Source of the DNA: Alphaproteobacteria bacterium
GTDB taxonomy: Bacteria > Pseudomonadota > Alphaproteobacteria > UBA828
Direction of reading: 5' to 3'
NCBI GenBank assembly: GCA_965237415.1
Contig: CBDEFM010000001.1
Location: 608,001-672,000 of the forward strand
Length of the DNA stretch: 64,000 bases
Part shown: positions 1-64,000 of the stretch, in pieces
How positions within the stretch are numbered: position 1 is the first letter of the stretch
Layout of the letters: the number at the start of each line of letters is the position of its first letter
Notes under the pieces: generated by a model
What the model saw: the letters and a program-made list of their open reading frames with translations, nothing else
Databases searched by the model: none
What the model was told of the DNA's origin: nothing
Translations under genes and position numbers: made by a program

Positions 1-493
1 ACAGTACAGCGCCTGGGGGGCAGGCGTGGAGCGTGTCCTCGAGTACGCAGACGATGGATTGGAGGTCGTAGCACACGACCAACTGCGCGCCGGCGCCGAT
101 GCATTCGGAATCGCCCCCACCATGGATCTCGCCGAGCTTCATTCGTCGGATTCTTTGGGAAGCGCAAGCTGGACGGGATCGCTCATTGGTGTCGACCTTG
201 GCAACGCACATTTGCCGCCTGTCTTTGGCGACGCCGAGCTTGGCGTTGACTTGGCGAGCCTCGACGGTACTGCGGAGTTCGAGAATCTCACTGTCCATAC
301 CGATGGAGAAGCGGTCGACTTTCGATCTCCTGATCTCACGTACGACATTGAGGTCACCGGGAATTCATTTTCCGATGCGGACGGCCATCTTGCGGGCTCC
401 TTCTTTGGTCCCGCTCACGAGGAGATGGCGGGAATTCTCAATGATCGGACCCCTACGGTCGATCTCCTCGCAGGCTTCGGCGGAACTCGCTAG
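1..493 (+). CDS. C-terminal part of a transferrin-binding-protein-like beta-barrel surface protein (5' end outside window)
   Basis: Frame is open from the window start. C-terminal motifs ASWTGSLIG and GSFFGPAHEEMAG...LLAGFGGTR are typical of TbpB-like beta-barrels. Confidence 0.55.
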   Translation, partial: QYSAWGAGVERVLEYADDGLEVVAHDQLRAGADAFGIAPTMDLAELHSSDSLGSASWTGSLIGVDLGNAHLPPVFGDAELGVDLASLDGTAEFENLTVHTDGEAVDFRSPDLTYDIEVTGNSFSDADGHLAGSFFGPAHEEMAGILNDRTPTVDLLAGFGGTR

Positions 494-671
494 TACGGCA
501 GAGAACTCTGGCTCAACCACTAGAATTAGTGGCTGGAGTATGCGAGCTGGGTGATCGAGGCTCATACGCGAAGACCGCGCCGCCGACCTCAGCCACCTCA
601 TATCCTTCACCCACTTCTGCAACATCGCCCTACTCGACACCGAAATAGCGATCGCCGCTTATCGTTCTGTC

Positions 672-911
672 ATGACCAGCCTCTGGAAACAGGATCGACC
701 GATGTCGCGTGCCGCCTTCGAGGCGCGCTTTCCCGACGAGGCCGCCTGTGCCCGCCATCTCGCCGCCAAGCGCTGGCCCGACGGCTTCGTCTGCCCCGCC
801 TGCGGCCATGACAGAGGCTGGGAACTGAAGCGTCGCCGGGCGAGCTGGGAATGTGCAGCCTGCGGCAAGGAACCCGCCGGCTACCGCGACATCGTCGGAC
901 AACGCGCCTGA
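672..911 (+). pseudogene. Internally deleted IS1595-family transposase
   Basis: N-terminal zinc ribbon (FPDEAAC..RWPDGFVCPACG...WECAACG) is fused directly to a C-terminal-like PAGYRDIVGQRA*; no DDE domain. Confidence 0.75.
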
Positions 912-1132
912 TCCTCGCCGCCGGCCGATGACGCCACCGCCGCGCTCCCACCCGCCTCGGTCAGGGCCCCAATACCCGCCTTCCTACCGGCCTCACAGCA
1001 CCCGAAGGCACGTCACAAAGCTCCAAAGCCCCCGTCCATCGCCTGGCTCGGTTCGCAGACCGCGCACAGAAACTGCACAGGCCGATCAACATATGGCGTA
1101 ACCGGAATCAAAGGGAGAAGCCTTTTATCTAT

Positions 1133-2171
1133 ATAGGGTATCCACTTCGCTCTCGTTGTGACAAGATATTGGGATGGCCGAGGAAGCGGCGCCGCCCGTC
1201 GGCGGGATCGACTATCCACGCACGCTGAGTGAATTCGATGCGTGGTTTCCTTCGGAGACGGCCTGTTCGGATTATCTTCTGCGTGTCCGTTGGCCTGATG
1301 GTTTCCGGTGTCCGTCCTGTGGAGCGTCGGCGGCGTGGACGACTGCCCGGGGCCAGCTTCGATGTGGTGGATGCGATCGCCAAACATCGCCGATCGCGGG
1401 AACGACTTTCGAGGGGACGCGCAAGCCGTTGCGGCTCTGGTTTCAGGCGATGTGGTACGTGACCAATCAGAAGCATGGCGTCAGTGCCCTTGGGCTACAG
1501 AGGATACTCGGCCTCGGCAGCTACCAGACGGCCTGGACGTGGCTTCATAAGCTTCGCCGAGCCATGGTGCGACCGGGTCGAGACCTCCTGGAGGGCGATG
1601 TCGAGGTAGACGAAACCTACGTTGGGGGCCGGGAAACAGGCGTTGTCGGCCGGGAAACAAACAAGAAATCGATCGTCGCGATTGCCGCTGAGATTCGCGG
1701 ACGGGGCACCGGTCGTATTCGCATGGCCTGTGTCCGTGACGTCTCCGCCAAAAGCCTGGTGTCGTTCGTCCAAACCTCCGTGGCCCCGGGCGCGACGGTT
1801 CGAACCGACGGCTGGCGAGCCTATGGCGGTCTCGCGGGCGTCGGCTTCGAACACCTGTCGAGGAACATTTCCGCCAGCGGCGACCCGGCCCACGTCGTCA
1901 TGCCTCGCGTTCACCGCGTGGCCGCTCTTCTCGATCGCTGGTGGCTCGGAATCCACCATGGCGCCATCCGTTCCTCCCAGCTCGACTATTACCTCGACGA
2001 ATTCACCTTCCGCTTCAACCGCCGCCACTCGAAGGCTCGCGGCCTCTTGTTCTACCGCCTCCTCCAGCAAGCGGTGCAACTCGAGCCCGTGCCATACAAG
2101 AAGCTCGTGGGCGGAAAGCCCAAGGGATAAATCCATATCTAGACCCTACGAGAGCGAAGTGGATACCCTAT
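1133..2171 (+). mobile_element. Complete IS1595-family insertion sequence
   Basis: Perfect 24-bp TIRs ATAGGGTATCCACTTCGCTCTCGT (1133-1156 / 2148-2171); 8-bp TSD TTATCTAT (1125-1132 / 2172-2179). Confidence 0.95.
1174..2130 (+). CDS. IS1595-family transposase
   Basis: Zinc ribbon CPSC/CGGC, VEVDETYVGG, TDGW, YLDEFTFRFNRR motifs. Confidence 0.95.
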   Translation: MAEEAAPPVGGIDYPRTLSEFDAWFPSETACSDYLLRVRWPDGFRCPSCGASAAWTTARGQLRCGGCDRQTSPIAGTTFEGTRKPLRLWFQAMWYVTNQKHGVSALGLQRILGLGSYQTAWTWLHKLRRAMVRPGRDLLEGDVEVDETYVGGRETGVVGRETNKKSIVAIAAEIRGRGTGRIRMACVRDVSAKSLVSFVQTSVAPGATVRTDGWRAYGGLAGVGFEHLSRNISASGDPAHVVMPRVHRVAALLDRWWLGIHHGAIRSSQLDYYLDEFTFRFNRRHSKARGLLFYRLLQQAVQLEPVPYKKLVGGKPKG

Positions 2172-2272
2172 TTATCTATGAGATAAAAAACCATTTTTCC
2201 TTTAACTCGCTCGCCATCAACCTCCGAAATTCGCCCCCTTGACCCCCGCGTCGATTTCCCGCCATGCCGCGC

Positions 2273-3748
2273 TCATTCCTCGCGCATCGAGCGCGTGAAG
2301 TAGTCGGTCAGCGGCTTCGCGAGATAGCTGAGCGGCGTGCGCTCGCCGGTGCGCACATGCACCTCGACCGGCATTCCCGGCGCCAGCGCGAGCGCCAACG
2401 GGCCGGCGCCGTCCCTGTCCGCGGCCCGTCCGGCCGCAGCCGCCGGTCCGTCCGCCCCGAACCAGCCCGGCCAGCCCTCGCGCAGCCAGCGCCCGGCGTC
2501 CTCGGGCAGCGCCGCCGCCGCCGCCCGCGGCACCGACCGCAGCCACCGCACCGCATCGAACGTCCCGTCGGGCGCCCGTTCCGCACGGATCGCCACCTCC
2601 ACCTCGTACCAGTCGAGACCCGTCCGCTCGTCGCGCTGCGCGTCCGCCGACACGCGCACGATCCGCCCGGCGTACTCCGGCGTCACCCGCGCCGGAAAGG
2701 CCGAGAACAGCAGCACCGCATCCTGCCCCGCACGCACCTGGTCGACATGGATCGGCTCGACCCGCGCCCTCACCACCAGCGCCGCGCCCTCGGGCACCAG
2801 GTGCAGGATCGGCTCCCCCGGACGGACCACCTCGCCCAGGGTCGACACCCGCATCCCGTACACCTCGCCCGCCACCGGCGCCCGCACCGCCAGCGTCCCG
2901 AGACGCCGGCGCACCTCGCGGAGCCGTTCGCGCGCCTGGTGCTCGCGGGCCTGCACCTCGCGCGCCCGTCCCTCCGCCTCTTCGATGCGCCGGGTCCCGA
3001 TACGCAGGATCTCGATCTCGATCTCGGCGATGCGTCCCCGCACGCCGGCGATCCGCGCCTCAATCTCGCCCGCCTGTCCCTCAAGACGCGCCGCCTCGCG
3101 CTCCAGACCCATCAGCCGATGAAGCTCCGTCAGCTTTTTCGCGAACAGCTCCCGCTGCGCATCGAGTTCGCGGGCGAGGAACCCGCGCTGACGCACGACC
3201 GCCTCGCCCTGCGCCTCGAGCCCCGCGATCTGCCTCCGCATCTGCCCGATCCGCTCTCGCAGCTGCGCCACCTCCCCGGAGCGCGACTCGCGCCGCGCCG
3301 CAAACAGCCGCGCCTGCCCGTCGAGGATGGCGGCAATCGCCGGATCGTCCAACGCCCTTGCCTCCAGTTCGCCATCCCAGGCGATGGTATCGGCATTCAG
3401 GAACTCCGCCTCCAGACGGTTGCGCCGGGCCACCAGGTCCGCGAGCTGCGCCGCCAGAAGCGCCTCCTCCGCCAGCAACGCCTCGCCGCCGAAGCGCAGC
3501 ACAACGTCGCCGGCCGCGACCCGGTCGCCGTCGCGCACCAGGATCGCCGCCACCGTGCCGCCATCGACGTTCTCCACCACCTGGTCCCGGGTCTCTACCT
3601 CGACCCGGCCCGCCGCGATCACCGCGCCGGAGATCGAGGAGAACGCCCCCCACCCGAACAGTCCCGCGCCCAGCACCGCCAGCGTCGCGAACCCCAGCAC
3701 CAGGGACCGCCGCGCCGCGAACGGGCGCCGCGCCTTCCGCCGACTCAC
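2273..3748 (-). CDS. HlyD-family type I secretion periplasmic adaptor (PrtE/AprE-like)
   Basis: N-terminal TM helix, GAVIAAGRV..GGTV..ILVRDGDRV, long coiled coil, APVAGEV, PGMPVEV..TGERTPLSYL.KPL. Confidence 0.93.
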   Translation of the reverse strand: MSRRKARRPFAARRSLVLGFATLAVLGAGLFGWGAFSSISGAVIAAGRVEVETRDQVVENVDGGTVAAILVRDGDRVAAGDVVLRFGGEALLAEEALLAAQLADLVARRNRLEAEFLNADTIAWDGELEARALDDPAIAAILDGQARLFAARRESRSGEVAQLRERIGQMRRQIAGLEAQGEAVVRQRGFLARELDAQRELFAKKLTELHRLMGLEREAARLEGQAGEIEARIAGVRGRIAEIEIEILRIGTRRIEEAEGRAREVQAREHQARERLREVRRRLGTLAVRAPVAGEVYGMRVSTLGEVVRPGEPILHLVPEGAALVVRARVEPIHVDQVRAGQDAVLLFSAFPARVTPEYAGRIVRVSADAQRDERTGLDWYEVEVAIRAERAPDGTFDAVRWLRSVPRAAAAALPEDAGRWLREGWPGWFGADGPAAAAGRAADRDGAGPLALALAPGMPVEVHVRTGERTPLSYLAKPLTDYFTRSMREE

Positions 3749-5544
3749 GAATCCGCACCGTCGCCGGGTTCCGGCAGGGGCACCACGCGCACCGCCCCCG
3801 GCGGCAGCGCCCTGGCTGCCCCCGGCGGGCCCGGAACCCGCACCGCCCGCAGCGGCGCAACGCCAGGGGCCCGGCGCGCGCCTTCGTCCGGCTCCGTCGG
3901 TTGCAGAACCCCGCGCTCCATGCGCAGCACCGTGTCGCAGACCGCGAACGCCCCCGGACGGTGCGCAACGATCACCGCCGCGCCCCCGCGCGCCTTGAGC
4001 CCCGCGATCGCCGCCTGCAGCGCCTCCACACCGGCGCTATCGAGATGCGCGTCGGGTTCGTCCAGGATCGCCACGGCGGGCTCGCCGTAGAACGCGCGGG
4101 CGAGCGCGATCCGCTGGCGCTGGCCGCCCGAGAGCGCCGCCCCGCCGGCCGCGACCGGGAAGTCGTAACCGCCGGGCAGGTCCAGGATCATCTCGTGCGC
4201 GCCCGCCGCCCGGGCCGCGCGCACCACCGCGTCCGGCTCCGGCTCCGGCGCCAGCCGGGCGATGTTCTCGGCCACCGTGCCGTCGAACAGCACCACCTCC
4301 TGGGGCAGCCAGCCGACATGGCGCGACAGCACCTCCTCGCCGTACTGGTCGAGCGCGGCGCCGCCCAGCGTGACCTTGCCCGACGCCGCCGGCCACACCC
4401 CGGCGAGCGCCCGCGCGAGCGACGACTTGCCCGACGCCGAGGGACCCGCGATCCCGAGCGCCCGCCCCGGCTCCAGGCGGAACGAGACGCCCCGCACCGA
4501 CGGCGCCTCGGCCCCCGGCGGCGCCACCACCAGGTGAGCGGCCTCGACCAGCGCCGCGGGCGCGGGAAGCGGCGTGTGCGCCGGCTCCTCCGGGGTCTCG
4601 TGCAACAGCTGCGCCAGCGAGCGCCGCCCCTCCAGCGCCCGCTGGAGCACCGGCCACTGGGCCACCGCCTGATCGATCGGCGCCAGCGCCCGGCCCAGCA
4701 GGATCGACGCCGCGATCATGATCCCCGGCGTCACCTCCGCCCGGATCGCGAGCCACGCCCCGAGACCCAGCATCATCGACTGCAGGAACAGCCGGAGCGT
4801 GCGCGACGTCACCGCGAACGCCCCGCCCCGGTCCGAGGCGGCCAAGGTGAGCGACAGCGCGGTGCCCCGGAGCGTGCCGGTGCGCTCGATCACCGCCCGG
4901 CGCATGCCGAGGCCGCGCACCGTCTCGCCGCCGCCGCGCACCTGCTCCACGAAGTGGAAGGCCCGCGCCGACGCGTCCCCCGCTTCCGCCTGGAGGCGCG
5001 CGGTTCGCGCCTGGTTGACCAGCGCGAGCCCAAGCAGCAGCACGCCCGAGGTCACCGCCAGCAGCCCCAGCAGCCAGTGGAAGGTGAACAGCACGAACAG
5101 GAACACCGGCGTCCACGGCGCGTCGAAGAACGCGAACGGCCCCGGGCCGGAGGCGAAGCGCTGCATCTCCTCGAGGTCCGCAAGCCCCGTCGCCGGCGCC
5201 GAGCGCGCCCGCGGCGAGCGCCCGGCCCGGGTCAGGATGGCCCCCAGCACCCTGGGGTCGAGGCGGGCCTGGAAGCGCGCCCCGGCGCGGGCCAGCACCC
5301 GGGCCCGGGCGTGGTCCAGCAGGCCCATCGCGAGAAACAGGAAGGCGACGATGGCGACCAGCGCCACCAGCGTCGCCTCCGAGCGCGAGGTCAGCACCCG
5401 GTCGTAGACCTGCAGCATGAACAGCGGGCCGGTCAGCATCAGCAGGTTCACGAACGCACTGAACAGACCGATCGAGACGAACAGCCTCCGGCTCTCCGAA
5501 AGCGCCATGCGGATCTCGCCGCCGCCGCTGTCGCTCGGGGACAT
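3745..5544 (-). CDS. Type I secretion ABC transporter permease/ATPase (PrtD/AprD-like)
   Basis: NLLMLTGPLFMLQVYDRVL, Walker A GPSASGKS, LSGGQRQRIALARA, LDEP. Confidence 0.95.
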   Translation of the reverse strand: MSPSDSGGGEIRMALSESRRLFVSIGLFSAFVNLLMLTGPLFMLQVYDRVLTSRSEATLVALVAIVAFLFLAMGLLDHARARVLARAGARFQARLDPRVLGAILTRAGRSPRARSAPATGLADLEEMQRFASGPGPFAFFDAPWTPVFLFVLFTFHWLLGLLAVTSGVLLLGLALVNQARTARLQAEAGDASARAFHFVEQVRGGGETVRGLGMRRAVIERTGTLRGTALSLTLAASDRGGAFAVTSRTLRLFLQSMMLGLGAWLAIRAEVTPGIMIAASILLGRALAPIDQAVAQWPVLQRALEGRRSLAQLLHETPEEPAHTPLPAPAALVEAAHLVVAPPGAEAPSVRGVSFRLEPGRALGIAGPSASGKSSLARALAGVWPAASGKVTLGGAALDQYGEEVLSRHVGWLPQEVVLFDGTVAENIARLAPEPEPDAVVRAARAAGAHEMILDLPGGYDFPVAAGGAALSGGQRQRIALARAFYGEPAVAILDEPDAHLDSAGVEALQAAIAGLKARGGAAVIVAHRPGAFAVCDTVLRMERGVLQPTEPDEGARRAPGVAPLRAVRVPGPPGAARALPPGAVRVVPLPEPGDGADS

Positions 5545-5587
5545 CCCCGCGCCCGCCCTGCCGCCCGGCTTCCGCGCAACCCCGGCC

Positions 5588-5692
5588 CTACATCCTCTCC
5601 GTCATCTCGTCCACCGACAGCGTGTAGGTGCCGGTCTCGCCCCGTTCCGCGCCAGCCGGGACGTAATGCGTAGCCGAATAGTCGTCAGGCAT
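5588..5692 (-). pseudogene. 34-aa remnant of a probable secreted (PPC-domain-like) T1SS substrate
   Basis: MPDDYSATHYVPAGAERGETGTYTLSVDEMTERM* with a GGAG RBS, directly upstream of the prtD-like gene. HYV.AG...TGTYTLSV resembles the end of a pre-peptidase C-terminal domain. Confidence 0.45.
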
Positions 5693-6808
5693 GGGTACAA
5701 CTCCAGAAGTTCATGAACACGAATGAGGCGTCGCCCAGCACGGCGGCCGCCCGGGGCAGGGCGGCGCGCCGGCGGACGGCGGGAGGCACCGTCCCGCTCG
5801 GGCAGGAGACGCCCCGGACCGTCAAGGGAGCACCCGGTCCGCCGCCGCCCGTGCGATTCGAAGCCGGGGAGGCGTTGGCAGCGACCGCCGTCACGGCGCT
5901 CGGACGCGTCGCAGCCGGATCCGGCACCGTTCGCCGGACAAGGGGCGAGTGGAAAGGAAAGGCGGCTGCCCGGCCTGACCCAAGAAAGGGCGCCCGCCCG
6001 AAGAGCGGTAGCGGGCAAGGACGCGGCCGAATACGGAATACAGATCGGCGCGCTGCACGCCAGCAAAGTCCGAGGCAAACTCTTCGCCTCGCCCGTCATC
6101 GGCTCTCGAATTCGGCCTGTGCCCGTGTCGCGCCTGCCCCCGCGCAAACGCACAACCGTCGGTGCCGCGGCCAGCCATTGCGGGGGACGGCAGCTTGGCC
6201 GCGCGGAGGGCCTCACGGCCCCGGACCCGCCGGGATCGGCGGCGCGGCGCAGCACGCGCCCACGCGCCAGGCCCCCGGCAGCCATCGCCGCACAAAAAAG
6301 CCATTCTCCCGGAGGAGGAGGCGGAAACGGCCGGGAAGGAAGGGGGCGGCAACCCGCGCCGCGCCCACACGCGAGCGGCCGCGATGCGGCGGAACGGCAG
6401 GGCCGGGGAAGAAACGCCGCGCGCGGTCCGCTTCCCCGATTGGACAACAGGCTTCAAACCGCTTCATCGGACAGACAACTCCCAACCACTCCACACAATT
6501 CAACCGCCTCGCCGCTTCCGCTTCGCATCCCGCAGCCCCAGCGCCAGCCAGGGCGGAATCGCTGACAGGACGAATGTTAAACGTCCTATAAGTGATTGCA
6601 AACACAGAGTTATTAGGCTGTTACCACAATTTGTTTTTCTCTTGTGGCCCGCCCGCATTCCGCTCGAACAGCCTCCATGCAGGTCTGCACCGGCGACACG
6701 GCACGTCGGCGGACTTCCGCCGGGGGCGTGTTGAAAAAGATACGTTTGTGCAATAACGAATATTGTCTTTGTCTTTCTCCAACCCCGCGGTTCCTGGCGC
6801 CCCGATAC

Positions 6809-7096
6809 GTGATTCCCCTGCCGCCTCTCGACTGCCTGCGATTCTTCGAGGCTGCCGCCCGGCACCAGAGCTTCGTGCTCGCCGCCGACGAGCTCGGCGT
6901 CACCCCGCCGGCCGTCGCCCACCGCATCCGCATGCTCGAGAGCCATCTCGGCACCGCGCTGTTCATCCGCCGCCATCGCGGCGTGCGTCTCAACCGCCGC
7001 GGCCGGGCCTATTACGAGGAAGTCCGGCGCATCCTCCTCGACATCATTGAGACCACCGGGCGCCACGGCGACCGCAGGCGCTTTCGCGGCCCCTAG
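6809..7096 (+). CDS. LysR-type HTH-only protein (truncated duplicate of the downstream regulator)
   Basis: LPPLDCLRFFEAAARHQSFVLAADELGVTPPAVAHRIRMLE is nearly identical to the N-terminus of the next ORF; stops after about 95 aa. Confidence 0.7.
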   Translation: MIPLPPLDCLRFFEAAARHQSFVLAADELGVTPPAVAHRIRMLESHLGTALFIRRHRGVRLNRRGRAYYEEVRRILLDIIETTGRHGDRRRFRGP

Positions 7097-7202
7097 AGCC
7101 GGCGTCCCGGCGGCTCCGCCGCGGCGCCCGGCTTGCCTGAGACGCGCCGATGTGAGATGACATAATCGAGTTTTGCCAAAGGGCTTCGTCTGGACCTTCC
7201 CC

Positions 7203-8150
7203 GTGCTGCACCTTCCCCCGCTCGAAAGCCTGCGGTTCTTCGAGGCCGCCGCCCGGCACCAGAGTTTCGTCCTTGCCGGCAAGGAGCTCGGCGTCACCGC
7301 CGCCGCCGTCGCCCACCGTATCCGCACCCTGGAGAGGCATCTCGGCGCCGAGCTCTTCGAGCGCCGGCGCCGCGGCGTGCGCCTCAACCGCCGCGGCCGG
7401 GCCTATCTCAAGGAGGTCCAGCGCATCCTGGCCGAAGTCCACGGCGTCTCCGAGCGCCAGCGCCACACCCCCCGGCGGGTGCGCATCGTCTCGGTCGAGG
7501 CGGTGGCCGAGAAGTGGCTGCTGCCGAGGCTCGTCTCGTTCAAGGCCGCCCACCCCGGCATCGCCATCGAACTCGAGACCAACCACCGCGGCGTCGACCC
7601 GGCGCGGCGCGACTTCGACGCCTGGCTCGCCTATTCGGGCGAGACCTCCGCCCCGCGCCCGCTGACACGGCGCGAGGACACGCTGCTCGAGGAGACGCTC
7701 TACGAGGAGCAGCTGCTGCCGGTGTGCAGCCCGGCGCTGCTCGCCGCGCGCGGCCGGCCCCGTGGCCCCGCCGACCTCGCCGATTGGCCGCTGCTCTACG
7801 ATCTCGGCTGGGACGCCGACTGGTCGTACTGGTTCGCCCGCCAGGGCCAGCCCACGCCGGACCTCTCCCGCGCCTCCGGCTTCCGCCTCTACAGCATGCT
7901 GGTCCAGGCTGCCGCGAGCGGGCTCGGCGGCGCCATCGGACGCCCCATGCTGATCGCCCACGAGCTGGAACGGCGGATCCTGGTGCCGCTCTTCGACCGC
8001 CAGGAAGAGGCGCCGGAACGCTGCTGCCTGATCACCACCGCCGCCTCGCGGCAGCGCCCGGAGCTGCGGGCCTTCCGGGAGTGGATCCTCGGCGAGGCCC
8101 GGGCCGCCGCGCCACGCTCCGCCGGCAACGGCGCCCCGCGCCAACCCTGA
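7203..8150 (+). CDS. LysR-family transcriptional regulator (GcvA-like)
   Basis: LPPLESLRFFEAAARHQSF HTH, WLLPRL, PVCSPALL and a substrate-binding domain. Confidence 0.92.
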   Translation: MLHLPPLESLRFFEAAARHQSFVLAGKELGVTAAAVAHRIRTLERHLGAELFERRRRGVRLNRRGRAYLKEVQRILAEVHGVSERQRHTPRRVRIVSVEAVAEKWLLPRLVSFKAAHPGIAIELETNHRGVDPARRDFDAWLAYSGETSAPRPLTRREDTLLEETLYEEQLLPVCSPALLAARGRPRGPADLADWPLLYDLGWDADWSYWFARQGQPTPDLSRASGFRLYSMLVQAAASGLGGAIGRPMLIAHELERRILVPLFDRQEEAPERCCLITTAASRQRPELRAFREWILGEARAAAPRSAGNGAPRQP

Positions 8151-8168
8151 TCCGGCGCGCCGGTATTC

Positions 8169-9224
8169 TCAGCCCGTCCGTCCGCCGGGCGCTTCCGACA
8201 GCCAGGGCCCCAGGCTCTCGCCATAGGCGAACAGCGCCGGCTGCCCGCCGGTGTGCACGAACAGCACCCGGCTCGCGGGCGCGATCCGGCCCGAGCGCAC
8301 ATGGCCGATCAGTCCCGCCATGGCCCTCGCCGTATAGACCGGGTCGAGCAGCAGCCCCTCGTGGCGCGCCGCCAGCGCCATCGCCTCGCGCACCGCGTCA
8401 TTGAGCCGCCCATAGCCCGGCGCCAGCACCGCGTCGCAGACCTCCACCTCGCCCGCATCGAACGCATCCGGCCAGCCGATCATCGCCGCGAGCCCGGACC
8501 CCACCTGCGCCACCCGCGCGCCCTGCCGCCCGCCATCGCGCCGCACGCAGATGCCGAGCACCGGCACCCGCTCGCCGAGCGCCCGCAGCCCGACCAGCAG
8601 GCCGGCATGGGTGAGCGCACTGCCCGAGGCCGTGACCGCCGCGTCGAAGCCGATCCGCAAGTCTCCGGCCTGCTCCGCGACCTCGCCGGCCGCCAGCACG
8701 TAGCCGAGCCCGCCGAGCGGCGGGCAGTCCGGCGCGGAGTGAATCACGTAGGGCTTGCGGCCCTCGGCCGCGAGCGCCGCTGCGCGCCGTTCCATCGCCG
8801 CGTCCGCCGCCGCCTCGTCCTCGCCCTCGGGGAACGCATGCAACGTTGCCCCCAGCACCCGGTCGAGCAGCAGGTTGCCCGACGCGCAATAGAGGTCCCC
8901 GGCGCCCTTCACCCGGTCTTCGAGCTGGATGTGGATCGCCATCCCCAGCCGGCGCGCGGCGGCGGCGGCGATGCACACCAGGTTCGACTGCACCGCGCCG
9001 GTGACCAGCACCGTGTCCGCGCCCCGGGCGCGGGCCTCGCCGAAGTGGAACTCGAGCTGGCGCACCTTGTTGCCGCCGAGGGCGAGGCCCGTGCAGTCGT
9101 CGCGCTTGATCCAGAGCTCGATCCCGAGCGCCGCGCCCAGGTTGGGCGCGGGCTCCAGCGGCGTCGGCATGTGGCCGAGCCGGACCCGCGGAAAGCGGGC
9201 GATGCCGGCAAGGGGGCTGGACAT
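8169..9224 (-). CDS. D-cysteine desulfhydrase / ACC deaminase family PLP enzyme
   Basis: PTPLE, IKRDDCTGLALGGNKVRQLEF, GAVQSN, LLDPVYTA, LFVHTGG; start taken at MSSPLAG. Confidence 0.92.
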   Translation of the reverse strand: MSSPLAGIARFPRVRLGHMPTPLEPAPNLGAALGIELWIKRDDCTGLALGGNKVRQLEFHFGEARARGADTVLVTGAVQSNLVCIAAAAARRLGMAIHIQLEDRVKGAGDLYCASGNLLLDRVLGATLHAFPEGEDEAAADAAMERRAAALAAEGRKPYVIHSAPDCPPLGGLGYVLAAGEVAEQAGDLRIGFDAAVTASGSALTHAGLLVGLRALGERVPVLGICVRRDGGRQGARVAQVGSGLAAMIGWPDAFDAGEVEVCDAVLAPGYGRLNDAVREAMALAARHEGLLLDPVYTARAMAGLIGHVRSGRIAPASRVLFVHTGGQPALFAYGESLGPWLSEAPGGRTG

Positions 9225-9440
9225 GGCGGGCGCGGGCCTTCCGTTCTGCTGCACAGATCGCCGTGCGGGTCTCGCATCGCCGCCCGACAGGTGCCGTCCC
9301 CTTCCGGCGATTGCAAGCGGTTTCGGCCGGAAACGCCCGATTCCGGCGGGACCGGGCGGACCGGGTCCGGTTTCCACCCGCTCGTTCGCAACGCCCGCGC
9401 CGGTGCTCGAGCGCAGCACGTGCCCCTCAGCCCCTCCGGT

Positions 9441-9528
9441 CTGCCTGCGCATCTGCCCGATCCGCTCCTCGAGTTGCATCACCTCCCCGGAGCGCGACTC
9501 GCGCCGCGCTGCGAACAGCCGCGCCTGC
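9441..9528 (-). repeat. Isolated duplicate fragment of the HlyD adaptor gene (copy of about 3230-3318)
   Basis: Encodes QARLFAARRESRSGEVMQLEERIGQMRRQ versus QARLFAARRESRSGEVAQLRERIGQMRRQ in the adaptor. Confidence 0.85.
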
Positions 9529-9599
9529 GCATTCACCAATCGTCCCTGTAGGAATCGACAAGACAGTCCTTGTTGACAACATGTCGGGAGGTTGGTCCG

Positions 9600-10889
9600 A
9601 TGCGCATCGACGGTCGTGGACGATTCCGCCAAGGCGGAGTACCCGGCCGCAAGCGCAGAACTTTCGCTCGCGCGGTTTCGCCCGCTCACCCGGTCGAGGA
9701 ACACGCCGTGGAGTCCATCCCTTCGGTTTCCGGCCTGGACGGCCTCCGTCCCGAACTGGTCGAGCGCATCAACCGCCCCACCGTCGATGCGGCCGGCCTG
9801 CCGAACGACGCCTATACCTCGTGGAGATTTCTGGCGCTGGAGCGCGATCGTCTGTTCTCCCCGACCTGGACCTGCATCGGTCACGCCTGCACGATCCCCG
9901 CGCCCGGCGATGCGCGCCCGGTCGAGCTCCTGGGTCAACCCCTGCTCATGCTGCGCGACGAGGCCGGCGGGGTGCGCGTCTTCCACAACGTGTGCAGCCA
10001 CCGCGGCAATCGGCTCGCAGGCGAGCCCTGCCGCTTCCGCGGGCGAATCCGCTGCCCTTACCACGCATGGACCTATGCCCTGGACGGCGAGCTCCTGGTC
10101 ACTCCGCACATCGGCGGGCCCGGGCGGCACGAGAACGACAGCTTCGACCGCCGTGCCCACGGATTGAAGGCGATACGCGCGGCGGTGTGGCTGGATCTCG
10201 TATTCGTGAACCTGGGCGGCGACGCGCCTCCCTTCGAGCAGCACATCGCCCCGCTCGCCGAGCGCGTCTACGGGCTTGCGCACCGGACCCAGATCGAACG
10301 GATGCGACCTGCCGCGACCCACGGCAGCTTCCAGCTCGAGTTCGACGGCAACTGGAAGCTCGTTGTCGAGAACAACCTCGAGAGCTACCACCTGCCGTTC
10401 GTGCACCGGGACCTCAACCGCCGATCGCGCCTCCAGGACCACTACCACTACTACGGCGGCGACCTGTTTGCGGGACAGGGGTCGAACCTGTACCGACCGG
10501 GCGCGGGCGAGGCCGCCGCCGGATTCCACCGCTTCGAGGGCTGGCCGGAAGGGGTGTCGGAGTACCCCACCGTGTTCCCGAACCTCCTGCTCGGCGTTCA
10601 CGACGACCACATATGGTCCATTGTGCTCTTTCCGCTCTCACCCGACCGGACGAGGGAGCACTGGCAGATCTACTATGTCGGGGAGACGGCGGGCGACCCC
10701 GCCCACGACGCGGCGCGCGCCGCGACGCAGGAAGCATGGCGCAACGTCTTCCTGGAGGATCAGGGAGTGGTCGAGGGCATGCAGCGCGGACGCGGCTCGC
10801 CCGCCTTTCTCGGGGGTGTGTTCTCCGGCGTCATGGACGAGCCGACCCACCACTTCCACAAGTGGATCGCGAACCGGCTGGCCGCCTGA
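9600..10889 (+). CDS. Rieske non-heme iron oxygenase alpha subunit (choline monooxygenase-like); start uncertain (9600 or GTG 9708)
   Basis: Rieske motif NVCSHRG...CPYHAWTY, NWKLVVENNLESYHLPFVH, EDQGVVEGMQRG. Confidence 0.9.
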   Translation: MRIDGRGRFRQGGVPGRKRRTFARAVSPAHPVEEHAVESIPSVSGLDGLRPELVERINRPTVDAAGLPNDAYTSWRFLALERDRLFSPTWTCIGHACTIPAPGDARPVELLGQPLLMLRDEAGGVRVFHNVCSHRGNRLAGEPCRFRGRIRCPYHAWTYALDGELLVTPHIGGPGRHENDSFDRRAHGLKAIRAAVWLDLVFVNLGGDAPPFEQHIAPLAERVYGLAHRTQIERMRPAATHGSFQLEFDGNWKLVVENNLESYHLPFVHRDLNRRSRLQDHYHYYGGDLFAGQGSNLYRPGAGEAAAGFHRFEGWPEGVSEYPTVFPNLLLGVHDDHIWSIVLFPLSPDRTREHWQIYYVGETAGDPAHDAARAATQEAWRNVFLEDQGVVEGMQRGRGSPAFLGGVFSGVMDEPTHHFHKWIANRLAA

Positions 10890-10964
10890 ACCGGCGTCCG
10901 CGTCCAACTGGGCGCTTTCAATATTGCCTGGAGGGCGTTCCTGCTCGCGGGTACCGGGGCAGGT

Positions 10965-12041
10965 TCACGGCACGACCACGATGTTCCCGACGTGGCGCTT
11001 GTCGATGAACGCCCGTTGGGCGGCGCGCAGCTCGGAGAGCGGCCAGGTCGCCGCCAGCACCGGCCTGACCTCCCCCCGCTCGATGTAGCCCACGACATCC
11101 CGGAAGACATGGCCCGGCACCACGGTGGAGCCGGTGAAGGTGAGGTCGCGCAGATAGAGGCTGCGCAGGTCGAGCGCGACCGTGGGCCCGGCGATGGCGC
11201 CGGAGCAGGTGTAGCGCCCGCCGCGCGCGAGGATGTCGATCAGCGCCGGCCAGCCGGGCCCGCCGACGACATCGGCGACGACCGTGACCGTCTCGCCCTC
11301 CAACGCCCCGCGCAAATCCCCGGGCGCACGCGGCAGGATCCGGTCGGGGTCGAGCCTTGCCACCTCGGCGTGCTTGGCCTCGGACGCCATGGCGATCGCC
11401 CGCGCGCCGCGGCGTTTCGCGAGCTGGACCAGCGCGCCCCCCACTCCGCCCGACGCGCCGGGAACCAGCACGGTGTCTCCCGCTCCCACGCGCGCGCGGT
11501 TCAGCATGCCTTCGGCCGTGGTGTAGGAGCAGGAGAAGGTCGCAAGCTCGGCGTCGCTCAAGTTGCACTCGACGACCGCCAGGTTGCGCATGTCGCACTT
11601 GGTGTACTCGGCGAAGCCGCCGTCGATCTCCGATCCGAAATAGCCCGCCTTGTCCAGGTTTTCCGGGTCCGACCGGTCGCGCTGCCAGCCGTCGACCATG
11701 ACCCGCTTGCCGACCAGGCCGGAATCGGCGCCCTCGCCCACGGCGACCACATTGCCCACGACATCCGCGCCCTGGATGCGCGGGAAGCGGATGCGCCGGC
11801 CGCCCCAGCCGGCGTCGCCGGCATCGAGCCCGGCGCGGGCGTCGCCGGTCGTGGCGTCCGTCACGGTCCGGGAATACCAGCCGGTGCGGGTATTGACGTC
11901 GGTGTTGTTCAGCCCGCAGGCGCCGACCGCGATCAGCACCTCCATCGGTCCGGGCACCGGCACGGGCCAGTCCTCGCGCCATTCGTACCGGTCGAGGCCG
12001 CCGTGACCGGTGAGCACCATCGCCTTCATCGCGCGGCTCAT
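10965..12041 (-). CDS. Medium-chain (Zn-type) alcohol dehydrogenase / quinone reductase family protein
   Basis: MKAMVLTGHGG, PRIQGADVVG, DGGFAEY, GASGGVG, GNIVVVP. Confidence 0.9.
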   Translation of the reverse strand: MSRAMKAMVLTGHGGLDRYEWREDWPVPVPGPMEVLIAVGACGLNNTDVNTRTGWYSRTVTDATTGDARAGLDAGDAGWGGRRIRFPRIQGADVVGNVVAVGEGADSGLVGKRVMVDGWQRDRSDPENLDKAGYFGSEIDGGFAEYTKCDMRNLAVVECNLSDAELATFSCSYTTAEGMLNRARVGAGDTVLVPGASGGVGGALVQLAKRRGARAIAMASEAKHAEVARLDPDRILPRAPGDLRGALEGETVTVVADVVGGPGWPALIDILARGGRYTCSGAIAGPTVALDLRSLYLRDLTFTGSTVVPGHVFRDVVGYIERGEVRPVLAATWPLSELRAAQRAFIDKRHVGNIVVVP

Positions 12042-12064
12042 CGGCAGCCTCCTCGCTCGCATCG

Positions 12065-12245
12065 GTACCCTTGTATGGCGGTTCGTCGCTCGTCTCGTTG
12101 CTTACGATGGTGCGCAGACGGTTGGCGTGCGGACCGTCCTCCGCAAGCCGTCCGGCCAGGGTGCGGATGAGTTCGCGGTCGCTCTCGCGGCCGAGAACCT
12201 CGAAGCGGACCAAGCCGCGTTCGCTCAGACGGCGGCGGTTTCGGC
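12065..12245 (-). pseudogene. Fragment of a small antitoxin-like plasmid protein
   Basis: RRRLSERGLVRFEVLGRESDRELIRTLAGRLAEDGP..RLR resembles small proteins encoded next to PIN toxins; both ends are missing. Confidence 0.4.
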
Positions 12246-13170
12246 GCGTGGCCGAAGCGGGCGGGGGGTGCCTTGCGGTTGCGCGTCCAGCGGATCCGGT
12301 CGCCGGCGCGCAACTCGATCCGCTCGGTGTCGTAGAGGCCCAGATAGCGCGCCGCATTGCCCGAGGGCCGGAACCGGCGTTCGCCGTCCGGATGGGCCAG
12401 CACGACCATGCCGTCGTCGTGGCCCATGACGATGCAGACGTCGTTCGCGCGGCAGCCGTAGACGTCGCGATGGAACACGATGGTGTCGCCGGGCTCGTAG
12501 CTCCGGATGTCGGAGGCCTGCACCCGGGTGAGCTGCCGGTTGACCAGGCGATCGACGGCGAGTGTGCGGCCCCGCAGCACGCCTTCCTCGGCCAGCCCCT
12601 CGCGCACGGTGTCGTTCGCCTGCCGGCAGATCGCGTGCGTGGGAGCGAAGATCAGGGTGTCCGCCCGATGCTCCGGCGCCAGCGCGAGCCAGCGACGTCC
12701 CGCCTCCAACCCAAGCTCCTCCGGAGGCGCCTCGCGCACCCGATTGCCCAGCTCCGCGATCGCCGCGCCCGGCTCCCCCTCCCGGGCAAGACCCACCGCA
12801 GCCCGCAGCTCCGGGTCGCGCTGGCGCTTCACCTCCTTCATCGTCGCTGTCGACATGCCCGCCTTCTGCAGCAGCCGGAAGGGCTGCCCCGCATCCACCG
12901 CCTTCAACTGTTTGGTGTCGCCCACCAGCGCGACCCGCGCCACATCCAGTGCGCGCGCGACGCGCAGTAGCGCCTCCATGCGAACGCTGCCGATCATCGA
13001 GGCCTCGTCCACCGCCAGAACCGCGCCCCCGTACTCCGCCCGGCCCCGCGCCAGCCGCTCCGGGTCGGAGAGGTCGCCGAAGCGGGTCAGGAAGTATTGC
13101 AGCGTTCGCGAGGGGATGCCGGCCTCATTGGCCAGAACCCGGGCGGCGGCGGCCGACGGCGCCAGGCCCT
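12245..13170 (-). pseudogene. Internal fragment of a MOBF (TrwC-like) relaxase helicase domain
   Basis: GLAPSAAAAR, AVDEASM, LVGDTKQLKAVDAGQPF, ELRAGDRIRWTRN; a diverged paralog of 30675-33623. Confidence 0.88.
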
Positions 13171-13192
13171 GTATCCTCCGCTCTGCGGCCTT

Positions 13193-13980
13193 GATGGGCG
13201 TAGAGCAGGCGCGCCGCAAGTGCCTCGCCGTAGAGACCGAAGCGGGGTCCGAGCGGACGAAGCGCGGAGCGGTTCCGACGTTCGGGGACTTCTGTGCTGG
13301 TCCGGTGAAGGCGCGGCTCGACAATCTCAAGCCTTCGACACGGAAGAGTGCGGGCTGGGTCTTGCGTGGGAACTTGCTTCCGGCCTTCGGCTCGCTGCCG
13401 CTCGACCGGATCACCCCTGCGGCCGTGCACCGTTGGTTCGACGCGTACAGCCGGACTGCGCCGGGCGGGGCCAACTGCGCGTTGAGCGTACTCCGCCGGA
13501 TACTGAACCAGGCGGTTGAAATCGGTCATCTCGACACGAACCCGGCCAGGGGCGTCAAGCGGAACCCCCGCCCGAAGCTCACGCGCTTCCTGTCGCGCGA
13601 GGAGATCCGTCGCCTCCACCAGGAGCTGGACGACTATGGCAGTGCGCGGCCCTCACGGGCGCGGCAGGCGGACATCATCCGCCTTCTGTTGCTGACCGGC
13701 TGCCGGAGGGGCGAGATCCTGACCATGCGCTGGCAGGACATCGACGGGGACACGCTCGACCTGGTCGACGCCAAGACCGGTCCGGGAAAGGTCCTTCTGA
13801 GCGCCCCGGCCCGGGCCATCCTGGAGCAGCAGCCACGGTCCGGGAGCGCCTACGTCTTCCCCTCGCCTCTCGACCCTGGACAGCCGCTGTCGCCCGGCCT
13901 GGGGCTCTGGCGCGAGGTCCGCAATACGGCCGGCATCGAAGACGTGCGGCTTCACGACCTGCGACACACTTGTGCCAGCG
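13193..13980 (+). pseudogene. Tyrosine recombinase/integrase, truncated at both ends
   Basis: NPARGVK, RFLSREEI, LLLLTGCRRGEI, RLHDLRHT; the LGH and catalytic Tyr region is absent. Confidence 0.88.
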
Positions 13981-14428
13981 CTTGGGAACTTCCTACGCCG
14001 CCCAATCATCTAACGCATTATTTTTCCACGATATTTTTACCTTTATGTCAGGCGGCCTGACCCGTCGTACAGATTTGCGTAAGCGTTTTGAAACCGATCT
14101 GATCCGTAATCCTGCCCACTCAATTCGCAATTGTCCTTTGGCCCGCCCAACGCCCCGATTCCGGATGTATCCGTTTCCTCGGCCGGGTGGGGGACTGCAC
14201 GGTTTGACTTTGTGCGCGTCCGCTGAGCAAAGAGATCAGTTGGTTACGCGTGGCCACCTCTCTGGCCTTCGGAACGCTTACGACCAGCGCTGGGGCGAGC
14301 GACAACTTGGTGTCCCATCAGAATGTGATGGACGACCCGTCCTGACCGACCATAGGGGTGTGGACCGTGCCACGGTATACCGTCCGGGGCGTGAACGCAG
14401 TGTACGGGAGCCCCTACAAGTACCGTCT

Positions 14429-15208
14429 CTAGAAGCCAACGAGACCAGCCGGCCTACCGAGGAGAATCTCATTGCTCTCCGAGCGCCCAACCCTGAAAGC
14501 CAGAAACCCCTTCTCGCTGTCCTCACAGACGAACACGAGAGAGCTTCCTATCTCCGGCCTGCGACCATCCACGGACGGTGCGAGCCGGCGCAATGCATCG
14601 GTCCTAAAGAGCGGGCTAAATCCCTTGCCTACGTCAAGCTCCGTCTTGACGGGAGCAAAATACACCCGCGACAGCAACTCGTAGAGGGCACCGAAGTCGC
14701 GCTTCGCCTCGCGGTAGATTCTTTCGTCGTCAACCGTCAACAGGCGATGCGCTAACACGTCGCGCCGCCCTACGAGCTCGCGCCATGACACTTCGCCCTG
14801 GGACGCCTCGGGGATTTCGAAGAACAACTGTGCCAGACCCGACCCCTTGCGCTTGAGGCAGTTGTCGACCTGCTTGATGGCCTCGCACGTGTCCTCCACG
14901 TACTTCTTGAGGGCCGTCAGCAGGTCGGGGTCCTTCGGGCTGTCCGTGCGGTCCATGCGAGCCATGACGCCGAGAGCACTACGACAGCTACGTGCCGCGC
15001 GCGCCATCAGTTCCTCTAGGCGGACGCAGGTCTCTGAAACCTCCTCCTCTGCCCCGATCCTCCAGACGATTTGCGACTGCTCCAGGAGGCTCGCCAATTC
15101 TACCTCGGTCGCGCCGTGCTCCACCATCCGGGCCAGTAGTCGCTTTCGGTCGCCACCACCTTCGTTCATCGTTAGAAAGCCCCCTAGCCGACCTGTCAGC
15201 ATATGCAT
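14429..15208 (-). CDS. HEPN (HepT/DUF86-like) domain protein with N- and C-terminal extensions
   Basis: WRELVGRRDVLAHRLLTVDDERIY matches the DUF86 W..I.G.R..LAH.Y..VD...IW pattern (Rx4H). Confidence 0.65.
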   Translation of the reverse strand: MHMLTGRLGGFLTMNEGGGDRKRLLARMVEHGATEVELASLLEQSQIVWRIGAEEEVSETCVRLEELMARAARSCRSALGVMARMDRTDSPKDPDLLTALKKYVEDTCEAIKQVDNCLKRKGSGLAQLFFEIPEASQGEVSWRELVGRRDVLAHRLLTVDDERIYREAKRDFGALYELLSRVYFAPVKTELDVGKGFSPLFRTDALRRLAPSVDGRRPEIGSSLVFVCEDSEKGFLAFRVGRSESNEILLGRPAGLVGF

Positions 15209-15501
15209 CCGTTCACTCGAGGTCCACCGCTGCTAACCACCCGTCAATGTTCCGTACGGCCCGTGAGCGCGACTCTCTAGCCCGACTTGAGCGCGCTTCA
15301 GCACCCCCTTCTTTGCCGCGCTTGATCTCACTCCAACCCGGGAGAGATATCATCGCCTGTGCGCTAGGCAATGCCGACGGGTGAGATCGGTGCCGGGGCC
15401 AGCAGCGATCCTCTGTCTTACCTGATTGTGGTCCCTTTCGCGCACCGAATCGAGGGCGATGAGGTGCGTGTCATGGAGGATCGTTGGTTTGACGAGCAAC
15501 T

Positions 15502-15672
15502 TTCGGGCTGCCGGGCCGAACAGGCGCGGCTGCGAACCGCCGAGCGGCTGGTCAGGTTGCTCGCAGTGTTCTGCATCCTGAGCTGGCGCGTGTTCTGGTT
15601 GACGATGCTCAACCGGGTCAAGCCGGACCACGAACCGGCCCTGGTGCTGACCGAGTTGGAGACGTCCGCCAA
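15502..15672 (+). pseudogene. IS4-family (Tn5/IS50-like) transposase C-terminal fragment
   Basis: SGCRAEQARLRTAERLVRLLAVFCILSWRVFWLTMLNR. Confidence 0.75.
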
Positions 15673-16204
15673 GCTGTGGAATCGTCCGGCCGACGGGTGA
15701 GGTCGGAGCGCGCGGCCGACCCTGGCCTCGCCGGTGAACTCCGCCGCTTAGTCCGTGGTGATGCCGCCGATCTCGACGAGCTTGTCCACGTGCATCCGCA
15801 AGGCCTAGACCTAGGCGCTCTCGCTTTCGGTCACGACCCGTGCTTGGGCCGTGCCGGTGCCGACGTCATGGGAGAACCGCGCGACCATCGCGGTCGCTCC
15901 GGTGGCCGCCGCGGTCAGCGCCGAGGCGGCTTCGATGGACCAGTACCGCGCGAGCGTCCGCGTCTCCGCGGCGCGATCCTCGTAACTGGGCGCCAGCGAT
16001 TCCGAAGCCGGCTGCCCGCCGCTGAGATGCGGCTGGCGGCACTGCCGGCGTCGGCAACCGCCGTGTCGACGACCGCCGTTTCTAACACGCTTAAAACATG
16101 CTCTAATGAGCTGAACATCTGATTTTCAGGGTGATTGAACTCCAAACCTGAAAGCTACGATAGTGCCAGAGAACGGGACATGCTCCATAAAGATGGAGGG
16201 GTAA

Positions 16205-18349
16205 ATGCAGAGCAACTACCGACCGTCCTCCGGACTGCGCATCAATATCTCAATCGTTTGCGTCTTGGTTGCAGTCCTCGCTGCGTACCACCCCATTGCG
16301 GGCGCTCAACAGGCCGACGGTGCGGTGAGCCCGGCCGTGCCACCGGACGACGTTGCGAAGCTCGCTGAGCGCAAGCTAAAACTCGATTACGCGGCCACTC
16401 CGATTGCTCTCCGCATCGCTTTGCCTCCGGCAGATGTGGCGAGCAAGCGATCGGAGGCAGAGGCGAGAGGAGATCGACCGCTTCAGATCGGGTTCGCTCG
16501 CACCATGCCAAGCAAATTTCGGGGTGACTTGTCGCCGCTGATTGATTGGACTCCGCTTGGTGACGGCTCCATCGTCGGCGCCCTTTCGGTGACCTCTCCC
16601 GAAGCGCTGGCGATAAGGGCAGGCATTCACGCCGAGTTGGGATCGGGAGGAGAGATCCGCTTCTTTGGTAGGTATACGGCTATGGGGTACACGGAACAAG
16701 GACGCGCGAATCTGGATCTCCCCGTGATTACACAGGAGGACTTCCCGGAAGGCGAGAAGCCCGAACTCTTGTGGTCACCCACCGTGGAGGGCGATACGAT
16801 CGGGATCGAGATTACTTTGCCTTCCCAGGAAGCTCTGTCAGCCTTTTCACTCAGCATAGAGCGGCTGTCACACATTTACGTTCCGATCGGCTCGCTTGGA
16901 TACATGCTTAAGCGCCTTGACTGCAATAATCACATCGACGTTCAGTGCCCCGACAGGATCTCTCCGCAATCTGGAGAAGATGCGGTGGCACTCATCTCCT
17001 ACGTGAAGAGCGGTAATAGCTATATTTGTTCCGGCACCTTGATAAGAAATAGATTCTTCAGTCCCTTATTCTTGACGGCAAACCACTGCGTTTCGACAGG
17101 GACCGTGGCGCGGACGGTTGATGCTTGGTGGTTCTATCAGGCGACGAGCTGTGGCAGCCCAAAAATTGATCGTCGATTTGCGCGAACTAACAGCGGCACC
17201 CTTCTGCTGGAAACCAGCGTCGCCCAAGATTCGACGCTGCTTCGGTTCAGAAGAAGACTACCCGGAGGACTGTTTTATTCTGGCTGGTTCAGTGGTGCCT
17301 TGAACCATAAGAGCAAGGTGTATGGGATTCATCATCCGGACGGAGGCATCAAGAAGTACTCTGAGGGGAAGATTACCGGCCAAAGAAATCAAAGAATATG
17401 TCAGGATCCACGAAACGAAATAGGCTGCTTCACCCTACAAAACGCCATAAGTGTGGATTGGAGCAAAGGGACAACGGAGGGCGGCAGCAGCGGGTCGGGC
17501 CTGTTTGACCCCGGGACGAAGTTGCCCCAAGTACTAATCGGAGTTCTTTCTGGCGGGAGTGGAGCATGCGAAACAAGGATAGCTTATTACGGGCCATTCG
17601 CAGATTTTCATCCAAAGATAAGTCACTGGCTGTCGCATGACCATCTTCGGTCTTCTGCGCTCCCGCTGGTCATGTCGGCGTCCAACGCCGTTGGGCAAGG
17701 ATTGGTCCGGATCATCAATCGTTCCGATGTCGATGGAAGCGTAGAAATCCAAGCCATTGACGATGTGGGCGGGAGCCCCACACCGATTAGACTGTCGCTG
17801 GACGCATATGAGGCGGTGCAGTTAAACTCCAAGGACCTGGAAAGAGATACAGGGTCTGGTATCGGCGACTGGAGACTGGAACTGACCTCGGACGTGAATA
17901 TCGCTCCATTCGCGTACATTCAAACCCCGGACGGTGTCGTAACCAGCATTCACCAAGTGGCGGCGAAGTCCCATGGGGAGAAATCAAACGGCTTACTCGT
18001 GCCATTCTTCAACCCAGGGAGCGATACTAAACAGCGGAGTTTTCTGCGCATGATCAACCCCATCGACATAAACGTTAACGTGCAAATCTATGGACGTGAC
18101 GATTGGGGCAGTAGATCCCTCGATGTGCATGTCACTCTAAAGGCCAGAGAGGCCTGTACAGTTAGCTCGCAGGAACTGGAATCAGGTCAAGGTTCAGCCG
18201 ACCCATTCAGCAGTTGCCAAAACGCACCGACGGGGAAGCTTGGAAACGGCAGGGGTAAGTGGCGACTGATCGTCGTCCCAGACCATCCGATCCAAGTCAT
18301 GGGTCTGTTGCTAAGCCCAACGGGGGTTCTCACTAACCTCTCGCGGTAA
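16205..18349 (+). CDS. Secreted trypsin-like (S1, lysyl endopeptidase-like) serine protease with two C-terminal repeat domains
   Basis: Signal-like N-terminus, prodomain, CSGTLI, LTANHC (His), DSTLL (Asp), IHHP.G..K, TEGGSSGSGL (Ser). Confidence 0.9.
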   Translation: MQSNYRPSSGLRINISIVCVLVAVLAAYHPIAGAQQADGAVSPAVPPDDVAKLAERKLKLDYAATPIALRIALPPADVASKRSEAEARGDRPLQIGFARTMPSKFRGDLSPLIDWTPLGDGSIVGALSVTSPEALAIRAGIHAELGSGGEIRFFGRYTAMGYTEQGRANLDLPVITQEDFPEGEKPELLWSPTVEGDTIGIEITLPSQEALSAFSLSIERLSHIYVPIGSLGYMLKRLDCNNHIDVQCPDRISPQSGEDAVALISYVKSGNSYICSGTLIRNRFFSPLFLTANHCVSTGTVARTVDAWWFYQATSCGSPKIDRRFARTNSGTLLLETSVAQDSTLLRFRRRLPGGLFYSGWFSGALNHKSKVYGIHHPDGGIKKYSEGKITGQRNQRICQDPRNEIGCFTLQNAISVDWSKGTTEGGSSGSGLFDPGTKLPQVLIGVLSGGSGACETRIAYYGPFADFHPKISHWLSHDHLRSSALPLVMSASNAVGQGLVRIINRSDVDGSVEIQAIDDVGGSPTPIRLSLDAYEAVQLNSKDLERDTGSGIGDWRLELTSDVNIAPFAYIQTPDGVVTSIHQVAAKSHGEKSNGLLVPFFNPGSDTKQRSFLRMINPIDINVNVQIYGRDDWGSRSLDVHVTLKAREACTVSSQELESGQGSADPFSSCQNAPTGKLGNGRGKWRLIVVPDHPIQVMGLLLSPTGVLTNLSR

Positions 18350-18553
18350 ACACAACGGGCTGTGTGTTGGCACACAAATAAATGAGTTATGGTTGAAAGT
18401 TGGCGACGGAGTGAAGTGAACGCCGCGTATCCTGGCGAAGACTTATCCCTTCGCCCCCGGTGCTACGAGATATTGATTCTGTCTTCAGCCGTCGGGTATC
18501 GCCGAAGCGTCGTTCGCCGCGTGGGGGCGCCGACCGGCCGCGCCTTCGCGTTC

Positions 18554-18648
18554 CCGGTATACGTATAGCCGTCCGGGCGGTGGCGCTGCCGGAACCGTCG
18601 CTGCGCCGGTCCCGACCACGGCCCGTGCTTCCGGTATACGTATGGCCG
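18554..18648. repeat. Two 18-bp quasi-palindromic direct repeats CCGGTATACGTATRGCCG
   Basis: Copies at 18554-18571 and 18631-18648. Confidence 0.75.
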
Positions 18649-18688
18649 GCCGGTGTACCGCGTCCGACGGCGCACTACCCTGCCTCGA

Positions 18689-18925
18689 ATGAGACGGGAC
18701 AAGATCGACGAAGCCGTGCTTGCGCTCCTCCCGGGAATCCATGAGCGCCACCCGATGACGGACGCGTGGACGTGGAAGTCCTTCTACTGGGACGCGATGG
18801 ACCGTCTCCACGGCAAGGGTTCGATCTCCAGTCCGGTCGGCAAGGCCAGGTCGGTGGTGTTGATCGAAGCGGGCCTGCGCGAGGCGGAAGCGGCGTTTCA
18901 CCGGCTGTTCGGGCCGCACGACTGA
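18689..18925 (+). CDS. DUF6429-like small winged-helix protein
   Basis: DKIDEAVLALL...WKSF.WDAMDRLH.KG.I..PVGKARSV.L...G. Confidence 0.7.
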   Translation: MRRDKIDEAVLALLPGIHERHPMTDAWTWKSFYWDAMDRLHGKGSISSPVGKARSVVLIEAGLREAEAAFHRLFGPHD

Positions 18926-19257
18926 GCCGCCCGCCGGTTCGGCGCAACCGGCGCGGTCATCGCCCGGCACTCCCGGCCCCCTCGACTCCGACCGTCCCGA
19001 GGACGGCGCGCGCCTCATGGCTGGCCCGCCGCCGCCCGCGTCCCCACGGTGCGGTCTCGCGCATCTCCCGCAAGCCGCCCATCGCGGGCGAACCCCCGGC
19101 CCGGTCCCGATCCGCCGATAGCGCCGGGTCCGTGCCGTCGTGCGCGATCGTGCCCCGTGCCGCGGAGAGGAGAGTCTGGCCGTGAGCGGGGCGGCGGATG
19201 GATGTCCGGGAGGATGTCCGCGCCGTTCCCGTTCACCAGTCCGAAGGAGACGGCCCC

Positions 19258-19581
19258 ATGCAGCCAGCCCAGGCGTTTTCCGGCAACGCAACCACGTTTC
19301 TCACGCACATCGTCGGCCGCGGCCTCGACGACGAGCGCTACGTCGTCGAGCGCTTCAAGTCGATGCTCGACGGCGACATCCGCCCCGTCGAGGCCGAGGC
19401 GCCGAAGGGCAAGCGCCGGCGCAAGGCCAGGCACACCCTCGCGTCCCGGGAGGAAGTGAAGGAGATGCGCCCTGGACGCAACGAGATCATCATCTGCACC
19501 GGCCTGCGCCTCAAGGGCGGCGTCCAGTACTGGGGAGTTTTCGCGACCTCTCTTTTCCACGACCGCCGGCAGAAGGGCTGA
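19258..19581 (+). CDS. Hypothetical protein (leading region)
   Basis: AAGGAG RBS, high-GC3 codon usage. Confidence 0.65.
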   Translation: MQPAQAFSGNATTFLTHIVGRGLDDERYVVERFKSMLDGDIRPVEAEAPKGKRRRKARHTLASREEVKEMRPGRNEIIICTGLRLKGGVQYWGVFATSLFHDRRQKG

Positions 19582-19667
19582 GCGCGCGCTCAGCGGACGT
19601 CCGGACGGCCCTGCGCCGGCCGGACGTCCTCCGCCTGGATATCGACACCGGCAGGGAGGACACCCCG

Positions 19668-20810
19668 ATGTGCGACCATGACCTCGAAGCGAGGCGCGCG
19701 CGCGACCTCGAGCGCTTCCACCGGCGCACCGCAGAACGCCGCGCCAAGGGCCTGTGCCTGAAGTGCGGCAAGCAGCCGCCCGCGGCCGGGCGCACCATGT
19801 GCGGCGCTTGCGCGGCGAAAAAGCGCCCCGCCGACCGCGAACGCTTCCATAGGCGCACCGCCGCGCGCATCGCCCAGGGCCTGTGCCCGAAGTGCGGGAA
19901 GCAGCCGCCCGCGTCCGGACTCATCCACTGCGAGCCCTGCACGGAGAAACGCAACCGGGCGAGCCGCGCCCGCGACGCCAGGCTCAGGGCCGCCGGCAAG
20001 CCGCGCCGTAACCTGGAGAAAGCGCGGGCGTACAACAAGAAGCACTCCCGGGAGACGGACGCCGAGCGCCGCGCCCGGGGGCTCTGCCCCAAATGCGGGA
20101 AAGAACCCCCGGCGCCGGGCCGGAGCATCTGCGCACCCTGCGGCGAGCAGCGCCGCGCCGACGCGCGTGCGCGTTACGCCGAGGCGAAGGCGGCGGGCAA
20201 GCTCTACGGCGGCCGCAACCCGGAGAGCCGGCGCCGGCTCGCGCGCGAGAAGAGCCGCAGGCGCATGCTCGCGCGCCTCGATGCGGGCCTGTGCACCTAT
20301 TGCGGCAGGCGGCCCCCGGTCGAGGACGGCGCGACCTGCGAGCCGTGCCGCGAGGCGCGCCAGGCGGCCGAGCGCCGGATTTACGCCGAACGCCGGGCCA
20401 GGGGTCTCTGCACCCGCTGCGGCGTGCCGACCTTCGATGGGGTCTCGCGCTGCGCCGTTTGCGCCGTGCGGGAGTCCGAACGACAGGACCGGAAGAACGC
20501 CGCCAACCGCCGGCGCTATGCCGAACGGCGCGCGCAGGGCCTGTGCACCACGTGCGGCCAGCCCTCGGTGGGGGCAGCGGAGTGTCCTCCGTGCGCGAAG
20601 CGTTCGTACGAGCGCTCGGATTACCACCGCGGCATGCCGGTCTATCCCCCGAGCTACACCGTCATCGAATTGGCGACGGGGACCGACCACGGGACGTATG
20701 ACAGCGAGGCCGACGTGTCGTTGTGCCTCGCGTTTGCGCGCCTGTCCCGCGACCAGGTGGAGGTGATTGCCGACGCCCCCGAGGTGATGCGGTTCGCCGC
20801 CTGGGAATGA
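19668..20810 (+). CDS. Arg-rich protein with six tandem GLCxxCG-x(7-10)-CxxC zinc-finger-like repeats
   Basis: GGAGGA RBS before ATG 19668. Repeats: GLCLKCG..CGAC, GLCPKCG..CEPC, GLCPKCG..CAPC, GLCTYCG..CEPC, GLCTRCG..CAVC, GLCTTCG..CPPC. Confidence 0.85.
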   Translation: MCDHDLEARRARDLERFHRRTAERRAKGLCLKCGKQPPAAGRTMCGACAAKKRPADRERFHRRTAARIAQGLCPKCGKQPPASGLIHCEPCTEKRNRASRARDARLRAAGKPRRNLEKARAYNKKHSRETDAERRARGLCPKCGKEPPAPGRSICAPCGEQRRADARARYAEAKAAGKLYGGRNPESRRRLAREKSRRRMLARLDAGLCTYCGRRPPVEDGATCEPCREARQAAERRIYAERRARGLCTRCGVPTFDGVSRCAVCAVRESERQDRKNAANRRRYAERRAQGLCTTCGQPSVGAAECPPCAKRSYERSDYHRGMPVYPPSYTVIELATGTDHGTYDSEADVSLCLAFARLSRDQVEVIADAPEVMRFAAWE

Positions 20811-20949
20811 GCGGTCGCCCCACGCCGGCCGCATCGCCGTCCCGTCCATCGAGCCAGAGAGAAGCGAGCGCCGGGCGAACGCCCGGTGGAAGAGAGGGAG
20901 ACGGTCTCCTTCGCTGCCGGGCGCGGCAACCGCACAGGAGTCCTCAGCC

Positions 20950-21105
20950 ATGTTCGATTTCAGTTCCGACTACGACCCCGTTACCCCAGCCACCGGCGAA
21001 CTCATCGCGGAATTGGGCCTGGACGAACGTACCGTCCGCGACGCCCTGGCCGAAGACCGCGCCCGCCGCTGCCCGGACCGCGAGGCGCCGACGGCCGAGA
21101 GGTAG
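20950..21105 (+). CDS. Small acidic hypothetical protein (51 aa; not in the ORF track)
   Basis: AGGAG RBS; MFDFSSDYDPVTPATGELIAELGLDERTVRDALAEDRARRCPDREAPTAER*. Confidence 0.6.
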   Translation: MFDFSSDYDPVTPATGELIAELGLDERTVRDALAEDRARRCPDREAPTAER

Positions 21106-21208
21106 AGAGGGGCTTTAGAGAAGATGAACGGGAAGGGGCCGGTGAGAGAAGCCGGTCCCGACCGTTCGCGAACCCATCGTCATCATCCAGACCTGAAGGA
21201 GCATCGTC

Positions 21209-21676
21209 ATGAGCTTCGGAATCAATCGCGTGGAACTCATCGGCCGCCTCGGCGCGGACGTCACCGTCAACCATCTCGCATCGGGGGGCCGCGTGGCCAA
21301 TCTCAGCATTGCGACCGACGAGAGCTATATCGAAAAAAACTCGGGCAACAAGGTCGACAAGACCGAATGGCACCGCATCGTGACCTTCCAGGACGGCCTC
21401 ATCGACATGCTGGAGCGCCACGCGAAGAAGGGCCGCCTGGTCCACGCCGAGGGCAAGCTCCAGACCCGGCGCTGGTCGAAGCCCGGCGAGGACTCCGACC
21501 GCTTCTCGACCGAGATTCTGGTCGTCCCCGGTCACAGGGTCCAGTTTCTCGACAAGCCGAACGGCAACGGGGCGGCGGCCCAGCCGGAGCAAGCGCCCGC
21601 GAACGGTTCGGCGATGCCGGCCGGCGGCGCCCCGGCGCAGGTCGACGACCTGGGGTCGGACGAAATTCCGTTCTGA
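21209..21676 (+). CDS. ssb: Single-stranded DNA-binding protein
   Basis: NRVELIGRLGAD, TEWHRIV, EGKLQTRRW, acidic tail DEIPF. Confidence 0.95.
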   Translation: MSFGINRVELIGRLGADVTVNHLASGGRVANLSIATDESYIEKNSGNKVDKTEWHRIVTFQDGLIDMLERHAKKGRLVHAEGKLQTRRWSKPGEDSDRFSTEILVVPGHRVQFLDKPNGNGAAAQPEQAPANGSAMPAGGAPAQVDDLGSDEIPF

Positions 21677-21707
21677 GGAGCCCTTTCTTCCATCCTCCCT
21701 CCCGACT

Positions 21708-21738
21708 GGACCGGCGCTTCGGCGTCGGTCCTTTTTTT
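21708..21738 (+). terminator. Intrinsic terminator after ssb
   Basis: GGACCGGCGC-TTCG-GCGTCGGTCC followed by T7. Confidence 0.85.
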
Positions 21739-21911
21739 GCTGCCGGATTCGAGTCCGCTGCCGTCCGGGCCTCGCGCCCGCGCTTCGCGCGGCTCGCGTC
21801 GCCCTCCGGCGCCGGCGAGAGGCCGGGCCGGCCGGTATCGGGGCGTCCCCCGCCGAGCCAGAGGAGCTCCATCATGCCGACATTGTGTTTCGCATCCGCC
21901 CGAGCGGCGTC

Positions 21912-22949
21912 GTGAACGCCGCCGCCGTCGCCGCCGCGCTGGGCGCGCGCGCCGAGGCCGTGTGCCGGGCGTATCTACCCCACGGCAGGAAGCAGGGCCG
22001 CTACTGGGTCGCGGGCGACCTCGACGGCGCCCGTGGCCGCTCGCTCTACGTCCGCCTCGCCGGCCCCGGCACGCCGGGGAAGTGGACCGACGCGGCACAA
22101 GGGACGCACGGCGACCTGCTCGACCTCATCCGCCACCGCTCGTGCGCGCCGACGCTGCGCGCGGCGCTCGACGAGGCCCGCGCCTTCCTCGCCCTGCCGG
22201 CTGCGCCGGCCGCGGGCGAGGGCGACAGCTACGACGCGACGGAAGCGGCACGCCGCCTGTGGCGGCGCTGCCGCACCATCGACGGCACGCACGCGGAGCG
22301 CTACCTCCATGCCCGGTGTCTCGCGCGCTGCCGCTTCGCGGCGCTGCGCTACCACCCCGAGCTTCGCTACCGCGAAGGCTCGACGGTGGGCCGCCTGCCG
22401 GCGCTGGTCGCCGCCGTGACCGGCGACGACGGCGCCGTCACCGGCGTGCAGCGCACCTGGCTCGACCCCTGCTCGCCCGCCAAGGCGGGCATCGCGACGC
22501 CGAGGAAGGCGCTCGGGCGGGTCTACGGACGCGCCGTGCGCTTCGGCACCGTCCCCGCCGACGGCCTCGCTTCGCTCGTCGTCGGCGAGGGCATCGAGAC
22601 CGTGCTATCCGTCGTCACCGCCATGCCGGACATCACCGCGGCGGCGGCGCTGTCCGCCGGGAGCCTCGGCGCTTTCGCGCCTCCGCCCGGCGTCGCGCGC
22701 TTGGTCATCGCACACGACAACGACATTGAAGGCGAGCAGGCGGCGATGCGCCTCGCCCGGCGCTGCGCGCGGGCGGGCGTCGCCACCATCGTCGTCGTCC
22801 CCGAGGGTGGGGACTTCAATGACGATTTGGTCACGCACGGTCCTGCCGCGCTCGCCGCGCGGCTCGGCCCGCTCCTCCGCTTCGCGGGAGCCCACGACCG
22901 GCGCGCGCTACCCCCGAGCGAGACAAGCGGGAAGCGATGCGGCGGGTGA
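21912..22949 (+). CDS. Plasmid-type TOPRIM (primase-like) domain protein
   Basis: GKWTDAA.G..GDLLDLI, GVQRTWL, VGEGIET, IAHDND..G, GDFNDDL. Confidence 0.88.
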   Translation: MNAAAVAAALGARAEAVCRAYLPHGRKQGRYWVAGDLDGARGRSLYVRLAGPGTPGKWTDAAQGTHGDLLDLIRHRSCAPTLRAALDEARAFLALPAAPAAGEGDSYDATEAARRLWRRCRTIDGTHAERYLHARCLARCRFAALRYHPELRYREGSTVGRLPALVAAVTGDDGAVTGVQRTWLDPCSPAKAGIATPRKALGRVYGRAVRFGTVPADGLASLVVGEGIETVLSVVTAMPDITAAAALSAGSLGAFAPPPGVARLVIAHDNDIEGEQAAMRLARRCARAGVATIVVVPEGGDFNDDLVTHGPAALAARLGPLLRFAGAHDRRALPPSETSGKRCGG

Positions 22950-23006
22950 ACGCCGTTGAAGGCGAGAGAGAGTCCCGACGACACCATCATGCAAGGAGAC
23001 ACGACC

Positions 23007-23237
23007 ATGGGTTCTATCCGCTTCAAACGAATCTCGCCCGAGGAGTCCCGCATTTACACAGCCGACGGTGAGCATGTCGGCGACGTCTACGTCCACGACG
23101 ACATCCTCAATCCCGGTGCGCGGGTCTTCCTGATCTCCCTCGACGAAGATCCGCGCGGCTGGGTCCGCGTCAACGACCGCTCCCAAATCCGCGACATCAC
23201 CGAACAGCGGCTCCGCACTCATCCCTTGTTCACCTGA
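23007..23237 (+). CDS. Small hypothetical protein (leading region)
   Basis: AAGGAG RBS, biased codon usage. Confidence 0.65.
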   Translation: MGSIRFKRISPEESRIYTADGEHVGDVYVHDDILNPGARVFLISLDEDPRGWVRVNDRSQIRDITEQRLRTHPLFT

Positions 23238-23264
23238 GGGCGGGATGCTTCGCACAGAAGGGGT

Positions 23265-23378
23265 TGGGCACGTCGCTTCGCGACCGGGCTACCCTGCCGA
23301 GCCCGCTGCGCGGTCTCGTCCCTGCGGGCGGGTATCCCTCGTGCCTCCGCTCGCGAGCTCGCTGCGCGCTCCGCTTAC
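23265..23378 (+). repeat. About 115-bp structured direct repeat, copy 1
   Basis: GTCGCTTCGCGACCGGGCTACCCTGCCGAGCCCGCTGCGCGGTCTCG...GGGCGGGTATCCCTCG is shared with 25031-25146. Confidence 0.9.
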
Positions 23379-23728
23379 CAAAGAAAAAAGCGGGGGTGGT
23401 GGGGTTCCTAACAATTACTCCTCCCGACATCTTCGCATTGTCCCACACGTGCTCACTGCGCCAACCCGCTAACGCGGGTCCTCCACTCCGCTGCGCTCCG
23501 TTCCGGCCGGGACTCGCAATGAAACGGCGCTGCGCGCCTAGGCCCGATGGTGCGCGCGACCGTGGCTCAGTCGCTTCGCTCCCTGCGCCCGCACCACTCG
23601 CGCACACCACCGCGCCATTCATTCCGGCCCCGGTGGCTCCGCTGCGCGCGCGTGAATCAATACGAACACGTCGGGAGGGTCCGGCGCACAGGGCCAGATG
23701 GCTCATCACTTCCTTTCAGGAGAGCATC

Positions 23729-24649
23729 ATGCACATCATCGACAACATCGAGCACAGCGAACAGTCCGTGACGGCGACCGTCTGCGAGAACGCCCAGCTC
23801 TTCGGCGCGAAGCCCGAGCGCGGCGAGTTCGACCCCCGCGAAGTCTGGGACGAAGACGACGCCACATGCGCGGTGAGCGAAGCGTTCCGCATCCTCGCCG
23901 AAGGGGTCGGGCCGGACGGGTTCCAGATGGCCGACGAACGCGAGAGCCTCCTCTGGGGGTTCGTGAACACCTTCGACGCTCAGGTCCGCAGACTCGACCG
24001 CAGCGTCGACCGCCTCAGCCCCGAGCTGCGCGACCTCCAGAGCTCCCAGGACGGCTCCGAAATCAAGTCCCGCGAGCTCGAGCTGGTCACCGACCGCGCC
24101 CAGAACCTCGGCGACCGGCGCGACGCCTTCGAGAAGATGCGCGACGCAGTGGCCGACGCCTACCGCGCAGAGACCGGCGACACCTGGCGACCGCGACGCG
24201 GCTCCAACGTCTCGCAGACCGGACACCTCACCTCGGCGGCCATCGACGCCCGCGACTTCATGCGCGCGAGGAAGGACCGCGAGACCAGGGCGCACCTGCC
24301 CGAGGGAACGCTGGTCGCCATCGCGGGCGGCAAGCAGGTCACCGACGCGAACGCCGTCATCGACCGCCTCGACAAGGCCAAGGCGAAGTACGCGGACATC
24401 ATCCTCGTGCACGGCGGCGGCCCCGGCGTCGAGCGCATCGCGGCGCAGTGGGCAGAGCGGAACGGCGTCCACCAGGTGGTCTGCAAGCCGGACTGGAACG
24501 CACACGGACGGGCCGCTCCGTTCCGGCGCAACGACGAGCTGCTGAACCTCCTCCCGAAGGGCGTCATCGCCTTCCCCGGCTCCGGCATCACCGACAACCT
24601 GGTCGACAAGGCCGTGAAGCTCGGCATCCCGGTCATGCGGGCCGCATAG
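23729..24649 (+). CDS. DUF2493 (SLOG/YspA-like) domain protein
   Basis: AGGAG RBS; VAIAGGK, LVHGGGPGVERIAAQWA, PDW..HGRAAPFRRNDELL, VIAFPGSGIT. Confidence 0.85.
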   Translation: MHIIDNIEHSEQSVTATVCENAQLFGAKPERGEFDPREVWDEDDATCAVSEAFRILAEGVGPDGFQMADERESLLWGFVNTFDAQVRRLDRSVDRLSPELRDLQSSQDGSEIKSRELELVTDRAQNLGDRRDAFEKMRDAVADAYRAETGDTWRPRRGSNVSQTGHLTSAAIDARDFMRARKDRETRAHLPEGTLVAIAGGKQVTDANAVIDRLDKAKAKYADIILVHGGGPGVERIAAQWAERNGVHQVVCKPDWNAHGRAAPFRRNDELLNLLPKGVIAFPGSGITDNLVDKAVKLGIPVMRAA

Positions 24650-24662
24650 CCGCACCGCCTCG

Positions 24663-24701
24663 AAGGGCCGCGTCGCTTCGGCGGCGTGGCCCTTTCTTTT
24701 T
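24663..24701 (+). terminator. Intrinsic terminator
   Basis: AAGGGCCGCGTCGC-TTCG-GCGGCGTGGCCCTT followed by a T-rich tail. Confidence 0.8.
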
Positions 24702-25030
24702 GGTCGTCACCACGAGCCCCGCCACCACCGCCTTCGCTTCGCGCGTCGCCTGCGGCGCCGCGCTACGCGGCGGCTACGCCGCTCTTCCCCGCCATCGTCT
24801 CGCGCACTTGCCGAGTCAGCAACGCCAGCACGTGCGTCTTCACGATGTTGCACCGCTCAGCGACAATGAACGCTCGCCGCTGCTGTCGTCGACCCCGACG
24901 ATGTTGCTCACGCTGCCGATGTTAGTGACGGTGAGTAAGACTGCGATGGTGCAGTCGGCGATGGTGACGATGTTGTTGGCGATGACGGTTCAGAAGATGG
25001 TGATCGAGGCGGGTGTCCATACGACAAGGC

Positions 25031-25146
25031 TGGGCGCGTCGCTTCGCGACCGGGCTACCCTGCCGAGCCCGCTGCGCGGTCTCGACCCTTCGGGCGGGTA
25101 TCCCTCGCGCCTCCGCGCGCTTCGCGCGCTGCGCACTCCGTTTGCC
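25031..25146 (+). repeat. About 115-bp structured direct repeat, copy 2
   Basis: Near-identical to 23265-23378. Confidence 0.9.
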
Positions 25147-25589
25147 CGGCGGCTCGCTGCGCTCCCCGCCGAGTGCCGGGCCGACACGGTCGTGGTCACG
25201 TTCGACGGCATCGGCAACGTCACCGCCGTGTCCTCTTCGCGACGGCGCTACGCGCCGCGCTCGTCGCGGAACTCGCTTCGCTCGCCCTGGCTGGCTACGC
25301 CGGCTGCGGGCTTCGCCTCGGCTCGTCGCCGTCGCACTCCGTGCGTCGCCGGTGCCGGCTTCGCCGTGCACCGCGCTGCGCTCCGCGCCGGGCAGTCGTG
25401 CCCGCACAAGTGCGGACACTTCCGCCAGCGCTTCCGCCGCCGTGCTCCGCACGACCCCGTGCAGTACCCTCGGCGCTTCCGCCCGCTCAAACGCCGCGGC
25501 GGCTCCGACCCGCCGGCTTCGCCGGCGTCGATTCCCCCATCGCTCATACCGCAGATTTGGCCGTTCCGTACCGCCGGGGCGGCCTTGGA

Positions 25590-25860
25590 TTCCACACCCG
25601 ACGCATCGATGATGCAGGCTGCGGCATAGTCGATCATGGCTGCGATAGACTGCGCTCCATCATGATCGCGCGCACGGGAGCGCGCGTTTGACATGCCGGA
25701 AAAAGTTGCCACCGATCGGTGGCACGAAGTCCATGCAAAAAACGGAAAAACACCACGACAAATCAAGGCTTTGAGAGGCTTGCCACCGATCGGCGTCACA
25801 GCGTACTACGGCAGTTCTCTGGAGCTTTCCTGCGCGCCTCCATTCGGTGGCACCGCCAAT
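25590..25860 (-). other. Putative MOBF origin of transfer (oriT); nic predicted between 25594 and 25593 on the minus strand
   Basis: Minus strand reads GCATC-ATC-GATGC-GTCGGGTGT^GG, compared with F nic TGCGTGGGGTGT^GG and R388 GCACC-GAAA-GGTGC-GTATTGTCT^. Adjacent palindromes and an RHH gene. Confidence 0.7.
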
Positions 25861-26025
25861 TGCGCCATGCGACGACACCGCCCTGTCGCCAACCATCGAA
25901 CCTGGCATCGGTTCAGCCAACATGAGGGCATCCGTATGGGTTGAAAGGCGCCGAATTCGCGCATAATTTTGGAGCAAAGAGCCTCCGTTCCTGGAACAAA
26001 TTGAGACGAAAGGCGGCTGAAACCC

Positions 26026-26394
26026 ATGGCAGATTCCACAGAAAAGAGCGTGAAAAAGAACATCCGCGTGAGCCCGGAGCAATGGCAACGGATCGAAAGC
26101 GCCGCCGCGGGGACCGCCCTGACCGCCAACCAGCTCCTGATGGAGCTAGCGATCGAGGCGCTGAACCGTCGCGAACGACCGCAGACCGTGGCGGAAATCC
26201 GCGTCGCGCGGGCCTCGCTGTTCACCGCACAGGCCATCGCGCGCGATCTAATCGCGGCCGGGCGAGAGAAGGAAGTCGAGGAAATACGCGGCTTCATCTC
26301 GACAATCGTGCCCGACGTGACGCCGCACGCACCAGACCCGGATCAGGCCGGCGGTCCGTCAGGCTCAAGGGGCGACGAGACTTCGCAGCGCTAG
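26026..26394 (+). CDS. Ribbon-helix-helix relaxosome accessory protein (TrwA/MobC-like)
   Basis: KKNIRVSPEQWQRIESAA..TANQLLMELAIEAL (beta strand plus two helices); next to the predicted oriT. Confidence 0.65.
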   Translation: MADSTEKSVKKNIRVSPEQWQRIESAAAGTALTANQLLMELAIEALNRRERPQTVAEIRVARASLFTAQAIARDLIAAGREKEVEEIRGFISTIVPDVTPHAPDPDQAGGPSGSRGDETSQR

Positions 26395-26567
26395 CACATG
26401 TCCGCCGCAGCGATCCGGCGTATCCACTCGCCGATGCTGAGTTCGGAATCCGGTCGACGAACCGCACTGCTTGCGCACCGTCGGTCGCCCAGAAACCCGC
26501 GAACGCTGTGGACCAGCCACCATACCGGCATCAACCCAATTGTCATTGACCCAACCTGGAGAGGCCG

Positions 26568-27923
26568 ATGCGTTTTCTGACTGGAACCGACATTCAGCGC
26601 GAGGTCGTGAAAATCATGAGCCGGACCGGTGAGGTCATGGCGGCAGTCGCGTATTGGGGTGACGGCGCGTCGGAACGCACCGGGATCACGAGGAAAAAGC
26701 ATCGCAACAAGGCCCGGGTCATCTGCGATCTCCTCAGCGGAGCGTGCAACCCGGCCGAAGTCGAGAAACTGATGAAGCTCGGCGTTCAGGTCAAGACTTT
26801 GGACCGCCTCCACGCCAAGGTCTGGATCGCCGGTGACGACGTCATTCTGGGTTCTGCAAATGCGTCGAAGAACGGTCTTCCCGATACAGACCAGGACACG
26901 CCGAGAGCGAATGTCGAAGCCGCCATCCTGTCCAGAGACCGAAGCCTTTCTCAAGAAATGCAAGGATGGTTCGAGACCCGATGGCAAGCATCCACCGCCA
27001 TCGACAAGGAGATTCTGGACCGAGCCAGGGCAGCGTGGGAACACCGCAACAGGTTCAGCGGCCGCGCCTTCACCACCACACTCATGCACAAGTTCTGGAA
27101 TCCCCAACCTCCGGACAAGTTTTCAGGTCTCCGTCTCGTCGCGTACCAGGAAAAAGACTGGAGCAAGGACGCTAAGCGATTCCTCGGAGAAAAAGCGAGG
27201 CTTCACTATTCCGACGAAGAGTTGGCGGAACTGAACGGCGACGCCCCTTTCTACGAATGGCCGCGTCCCCATCCCCGCTGGAACCCCGGCGCGGGAACAG
27301 TGCTGATGGATTTCAGTTGCAAGAGGAAACGCGGACGTTTCATCTCCAACGGTTTTTGGTCCGTGCGCGACTGCCCGCCCGTCACGCTGGCGAATTCCAG
27401 ACTGACCCTCTTGACGAAACTGCCGCATTTCAATGGCTATTCGATTTCCGCCAAGGAAAAAACCGAGATCGCCGAGGCTATCAAGCGTTTCGTCGCAAGC
27501 CGTGATTTTCGTGTCGATAACTTCGACTTCCACATCGATATGGATTTCCTCGAATTCTGTCGATCGGAATCCACACTGCTGAAACGGCGGCTGGTCGAAC
27601 AGGCCGTCGAAACGGCGAAGGATCTGTGCCGGGCCGGCCGGTTCGACCGCGCACTCACGCTCAATACAATCAGGCACTGCATGGAAGACCGGACATGGCT
27701 GAACGACTACGCAGAGTATGTCGGTGGCTCCATTTACGAACGCGGCAACCCCCGGAAGAAGGGCATCAACCTTGAGCTCGGACGACGTATTCGCGCCGGT
27801 ATCGGCGCAACGATCCAGACCGACGACAACGGAAAACGGGCCAAGGTGACCGTGGCAGGCGAAATTATTCAAAGCTATACGCCACTGACGGGCTACCGTG
27901 CTGCGGCTGTCATCGCACGCTAG
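26568..27923 (+). CDS. PLD-family (single HxK) nuclease-domain protein with an unknown C-terminal region
   Basis: AVAYWG, LHAKVWI, ILGSANASKNGL, N.EA: restriction-endonuclease-type PLD domain. Confidence 0.8.
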   Translation: MRFLTGTDIQREVVKIMSRTGEVMAAVAYWGDGASERTGITRKKHRNKARVICDLLSGACNPAEVEKLMKLGVQVKTLDRLHAKVWIAGDDVILGSANASKNGLPDTDQDTPRANVEAAILSRDRSLSQEMQGWFETRWQASTAIDKEILDRARAAWEHRNRFSGRAFTTTLMHKFWNPQPPDKFSGLRLVAYQEKDWSKDAKRFLGEKARLHYSDEELAELNGDAPFYEWPRPHPRWNPGAGTVLMDFSCKRKRGRFISNGFWSVRDCPPVTLANSRLTLLTKLPHFNGYSISAKEKTEIAEAIKRFVASRDFRVDNFDFHIDMDFLEFCRSESTLLKRRLVEQAVETAKDLCRAGRFDRALTLNTIRHCMEDRTWLNDYAEYVGGSIYERGNPRKKGINLELGRRIRAGIGATIQTDDNGKRAKVTVAGEIIQSYTPLTGYRAAAVIAR

Positions 27924-28100
27924 CGGCCAGGTCCAGCCAGAGCGCCGCACGGCCGGTCCCCAGATCCAGCCGTTACACCTGCTTTCCGCAGCGTCTGAGC
28001 GGCAAGCATGACGCGACTCAGCAAGCCATACGCGACCGGCCTCAAAACCTTCCGCTGCGATTTCCGCACCACGCAGCGTTCCTCATCCGTCTCTCGACCG

Positions 28101-29072
28101 TCAGCGGAAATACGGACCGGCTACCCCTTCCACAAACGTCCGGTACGCTTCACGGAGCGCCGTGCTGGCGGCAAGGACCTTCGTGCCTTGCTCAACAATA
28201 TCGGATGCCGCGTCCATACGCTCTGCCGCAACGCGTATTCTCAGCTCCCGGAGCTGTGAGTTCTCGGCAACGAATCGATCCAGAGTTTGCCGTATGCCTT
28301 GCGCACCCGCAGGCCCCAAATCTTCAACCAGCTGATGGTCCTTGGTCGAATTTATGAATTCCTCCAGGTTGGTCGGACCGGACGTCCCGTACCTTGAGGC
28401 ATGATGGAAGAAAAACGTCTCGACATGTCGGCGAAACTCCAGATGTCGTTCGTACGTTGATAGTGAGCCACGCCGCATGTAAGGCCATGCTTCATTTACG
28501 CTTTTCTGATACGCTCGCCAGACCGGATCTTCGTGGACAGGATGACCCATAATTCCACCTGACTCGTGGTCCGGTAAATCCAGCCAAAACATGGGCGGGC
28601 TCAATTTCCTCAACGCTTCAGACAGGTCCTTCACCGCGGTGTCCTCGGGACCGGATCCCGTTTCCTGACTGCTCGCGCGTTCCAGCTTCCTGTTGATATC
28701 TTCCACTTCCAATACCCATCCCTGGTGATCGTGGAATTTCGTGGCGAACAAGGCGATGTGTCCATAGTCCCGCAGCCTTTCGTCGCCAAGCCTCCACACC
28801 GCCGCCAGCGTGACCTTCTGCGCGATTTCCGCGTTTCGTTTCAGTTCCTCCTCGGTTGCAGTCGCTTTTGAACGAAGCTCATCCAGGAGCCTGTCGCCCA
28901 ACGTGGTCCCAAAGATTGTGTAGCAGGTCACAAGAGCTATCGCGAACGTCGACCACGCTTGAATAACTTCCGTCCATCGTCTCTTTCGAAGCCAAGACCA
29001 AGTGTTCGCCAGCCGCCTTCTTGACGTCCTGTCCGTCGCTCTTGTCTCTTCCGTTTCTTCTTTCTGATCCAA
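28101..29072 (-). CDS. Hypothetical protein with one N-terminal TM helix and a coiled coil
   Basis: Long ORF in lower-GC DNA; hydrophobic segment AWSTFAIALVTCYTIFG. Confidence 0.6.
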   Translation of the reverse strand: MDQKEETEETRATDRTSRRRLANTWSWLRKRRWTEVIQAWSTFAIALVTCYTIFGTTLGDRLLDELRSKATATEEELKRNAEIAQKVTLAAVWRLGDERLRDYGHIALFATKFHDHQGWVLEVEDINRKLERASSQETGSGPEDTAVKDLSEALRKLSPPMFWLDLPDHESGGIMGHPVHEDPVWRAYQKSVNEAWPYMRRGSLSTYERHLEFRRHVETFFFHHASRYGTSGPTNLEEFINSTKDHQLVEDLGPAGAQGIRQTLDRFVAENSQLRELRIRVAAERMDAASDIVEQGTKVLAASTALREAYRTFVEGVAGPYFR

Positions 29073-29355
29073 TGTCCGACACCCTTGCTAACTGACTTCG
29101 GTTTGCCTCCCACTTACGGGGCGGCTCCCAGCCCATCGGCGGAGTTCTTCCAAGACTGCCAGATTCCCGACATTCCTTTCGCAGCTACCGATCGTCTCGG
29201 GGGGACTGCTTGCTCCCGTGCCCCCCGCATGGTGAAGCGCCCGAACGATATTGCGTCACGCTTACCTGGCACTTTCGAAGCATACTTCTGTCCGGTCATG
29301 CCGAAAGCTACCTTTTGCGCAGTCGAGCAACGCTCCGGACTCGTTCGGGCCGTCC

Positions 29356-29949
29356 TCAGCGCAATAAACCAATTTCGTGCCGGGCCAGAACATCCGGCAA
29401 ATCTGGATGTTCCTCCAGCCTTCCCGCCTCCAGGCAATCGAGCTTTTCGACACCGCGGTCGAACACGGCATAGGCATCCCCACCGGTCAGGCGGGAAACA
29501 AAATGCAGCCCGTCGATATCTCCATGTTCACCGTGGATCGCCTTCGCAAATGCACGCCCTGCCGCGTGATTCCTCGCACCGATCACATCGGTCGGCGCGC
29601 CGATCCGAGTGCATCCGTCGCCGCGAAGATCAATCAGGTTCAGAACCTCTCCCTTTCGCCCACAGATGCGCGCCCAGGCCCGTGACGTGATTTCCTTCAG
29701 TGCAATTTCCCGCGACCGACTCCGCGTGAACCTGTCCCTCACCACCGTTTCGATGAACGCGGTGGCGAAATCGGAAGCGGCGTAGAGGACGGTGTAGCCC
29801 GCGTTCCTGGAGCAGAATCGGGAATCCGCGGGACTCGTTCCAAGCGGCGACGCTCGATAGTGCCCCGGCATGATCCGGTAGCTCTCGTGAAACCTCGCCT
29901 TCAGCAGTACGGATTCAATTCGGTCCCGAGGATATTCGGCGCCGCTCAC
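29356..29949 (-). CDS. RES-domain toxin (NAD+-consuming family)
   Basis: SRF, VLYAA..TAFIETVVRD, DGLHFVSRLTG..AVFDR; GTGA overlap with the upstream gene. Confidence 0.85.
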   Translation of the reverse strand: MSGAEYPRDRIESVLLKARFHESYRIMPGHYRASPLGTSPADSRFCSRNAGYTVLYAASDFATAFIETVVRDRFTRSRSREIALKEITSRAWARICGRKGEVLNLIDLRGDGCTRIGAPTDVIGARNHAAGRAFAKAIHGEHGDIDGLHFVSRLTGGDAYAVFDRGVEKLDCLEAGRLEEHPDLPDVLARHEIGLLR

Positions 29950-30512
29950 GTGAAGGCAGCGCCAAATCCGGGCGCTGCATCCAGCACTTCGCCGACGCGG
30001 TCGGCCTTCAGCAATTCGAGAGGGATCGCCACTGCGTCTTCGAACGGCCATTCCTGGGTGAGGAACGCCCAGGCAAGTTCGGGGTCGCCGATAACGTCGA
30101 CGACTTCCGCGAGACCTGGAACCACCCGGCCGGGACCGAGAATCTGGGCCGCGGGAATGCTCAGACCGCGCTTGGTCCCCCTCCAGGCAAGCAGCGTCTT
30201 TCTGTCTACCCAGTCATAGATTGTGGTACGCGACACTTCGAGCCGCGCCGCGGCTTCCGAGACTCCGAGAATGTCTTCACTATCGCTGCGACGAACAATG
30301 AACGGGCGCAATTTTTTTTGCGGCACCTCTGCGGTGGAGCCACTGTCTTCTGTCTCGCATTGCGCGGCCGCCGCTTCCAGTGCGACGGTCACTGCCAGAC
30401 GGGCTTCCCGGGGACGATGGCGGACGAATTCCCAGGCGCTGCGCGACAAGGACGGAAATCCCTCCGCGAGAAATCCCATCGCTTCCCGCGCCGATCCACT
30501 CGGCTTGGCCAT
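29946..30512 (-). CDS. Antitoxin partner (excisionase-like HTH plus Xre/MbcA/ParS-like C-terminus)
   Basis: LGVSEAAARLEVSRTTIYDWV HTH; AWAFL...PLELL; translationally coupled to the RES gene. Confidence 0.75.
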   Translation of the reverse strand: MAKPSGSAREAMGFLAEGFPSLSRSAWEFVRHRPREARLAVTVALEAAAAQCETEDSGSTAEVPQKKLRPFIVRRSDSEDILGVSEAAARLEVSRTTIYDWVDRKTLLAWRGTKRGLSIPAAQILGPGRVVPGLAEVVDVIGDPELAWAFLTQEWPFEDAVAIPLELLKADRVGEVLDAAPGFGAAFT

Positions 30513-30674
30513 ACCATCCCCCTTCCGCTTCATTGGCAGGGACAATAATCGCGCTCGATGTCCAGTTTGTAAAGTATGTCCGCCTTGTGCGATGGCAAGA
30601 ACTCTCGCGGAAATTGCGGGAATGCCGTCTTCGCCTCCCGCACAATGGGCATCCCCGCACTTTGCGGATGGCTG

Positions 30675-33623
30675 TTAGAGCCCGAATTCCCGATCGACAC
30701 TCTTTGGCGCCCGGACCTTTTCAGCATCCGGCCCACGCGTCCGCTCCACCGTTTCCCTCGCTTCCCCGATAGCCCGTCCGGTCTCCGGCGCCGCCTCACG
30801 CCCCTTCGCCCGCTCCGGCTCGACCGCTTCTAGCGCCGCGATCCGCTCGCCTGTCGCCGCCTCGAGCTGTTCCCTGAGCGCCGCCTTGTCGTCGGTCACG
30901 AGCTCGGCCTTGTCCCGCGCCCGGCTGATTTCGACGTAGAGCGTCTTCTGCGTGGTGAGATTGGGATGGTTCGCCTCCATCGCGGCGATCACGGTGTCCA
31001 CCGTGCGCCCCTGGAACGCATGCACGGTCGAGGCCCAGGCGCGGTCGACATGGCGGAGTTGCGCATCGCCCGCGTGCAGGTCCAGCATGCGCCCGTCCCC
31101 GAGGCGGAACGTCACGCGGCCGTCGCGCACCGCGGCGACCTCTGCGGCCTGGCTGTTCACGAGGCCCAGCCCGGTATCGTTGCGCGTCCAGCGGATGCAG
31201 TCGCCGGCGCGCAGTTCCATCGCCTCGCTCCTGTAGACCTCGACCCCGCCGCTGCGCGCGCCGATCTGCCCCGGTTTCCACGGCACGGATTGCCCGTCCC
31301 GGCCTTCGAGCATGACCGCGCGGGCCTCGCGATCGACGCCCGCGACGCGCAGCTCGTCGCCCTTCTCGACCCCGAGGCGCTTGTAGGGGCGGTGAAACGC
31401 GACCACGTCGCCGGCAGCGTAGTTGGCCGGGAGCGACTTCTCAGCGTTGGTATAGCCCTTCGAGACCAGCCGCTCGCCCTGCATGGCGGGACCGTGGACA
31501 GTGCCGTCGCGCACCAGGCGCTCGCGCACGATCTCGTTGATGCCCTCGCGCAGCGCATGGCTCGGCGCCATGAGCCCGGCGTTGGCCCGTTCTTCCGGCG
31601 GCAGGGCCAGCCAGCGCGCGGCGGCGGCGCCCGCGAGATTGTCGGGTTTCACTTCGGCGATGTTCGATCCGAGCTTCTCGAACGCCTTGCGGACATCCCC
31701 CGCGAGGCTCGCCTCGACCGCGGCCTTCAGCTCGGGATCACGCTGGCGCATGATCTCGTCCATGGTCGCGGTCTTCATCCCGGCCCGCTGAAGCTGCGCG
31801 AAGGGTTTGCCGGCATCGACCGCTTCGAGCTGCTTCTCGTCGCCGACCAGCACCACGCGGGGGATGCGGAGCGCATCGGCGATCCGGAGCAGGTCGCGGG
31901 CCTGGACCGTGGAGGCGAGCGAGCCCTCGTCGACCACGAGCGCGGTCTTCGCGAACGCCGCCCGCATTTCCTTTTCGCCCTTCTTCGTCATCCGCCCTTC
32001 GGCGACGCCGTTGTAGCGCATCAGGAAGCGCTGCAGGGTTTCGCTGCCGATCCCGGCCTCGCCCTCCAGCGTGCGCGCCGCCGAGGCCGAGGGCGCGAGG
32101 CCGCGGACCTCGTAGCCCTTCTTCTCAAGCAGCGTCCGGGCGCGGTTCAGCATGGTGGTCTTGCCGCTTCCGGCATAGCCCTGGACGCCGACCACGCGGT
32201 CCTTCGTCGAGAGGATCAGCCGCACCGCATCCTTCTGGCCGTTCGTGAGAGGCCCGTTGCGGAGCGCCTTGTCGACGGCGCGCCCGCGCATCGGCACGCC
32301 GCCGCGGCCCTGGCCCGCTCCCATGAGCGCGATGGTCTCCCGCTCGTCGGCGACGGCGCGCTCGGTGGTGAGCCGGTCCTCCAGCCCCGGCAGCTGCGCG
32401 GCATGCAGCGTTCCGGCCGCCTCGCGCGCCGCGACCTCGCGCTCGATGTCGCCGACCTGCGCCGCGCCCGGGTTCCAGGCGAGCGCCGCGGCGAGCAGAT
32501 CGGTGCGCGCGAACACCGCCTCGCGCTCCGAGAGATGCGCCACCGCCCAGGCGACGGCGCCCGCGGCCGGTCCCGGACTACGATCCGGGGCCGATCCCCG
32601 GTCCGCATCAGTCCGGTCCGCCGCCGCAGCCAGCCCGGTGGGACTCGGGACGCCCGCCATCGCTTCCCGCGGAGCACCCGGTTCCTGCACCGCCGCCTCG
32701 CGTTCGGCCCCGGCAACCAGCGCCTTCGCATCGAACCCGAGATCGGCGGCCTGCTTCCGCCAGATACCCGTGAGCTCGTCACGGTCGATGTCGCGTTTCG
32801 CGGAACGGGTCATCAGCGCCGCCCGCTCGGCAAGCCGGGGATTGTCCGCCGGGCTCCCGAGGTTGCGCTCCGCCATCGCCGCCTGGATCTCGGCGCGGCG
32901 GGTCGAGAACGCCTCGACCACGTCGCGCGAGACCCCCGCGATCTCGAAGCGTCCGTCGGCATGGGTCTTGTCGATGCCGTAACCGAGCCGCGCAAGGCCC
33001 GCCGCGAGCTCGTTCCGGTAGAGCGCGCCGAGCAGCATCTTCGAGGCGTAGAGCTTCTCGTTCGACATGCTGCGCCACTTGCCGTCGCCGGCCTTCACCA
33101 TGTTGGCGATCACCGAATGAGTGTGCAGCGCCGGATCGAAATTGCGCGAGGTGTCGTGGCGGAAGGTGGCGATGACCGTCTTCTGGTCGCCGGTGCGCAC
33201 GATGCGGCCCGTTTCCGGGTCCTTCATCCGGGTCTCGGCGACATTCTTCTCGAACCAGGCCAGCATGCGCGCGACGGCCCGGTCGTGGGCGTCAACGACG
33301 CGCGCGTCGCCGCCGACCAGCGCGGCAAGCGAGACCGATTTCGGGGCTGAGAGGGTGAGGTCGCGGCCCGGACGGTGCGCGATCTCCCCGTCCTTGCCGC
33401 GGCGCCCGAGCTGCCGCCCGGAGCCGTCCGGCACCCGGCCTTCGAGCACCGCCCGGAACATTTCGGCATCGACCGGGCCTTCGAGCCCGGCCTCGGCCGC
33501 GCCCTTCCCGGCCCAGGCGCTGGCGGCCCGGTGCTCGGCATCGTCCTTCGCGTAATAGCCGTCGCGCTCGTAGTAGGAGACGCCCTGGGCGGCCGAGGTC
33601 AGGGCGCCGATCGAGGCGACCAT
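30675..33623 (-). CDS. MOBF relaxase-helicase (TrwC/TraI-like)
   Basis: YYERDGYY, DLTLSAPKSVS, HDTSR..DPALHTH, GYAGSGKT, DEGS, VHAFQG.T; start MVASIG at 33623. Confidence 0.95.
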   Translation of the reverse strand: MVASIGALTSAAQGVSYYERDGYYAKDDAEHRAASAWAGKGAAEAGLEGPVDAEMFRAVLEGRVPDGSGRQLGRRGKDGEIAHRPGRDLTLSAPKSVSLAALVGGDARVVDAHDRAVARMLAWFEKNVAETRMKDPETGRIVRTGDQKTVIATFRHDTSRNFDPALHTHSVIANMVKAGDGKWRSMSNEKLYASKMLLGALYRNELAAGLARLGYGIDKTHADGRFEIAGVSRDVVEAFSTRRAEIQAAMAERNLGSPADNPRLAERAALMTRSAKRDIDRDELTGIWRKQAADLGFDAKALVAGAEREAAVQEPGAPREAMAGVPSPTGLAAAADRTDADRGSAPDRSPGPAAGAVAWAVAHLSEREAVFARTDLLAAALAWNPGAAQVGDIEREVAAREAAGTLHAAQLPGLEDRLTTERAVADERETIALMGAGQGRGGVPMRGRAVDKALRNGPLTNGQKDAVRLILSTKDRVVGVQGYAGSGKTTMLNRARTLLEKKGYEVRGLAPSASAARTLEGEAGIGSETLQRFLMRYNGVAEGRMTKKGEKEMRAAFAKTALVVDEGSLASTVQARDLLRIADALRIPRVVLVGDEKQLEAVDAGKPFAQLQRAGMKTATMDEIMRQRDPELKAAVEASLAGDVRKAFEKLGSNIAEVKPDNLAGAAAARWLALPPEERANAGLMAPSHALREGINEIVRERLVRDGTVHGPAMQGERLVSKGYTNAEKSLPANYAAGDVVAFHRPYKRLGVEKGDELRVAGVDREARAVMLEGRDGQSVPWKPGQIGARSGGVEVYRSEAMELRAGDCIRWTRNDTGLGLVNSQAAEVAAVRDGRVTFRLGDGRMLDLHAGDAQLRHVDRAWASTVHAFQGRTVDTVIAAMEANHPNLTTQKTLYVEISRARDKAELVTDDKAALREQLEAATGERIAALEAVEPERAKGREAAPETGRAIGEARETVERTRGPDAEKVRAPKSVDREFGL

Positions 33624-33636
33624 GCCCGGATCCGGC

Positions 33637-35766
33637 TCAGATCGTGACGCCGGGCCGCGAGCCGGCCCCGTCGTCCGCCGCGTTGTCCGCCTCGGCGCCG
33701 CTCCGTGCGGCCGCCTTGTCCCCGCGGGTCTCCGCCGCGGCTGCGGCCGTATCCCCGCCCGGAGTGGACGGGGCCGCGTCCGGCGCCGCCGGGGACGGCT
33801 CCGAACCCGAGGCGTCGCCGCCGGAGCCGTCACAGGAGGAGTCGCCGCAGGTCTTCGACCAGAATTCCAGCTCGCCCTGCGGGTCCGGCAACTCCGCTCT
33901 TATTTCCGCCGCCGCTCCCGGCGGACCTGCGTCCGGGCCGCCGTCGCGCGGCTTCGGCAAGGCCGGCGGCGGCTCCGCCTGCGGCCCGTCCTCCCGCCCA
34001 TCGTCCTCTGCGTCCCCCCGCGCGTCGTCCCGCGCCACGAAACGCTCGGCCGCCTTCGCCCGGTCGACGTAATCGAGGCGGATGGTGGCGACCGGCAGCG
34101 GGCCGGGGAAGCGGAGATAGCCGGAGAGGTTTTCGAGCCGCATGATCTCGGAGGCGAGCGCCAGCGCCCGGAGCTCGCGCTTCGGCGTGAGGGACACGCC
34201 GTCGCGGATGGTGTTGGCGCCGTAGGAGAAGCCCTCGGCGACCTCCTCGACCTCGCTGCGCCCGAGGCTGTCGGCCGACCATTGCGCGGTGTCGCGGTCG
34301 GGTGACGCCAGCACGACCCTGGTGCCGCACAACCCCGAGACGGTCTCGGCGCCGTTGCGCCCGTAGAGGTCGCGCAGGGCCGAGATGACCTGGACGCCGA
34401 GCACGAAGCAGCCGCCGAACTGGCGCGATTCGGCGAGGCCCGGCTGGAGCGACGGCACCTGGTGCAGCGTCGGCAGCTCGTCGAGGATGACCCAGATGCG
34501 CCGCCCGTCGTCCTGGGCGAGCGACAGCATCGCGTTGACCGCGATCTCCAGCCAGGTCGAGATCAGGCCGCGCAAGGACGCATGCTGGTCGCCGCGCGAG
34601 GTCAGGAACAGGTTCCCGCCGCCGTCCTCGCGCGATATCCAGTCGCGGATCGAGAACCGCCTGCCGCTATCGGGCAGGAACTCCATCGCGCTCAGATTGG
34701 CGGTCAGCATGGCGCGCACCGAGAGCGCGGTCTTCGGGTTCTCGGGATCGACGATCGACTGGGCGACCGTGCCTTCCATCGCCTCGGCGAGCGCCGTCAA
34801 GTCGGTCTTGAGCAGATGGTCGACCAGGACCTTGTTCTCGGTGACGCCGCGTTCCCACAAGACGCCGGCGCCGTTCGAGAAGAGCTGGCGGGCGGCGGTC
34901 ACCCAGAACGGGTCGACGGTGTCCTTCTGCTGCGGGATCAGGGCGGCGGCCATCATGTCGAAGTCGCGCGGGCTGCGGGCCTCGAGGAAGGGTGACCAGC
35001 GCGGCGCCCTCGCGTCGAGCGGGTTCATCAACACGTCGCGCGCCGGATCGAAGAACGACCGGGTGTAGCTCCCCATCTTGTCGTAGATGACGCAGCGCTC
35101 GCCGCGGGCGCGGATCTGGGCGACGAGGTCGGAGATCAGCACCGTCTTGCCCGAGCCGGTGGTGCCCGAGACGATGGTGTGCTGGGTCTCGGTGCGGGCC
35201 GGGTAGGGGATGCCGGCAACCCGGCAGGACCGCAGCCGCCCGGCGCCCGGCATGGCCTCCAGGAGGCGCGTCCGGGCCGGCTGCACCTGGCGCCGGAGTT
35301 CGCGCGCCGTCACCAGCTCGGCGCCCCGGATTCTGCGCCGCCGCCCGAGCTGGACGCCCCGGTACCAGAACCAGGCGAGGAACAGGGCGATGATCGCGGC
35401 GCCGGCCGCGGCGCCGCGCCAGGCGCTCGCGAACATCTCGTCCTTGATGCGCTCGCGGATCCGCCAGGCCGGGACCGAGGCGGCGATCGAGCGGATGGTC
35501 AGCACCTGCCGCCTGCCGTCGGGACGGCGGATCTCCTGGCCCGACTTGGGGTCGTAGCCGAGCGCGAGCTTGGCCTCGGCGAGCGTATACATGCCCGCCG
35601 CATACCAGTCGGCGCCGGTGGTCCGGTGCCACAGCGTCCAGGCCGGCACCGCCACCACCATGAACGCCGACAGCAGCATCGCGGCCTGGAACAGCTGGGC
35701 CCACATGCGGATGCCGTGGAAGACCGTCTGGCCGCCCCGCAGCGTGCTGCCGCCGAGACCGCGCAT
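33637..35766 (-). CDS. traD: Type IV coupling protein (TraD/TrwB-like)
   Basis: Two N-terminal TMs, H..VSGTTGSGKT, YDKMG, LDELPTL, AESRQFGG, LYGRNGA. Confidence 0.92.
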   Translation of the reverse strand: MRGLGGSTLRGGQTVFHGIRMWAQLFQAAMLLSAFMVVAVPAWTLWHRTTGADWYAAGMYTLAEAKLALGYDPKSGQEIRRPDGRRQVLTIRSIAASVPAWRIRERIKDEMFASAWRGAAAGAAIIALFLAWFWYRGVQLGRRRRIRGAELVTARELRRQVQPARTRLLEAMPGAGRLRSCRVAGIPYPARTETQHTIVSGTTGSGKTVLISDLVAQIRARGERCVIYDKMGSYTRSFFDPARDVLMNPLDARAPRWSPFLEARSPRDFDMMAAALIPQQKDTVDPFWVTAARQLFSNGAGVLWERGVTENKVLVDHLLKTDLTALAEAMEGTVAQSIVDPENPKTALSVRAMLTANLSAMEFLPDSGRRFSIRDWISREDGGGNLFLTSRGDQHASLRGLISTWLEIAVNAMLSLAQDDGRRIWVILDELPTLHQVPSLQPGLAESRQFGGCFVLGVQVISALRDLYGRNGAETVSGLCGTRVVLASPDRDTAQWSADSLGRSEVEEVAEGFSYGANTIRDGVSLTPKRELRALALASEIMRLENLSGYLRFPGPLPVATIRLDYVDRAKAAERFVARDDARGDAEDDGREDGPQAEPPPALPKPRDGGPDAGPPGAAAEIRAELPDPQGELEFWSKTCGDSSCDGSGGDASGSEPSPAAPDAAPSTPGGDTAAAAAETRGDKAAARSGAEADNAADDGAGSRPGVTI

Positions 35767-35853
35767 CAGCCCGGCCTCGCGCCGACGGGCAGGAGCGTCG
35801 GCAAGCGCCGCTCGATGGCAAGCGCCGGTCCTGCCCCCGCGGATGTTGCAACC

Positions 35854-36255
35854 CTATTCGCCGGCATCGCCGCTCTCCGCAGGCGCGGGCGCATCCCCGC
35901 CGCCCGCCGCGCGCCTGGGCGAGAGCACGTTGACCATGCCCTGGGGGCCGGCGACGACGATCTCCGTCGCCTGCCGCTCGGCGCCCTCCTTGTCCTTGTA
36001 CGCCCGCACCGCGAGGCGGCCCTCGACCAGCACCGTCGCACCCTTCCTCACCATCGTCTCGACCGCCTTGACGGCGCCGCCGTAGACCACGATCCGGTGC
36101 CATTCGGTGGCCTCGCCCGGCTGGCCGTCCTGGCGTTTCCACTTCTGTGTGGTGGCGAGGCTGAACGACGCGGCGGCCTCGCCGCTTCGCATGGTGCGGA
36201 GCTCGGGGTCGCGCCCCGCATGGCCCAGCAGCGTCACCCGGTTGATATGCAGCAT
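35854..36255 (-). CDS. ssb: Second single-stranded DNA-binding protein, lacking the IPF tail
   Basis: INRVTLLGHAGRDPE, TEWHRIVVYG, VEGRL. Confidence 0.9.
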   Translation of the reverse strand: MLHINRVTLLGHAGRDPELRTMRSGEAAASFSLATTQKWKRQDGQPGEATEWHRIVVYGGAVKAVETMVRKGATVLVEGRLAVRAYKDKEGAERQATEIVVAGPQGMVNVLSPRRAAGGGDAPAPAESGDAGE

Positions 36256-36450
36256 CGATATTCTCCTTGTCGGTTATCGGGAGGATGGAACCGGTCCCAC
36301 CGGGTCCGGTGCGCGCGGATCGGACAGGAGGCAGAGACGACATGCCGACCGCGACAGCCGCGCATCCCGCGCACGGCATCGGCGACCGCGCCGCCACGAG
36401 GCGGAGGCGGGCCGGAGCCGGGGCAAAGGGGCCGGGTCGAAAGAGAGGGC

Positions 36451-36735
36451 ATGACCATGACGCGAACATCCATCGAGACCGCTCACCGCCGCACCGCCTG
36501 GCGCGCCCGCGCCGCTGTGCTGGGTCCGCTCGCCATCGCCGCTCTCGCGACCGCCGCCGCGCTCGGCTCCAACGCCGGCATGGCATACATCGCACCGCTG
36601 TGGCTGGCGGCGATCGTCTGGGCCGTGCTCGCCAGCCTCGCGGGCGCGCTCCTGCGCGGCTTCCGGAGCGGCGACTGGTCGGCGTTCGGCCGCTTCGAAC
36701 TTCCCGACGGACGGGATGACCGGATCGACTGGATA
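36451..36735 (+). pseudogene. Small two-TM membrane protein truncated by an IS110 remnant
   Basis: GAGGG RBS, two hydrophobic helices; runs into reverse-oriented transposase sequence. Confidence 0.45.
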
Positions 36736-37441
36736 CCCGGGTCACGCGCGCCCACTGCTCGCGGAGCGTCTCCACGACCATCGCAGGCAAGCGTTCCGAC
36801 ACCCGCTCCAGGGCGCCAAGGCCATGCCTCGCCTCATCCCAGCCCACCCCTGCGGCATCACCTCGCCGTACTCGGTCAACAGCCCGCGCAGACAGTTGAT
36901 TTGCGCGGTGCGGAACTTCACGAGCTGCTGGCGCATGCGATGCAGCGCCAGGATCGCCTGCTGCTCCTCGCTCTTGATCGCAACCGCCTTAACGCCCGGC
37001 TGCTGGACCGCGGTCCAGATCGCGCGTGCGTCGTGCGAATCGTTCTTGTTGCCGCCCACGAAGGGCCGGACCATCTTCGCCGGCAGAAGCCGGACCTCGT
37101 GACCGAGGTCCCGGATCCGGCGTGCCCAGTGCTGCGAGCCACCGCACGCCTCCATCGCGACCAGGCATGGCGCAAGGTTGGCGAAGTGCTCCAGGAACTT
37201 CGCCCGCGTCAGCCGCAAGTCCACGATCTCGCCCGTCTCCATGTCGACCCAGTGCAACTGGAACACTCGCTTCGCCGTATCCACGCCGATGACCGTCCTG
37301 TTAGTGCTCACCTCGGACCCTCCGGATTTCCTGGAAGGACACCGCGTCCTTCCCTCTGGGCACTCTGATGCCGTCGGCCCGAGAGGGTCCACTTCAACCC
37401 ACGCCGCCGCCGCCATCAGAAGAAGGGAGGCGTCCATTACA
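36736..37441 (-). mobile_element. Truncated IS110-family (IS1111-type) element; 5' half of the transposase (GTG 37311) with a frameshift
   Basis: IGVDTAK, MEACGGS, KND..DARAI DEDD motifs; left end ATGGACGCCTCCC resembles IS1111-type subterminal IRs. Confidence 0.85.
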
Positions 37442-37824
37442 TTTCCTCCGTTAGACAGTGGATTCCACCTTAGCGACCTGTCCGATTTTCCGCGCCCGCC
37501 TCAATCTGAGCGGCATTCGGGGCGAGTCTGCGGTAAAATGGGCTCCGGACATGTGCAGGCTTCAACATGTAGCCGCAGCTATTGGCTTTCCTGCTTATCC
37601 ATGAAAGTCCGCTCACCGATGCCTTGTTCCTGCTCGTGTCTAAGTCCGACGAGGTCACAACGACGTAGGCGGGAGTTGCACGGTGCGGACTCGGATATGG
37701 CACAGCGACTGGAAACCGCGATGGCTCATACGTTGCGTCTCGGCAGCCTTGCTGAGCTTCATGGATAAGCAGGTTGGCTTTTGACAGAACGCCTCAGTAC
37801 GTTATCCAGATAGATGACCGCCCC

Positions 37825-37941
37825 CTAGGAGCCTGCGCCGTAGGAAAATGTCCTACTATATGTAGTGATATCAGATTATTCTTTACTACTACCTATGGTG
37901 TCTGAAGGTGCCCAAAAGCGTTCTGCGGCGCAGGCTCCTAG
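37825..37941. mobile_element. 117-bp MITE, copy 1 (length includes both flanking CTAG)
   Basis: CTAG-GAGCCTGCGCCGTAG...CTGCGGCGCAGGCTC-CTAG; second copy at 60518-60634 with 4 differences. Confidence 0.92.
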
Positions 37942-37958
37942 CAGTAGGAATGCATGCA

Positions 37959-38882
37959 ATGAGCGACCGGAACCGATGCCCGATATGCGAGACAACGGCC
38001 CGGGAAGTTGATTCTGATGATGGCGAAAATCAGATCTTGTGGGAGTGTGCGCGTTGCGGGAAGTATTGGCTTTTCGGCTCCGGCCGCTCTCCCGTCCAGA
38101 ACAGTGACCCTGAAGGCCGCGCAAAGATTTCCGGCTTTGTATACGACCAAAACAGGAACGGCTTGGAACCAAAGCTGACGCGCGACCTGCTGGAGCAAGT
38201 AATGTCGCGCCCCCTGCCATCTATCGGTGAGCGCGCAGAGCGACTACTTACTGAGGTTGTACGATGCCAGAAGAAATTGGGCGACCATGTCGATATCTTT
38301 ATGCCGGAGTGGATTGCTGCGACACATTCTCTGGATGAATATGAGCTTGAGTTTCTCGTTCGCATGCTATCGGAACGACGCTTTATCAAGCTGTTGTCGG
38401 AAGCTGGAGAATGCGAAATTTTGCCTGATGGTCACATTGAGGCTGACAAACTCAATCGCAAAATGACGCAATCCGACAGAAGCTTCTTCGCGATGTGGTT
38501 TGATCCATGTCTCATACCTGCCTATGAACAAGGGTTTGAACTCGGAATCATGCGGGCAGGCTACAACCCGGTTGTTATGAATCGAGTGGAGCATGTGAAC
38601 CGCATTGATGACGAGATCATCGCCCGAGTAAAAACGTCACTGTTCGTTGTTGCCGATTTCACTGGGCATCGCGGGGGTGTGTATTTCGAGGCTGGATTCG
38701 CCCTCGGTTTGGGTTTACCGGTGATATGGACCTGCAGAAAAGACGACATGGAAAACCTGCATTTCGACATTCGACAATACAACACCATCGACTGGGACGA
38801 CTACGGAGACTTGGCGTCAAGGCTTCAGTACCGCATTGAGGCGACGGTTGGGAAAGGCCCCAAGGTCAGTTCAAAGTCCTGA
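37959..38882 (+). CDS. Zn-ribbon + winged-helix + nucleoside 2-deoxyribosyltransferase/TIR-like domain protein
   Basis: CPIC...WECARCG; C-terminal FFAMWF..IDDEII..FVVADFTGHRGGVYFEAGFALGLGLPVIWTC..LHFDIRQYNTI. Confidence 0.8.
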   Translation: MSDRNRCPICETTAREVDSDDGENQILWECARCGKYWLFGSGRSPVQNSDPEGRAKISGFVYDQNRNGLEPKLTRDLLEQVMSRPLPSIGERAERLLTEVVRCQKKLGDHVDIFMPEWIAATHSLDEYELEFLVRMLSERRFIKLLSEAGECEILPDGHIEADKLNRKMTQSDRSFFAMWFDPCLIPAYEQGFELGIMRAGYNPVVMNRVEHVNRIDDEIIARVKTSLFVVADFTGHRGGVYFEAGFALGLGLPVIWTCRKDDMENLHFDIRQYNTIDWDDYGDLASRLQYRIEATVGKGPKVSSKS

Positions 38883-39271
38883 TCGCGGACGAAAAGGTTC
38901 GATCATCGGAAGCAGTCGTCGCCTAGCCGAGGACCTGTATGGGGCGGAGTGCGTTGCGGAGGAGTGGGACGCAAACAGCGGCGTGCGATTGCGGACGTGG
39001 CGGGTGCTGCAGAAGGCGCGGGCGCATGCCGAACGGGGCCAGGCGACATTGCGGCGGTACGGCGGGTGGACGAGTGAGTGAGCGGCGTTCGCGCTTCTGC
39101 CGGCCCCGCCGCTTCAGGGCCAAGGACGGCCAAGCCTGCGGTCGATGGATGGTCGGGTGTGGCCGGCCAAGGCGCTATGCGAGGTGGCGGGTTCCGGGCG
39201 CCTGAATGGCGTGTAAGCGTTCGTTCAGGCCGTGGAATCAGCGCGGGCGTTTCCATTCGCCCCGGTCGATT

Positions 39272-40153
39272 TTAGCGATTGAGGGTGCGTTTCCAATCCC
39301 GTCGCAGAGGCCGGAGCCAGACATCCTTCTTCGGCTTGTCATACTGCCTGTCCCGGTCGTAGCGCCCGCGTCCTTGGGTGGCTCCGACATGGATCCAGCC
39401 CGATGCCCTGTAGACCGCGCCGGTATATCGCGGGGTTTCGACGAAAGTCTCGATGAGCACCGGCGTGGTCTTGTAGCGCTCGGTCCAGTCGTCGGGCAGG
39501 CGCCGGCGGATGAGGGCGAGGATGTGCGAACCCAGGTTGGGGATCTCGATCCAGGGCAGGATCAGGAACCTCGGGTTGTCGACCACGAAGGGAAGGTTCT
39601 TCTCGCGCTTCTGCCGTGTCCATCCGATGAAGTTGTCGCGCGGGGCGAGCTTCCACGCGGCGGTGGAGAAGCCGAGCATGGCGAGTGGCCAGCCGTTTCG
39701 GTCCTGGACGGCATAGCGCATCTGGGCGCCGACCAGGGTCTTGTACCCGAGATAGTGGTAGCGGGCGACGAACTCGTTCCAGAGCTTGCCCTCGCGGGTC
39801 TCGCGCACGACGGTCCGCAGATCGAGCGGGCGGACCTCGTCGAGGGTTGTGGGGGCCGGGAACAGCGGCGGCTCGGTATCCGGGCCGAAGACGACCGGCT
39901 TTGGCCGGTGCTGCCGGCCCCTGGGCGGCGGCAGGACGATGAGGCCGTCGCGGTGCTTGGCCAGCATGGCGACCCTGGCCATCATGTCCTTGAGGCCGCC
40001 GTCGGGCTTGAACCAGGCGATGCGCCGGCAGAACTCTCTCGACAGCCCGGCGCGGGTCGGCTGCGGATCGACAGCGATCAGCGCGCGCAGCAGCGCCATT
40101 TCCCCGGCGGTGAAGTCGCGCCCGTAATAGCGGCACTCGACCTGGCCGATCAT
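39272..40153 (-). CDS. DUF4338 (DruA-like) domain protein
   Basis: YHYLGY..LVGAQMRY, AAWKLAPRD.FIGW, N.RFLILPW, NLGSHIL, ETFVE...G..YRASGW..VG.TQGRG. Confidence 0.88.
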   Translation of the reverse strand: MIGQVECRYYGRDFTAGEMALLRALIAVDPQPTRAGLSREFCRRIAWFKPDGGLKDMMARVAMLAKHRDGLIVLPPPRGRQHRPKPVVFGPDTEPPLFPAPTTLDEVRPLDLRTVVRETREGKLWNEFVARYHYLGYKTLVGAQMRYAVQDRNGWPLAMLGFSTAAWKLAPRDNFIGWTRQKREKNLPFVVDNPRFLILPWIEIPNLGSHILALIRRRLPDDWTERYKTTPVLIETFVETPRYTGAVYRASGWIHVGATQGRGRYDRDRQYDKPKKDVWLRPLRRDWKRTLNR

Positions 40154-40439
40154 CCCGCTGCCATGAAGCTGTCCTGCGCTCCTCGCTCATCGACCATGGC
40201 AGCCACGGCGACAGGTCGTCCGGCGGCCGGCCGGCATTCTTGGCGCATGTTTCCAGCCACGCCTCCAGCCAGCGCAGGACGGCGATGCCGTTCAAGGCGA
40301 GGGTGCCGATCGTCGAGTACATCATCGCCGTGAACCTGGCGCCGTCCTCGCTGTCGGAGCCGAAGGACAGGCGTCTTCCGATGACCGGCCCTCTGAGGGC
40401 GCGCTCGGCCGCGTTGTTATCGGGCATGTTGAGCACGAC

Positions 40440-40635
40440 GCTTGGATTCCGATCAGCGACTCGCCAGACGTTGTGGTACGAGCGCACGTCGGGACAGGGG
40501 CGTCGGAGTGCGAAGAACGGGCAGGCCGAATGGATGATGAGCTGCGAGCTCGTGTTGTTATCTGGCCGCCCCTGCGACCAGCCCGGCTGCGCTGCGAGCG
40601 CGAATCCGTAGATGTCGCACGTGCCCGTGCACTCC
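40440..40635 (+). ncRNA. Predicted IS110 bridge RNA (transcript boundaries approximate)
   Basis: Ordered guide matches GTTGTTATC (40554-62), CGCTG (40590-94), ATCCGTA (40604-10), TGCCC (40622-26) to target GTTGT-TA-TC-CAGCG and donor ATCCG-TA-TC-GGGCA, within plausible stem-loops. Confidence 0.8.
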
Positions 40636-41727
40636 CTCTGCAACTGGAAGGGAGGATCCCATGCGTGTGATCGGACTGGATGTCCACCGCAGCTTCGCCC
40701 AGGTGGTGGTGCTGGAGGGAACCGAGATCGTCAAGGAAAAGCGCCTGGACCTGGAGCATGACGCTGTCGTCAAGTTCGGCCGCAGCCTCAGATCGGATGA
40801 TGAAGTCGTTCTCGAGGCGACGGGCAACACTGCGGCGATCGTCCGGCTGTTGAAACCCTTCGTCGCGAGAGTGGTGATCGCCAATGCACTCCAGGTACGC
40901 GCCATCGCCCATGCCCGGGTGAAGACCGACAAGGTCGACGCCGCCATCCTGGCGAAGCTGCATGCATCGGGCTTCTTGCCCGAGGTCTGGTCGGCGGACG
41001 ACGAGACCATCGCCCTGCGCCGCCTTGTGTCCGAGCGGGCGGCGCTGGTCCGGTCGATACGACGGAGCAAGAGCAGGGTGCAGGCCGTGCTCCACGCCAA
41101 TCTGGTTCCCAAGTATGCCGGTCACCTCTTTGGCAAGGACGGGCGCCGTTGGCTGTCTGAGGTTCCGCTCCCCGACGGCGAGAGAGCCCTGCTTGCACGC
41201 CAACTGGACCAGCTCGATTGGCTGAACGGCCCTCTCATGGTGCTGGACCGCAAGCTTGCGCGGACGGCGCTCGATGACAAACGGGCGCGTAAGCTGATGA
41301 CGGTCGCGGGGATCAGCTCGGTCGTCGCCACGGCGGTGCTGGCGTCGATCGGGGACATCTCCCGCTTCGACAGCTCCGAGAAGCTGGCGAGCTACTTCGG
41401 ACTGACACCGCGCGTGCGACAATCCGGCAATCGGCCGGCCTTCCACGGAAAGATCTCTAAACACGGGAACGCGACGGCGCGAACCATGCTGATCGAAGCC
41501 GCGTGGGTGGCCGCATCCGTTCCCGGACCGCTGCGCGCCTTCTTCCTCCGCGTCAAGGCGAAGAAGGGGATGAACGTGGCCGCGGTGGCGACAGCGCGGA
41601 AGATCGCGGTTCTGATCTGGCATCTGCTGACCAAGGACAAGCCCTACGAATGGGCCCGGCCCGCCTTCGTCGCCATGAAGATGCGCAAGCTCGAGTTGAA
41701 AGCGGGTGCGCCGCGGGCCTATGGAAA

Positions 41728-42752
41728 GGCTCAATTAGTGATTCGTATGCGTCATCGTGTTACGGCGGCGGCGAGGCAGGCCCGGTCATTGGCGCCGGGG
41801 GCGAGGCCGACGAGGTGGAACCAGCTCAGGTAGTTGTCCAGATAGCGGGTGGCGATGCCGCGGCGGGGGCGCAGGAAGTCCTTCAACCTACTGTGGCGGC
41901 TGTTCACCGTCTGCACATGCAGATCGCCCCGAACCCGTTCCCCCATCGAGCGGTTGAGTGCTTCGTGGCTCACCCCGAGCGCGGCGGCGCAAGGTGGGTA
42001 GCTCGCGCCGCCGTCGGAGACCAGCAGGGCGTCCTTCGCGACCACCGGATCGAGGGCAGCCGCGAGCGCCGCCGCATCGACCCTGGGCAGCACAGTGCTG
42101 ACCGTCGTTCCGCTGCGGTTCGCCGCCATGAGAACCGGCACCTGCTCGCGCGAGAGGCCGCGCTTCTTCGCCTTGCCGCCCCGCCGCCGTGCCTTGCGTC
42201 CCAGCCCGCGCGCACCCTTCCGGCTCTCCAGGACGTAGGTCTCGTCCGCTTCCACGATCCCCTTGAGCACCTCCGAATCGCTCCGCGCCGCCGCCAGAAA
42301 CCGGTGACGCCAGCGGAACGCCGTGCTCACCGCCACGTCGCAGCGCGCCGCCGAGGCCTTCACCGTCTCCCCCTTCGCCAGCGACGCCCCGAACGACAGC
42401 CAGCGTTCCTTGTGGTGCAAGCCCGACAGCGGCGTACCGCTCAGCGCGTTGAAGGTCCTGCCGCAGCCCTTGCACTGGTAGCGCCGCAGACCCCGCGCCA
42501 TACCGCGCGAAACCGCCCCCTCGCTCGCGCAGTGCGGACAGCGCCGGGCCTCGTCCACACCAAGCTCGATCGCGGCCTTCGATGCCTCGCCTTCGCTCCG
42601 GCCCGACAGCACCGCGAGCGCCTCGCGCCGCTGCGCGCGCGTCAGCCCGCGCGCCGCCGAAAACCACACCTGGAAACCTTTGACGTCCATAATCCAACCT
42701 CCTGACGTTCCAGGCATTCTATCGCAAATACATACGATTCGCGAATTGAGCC
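41728..42752 (-). mobile_element. Complete IS1595-family element nested in IS110
   Basis: 22-bp imperfect TIRs GGCTCAATT..G.GA.TCGTATG; 8-bp TSD TATGGAAA (41720-27 / 42753-60). Confidence 0.95.
41752..42690 (-). CDS. IS1595-family transposase
   Basis: CPHC..CKGC, IVEADETY, LVSDG, HVQTVNSRHSRLK, GIATRYL..YL.W. Confidence 0.93.
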   Translation of the reverse strand: MDVKGFQVWFSAARGLTRAQRREALAVLSGRSEGEASKAAIELGVDEARRCPHCASEGAVSRGMARGLRRYQCKGCGRTFNALSGTPLSGLHHKERWLSFGASLAKGETVKASAARCDVAVSTAFRWRHRFLAAARSDSEVLKGIVEADETYVLESRKGARGLGRKARRRGGKAKKRGLSREQVPVLMAANRSGTTVSTVLPRVDAAALAAALDPVVAKDALLVSDGGASYPPCAAALGVSHEALNRSMGERVRGDLHVQTVNSRHSRLKDFLRPRRGIATRYLDNYLSWFHLVGLAPGANDRACLAAAVTR

Positions 42753-43313
42753 TATGGAAAAGCCGGACCCGGGCGGGACTACTGGATCAAGGAGATCCGT
42801 CATCGGGAGCTGGAACTGGTCGGCTACGCTGAAGCCGCCTACGCCAAAATGGCGGAGAACTGGCAGCCGAGACCTCCCACCGCCGCAAAAAACTGACACG
42901 AGAGCAACTTTGGGCTGTTCAACAACATCCGTATCCAGCGGCACCTGGGGGCGGTCGACGAACACGCACAGCCCTTCGCGATGGTTCAGCAGCGAGCGCA
43001 GCGCCTTGCCCTCGCGCGCCTGGTCGGACAGGCCGGCGAACTCCTGTTCGGCCTGCGCGAACAGGCCGTCGAGTGCCTCCTTCAGCGTTCCCTGCGCCGC
43101 ATCGAACGCCGGCGTCTGGCGCTCAAGCCCGGGGTCGTAATGCTCCAGCCGCGCCTCGTTCAGGCGGTAGAGCAACGCGATCCGCTCGATCCATCCCTGG
43201 CGCCAGTCCGTCAGTCTCACCTGGCCGGCCGCGCACTCGATAAAATAGCGGCGCATATGGGACCAACAGAATGCAAGGGTCAAGCATCTGGTGCTGTGCC
43301 GGGTCGAGAAGCG

Positions 43314-45204
43314 TATAGCGCGACGATCAAGATGAGACTCCGTATTGCCTCATTCTTGGATGTTCCCGAGCTTCGAGGTGCTTGCCTCACGTCGATGTTC
43401 CCCAAGGTCACGGCTTCGCTTCACTTGTCACGGCTGTGTCCCCAGGCGTGGTGCTGGAGTTCTGGCAGCGTCGGCAGCTGTGGGTAACCGGCTTGCCGCA
43501 GCGACCTCCATGAGTCTGGCGGCGGCGAGCCGGTTATCCACAGCGGTGGCCAAGGCAAGATCGGCCTTGTCGGCTGGTGCCGGTACCACGGTGTCGGATT
43601 GGCTCGCTCCAAACACCAGGTCGTGGGCTTGCTCCTGGCGCCAGACCTGCACGCGGCGTTGCAGCGTACGCAGAAGATTGTCGGGATAACGGTCGGGATG
43701 CTTTGCCTGTAGTTGTTCGAGCAGTTGACGGCTCGTTCGCCACGGCTCGGCTTCGAACCATTCCCGCAACTGCTCGGTGACGTCAGCCAGGGGATCGGGC
43801 CTGCGGCGGCCCCGTTTCGGCTTTGCAGCGGGCCGCGCCGTCGGCCGCACATCACCATCCTTCCATGCCGTTCGCAGCCCGGCGAGAAACTCGTCGATCG
43901 GCGGCACACCGGCCGGCGCCGATTGAACCGCCACGGGCCGGTCGGCAAGATCGACCAGACGCTGTTGCGCCCGTCTCATATCCCTCAACAGGCGGATCGG
44001 ATCCAGGGTCGCGAACGGCGCGCTCACTTCGTCGCGAACGCTTTGCGGTGTGCGCTGATCCGCGAGCAGGCGTTGAAAGGGCGTTGCCGGAGGATGGTAG
44101 CGTTTACACACGTGGGCGCCGTCGCGCGTCTTGCTGGCGAGCTTGAATGAGGGCTGGAAGAAATTCACGAACAATCTCACTGTGGCGTAAAGCTGCGACA
44201 GTGCAGCCACGGCCTCCGGGCCCTCCAGGCGGCGATAGCCCACGATGCGGCGAACGATCGCGCCGTTCTTCTGCTCGACAAAGGCCTGATCGTTCTTGCG
44301 CCAGGGGCGGCAACGCGTGAACTCGATGCCGGCGTCGCGGCAATAGTCCCGCACCGTTTCGTTCATGAACACGCTGTCATTGTCGGTGTCGAACCCGAGC
44401 AGGTCGAACGGCAGGAGCCTGCGGACGGCCGTCAAGACCGCGCTCACGAGCGTGCGCTCGCGGAACAGCAAGGGAGCGCACTCCGTCCATCCCGTGGCGA
44501 TATCGGTGAGTACCAGCGTCTGGACAAAGCTCCCGCGCGTCACCGGGCCGCTGTGAGCCACCAGATCGGCCTCGGCGAACCCTGGCGGCGGATCCTGCCA
44601 GTCAGCATAGGTGCGCACCGGAATACTCCGCCGCACCGATGACGATGCGAGCGAAGATCTTCGGCGCCGCCCGCCGGCCTGCTCTCGTATGCTGCGAAGT
44701 GACCGGTCGATCGTCGCCGCACTCATGGTCAGCAAGCGGCATCGGACATCGTCGGCGAGCTCAAGATGACCATGCCGTTCCATGGCTTCGACGAGAGTGG
44801 GAAGCAGCGGCTTCAGGCGCTTCCCGCAAATGCGGTCCGACGCTTCCCACAACACAACCAGTGCCTCGCGCACCGCATCGTCGTAAAGCCGCCGGCCAGC
44901 TCGCAAGGCTGCCGCTGGGCGCGACGACGAGCCGCCTCGCAGCAATCGCATCACGTGCTTCCGGTGATAGCCCGTCACCGCCACGAATTCATCCAGAATG
45001 CGCGTCTTCTCCTCGCGTCCGCTCTCGCCATACCGCCGTGACAGCGCTGCCACAAGTTCATCCCGTGTCGCCATGCTCACCCTCCTCATACCCAAAGCCC
45101 CCGATCCATTCCCCTCGGGAGCATTTCAGATGAGGCAACGAGTCGCTCAAAAGGAGCAAATCAGGCGAGGCAATGCGGAGTCTCATCTTGATCGTCGCGC
45201 CGCA
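43314..45204 (-). mobile_element. Complete rve-type (IS481/ISNCY-like) insertion sequence
   Basis: 34-bp IR with 1 mismatch (43318-43351 / 45167-45200); 5-bp TSD AAGCG (43309-13 / 45205-09). Confidence 0.9.
43428..45095 (-). CDS. Integrase-core (DDE) transposase
   Basis: EADLVAH, TDIATGW, DTDNDSVF, RPWRKNDQAFVEQKN. Confidence 0.92.
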   Translation of the reverse strand: MGMRRVSMATRDELVAALSRRYGESGREEKTRILDEFVAVTGYHRKHVMRLLRGGSSSRPAAALRAGRRLYDDAVREALVVLWEASDRICGKRLKPLLPTLVEAMERHGHLELADDVRCRLLTMSAATIDRSLRSIREQAGGRRRRSSLASSSVRRSIPVRTYADWQDPPPGFAEADLVAHSGPVTRGSFVQTLVLTDIATGWTECAPLLFRERTLVSAVLTAVRRLLPFDLLGFDTDNDSVFMNETVRDYCRDAGIEFTRCRPWRKNDQAFVEQKNGAIVRRIVGYRRLEGPEAVAALSQLYATVRLFVNFFQPSFKLASKTRDGAHVCKRYHPPATPFQRLLADQRTPQSVRDEVSAPFATLDPIRLLRDMRRAQQRLVDLADRPVAVQSAPAGVPPIDEFLAGLRTAWKDGDVRPTARPAAKPKRGRRRPDPLADVTEQLREWFEAEPWRTSRQLLEQLQAKHPDRYPDNLLRTLQRRVQVWRQEQAHDLVFGASQSDTVVPAPADKADLALATAVDNRLAAARLMEVAAASRLPTAADAARTPAPRLGTQP

Positions 45205-45257
45205 AAGCGCCCGCCGAAGCTCGACCTCGACGTCTACCCGTATCTGCCAAAGGCCAC

Positions 45258-46416
45258 CGTGCCGCAGCCGAGACGGCGCGAGGAGATACGGAGGTTCCGC
45301 CAGGACCCTGACTGCCGCCTGTTCCTGTCCTCCGAGGCCGGCGGCGTTGGGCTCAACCTCCAGATTGCCGACACGGTGATCAACATGGACCAGCCTTGGA
45401 ACCCGGCCAAGCTCGACCAGCGGATCGCTCGGGCGTGGCGCAAGCATCAGCATCGCACGGTCAGGGTTTTCAACCTGGTGAGCGAGGGCACGATCGAGCA
45501 CCGGATGCTGGGGCTTCTGGAGGCGAAGCGGACCTTGGCCGAGGGCGTGCTCGACCGGCGCGGCGACCTCGCCAATATCCCGCTTCCCACGGGCAGAACG
45601 GCCTTCATGCAACGCTTGAAGGCCGTTCTTGGCCCGGACCAGACGACGAAGCCCGACGAGGCCGCCGCGCAGCCGGTGTCCCCGCGTGAGGCTCTGCGCG
45701 ACCGGCTTATCGCCGATCATGGAACTGTGCTGCAACGGATCCTGGGTCATGAGGACGGAACGGCGATCCTGGCGGTGATCGACCTTCCGCCCGGGCGGAT
45801 TGGCGCGGAGGAAGAGCGTCTGGCGGGGCTGACGGAACTCGCCGTCACGGTGATCGATCCCGCAACCCATGAGTCGATGTTGCGGCTGGCTCGATCGGGG
45901 CTGATTGCTTCGCCGACGGAAACGATGGAAGACATCTATCCCGAGCCGGGGGATCGGGAACGCGAGGACGAACGGGTGGGGCTGCTCCGAGCCCGGGCAC
46001 TCGCGGATCGTGCGAATCACAAGCTCAAGGCTGCGCAGCTACTGGCTGGCGGAGGATTCGGCGAGGAAGCACGCGCACCGGCCCTCGACGCGATCCGCCT
46101 GACTGCTGGCTGCCTGGCGGCATCGACAATGGAAGCGGAACCCGAAGACATGGATCAAGCCGCCGTCTTCCTGGCCAAATGGGAACCCGTCGAAGAAGCC
46201 GACGGTGTCGCGCTCAACGCGGTGCGGGCACTCTCCGGCGACACGACGGAACCGGATATTGTCGAGACTGCCGCTGTTTTCCTCGATGACGTGTCAAAGC
46301 GGATCTTCAGAAACGGTGGGGATGCGCTCGGCACATTGAAGCCGGTCCCTTCGCAGGGCGTCGATCACGCGTATCCCCAGTTGTCAGCCGAGGACAGGGT
46401 ATCTGACAGAGGCTAA
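45258..46416 (+). pseudogene. C-terminal part of a SNF2-family helicase
   Basis: FLSSEAGGVGLNLQ.ADTVINMDQPWNPA..DQRIARAWR, GTIEH; N-terminal part missing. Confidence 0.88.
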
Positions 46417-46693
46417 ACGCCGAACGGTAACACGACACAGCCGGCAAGTAGGCACGAGAGCGCGGTGGGAACAAGAAGTGGGAACTTCGCCATCGCAAGC
46501 GCCGGTCTCGGTGGTTGCATGGGCTTGCAACAGCCGAGACAGCCATTTGCTGACGACTTCAATCTGATCCCCGCAATCCTCTACACGGCACGCAGTACGT
46601 TACCGCAGGGAGCGTGGCTGCCGCGCTCGATGCATCGTGGTCTCGGACGGCCTTGAGCACGAGCGCCCCGTCGGTGGCGGCCACAAGGGACTC

Positions 46694-46783
46694 ACGCGTC
46701 GATCACGACAGGCTGCCTGGTTTAGGGACGGCGACTGGGAACGCGTCGATCACGACAGGCTGCCTGGTTTAGGGACGGCGACT
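46694..46783. repeat. Perfect 43-bp near-tandem duplication of the iolG 3' end
   Basis: ACGCGTCGATCACGACAGGCTGCCTGGTTTAGGGACGGCGACT at 46694-46736 and 46741-46783. Confidence 0.92.
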
Positions 46784-47766
46784 CTTCGACCGGTCTTGAG
46801 GGATTGGACGGCGGCATCAGCTATGGCGAGAGCTGCAAGACCGTCGGTGCCATCCGAATAGGCAACCTCCCTACCCCTGATGAGGTCGCAGAACGCCTCG
46901 ATTTCGAGCCGATAGGCGTCGACATAACGATCCATGAAGAAGTCGCGGAGCGGGTCGGTGGCGAACCCCGCCGCACCGGCCCGCGCGACCGTCGTGGCCA
47001 CGGGATTTCCGGCCGAGACCATGCCAAGGGAGCCGTGCACCTCGACCCGCTGGTCGTAGCCATAGGTGGCCCGGCGGGAGTTCGAGATCGCGGCGAGTCT
47101 TCCACCCTGCGAGCGCAGCATGACGGCTGCTGTATCGACATCGCCGGCGGCACCGATGGCCTCGTCGATGAGCACCGAGCCTGTCGCGGCGACCTCGACG
47201 ATTTCTTCGCTGATCAGGAACCGGGCCATGTCGAAGTCGTGGATCATCATGTCTCGAAACAACCCGCCGGAGCGTTCGACAAAGCCGATCGGCGGTGGCA
47301 CCGGATCGCGCGAGGTGATCTGCACCAGCTCGATATCGCCGATGTCCCCGCTGTCGATCACGTCGCGCAGGCACCGGAACGACGGGTCGAAGCGACGCTG
47401 GAAGCCGATCATCAATGGAACACCGCATCCTTCCGCCACGGCCACACTCCGTTGCGCCCGGGCGAGGTCGAGGGCGACCGGTTTCTCACAGAAAATGGGC
47501 TTGGCCGCTCGAGCCGCCCTCTCGATCTGATCGGCGTGCAGGTCTGTGGGCGTCGCGATCATCACGCCCTGGATGGCCGGATCGTCCAACACCTCATCGG
47601 CCGAGGCGACGCGTGCGCCGGTCAGCCGGGCGACGGTCGCGGCGGCGGCTTCGTCGGGGTCGGCGACGGCAACCAGTCGCGCATCCTCGATCCCCGCGAG
47701 CGAGCGAGCGTGAACGCGGCCGATCCGGCCGGCGCCGAGGAGCCCTAGCGCGACAGGGCCGCTCAC
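46750..47766 (-). CDS. iolG: myo-inositol 2-dehydrogenase
   Basis: GAGRIG, CEKP, GFQRRFD, SRDP, GGLFRDMMIHDFD, YGYDQRVEVHG. Confidence 0.93.
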   Translation of the reverse strand: MSGPVALGLLGAGRIGRVHARSLAGIEDARLVAVADPDEAAAATVARLTGARVASADEVLDDPAIQGVMIATPTDLHADQIERAARAAKPIFCEKPVALDLARAQRSVAVAEGCGVPLMIGFQRRFDPSFRCLRDVIDSGDIGDIELVQITSRDPVPPPIGFVERSGGLFRDMMIHDFDMARFLISEEIVEVAATGSVLIDEAIGAAGDVDTAAVMLRSQGGRLAAISNSRRATYGYDQRVEVHGSLGMVSAGNPVATTVARAGAAGFATDPLRDFFMDRYVDAYRLEIEAFCDLIRGREVAYSDGTDGLAALAIADAAVQSLKTGRRVAVPKPGSLS

Positions 47767-48575
47767 GACCCGGCGTCCCGACGATAGATCCAGTCGTGAT
47801 CGGGATGGTTCCTGAAGCGCCACTGGCGCTTCGGGCCGGCCATGACGTTGAGGTAGTACATGTCGTAGCCGTAAGGCGCGCCGCACGGGTGGTGGCCGCG
47901 CGGCACGAGAACGGTGTCGCCGTCGGAGACCGCCATCGTCTCGTCCAGGTCTCCGTCCTCAGTGAAGACGCGTTGGATGCCGAACCCCTGCGGCGGGTCG
48001 ATGCGGTGATAATAGGTCTCCTCCAGATAGGTCATCTCCTTGCCCTCGTCGGCATCGTGCCGATGGGGTGGATAGCTCGACCAATTGCCCTGGGGCGTGA
48101 ACACCTCGGTGATCAGAAGGCTGTCGGCGATATCTGCGTCGTCCATGGCGATGGGGTGGATATAGCGCGTGTTGGCGCCCTTGCCGCGCTCCAGCAGGGG
48201 GATACCGGCCGGATCGATGGCCGCCGCTGCGTGTCCGCCAGCTCCCGGCGCCGAGCAGACCGCGATGGTGCAGTCCGTCTCCGCCCGAGCGGACCATGAG
48301 CTTCCGTTGGGCACGTAGACGGCATGGGGCTTCTTCCGCTCGAAGACACATATGCGTTCGCCCTGGAGGCCGAAATCGACGTCCGGCGTCGCCAGATGGG
48401 CCTTTCCCTCGACCATGACCAGGATCACCTCGCGACTGCCGGTCTCCTCGCCGGCCGTCTCGCCGGCCTCGAGCGCGTAGACGGCGAACCCGACATAGCG
48501 CCAACCGGCGTCTTCCGGCGTGATATCGATAATCTTGCCTGTCGAGCCCGAGGGTTTTCGCAAGAGACTGGTCAA
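47763..48575 (-). CDS. iolB: 5-deoxy-glucuronate isomerase
   Basis: [29 protein letters not shown]; TTG start overlapping the iolE stop. Confidence 0.95.
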
Positions 48576-49480
48576 TTTGCGTGCTCCTTGTCCAAACCGG
48601 CTTCCCGCGCCATCGCGCGAAGCGTCTTCAGTGCCAATGTCTGGTAGACGACCGGGTCGCGTGCCGCCGGGTCCTGCTCGGCCTCGGTGATGAGCCAACC
48701 GGAGTAGCCGTGCCGGGCGGCTATGCGCAGGACAGCCGGGAAGTCGACGCAGCCTTCGTCGTCTCCCGGCACCGTGAACACGCCGAGCTTGACTGCCTTG
48801 AGGAACGACAGGTCCTCGGCCATCGCCTTCCGGCGAATTGCGGGGCGCACGTTCTTCGCGTGAATGTGGACGATACGATCCATGTATCGCTCGGCCAGCG
48901 CTGCCGGATCGGCACCGGCGAACGCGGCGTGCCCGGTGTCGAGCAGAAGCCATGTGCTGGGGCCGGCGTGCGCCATGAACGCCTCGATGTCCGCCCCGCT
49001 CTCGACCACGGTTCCCATATGGTGATGGTAGGCGAGGCGGATGCCGTGACCCGTGCAGTGTGCGGCGATCGCCTCCACGTCCGCGCAGAACGCGGGCCAG
49101 CGGGAGGGATCGAGCGTCGGTCGGTCAGAGAGCGGCGCGTCGAGTGCGCCGTGAACGGCGCCGGTCGTTTCGCAGGCGATGCAGGCCGAACACCCCAGCG
49201 CCTTCAGCACTTCGAGATGCGGCTCCATCTCCGCGATCTCGTCCGCGACGGATCGTTCGAGCAGTCTCAAGGAATGCCAGCCTGAGACGTAGTCCAGCCC
49301 GTAGGTGCCAAGCACCGCCTTCAGCGCCCCAGCATCGGCGGGGAACTTGTGACCCTTCTCAATCCCGTCGAAGCCGATCCGGCTGGCATCTCTCAGACAC
49401 TGTTCGAGCGGGATGTCGCCGCCGAGGCTCCGGTCGTCGTCGTTCGACCAGGCGATGGGGTTGGTGCCGTAGCGGATCAT
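48572..49480 (-). CDS. iolE: myo-inosose-2 dehydratase
   Basis: [29 protein letters not shown]. Confidence 0.95.
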
Positions 49481-51297
49481 TGGCGCCTCTTCAGCGCCGC
49501 GTCATAGGCTTCGCGCGCCCGCACGACCTCGGCACGGTCCGAGACTTCGGGCACCGCGACGTCCCACCAGTGACCGCCGGCCCCCGTGCTCACTGCCGGG
49601 TCGGTGTCTATCACGATGACGGTGGTGCGGTCGGCCGACCGCGCCTCGCTTATGGCGGCCTCCAGGCCCTCAATGCCGTCGACATGGGTCGCGACAGCTC
49701 CCATCGAAGCGGCGTGGGCAGCGAAATCGATGACCGACGGTGCCTCGTGCCGGGCCGTATTGAGCAGGTTGTTGAAGCTCGCGCCGCCGGTGGCCCGCTG
49801 CAGCCGGTCGATGCAGCCGAAGCCGCGGTTGTCGAGCACGACCACGGTGAGCTTGAGACCGAGCATGACGCTGGTCGCAAGCTCCGAGTTCATCATCATG
49901 TAGGAGCCGTCGCCGACGATAACGACCACATCGGCGTCGGGACGCGCCATCTTGACGCCGAGACCGCCGGCGATCTCGTAGCCCATGCAGGAATAGCCGT
50001 ATTCCAGGTGATAGTCGCCCTGGCGCGGCGAGCGCCAGAGCTTGTGCAGCTCGCCGGGCATGCCGCCGGCTGCGCAGACGATCATCCCGTTGTCGCCGAT
50101 GGTTCGCTGAACGGCGCCGATCACCTGGGCGTCCGATGGCAGGACGTTATTGCCGGGCGCGCCGGTGGCCGCGTCGGCAGCGCGGTTCCAATCGGTCTTC
50201 AGCGCCTGGCTCGGCGGTGTGAAGGCGTGGTCACCCAGTGCGGCGTCGAGCTCGTCGAGGGACGTCCGCGCGTCGCCGACGACGCCGATCGCGTCGTGCT
50301 TCGTCGCATCGAAGGCTGCCGCGTTGATCGCCACCAGCCTTGCGACCGGGTTCTGGAACAGGCTCCACGAGCCGGTGGTGAAGTCCTGCAGGCGGGTGCC
50401 GATCGCTAGGATCAGATCCGCCGCCCGTGCGATTTCGTTGGCGGCTTCGGTCCCCGTCACGCCGATGGCGCCGACGCTGCACGGGTGCGACCAGGGCAAT
50501 GCCGACTTGCCGGCCTGGGTTTCGGCAACGGGGATGCCACGGCGCTCGGCGAAGGCCGCAAGCGTGTCGCAGGCTTGGGAATAGTGAACCCCGCCGCCGG
50601 CGATGACGAGCGGTGTCTTCGCCGCGCGGAGCGCCCGGACCGCGCGCTTCAGCTCGCGTGCATCGGGCCGTTGCCGGCGCATGGTCCAGGTCCGGGACTC
50701 GAAGAACGCGTCGGGATAGTCGTAGGCCTCGGTCTGGACATCCTGGCACAGAGCGAGGGTGACGGGTCCGCACTCGGCGGGGTCCACGAGCGTCGCCATC
50801 GCACGTGGCAGGGCCGACAGCAGTTGCTCGGGCCGGGCGATGCGGTCGAAGTAGCGGCTGACCGGGCGGAAGCAGTCGTTGGCGCTGACGGTTCCGTCCC
50901 CAAAATCCTCGACCTGCTGGAGGACCGGGTCGGGGAGCCGGTTGGCGAAGACGTCTCCCGGCAGGAACAGCACCGGCAGGCGATTGACGTGCGCCAGCGC
51001 CGCCGCCGTGACCATGTTGGTGGCACCCGGTCCGATGGACGACGTTACCGCCATGAGCCGCTTGCGGTTGTTGGCCTTGGCGTAGGCGATCGCGGCGTGC
51101 GCCATGCTCTGCTCGTTATGGCCACGCCAAGTGGGGAGCGAATCGCCCGCGCGGTGGAGGGCCTCGCCGAGTCCAGCGACGTTGCCATGGCCGAAGATCG
51201 CCCACACCCCGGCCACGAGCCGCTCACCGTCCTCGTTCACCTGTGCGCCCAGATAGCGGACGAGGGCCTGCGCCGCCGTCAGTCGGATCGTGCTCAT
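49477..51297 (-). CDS. iolD: 3D-(3,5/4)-trihydroxycyclohexane-1,2-dione acylhydrolase
   Basis: [45 protein letters not shown]. Confidence 0.96.
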
Positions 51298-53203
51298 GGT
51301 CGTCCCAATCCCGCGCATGCCTCGTCCCAAGCCGCGCAGAGGCCGGCGAAGGTTTCGGCCATGCGCGTTACTGCCATATCGTCGGTCATGGTACCGGCCA
51401 TCCAGGCCCGGGCGACATCGGCAAATATGGTGCGCCCAATGGCGAACCCCTTGACCAGATCGTGCCTGGCCGCAACCCGAAAGCTCGCGTGCAGGTCGTC
51501 GACGGGCGCATCCAGGCCGAGTACGAGTATGCCCCGGCAATAGGGGTCGTTGGCGGCGATCGCGTCGCACGCCAGTTGCCATGCCCTATCCAAGACCATC
51601 GGCTCCAGCTTCCACCAATCGGGGTAGACGCCGATGGCATAGAAGCGCTCGATGATCGCGGCCGTCAGCGTCTCGTCCGCCGGTCCGTACTTGGAGGGAA
51701 TGACCTCCAGCAAGAAGTCCAGATCGTTGGCGCGTGCCGCGTCGGCCAGTCGCTTGACCGTGGCCTCCTGATCGGCGCGCAGGTCGTCCGGGTCGTCCGG
51801 ACGATAGAAGCAGAGAACCTTCACCACGTGTTCGGACGGCCATTCCGCCAAGGCCGAGCCGAAATCGTCGCCGATTTCTACGGCCAGCGGTCTCGAGCCG
51901 GGCTTCTCCACCGGACGGGCGATCCAGAGGCCGGTCCCCGCCGCCGCGAAGAGCGCCGCGCGGCCGAGGCGCATGTCGCAGAGGATGCCGAAGCCCTCGC
52001 GCCCGTCGGCGACGCGAAGCGTCGCATCCAGGCAGAGGTTCTTGAATGCGCCGATGCGCTCCGGCGCCGATCCGCAGCAGGCCGCCATGTGCTCGAGCTG
52101 CGTGCGGTGATCGAAGGCGAAGACACGCATGCCTGGCCATGTCCTGGCGCGGTTGGTCGACCAGTGGATCTGCTCCAGGCGCGCATCGTGCCGCACGGCG
52201 GGCGTGGAGGGGCCATGGTCCAGGAAGTGGCGCAGCTCGATGGCGCTGGGGTAGGCCGGCGTGCAGCCGTGACGCGAGACGGCGAGCGCGCCGCAGGCAT
52301 TGGCGATGCGCAAGGTCTCGGCCCAGTCCTCGCCCGAGAGCCATCCCTTGAGCAGGCCCGCCATGAAGCCGTCGCCGGCGCCGAGCACGTTGAAGACCTC
52401 GACCATGAAGGATTCGCCGCTGATCCCCTCGTCGAGGGACGCGGGAACTGGCCCGTCGAACGCGGTGGCGCCGGCGGCACCCCGCTTGCAGACCAGGGTC
52501 GCCGCGCTCACAGCGCGCACGTTGGCCAGCGCCTCGTACGTCGCGGTCGCGCCGCCGGCGATGTGAAATTCCTCCTCCGTGCCGACGATCACGTCGAAAC
52601 GGCCGAGGATCCCTTGCAGCTTGGCCGTGACCGCCTCCGATTCGATGAAGCGGTTCTCGCCGTCGCCGTGGCCCGACAGGCCCCAGAGGTTGGGCCGGTA
52701 GTCGATGTCGAGGATGGTCTTCGCGCCGGCCGCGCGGGCCAGATCGACGGCGCGGAGGGTCGCGGCCTCGGTCCGGGGATGCGACACGTGCGTGCCGGAG
52801 GCGAGGACGCAGCGGGCCTCGGCGATGAACTCAGGGTCGATATCTTCGGGCGAGAGCGCCATGTCGGCGCAGTTCTCGCGGTAGAAGATCAGCGGGAAGC
52901 GTTCCTGATCGCGGATACCGAGCAAGACGAGCGCCGTGAGGCGCTCCGGGTCGGTGATGATACCGCGCACGTCCACCCCTTCGGCCCGCAGCTGCTCGCG
53001 GATGAAGCGCCCCATGTGCTCGTCGCCGACGCGGGTGATCACGGCCGATTTCAGGCCGAGCCGTGCCGCACCGGCCGCCGTGTTGGTGGGCGAGCCGCCG
53101 ATGTACTTGCGGAAGGTCCGCATGTCCTCCAGCCGGCCGCCCACCTGGCCGCCGTAGAGGTCGACCGACGATCGGCCGATGGATATGACATCGAGAGGAC
53201 GCA

Positions 53204-53207
<4 letters not shown>
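51294..53207 (-). CDS. iolC: 5-dehydro-2-deoxygluconokinase with C-terminal DUF2090 (aldolase-like) domain
   Basis: [39 protein letters not shown]. Confidence 0.95.
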
Positions 53208-54021
<814 letters not shown>

Positions 54022-54022
<1 letters not shown>

Positions 54023-55119
54023 TATCGCTCTCCCGTGATCAAGCGGCGGACGTAGGTGTTGAGGATCACTGCCAGCAGCAGAATGACGCCGAGGAAGACG
54101 CGGAAGAGGCTGCTCTCCACGCCGGTGAAGAAGAGCCCTTGCTGAACGACGCCGAAGATCAGCGCGCCGAGCGCAGCGCCGACCACGGAGCCGTATCCGC
54201 CGGTGAGCAGCGCGCCGCCAATCACCACGCAGATGATGGCTTCGAACTCCTTCAGCAGGCCGCGGTCCGCGGCGGCGGAGCCGAATTCCGTCACCTGGCA
54301 GGTGGCAAAGACGGTGGCGCAGAAGGCAGTGAACATGAACATCAGGATCTTGACGCGGTTCACGGGCACGCCGGTGTATCGCGCGGCCTGGGCGTCGCCG
54401 CCGGCGGCGTAGATCCAGTTGCCGAATTTCGTCCGGGTAAGTACCCAGTGCCCGACGAGGACCAGGCCGATCGCCCACACGATCAGCATGGGAACCCCGT
54501 CTACCACCGGCTCTCCCTCGCGGCGGCCGCGCGTGAAGGTGGCAATCAGGCCAAGATCGGCGAGCCAGTCGAAGAGGCCGCCGAGAATCGTGCCGCCGAA
54601 GACGGGCGCCAGCCAGTCGCCCTCCGCCGCGTCCTTCACGCCGCCGATGATGGTCTTGCGCGTGGTGGTGATGGAAATGAAGATTGTGAGCCCGCGCAGA
54701 ATATAGAGGAACGCGAGGGTGACGATGAAACTCGGCAGGCCGGTCTTGATGACGATCCAGCCGTTCAACGCGCCCAGTGCGACGGCAACGACGAAGGCCA
54801 GAATGATCCCGAGCCAGACGGGATAGCCCCAGTGGACCGAGACGATTGCGATGACGATGCCGGCGAAGCCGATCATGGAGCCGACCGAGAGGTCGAATTC
54901 GCCGGCGATCATCAGCAGGCAGGCGCCGACGGCGATGATCGCGAACTGCGCCGAGACGACGCCCCAGTTCATGATGCCTTCCGGCGAGAACATGCCGGTG
55001 TCGGACGCCACCATGAGAAAGAAGACGAAGACGAGGATCGTGCCGCAAATGGCGCCCAGTTCGGGCCGGATCATGGCGCGACGAAACGACGACATCTCCC
55101 TCAGGCGTTCGTCGGGCAT
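54022..55119 (-). CDS. Sugar (inositol) ABC transporter permease
   Basis: [30 protein letters not shown]. Confidence 0.93.
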
Positions 55120-55217
55120 GGCTCCCTCCCGCAATATCCCCCGATCACAAGGCGGGAATCCGCCGCGGCGCCAGGCCGCGGCGGATCGACCCCGAGCCGG
55201 GGAAGGTCAGGACAGGA

Positions 55218-56168
55218 TCAGCGGTATTCCCCCGCGTACTGCTCGACCAGGGCGATGTTGCCCGTGGTGATGAAGCCGGGGCCGGAATTCATGTGGCCCG
55301 AGGGCACAACGCCGTAGCGCGCGAGGTTGGTGAGGATGATGACCGGCATGTAGCCCTGAAGATAGGGCTGCTGGTCGATCGCAAACGCGATCGTGCCGTC
55401 CTTGACCCCGGCGGCGATTTCGCCCGAGAGGTCGAAGGTGCCGAAATGAATCTCGCCCGAGAGGCTGAGCTCGTCCAGCGCCGCCAGCGTCGGGTGGGCC
55501 GAGGTCGGCCCCAGCGTCAGGATTCCGTTCGCATCCTCGTTGCTGTTCAAGTACGCCATCACCTTGTTCTTGATCTCGGCCGGGTCCTGACCGCTATCGA
55601 TCATCTGGTTGCCGAGCTCCACGCCAAGGGCATCGGCGTAGCCCTGGCAGCGATCGACCGAGGCCGGATTGGTGATGTAGTGATTGACGCACAGGAACTT
55701 GGTGACGCCCGCCGCCTTGGCCTTCTTGCCGGCACCGAATCCGGCGTCGTATTCCGGCTGGCCCACATGCAGCAGGGCGCCGAGCTGCTCGGATTGCTCG
55801 TGAGTGCCCGAATTGATCGTGATGACGGGAATGCCCTTGTCGACGGCATCGGTGATGGGGCCGCTGAGCACGTCGAAGTCGGCGATGGTGACGATGATGC
55901 CGTCCGGGTTGGCCGCCGACGCCTGCTCGACGATGCGGGCCATGTCGGCCAGGTCGCCGGTCGGCGGATTGCGATAGTCGACGGTCACGCCCATCTGCTC
56001 GCCGGCGATCCCGATCGCGTTCTTGATCGTGTTCCACCAGCTGTCGCTGTCCGGCGCGTGGCTGATGAGGACGAACTTTTCGCCCTCCGCCGAGGCGATT
56101 CCCGGGCTCGTGGCCAGACCGATCGCCGCCAGCGCGGCGGCTGCGAGCGCAATGACTCTGGATTTCAT
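55218..56168 (-). CDS. Sugar (inositol) ABC transporter substrate-binding protein
   Basis: Signal peptide, GIPVITINSG, HVGQPEY, AIDQQPYLQGY. Confidence 0.93.
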   Translation of the reverse strand: MKSRVIALAAAALAAIGLATSPGIASAEGEKFVLISHAPDSDSWWNTIKNAIGIAGEQMGVTVDYRNPPTGDLADMARIVEQASAANPDGIIVTIADFDVLSGPITDAVDKGIPVITINSGTHEQSEQLGALLHVGQPEYDAGFGAGKKAKAAGVTKFLCVNHYITNPASVDRCQGYADALGVELGNQMIDSGQDPAEIKNKVMAYLNSNEDANGILTLGPTSAHPTLAALDELSLSGEIHFGTFDLSGEIAAGVKDGTIAFAIDQQPYLQGYMPVIILTNLARYGVVPSGHMNSGPGFITTGNIALVEQYAGEYR

Positions 56169-56251
56169 GGACTCCTCCCATTTCATGTGCGCCGGAGCCG
56201 CCCGGCGGCGATTTGCGTCCACCCGGGGCTCCGGGCGCGGCTACCACAAAT

Positions 56252-56265
56252 AGAATACAAATTCC
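56252..56265. promoter_or_regulatory. Probable IolR operator upstream of the transporter/iol operon
   Basis: AGAATACAAATTCC, one mismatch to GGAA-N6-TTCC. Confidence 0.55.
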
Positions 56266-56294
56266 ATTATTGGAAATCAAAGCGAAAAAGGTGA

Positions 56295-57128
56295 CTATGC
56301 GCCGGCGGCCTTTGCGTGGCGGCGCGCGCCGACCGAGACCGCAATCGTCATGGCGAGCGCCAGCGTCGCCGCGAGAGGGCGGAATGCGCCCACGTCGATC
56401 TCGGATACCGTCAGCGCCACGGTGCCGAGACGGCGCAGGGGGCTCACGCCGGCGTCGGTAATCGCCACCACCGACGCCCCCACCGCGCGCGCATGCGCCG
56501 CAAGATCGATGGTCTCGACGGTATAGGGGGCGAAGGAGATCGCGATCAGGACGTCGTTCCCGCGCACGCTCAGATGGCTGCTCATGCGGCCCACGTCAGC
56601 GTGGTGAACGCTCGCCGCGCCGAGCTTCTCGAATGCATAGGCCAGATAGGTCGACACCGGCATCGACCGCCGAAATCCCGCGAGGTGGATGACGTCGGCT
56701 TCGGCGATCAATTCAACGGCGGCTTCGAGATCATTTATATCCAATGAAACCAATAGATTCTCGAGCGAGGAGCGCCCCGCGGACACGAACTCGCCGAAGA
56801 GCGCCGCCGGGCTGTCGTCCGCTCTCGCGTGCAGCATATCGAGCCGGGTCGTGTAGTCGGGCCACTGCCGCTGGGCATAGGCCTCGCGAAAGAGCCGCTG
56901 CAACGCGGAGAACCCCGAGAACCCCAGCACCTGGCAGAACCGCACGAAGGCGGAAGGCTGGACCTCCGCCATCTCCGCGAGCTCCGACACCGTGGAGACC
57001 GCAATGCGGTCCGGATTGAGCAGCACGAAGGCGGCACACTGTCTGAGCCGCTTCGGCAGCTCGGCCGAGCCCTCGTGCAATCGGGCGAAGAGGGCATCGA
57101 TCGTTTCCGGAGGCTGCGAATGGTTCAT
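56295..57128 (-). CDS. iolR: RpiR/MurR-family regulator of inositol catabolism
   Basis: LPKRLRQCA..VSELA..VQPSAFVRFCQ.LGFSGFS HTH plus SIS domain; heads the iol cluster. Confidence 0.88.
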   Translation of the reverse strand: MNHSQPPETIDALFARLHEGSAELPKRLRQCAAFVLLNPDRIAVSTVSELAEMAEVQPSAFVRFCQVLGFSGFSALQRLFREAYAQRQWPDYTTRLDMLHARADDSPAALFGEFVSAGRSSLENLLVSLDINDLEAAVELIAEADVIHLAGFRRSMPVSTYLAYAFEKLGAASVHHADVGRMSSHLSVRGNDVLIAISFAPYTVETIDLAAHARAVGASVVAITDAGVSPLRRLGTVALTVSEIDVGAFRPLAATLALAMTIAVSVGARRHAKAAGA

Positions 57129-57180
57129 TGCAGGCAGTTCCCAGCATCGGCTCTGGGCAACGGGGACGAACCGCAATATT

Positions 57181-57194
57181 GGAACAAATGTTCC
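57181..57194. promoter_or_regulatory. Probable IolR operator (autoregulation)
   Basis: GGAACAAATGTTCC fits GGAA-N6-TTCC. Confidence 0.7.
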
Positions 57195-57409
57195 ATTTGG
57201 TCAATTTCGTGAGAGTTGTTGGTCGCGGTCGTCCCAACGCGGTCATACGCATGTTGTCCGGCACGCTTGTTGGAGGCCAATCGGAAGATGGATCGTGTCC
57301 CGCGGAGTGGTGTAAGAGCCTCGCGTCCTACGCGGTATCCGGCGGGTTAGACCGATGGCCTCGCTCTCACAACCCGTGGAGGGTTTCCCGCACCGCTCCG
57401 GCAAGCGAT

Positions 57410-57547
57410 TCGTAGCCGCGAGGCCGACGCCTTGACGGCCTCGCGCGCCAGGTGGGCGTAACGCGCCGTCGTCTCGATGTCGCTATGGCCGAGCAGCTTG
57501 ACGATCATCGGCAGGGTTTCGCGAGGCGCCAGCGCCCGGGAAGCAAA
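57410..57547 (-). pseudogene. C-terminal fragment of a tyrosine integrase fused to the amidase
   Basis: FASRALA..ETLPMIVKLLGHSDIETTARYAHLAREAVKASASR. Confidence 0.85.
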
Positions 57548-58576
57548 GCAGAGCCTGAGACCGTGATAATGCTCGGGCACCGAGACCTCGCTGACCTGGG
57601 CGCCGCGCTCCTCCAGCCGGCGCACCGCCGCGAACACCGATTCGTCGACCGCCGGCTCGCTCCCCGGCAGGCCGAACTCGGGCCAGGTCTCGGTCGTCTG
57701 GCCGAAGCCCTCGCTGAGCACGCCGATGCGGATTCCCTCGCAGCCCGCGCCGATGGCCGGCATGTAGTCCTGCACATAATCCGCAGGGATCACGCCCCGC
57801 TGGCGCGGATCGAGGGGGTCGGGGCCAGCCAGCACCGAGAGCATGCGGGCCGTGTTCTCAACCGTGTTCGTCATAGGCCCGATGTGGTCGAGGGTCATGT
57901 CGATCGCGAGGCACCCGGTATAGGGAATGAGGCCGAAGGTCGCCTTGTGCCCGACCACGCCGCACCAGGAGGCGGGGATGCGGATCGAGCCGCCCTGATC
58001 GCCGCCGATGGCCATGGCCACGTCGCCGGCGGCGACCGCGGCGGCGCTCCCCTTCGACGAGCCGCCGGGCGCATGGGTGGGCTTGCGCGGATTGCGCACC
58101 GGGCCGTAGCCGCTGGTGTGGCCGCCGCCGGAGAAGGAGAAGTCCGCGCAGGCCGTCTTGCCGACGATGGTGGCGCCCGCGTCGAGCAGGCGGGTCACGA
58201 TGGTGGCGTCGATGATGGGCACGTAGCCTTCGAGGGCGCGCGCGCCGTTCATCATCGGCAGGCCGGCCACGGAGACCACGTCCTTGATGCCGATCTCCTC
58301 GCCCGCGAGGGAACCCGAATCGGCGCCCTTGATCTCGGCTCGCCAGTACCAGGCGTTGTAGGGGTTCTCGTCGGGGTGCGGCCGGTAACCCGAGGTCCGC
58401 GGATAGGCGACGGCCGGGCGTTCCTCCGGCATGTCGTCGATGTGGCGCAGGCTCGCGATGGCGCCACGCATGGCGTCCCGCTGGTTGGTGAGGTCGTCGA
58501 GCGACATGTCCAACCCGAAATCCGCAGCGATCTCGGCGAGCTGATTGATGGAAGGGAGTTCCGGACCACGCGACAT
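57548..58576 (-). pseudogene. Amidase-signature family amidase, C-terminally truncated
   Basis: IKD, PGGSSKGS, GGDQGGSIRIPASWCG; the normal C-terminus is replaced by integrase sequence. Confidence 0.88.
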
Positions 58577-58752
58577 GGGGGCCTCGTCTCGGTTGGTGGG
58601 AGCGATCCTCGATCCTAGGCCGCCCCGATGCCACCGATTACGGCGCGCAAACGAGGTGTCGATCGCGTATGAATTGGGGTGTCGATCTTGGTAGCGGGGA
58701 GCCGACCTCGCCGCTAGTATCGCGCCTCCAACCTGTAGAGGGGTCTAGCGAA

Positions 58753-59994
58753 ATGGGTCAGATGAGCCGGCGCCACGCGCCGATTAACCTGCGTCAGAGC
58801 GGCGACTTCAACGCCAAGATGCTGCTCTCCACCCGTGTGCGAAAATCGCCTTACTTTCATCTGGCAAAGGCCGCCGGCTGCTGGTGCTACACGGTCTACA
58901 ACCGCATCTATCACCCGCGCGCCTACATTCCGCTGGAGGAAGGCGGCCTGCTGGAGGAATACAAGTACCTCACCGAGCACGTCACCATGTGGGACGTGGC
59001 CGTGGAGCGGCAGATCCAGGTCAAGGGCCCCGATGCGGAGAAGTTCGTCGACTTCGTGATCACCCGCGACGTGAAGAAGATCGAGACCGGCAAGGCGCGC
59101 TACGTCATCCTCTGCAATCTCTATGGCGGCATCATCAACGACCCGGTGCTGCTGCGCGTGGCCGACGACGAGTTCTGGTTCTCGCTCGCCGATTCCGATG
59201 TCGGCATCTACCTGCAGGGCGTGAACGCCGTCGCCAAGATGGATGTCGAGGTCAACGAGATCGACGTCTGCCCGGTGCAGATCCAGGGACCCAAGGCGCA
59301 GGACCTTATCCGCGCGCTGGTGGGCCCGGCGATCGACGACGTGCCGTACTACGGGCTGCTCCAGAACGTGGAGGTCGGCGGCTGCGAGGTGGTGATCTCG
59401 CGCTCGGGCTTCTCCGGCGAGGCGGGATACGAGATCTATCTCATCGACGCCACGATCAACGCCGACGCGATGTGGAACGCGGTGCTGGAGGCCGGCAAGC
59501 AGTTCAACCTGCGGGTCATCGCGCCGGGGCATATCCGCCGCATCGAGGCCGGCATCCTGAGCTGGGGCCAGGACATGGACATCGAGACCAACCCCTATCA
59601 GGTCGGCCTCGGCTGGCAGGTCAACTTCGACAAGGGCGACTTCATCGGCAGGGAGGCACTTGCCAGGATCAGGGACGAGGGCGTGACCGAGAAGCTGGTC
59701 GGGCTCCGCATGGGCGGCAAGCCCATCACCTGGTACCCGGCGGACTTCTACATCGTGCGCGACGGGGCGACCGACGTCGGCTACGTCACCAGCGCCTTCT
59801 GGTCGCCGGCGCAGAACTCTAACATCGCGCTCGCCATGCTGCCGATCGGCTACAGCGAGGTCGGCACCAGGCTCACCGTGGAGCTGGACAAGCAATACGC
59901 AGACGCGCCGGTGGACGCCGAGGTGGTGGAGACGCCGTTCAAGCCCTCGGATTCGCCCGGCAGCGGCTACCTGCTCACCGGCTCCAAGCTCTGA
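58753..59994 (+). CDS. GcvT-family aminomethyltransferase/THF-dependent demethylase (DmdA-like)
   Basis: TVYNR, WDVAVERQIQVKGPDA, GGIINDPVLLR, SRSGFSGEAGYEIY, RRIEAG, GYVTSAFWSP. Confidence 0.88.
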   Translation: MGQMSRRHAPINLRQSGDFNAKMLLSTRVRKSPYFHLAKAAGCWCYTVYNRIYHPRAYIPLEEGGLLEEYKYLTEHVTMWDVAVERQIQVKGPDAEKFVDFVITRDVKKIETGKARYVILCNLYGGIINDPVLLRVADDEFWFSLADSDVGIYLQGVNAVAKMDVEVNEIDVCPVQIQGPKAQDLIRALVGPAIDDVPYYGLLQNVEVGGCEVVISRSGFSGEAGYEIYLIDATINADAMWNAVLEAGKQFNLRVIAPGHIRRIEAGILSWGQDMDIETNPYQVGLGWQVNFDKGDFIGREALARIRDEGVTEKLVGLRMGGKPITWYPADFYIVRDGATDVGYVTSAFWSPAQNSNIALAMLPIGYSEVGTRLTVELDKQYADAPVDAEVVETPFKPSDSPGSGYLLTGSKL

Positions 59995-60517
59995 GCGCCG
60001 CGCCTGACGGGATCGCCCCGCCCTGCCCTGCATACGGGCGGGGCGTCCGTTCGGCGCGCGCCGGCGCTGAGCATTCCGAGGGGCCGTGAGCGCCGCGCCG
60101 CGGGCCGAGCGGCTGCGCGACCACTTCGTCGGCTGGCAGTGCCGCATCCGCGCCGACGCCATGCGGCGCCGGGAGGGCCGGCCGACGCTCGGCATGCGGC
60201 CGCAGGCGCTGAGTGCGGCGGGCGAAGAGCTTGCGCCGGCCGTGACCACGCTCCTCGTGCGGAAGGAGGCGGAGGCTTTCGCGCCCGAGTTCCGCCATCT
60301 GGCGCGGCGCACCCACGAACCGCGGGCGATGCGCGAGGCGGCGCTCGCGCTGCTGGCGGAGCGCTACTACCAATATGCGCGGGATTTTTCGGGCCTGCTG
60401 ACCGCGACCTTCGCGGCCGAATCTCCGCTCGCCGCAACGCTCGCGCACGAGGGGCGCTGCGTGCTCTCCTTCGCCCAGGACGGCCAGCGCTACGCGCTGC
60501 CCTGCGCTGTGGCCTTG

Positions 60518-60634
60518 CTAGGAGCCTGCGCCGTAGGAAAATTGCCTACTATATGTAGTGGTGTCAGATTATTCTTTACTACTACCTATGGTGTCTGAAG
60601 GTGCCCAAAAGCGTTCTGCGGCGCAGGCTCCTAG
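60518..60634. mobile_element. 117-bp MITE, copy 2
   Basis: Same TIRs and CTAG flanks as 37825-37941. Confidence 0.92.
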
Positions 60635-61785
60635 TGTGATGTCCCAGAGATAGATGATATATTTATGGGCAGTTTCCTGTCAGGAGTCTGCCCATGCCCC
60701 GTGGTCGCCCCATCGAACCCGTCGTTCTCACGGACGACGAGAAAGATCGGCTCCTCAGCCTCGCCAACTCTCGCTCCTTGCCTCATGGAGTGGTGCGGCG
60801 TGCGCAAATCGTTCTCGCCTGCGCCCAGGGCGAGGCGAACGCCTCGATCGCCCGGCGCATGCGCCTGAGCGATGCCACCGTTGGCAAGTGGCGCAAGCGC
60901 TATCGCATGCAAGGGATCGAGGGGTTGCACGATGAACTGCGCCCGGGCCGGCCCAGAACCCATGACGATGAACGGGTCGCCGAGGTCATCAACACCGCGC
61001 TCCAGACCAAACCACCCGATGGCGCCACCCATTGGAGCGTGCGCGCCATGGCCGAGCAAAGCGGCGTCTCCAAGAGCACCGTGCAACGCTGGTTCAGTCT
61101 GTTCGCCATCCAACCCCACCGCCAGCGCTACTTCAAGCTCTCCAACGACCCCTTCTTCGTCGAGAAGGTGCGCGATATCGTCGGCCTCTATCTCAACCCG
61201 CCCGACCACGCCGTCGTGCTCTGTGTCGACGAGAAAACCCAGGTCCAGGCGCTCAACCGCACCCAACCGATGCTGCCGATGGGGCTGGGCTACGTCGAAG
61301 GGGTCACCCACGATTACGTCCGTCACGGCACCACCACCCTGTTCGCCGCCCTCGACATCGCCACCGGACAGGTCATCACCCAGTGCAAGAAGCGCCATCG
61401 CCACCAGGAGTTTCTCGCCTTCCTGCGCCACATCGACGCCAACCTCCCCGAACCCTTCGACGTTCACCTCATCGCCGACAACTACGCCACCCACAAGTAC
61501 CCGAAGGTCAGAGCCTGGCTCGCAAGGCGACCGCGATACCACATCCACTACACACCCACCTATGCCTCGTGGCTCAACCAGGTCGAGCGCTGGTTCGGCA
61601 TCATCACTCAAACCGCCATTCGACGCGGCTCGTTCTCCAACGTCAGCGAACTGGTGAACAAGATCGATCTCTTCGTCCACCACTACAACGCCAAAGCCAC
61701 TCCCTTCATGTGGACCGCAACCGCAGACTCAATACTCGCAAAAGTCCAGAGACTTTGCTCATATATCTCTGGGACACAACACTAG
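60631..61785 (+). mobile_element. Complete IS630-family element
   Basis: CTAG at both ends; IRs TGTGATGTCCCAGAGATAGATGA / TCATATATCTCTGGGACACAACA. Confidence 0.93.
60694..61785 (+). CDS. IS630-family transposase
   Basis: [39 protein letters not shown]. Confidence 0.95.
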
Positions 61786-62105
61786 GGGCCGACGACTCGC
61801 ACCGCGAGGAAACCTGGTGGCACAACGCGTTGTTCAACCCGTCGCTGCCGCCGGACGTCCCCGTCCTCGCCTTCGCGCCCCGCTGGCTGGAAGCAACCGC
61901 CGATCCCGGGCCGGACGGGCGGCGATAGCAGCTGGCTGGTTCGCCGCCGTCGCCAGCGGTGGAGCAAGCCGCAGCGTCATTGCGCGTTCGCTCGCCACAC
62001 GCCGAAAGGAAGGGAAACGACCGATGCCGGAGCCGGTCTCAGACAAGACATCCATGTTCGACCGTGCCATTCCCGTGCTCGCTTCGCTGGAGATCGCGAC
62101 CTCGC

Positions 62106-63543
62106 GGAGCTATGGCCGAGAGTGGGTGACGGGCTGAGAGAAGGAGGTGGCGTATTGTGGGGGGTGACGAAGCCTCCCGGTCTCCAAGCAAGGAGTGATA
62201 CGCCATGACGGAAGAGATAGTGTTGTCGCGCTGCACCATCCAGGGGTGACGGCCGATCCGCTGACCGAAGTACTCCGCGCCGGAGCTCGCGAGCTCCTGG
62301 CACAGGCCATTGAAGCGGAGGTTGCCGCCGTGCTGGCGGCGCATGAACATCTGAAGACCGAAGACGGCCGCCGGCGCCTGGTGCGTCATGGCCACGGGCC
62401 GGAACGGGCGATCCTGACTGGGTCATGGCCACGGGCCGGAACGGGCGATCCTGACTGGCATTGGTCCTGTGTCTGTGCGGCGCCCGAAGGTCCGGGACCG
62501 TGGCAGCGTCGGAGGAGAGCGCATCCGTTTCACGTCGGCCATTCTGCCCCGTTTCGCGCGGCGGACGCGGTCGCTGGATGCGGTTTTGCCGACGCTCTAC
62601 CTTCGTGGCGTGTCCAGCGGGGACTTCCAGGAGGCGCTGGAGGCGTTGCTCGGCAAGGACGCCTCTGGCTTGTCGGCGCAGGTGATCGGCCGCCTGAAGG
62701 CGGAGTGGGAGGCCGAGCACGAGCGCTGGCGCCGGCGCGACCTGTCGGCCCGACGCTACGTCTACATGTGGGCCGATGGCATCTATCTCCAGGGTCGGCT
62801 GGAGGACGAGAAGCAATGCATTCTGGTCCTCGTCCTCATCGGCGCCACGCCTGAGGGACGCAAGGAACTCGTGGGCTTCCAGGCGGGGGTGCGCGAGAGC
62901 GCCCAGAGCTGGCGTGAGTTGCTGGCATGCCTGCGCGGGCGCGGGCTCACGATTGGTCCCGAGCTCGCCATCGGCGATGGCGCTCTGGGCTTCTGGAGGG
63001 CGCTGGAGGAGATCTTTCCCGACACCCGCCGCCAGCGCTGCTGGGTCCACAAGACAGCCAATGTCTTGAACAAGCTGGCGAAGTCGCGACAAACGGCCGC
63101 CAAAGCTGCCCTGCATGATATCTGGATGGCGGATGGCCGCGCCGAGGCCGAGAGGGCGATGAATACTTTCGCCGCCAAGTACGACGCCACATACCCCCAA
63201 GCCGTCGCCTGCTTGACAAAGGACCGCGACGCCTTGCTGGCCTTCTACGACTTCCCGGCCGAGCACTGGCGGCATATCAGGACGACCAATCCAATCGAAA
63301 GCGTCTTCGCTACCGTCCGCCACCGCACCGTGCGCACCAAGGGCTGCTTGTCTCACGGGACAACTCTGGCCATGGTCTTCAAGCCGATCACCACCGCCAG
63401 CAAGACCTGGCGGCGGCTCATGGGAAACAATCGGTTGCCCAAGGTCATCGAAGGTGTGAGATTCAAAGACGGTATGCAGGTCGACGAAACCAAAACTCGC
63501 GCCGCCGCCTGATCACGCCGTCACCCAAAATCGGGCATAACTC
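62106..63543 (+). mobile_element. IS256-family element
   Basis: IRs GAGCTATGGCCGAGAGTGGGTGACGG / CCGTCACCCAAAATCGGGCATAACTC; 8-bp TSD GACCTCGC (62098-105 / 63544-51). Confidence 0.92.
62205..63512 (+). pseudogene. IS256 transposase frameshifted by a 37-bp tandem duplication
   Basis: WADGIY, GDGALG, QRCWVHK, RTTNPIES; duplicated unit 62385-62421 / 62422-62458. Confidence 0.9.
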
Positions 63544-63697
63544 GACCTCGCTCGACTTCTTCCACAAGCTCGGTTTCGAAACGCACAACTTCGGCGACCA
63601 CAACTACGGTATCGCCGTCCGCGAGCACATCGAGATCCACTTCTGGCTTTGCACCGACAGGCACGTTGCCGAGAACACCTCCCGCTACGTCCGTGTG

Positions 63698-64000
63698 CCG
63701 TGTCGAACGCCGGCGTCTGGCGCTCAAGCCCGGCGCCGTAATGCTCCAGCCGCGCCTCGTTCAGGCGGTAGATCGACGCGATCCGCTCGATCCATCCCCG
63801 GCACCATTCCGTCAGGCTGACCTGGCCGGCCGCGCACTCGATAAAATCGCGCCGTTGATGAGACCAGCAGAACGCAAGGGTCACCAGCCCCCCGCGAAGG
63901 CGAGCGAGCCGCTTGTAGGCGCTATAGCGGTCGCAGACGATGACCGTGTGGAGGAGGGCCGCCGCGAACAGCTTCTCCGCCGCTTCGGCGCTGCGCGAAG
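63698..64000 (-). pseudogene. IS66 transposase fragment (paralog of 42932-43283; continues past the window end)
   Basis: CDRYSAYK, AFCWSHQRRDF, YRLNEARL. Confidence 0.88.

Follow-up and report, generated by a model that had tools for sequence, protein, structure and literature searches.

The window, a 64,000-nt stretch from an Alphaproteobacteria bacterium (UBA828; GCA_965237415.1, contig CBDEFM010000001.1, 608,001-672,000), contains an IS110-family element of 2,514 bp on the + strand (40419-42932). This length includes a nested IS1595 element, and a shared TATC allows the ends to be shifted by up to 3 nt. The IS110-family element has entered an IS66 TnpC gene in antisense orientation and separates its D codon from the NN codons. 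The upstream part of TnpC (...V-P-L-D; 42933-43283, - strand) corresponds to positions 148-255 of the Pfam DDE_Tnp_IS66 profile and the downstream part (N-N-A-A-E-R...; 40335-40418, - strand) to positions 255-283. Since the profile match splits at position 255, the initial annotation was correct in reading the target, on the other strand, as the P-L-D-N-N of the IS66 TnpC gene. The left junction is GTTGTT/ATCGGGCATG (40413-40428) and the right junction is ATCCGT/ATCCAGCG (42927-42940); GTTGTT (40413-40418) and ATCCAGCG (42933-42940) are the left target (LT) and the right target (RT), both within the TnpC gene. Two uninterrupted IS66 paralogs of the same genome (L097 and L098) read ...ATTGTTATCCAGCGGCAC... 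across the insertion site. Because these unoccupied sites confirm it, the insertion is, as judged from the sequences, scarless, site-specific, and without target duplication. The empty paralogs also define the inserted segment as 40419-42932; the previously proposed excision of 40422-42931 would leave TATC twice. The junctions are kept in relatives of the element, and the same junction type was found in 64 non-redundant rows. The genome has a single copy of the element and one 169-bp fragment, which makes a within-genome test of specificity impossible.

The recombinase gene is preceded by GGGAGG (40650-40655), a probable ribosome-binding site. Its first 355 codons (40661-41727, + strand) include the DEDD and S-G residues and match Pfam DEDD_Tnp_IS110 (PF01548; E 3.9e-15, 56.4 bits against a cut-off of 29) and, in the C-terminal part, Transposase_20 (PF02371; E 1.5e-24). 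These two domains bear out the IS110-family identity. In an alignment of eight recombinases (A3), D7, E52, D90, D93, and S255 are invariant, as are G247, L248, P250, S255, and G256 in the G--P----SG motif of the PF02371 domain. The gene is interrupted by a 1,025-bp IS1595-family element (41728-42752, - strand; transposase gene at 41752-42717), which has the 8-bp direct repeat TATGGAAA on either side (41720-41727 and 42753-42760). Beyond it, the final 47 codons of the recombinase gene, displaced to 42753-42896 (+ strand; YGKAGPGRDYWIKEIR...), match the tail of the A3 consensus, and recombinases of the clade are about 395-405 aa in length. In each of three runs (3/3), a contig spans the recombinase gene into IS1595, so that the same interruption is present in all three; X1 also spans the left junction of the element. 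No intact form of this copy was found among the contigs of the three runs. Contig joints skipping about 2.5 kb have other letters between the two sides and originate from the paralogous uninterrupted IS66 copies. Calling the element a candidate new programmable recombinase goes too far for this copy, since its gene is interrupted. Intact relatives do exist.

The left terminus (40419-40431, + strand) consists of a 7-nt extension, ATCGGGC (right donor, RD), followed by ATGTTG (40426-40431). The latter is a subterminal inverted repeat, and its partner, CAACAT, lies at 42923-42928. The extension beyond the repeat on the right side is 4 nt, the last T of which is common to the target. The right terminus (42927-42932, + strand; left donor, LD) is ATCCGT in 63 of the 64 rows and ATCAGT in one. 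The subterminal repeats of relatives are short (5-7 bp) and covary between the two ends, with 5.55 identical residues of 8 vs 4.71 in shuffled pairs (58 distinct end pairs; reached by 0/2,000 shuffles). Of the non-coding regions, the one before the recombinase gene measures 242 nt (40419-40660) and the one after it 36 nt (42897-42932). In the IS110 family, a circular intermediate forms a promoter at its joined ends. By eye, the joined ends of the present element have a weak hexamer pair (TGTTCA, 17 nt, CATGTT), and a promoter scan found no sigma-70-like promoter in the integrated left end.

Relatives were gathered with an eight-protein alignment, a single-protein search having given none, and the best 80 of 545 relatives were taken. 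I examined 93 loci, of which 84 have the RNA motif described below; 82 were kept, and the left flank was resolved in 75. These loci are not independent, several of them being from one genome, and the tree is a quick version. A search within the same order found a relative in 4 of 49 genomes, this one included (E up to 1e-40).

A putative bridge/seek RNA may be encoded roughly at 40490-40620 on the + strand, with two similar stem-loops predicted. Each has its internal loop between a basal stem and a small apical hairpin capped by GNG. RNAalifold recovered the two stem-loops unaided from 62 distinct homologous RNAs. In this fold, 97.1% of cells are paired (33-43% in slid controls), and three pairs are changed on both sides in 10 cells, which was reached by 1/500 and 0/500 shuffles. 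The single-sequence fold agrees with the alignment fold; it is not more stable than shuffled sequences (z = -0.68), the high G+C content making this test uninformative. G-U pairs invariant in 61-62 of the 62 sequences fit transcription of the + strand. The 5' strand of an outer stem, GGGGC (40497-40501), pairs with GCCCC (40568-40572), the column pair 21/104 being G-C in 54 sequences and A-U in seven. Loop 1 has a basal stem of GGCCG (40524-40528) and UGGCC (40563-40567), invariant and paired in 62/62, and the apical hairpin GAGCU-GCG-AGCUC (40539-40551), in which two pairs are changed on both sides (L014, L092, L045). Loop 2 has a basal stem of UGCGAC (40573-40578) and GUCGCA (40614-40619), with the column pair 109/153 being G-U in 23, A-U in 18, and G-C in 14 sequences, and the apical hairpin GCGCU-GCG-AGCGC (40589-40601). 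The earlier proposal of a structured RNA in the left end, conserved and with target- and donor-matching segments, was supported. Its particular stems were not: the GCTCG/CGAGC stem with the TGGCCGC/GCGACCA hairpin is paired in 80.9% of cells of the 62 homologs, with no both-side change and with one pair unpaired in 62/62. An Rfam scan of 40000-43400 (E up to 1) gave no match. A terminator-like call in the left end was merely apical hairpin 1 followed by the U-rich left target guide.

How might this RNA read the target? The four motifs reported by the initial annotation, GTTGTTATC (40554-40562), CGCTG (40590-40594), ATCCGTA (40604-40610), and TGCCC (40622-40626), were all found in place. GTTGTTATC occurs twice in the window vs 0.05 expected, and no shuffle of 100 had two or more. 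The left target guide (LTG) was correctly placed in it, on the 3' side of loop 1 (40552-40562, + strand): GUUGUU (40554-40559) equals target positions -6 to -1, and LTG positions 1-6 track the target among the relatives (4.5 vs 3.8 shuffled; reached by 0/1,000 shuffles). The following AUC (40560-40562) equals target positions +1 to +3 and also the first three bases of the element. The right target guide (RTG) was found on the opposite, 5' side of loop 1 (40529-40538, + strand), where UGGAU (40531-40535) complements ATCCA, target positions +1 to +5 (42933-42937). Mutual information between RNA columns and DNA positions was dominated by four target groups and was replaced by tests of own vs shuffled complementarity, in which the RTG register (a 0-4 nt tail) is the best of five for data and shuffles alike. 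The RTG complements positions +1 to +7 of its own target at 4.94 of 7, vs 3.98 when freely shuffled (58 unique pairs) and 4.23 when shuffled within the LTG class (reached by 0/5,000 shuffles). With one row per distinct guide (n = 41), the values are 4.84 vs 4.11 (0/5,000 shuffles). The pairing is imperfect, typically 4-6.5 of 7, with only five contiguous pairs in the window, and the RTG base opposite +1 is Watson-Crick in 46/64 rows. An example is L063, with an RTG of AAGUAUCUC and a target of GAGATATTT.

The initial annotation had favored the guide order of IS621, LTG-RTG-LDG-RDG (LDG and RDG, left and right donor guides), the RTG being CGCUG (40590-40594) and the RDG being UGCCC (40622-40626), with a TA core and 2-nt skips. 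All four segments match perfectly in this copy, and UGCCCG (40622-40627, + strand) even extends to eight pairs with the left end in the window. However, CGCTG matches its own target at 5/5 in only one of the 64 rows, that of the window, at 4/5 in another, and at three or fewer in 62. It is nearly invariant although the targets differ, and CGCTG/CGCYG constitutes the 5' strand of apical hairpin 2, which is paired in 92.6% of cells. No segment between the LTG and the LDG, where IS621 has its right target guide, tracks the target. Together with the stems lacking compensatory change and the downstream GCCC lacking donor covariation (see below), this makes that geometry highly improbable. Since the RTG and probably the RDG are on the 5' strands of the loops and the LTG and the LDG on the 3' strands, the order is RTG-LTG-RDG-LDG.

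Could the RTG be only apparent? Perhaps only the LTG and the LDG, with the protein, read DNA, the complementarity of the 5' strands being a by-product of ancestry shared by the element and its host transposon. The partial RTG pairing would agree with this, as would the cases of the same RTG with targets differing at +4 to +7 (copies L017-L026 of a Paracoccaceae genome, and ISAtu7 copies). For IS621 in a cell-free system, it is also reported that a substrate which matches half of the bridge RNA can suffice (10.64898/2026.08.31.748434). The RTG signal nevertheless persists within LTG classes, not only when these are pooled as above but also in single classes (1/5,000 shuffles for AD, 5/5,000 for C, and 102/5,000 for B). 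Moreover, some sites are specific to the guide: L064 belongs to an IS6-targeting branch (SH-aLRT 97, quick tree), yet it has an IS66-type guide, AAAUUGAC, and is located in an IS66 gene, and L041 has CUUGAC with GTCAAG at an atypical site. A contig of one run has four substitutions at 40530-40536, inside the RTG, and one base inserted after 40517, which also speaks against the left guides acting alone. I consider such a by-product unlikely and retain a target loop whose two strands are both guides.

On the donor side, the LDG lies on the 3' side of loop 2 (40602-40613, + strand), where AUCCGUA (40604-40610) is identical to the right end (ATCCGT) followed by A, the first base of the element. 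This placement, already made in the initial annotation, was corroborated by the sole LDG variant, ATCAGT in L014, which is matched by an ATCAGT right end. The RDG is probably GCCCG (40581-40585) on the 5' side of loop 2 (40579-40588, + strand), as suggested by its complementarity to CGGGC (40421-40425). This segment tracks the donor weakly (5.31 vs 5.09; reached by 2/1,000 shuffles), and in the IS256-targeting group CCGGUU pairs with AACCGG (6 of 6). The segment UGCCCG 3' of loop 2, complementary to CGGGCA, may be an alternative or additional donor contact. In the window it pairs better than the loop 2 candidate (8 nt with one G-T vs 5-6), but TGCCC as the RDG was not supported, and it shows no covariation with the donor (248/1,000 shuffles reach its score). 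The proposed skipping of a 2-nt TC by the two right guides was likewise not supported.

The proposed TA core holds for the donor only: T/A is at the junction in 64/64 donor circles, while position +1 of the target is A in only 10/64 rows. The sole base common to both is T at -1 (63/64 targets and 64/64 donors), and position -2 is T in 41 targets vs G in all donors. A 2-nt core at (-2,-1), (-1,+1), or (+1,+2) fails in most rows in each case. Thus, the IS621 core rule, in which all four guides read a dinucleotide identical in target and donor, appears not to hold as stated. At +1, the donor base is invariably found in the left junction and the target base in the right one, and the opposite is true of position -2.

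Is insertion in transposase genes common among the relatives? The 75 resolved left flanks are IS66-like in 43, IS256-like in 17, IS6-like in eight, rve in one, and other in six. In 69/75, the insertion lies four codons before the catalytic Glu codon of an IS66, IS6, IS256, or rve transposase; the count becomes 70/75 with L038, one of the six others, an IS66 gene in which V replaces the E. Insertion is at D^NNxxE in IS66 genes, at L^NNxIE in IS6, at T^TNxIE in IS256, and at T^NGxVE in rve. A Pfam check agreed for 9/9 representatives (Transposase_mut in three, rve in one, DDE_Tnp_IS66 in two, and DDE_Tnp_IS240 in three). The claim that the RNA is aimed at the conserved D-N-N codons of IS66 has strong support, and its reach proved broader than first suggested, covering four transposase families. 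It might be argued that this is survival rather than aiming, many GTTGTT-like sites being entered and insertions persisting only in dispensable multicopy transposase genes. Five insertions in non-transposase sequence (L028, L075, L079, L090, and L091) still read [D/T]^[N/T][N/M/K], and so the short motif itself is usable. Against survival alone, the placement is exact to the nucleotide in the 69 flanks of four families, and the guides cover a further 5-9 nt of sequence specific to the family and vary according to the host family. Survival without aiming therefore seems very doubtful. A literature search for IS110 elements targeting IS66 or other transposase genes found none; Supplementary Table 5 of Durrant and the target logos of Siddiquee, which were outside the search, may list ISAtu7-like targets.

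With a probability of about 0.78, 40419-42932 is one copy of an IS110-family insertion sequence similar to ISAtu7 and working with a bridge/seek RNA, a copy now disabled by the nested IS1595. In this mechanism, the 3' strand of loop 1 would pair with the bottom strand just left of the target crossover, and the 3' strand and probably the 5' strand of loop 2 would read the joined element ends as LDG and RDG. The target ...GTTGTT/N... would then be joined to the donor ...ATCCGT/A... with no duplication. By analogy with IS621, ISEc21, and ISEc11, the RNA would be produced and bound by the recombinase, and the chemistry of strand exchange would be theirs. The guides appear to be set so that DDE transposase genes are entered in antisense, at a point exactly four codons ahead of that for the catalytic glutamate, with different branches of the clade using different guide sequences for different host families. 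Insertion at this spot therefore would inactivate the entered transposase copy and gain a multicopy, horizontally travelling, harmless landing site. The chances seem evenly balanced that this is an RNA-guided DEDD clade parasitic on transposons, whose guides have been re-aimed (IS66, IS6, IS256, rve) to one spot and whose junctions record single-strand transfer rather than two staggered exchanges. Natural junctions that have a mismatched base beside the crossover number more than 60 and would offer an in-genome, independent test of the single-strand transfer models of 2025-2026 preprints. For tool building, this copy is broken, and intact relatives with target guides of 6-9 nt and 5-9 nt are available.

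In nature, the clade targets an active-site coding motif of DDE transposases from four families. This habit resembles that of homing endonucleases and inteins, which occupy conserved codons of active sites, and it would clearly exemplify a transposon family that polices or rides others. IS4321/IS5075, reportedly described by Partridge and Hall in 2003, are said to be IS110/IS1111-family elements inserting specifically into another transposon family, whereas the present clade aims at codons before the catalytic Glu within the transposase gene, in four families. ISAtu7, which NCBI gives as a product name on Agrobacterium plasmids such as pTiBo542, is the closest named relative (about 74% DNA and 76-77% protein identity). 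It has the RNA scaffold, the LTG, and the insertion in IS66 TnpC at D^NN in common with the present element, and differs in the RTG (AAUUGAC for GTCGATT vs UGGAU for ATCCA here) and in having intact copies. No paper mentioning its name was found in the literature search.

Bridge and seek RNAs are already known, so the element does not represent a novel kind of system. IS621 (Durrant et al. 2024, PMC11208160; Hiraizumi et al. 2024, PMC11208158) has in common with this element a DEDD recombinase with a C-terminal Ser domain, scarless insertion, an RNA located before the gene in the non-coding end (as also in ISEc21), two internal loops of which the target loop precedes the donor loop, and the reading of both strands around the crossover by each loop. 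The guide order within the loops is reversed: the bottom-strand-pairing guide of IS621 is on the 5' side (Durrant 2024, PMC11208160), whereas the top-strand-pairing guide is 5' here. Unlike IS621, the present element apparently has just one T instead of a CT-like core common to target and donor, a protein of about 395-405 aa rather than about 326 aa, subterminal repeats of 5-7 bp, and a transposase coding motif rather than REP elements as its natural target. The order RTG-LTG-RDG-LDG is that of IS1111-type seekRNAs, in which, according to Siddiquee 2024 (PMC11187229), the complement of the top strand comes first and the IS110 type is reversed. Beyond their subterminal inverted repeats, ISEc11, ISPa11, and ISKpn4 also have extensions of 7 nt on the left and 3 nt on the right, the latter being here 3 nt plus the shared T. 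In contrast, the paper places the non-coding region of the IS1111 type downstream of the gene, with rare relatives such as ISMtsp17 having it upstream, and gives usual repeats of 11-13 bp and proteins of 330-350 aa, which are shorter than those of this clade. With an IS110-type layout (the RNA upstream), an IS1111-type guide order, and short subterminal repeats, the element would be a useful intermediate for relating the two groups.

The insertion at 40419-42932 (plus strand) is a genuine bridge/seek-RNA element of the IS110 family, with an RNA-bearing left end and, from 40661, an open frame matching DEDD_Tnp_IS110 and Transposase_20 (Pfam). The host gene is an IS66 TnpC gene on the minus strand, whose DDE_Tnp_IS66 match is divided by the insertion (profile positions 148-255 on the right and 255-283 on the left). 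The empty site, ...ATTGTTATCCAGCGGCAC..., is seen in two IS66 paralogs of this genome that have no interruption. Thus, the inserted segment is 2,514 bp, slidable within the shared TATC, and the excision of 40422-42931 in the initial annotation has to be moved to 40419-42932. The same annotation had named four motifs as left and right target guides (LTG, RTG) and left and right donor guides (LDG, RDG), and all four were found at 40554-40562, 40590-40594, 40604-40610, and 40622-40626. The 64-kb window contains GTTGTTATC twice, where 0.05 occurrences would be expected, and at least two were reached in 0 of 100 shuffles.

Relatives were found in 170 records in a search of plasmid DNA, the nearest named one among them being ISAtu7 from Ti plasmids of Agrobacterium. 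When species-representative genomes were scanned with an alignment of eight proteins, 545 relatives were found among 594 candidate stretches, and the best 80 of the 545 (53-81% protein identity) were fetched. The RNA motif is conserved in 84 of the 93 loci examined, a set drawing on these best 80. The left end has the consensus A[T/A][C/A]NGG[C/T]ATG across relatives. Of 64 non-redundant rows, 63 have ATCCGT at the right end, and the remaining one, locus L014, has ATCAGT. At the right junction of locus L057, the element's final 8 nt (ACATCCGT) stand in tandem, and in locus L066 the 5′ side of loop 2 is lengthened by about 40 inserted nt; some counts omit these two loci or handle them as outliers.

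Where do these elements insert? Two loci truncated at their start (L022 and L061) were excluded, which left 82, and the left flank was readable in 75. An IS66-like target, x^NNxxE[R/N/Q], was found in 43 of the 75, which bears out the suggestion that the element aims at the D-N-N codons of IS66. The others are IS256-like, T^TNx[I/L/V]E (17 loci), IS6-like, L^NNx[I/V]EQDH (8), rve, T^NGxVER (1), and a remainder of six. In this remainder, L038 is an IS66 gene with an altered Glu, while the other five are non-transposase sequences that yet retain [D/T]^[N/T][N/M/K]. In every motif class the host gene is cut four codons ahead of the Glu in the conserved N-x-x-E motif, with the element in antisense orientation to it. 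For representative upstream pieces, the Pfam family agreed in 9/9; matches end at profile position 254 of 284 for DDE_Tnp_IS66, 333-334 of 379 for Transposase_mut, about 79-93 of 139 for DDE_Tnp_IS240, and 102 of 102 for rve.

A quick maximum-likelihood tree was built from 68 distinct recombinases (SH-aLRT support in brackets). In it, the elements that target IS66 group in one clade (100), inside which the window element is the basal branch of subclade A (98). A second clade (100) mixes IS6, IS256, and rve targeters with one IS66 targeter. This element, L064, carries an IS66-type RTG within an IS6-targeting branch (97) and is a natural case of re-aiming in which the site within the host protein stayed the same.

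RNAalifold, applied to 62 distinct RNAs, found two similar modules unprompted. Module 1 has an outer stem (40497-40501 with 40568-40572), a stem followed by an internal loop (40524-40528 with 40563-40567), and an apical hairpin (40539-40551); module 2 has a stem followed by an internal loop (40573-40578 with 40614-40619) and an apical hairpin (40589-40601). In this structure 97.1% of cells are paired, against 33-43% in slid controls, and two-sided changes affect 3 pairs and 10 cells (reached by 1/500 and 0/500 shuffles). The stems drawn in the initial annotation gave 80.9% paired cells and no compensatory pair, with one pair never formed, and are not supported. Downstream of the guide RNA, CUCCC (around 40633-40637) could base-pair with GGGAG in the ribosome-binding site (40650-40655). 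A similar pairing is kept in relatives as judged by eye, and this hairpin may serve translation control.

The LTG is the 3′ strand of loop 1, the target loop, where GUUGUU-AUC equals target positions -6 to -1 counted from the crossover. It reads GTTGTT for N-N codons, GTTAGT for T-N, and CTCGTT for N-G, and its identity to its own target is 4.5/6 against 3.8 when shuffled (reached by 0/1,000 shuffles). The RTG is the 5′ strand of loop 1, complementary to positions +1 to +7 of the top strand; in the window copy, UGGAU (40531-40535) stands opposite ATCCA. Over 58 unique guide/target pairs it scores 4.94/7, against 3.98 when shuffled freely and 4.23 when shuffled within LTG classes, and when each distinct guide is counted once (n=41) it scores 4.84 against 4.11, each reached by 0/5,000 shuffles. 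Within the single classes AD, B, and C, the score was reached by 1, 102, and 5 of 5,000 shuffles, respectively. The proposed order LTG-RTG-LDG-RDG and its RTG are not supported: CGCTG, taken there as the RTG, is the 5′ strand of the second apical hairpin and is complementary to its own target at 5/5 positions in the window only (1/64 rows). A contig of sequencing run X6 (depth about 10) has substitutions at 40530, 40532, 40535, and 40536 and a G inserted after 40517. The substitutions change the RTG from AAUGGAUG to ACUAGACA, the guide of Paracoccaceae copies, and the variation (40517-40536) is clustered in the guide.

The LDG is the 3′ strand of loop 2, the donor loop, where AUCCGU-A corresponds to the right end followed by the element's first base; the sole variant of this guide (L014) is mirrored by its DNA. 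Both left guides had thus been identified correctly. As a candidate RDG, GCCCG in the 5′ strand of loop 2 is complementary to CGGGC at 40421-40425, and in the IS256-targeting group CCGGUU of the same strand pairs with AACCGG right at the element end; support is present but weak, the score being 5.31 against 5.09 shuffled (reached by 2/1,000 shuffles). The downstream UGCCC preferred in the initial annotation does not track the donor (248/1,000 shuffles reach its score), yet it forms an 8-nt pairing in the window copy. It is fairly likely that the RDG is the loop 2 site rather than the downstream one.

Over 64 rows each, position -2 is T (41), G (21), or C (2) in the target and always G in the donor; position -1 is T (63) or C (1) in the target and always T in the donor; position +1 is G (40), C (13), A (10), or T (1) in the target and always A in the donor. 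A TA core, as had been supposed, therefore holds for the donor circle but not for the target, where A at +1 occurs in only 10/64. At the left junction, position -2 always comes from the target and +1 from the donor; at the right junction it is the other way round. The reciprocal arrangement expected from segregation of a 2-nt heteroduplex was found in no copy among the junctions examined. Single-strand insertion has been proposed for other IS110 elements in the available text of two reports (10.1101/2025.10.25.684509; 10.64898/2026.08.31.748434), and the junction pattern would fit it.

The window copy is probably inactive. Its recombinase frame is broken after codon 355 by a 1,025-bp IS1595-family element (41728-42752), and the final 47 codons are displaced to 42753-42896. 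This element has imperfect inverted repeats (GGCTCAATT...) at its termini, an 8-bp target duplication TATGGAAA on both sides (41720-42760 overall), and a minus-strand transposase frame of 321 aa with HTH_23, Zn-ribbon, and DDE_Tnp_IS1595 matches. In each of three public runs with the sequence, a contig joins the recombinase gene to the IS1595 element; thus, the same interruption is present there. No second full copy exists in the genome, and the sole other trace is a 169-bp fragment (contig C2, 3418026-3418194) with 98% identity to recombinase codons ~16-72. Some 350 bp upstream of the IS110 insertion, the IS66 TnpC gene is apparently cut a second time (43284-45095): the place expected for the TnpC N-terminus is taken by a minus-strand frame of 555 aa (43428-45095) that matches rve and, weakly, IS21/IS481. 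If this second cut is real, the IS nest would be three deep. On one side of the nest is a conjugative module (MobF/TraI-type relaxase and F-type TraD coupling protein, minus strand, 30675-35766) and on the other a catabolic operon for inositol (iolG, iolB, and iolD, 46750-51582). No resistance gene was found among the 10 annotated of 87 long frames in the window.

This kind of system is already known. In the literature searched, supplements aside, I found no report of an upstream RNA with IS1111-type polarity, nor of elements that home to the codons of the catalytic motif in four families of transposases. For IS621, the available text of Durrant et al. (PMC11208160) describes a CT core included in all four guides. 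According to the available text of Siddiquee et al. (PMC11187229), the top-strand complement comes first in IS1111-type seekRNAs and the order is reversed in the IS110-type ISEc21; IS1111 members have subterminal repeats with extensions of 7 bp on the left and 3 bp on the right, and their non-coding region lies downstream with rare exceptions. The present clade resembles the IS110 type in having the non-coding region upstream of the gene. It resembles the IS1111 type in its guide order and in its left extension of 7 nt and right extension of 3 nt plus T. It also has short subterminal repeats (ATGTTG/CAACAT in the window). The repeats covary between the two ends (5.55 against 4.71 identical of 8; 0/2,000 shuffles reach this). 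Thus, the clade is a mixed form, combining an IS110-type upstream region with the guide order and extensions of IS1111 and with short subterminal repeats.
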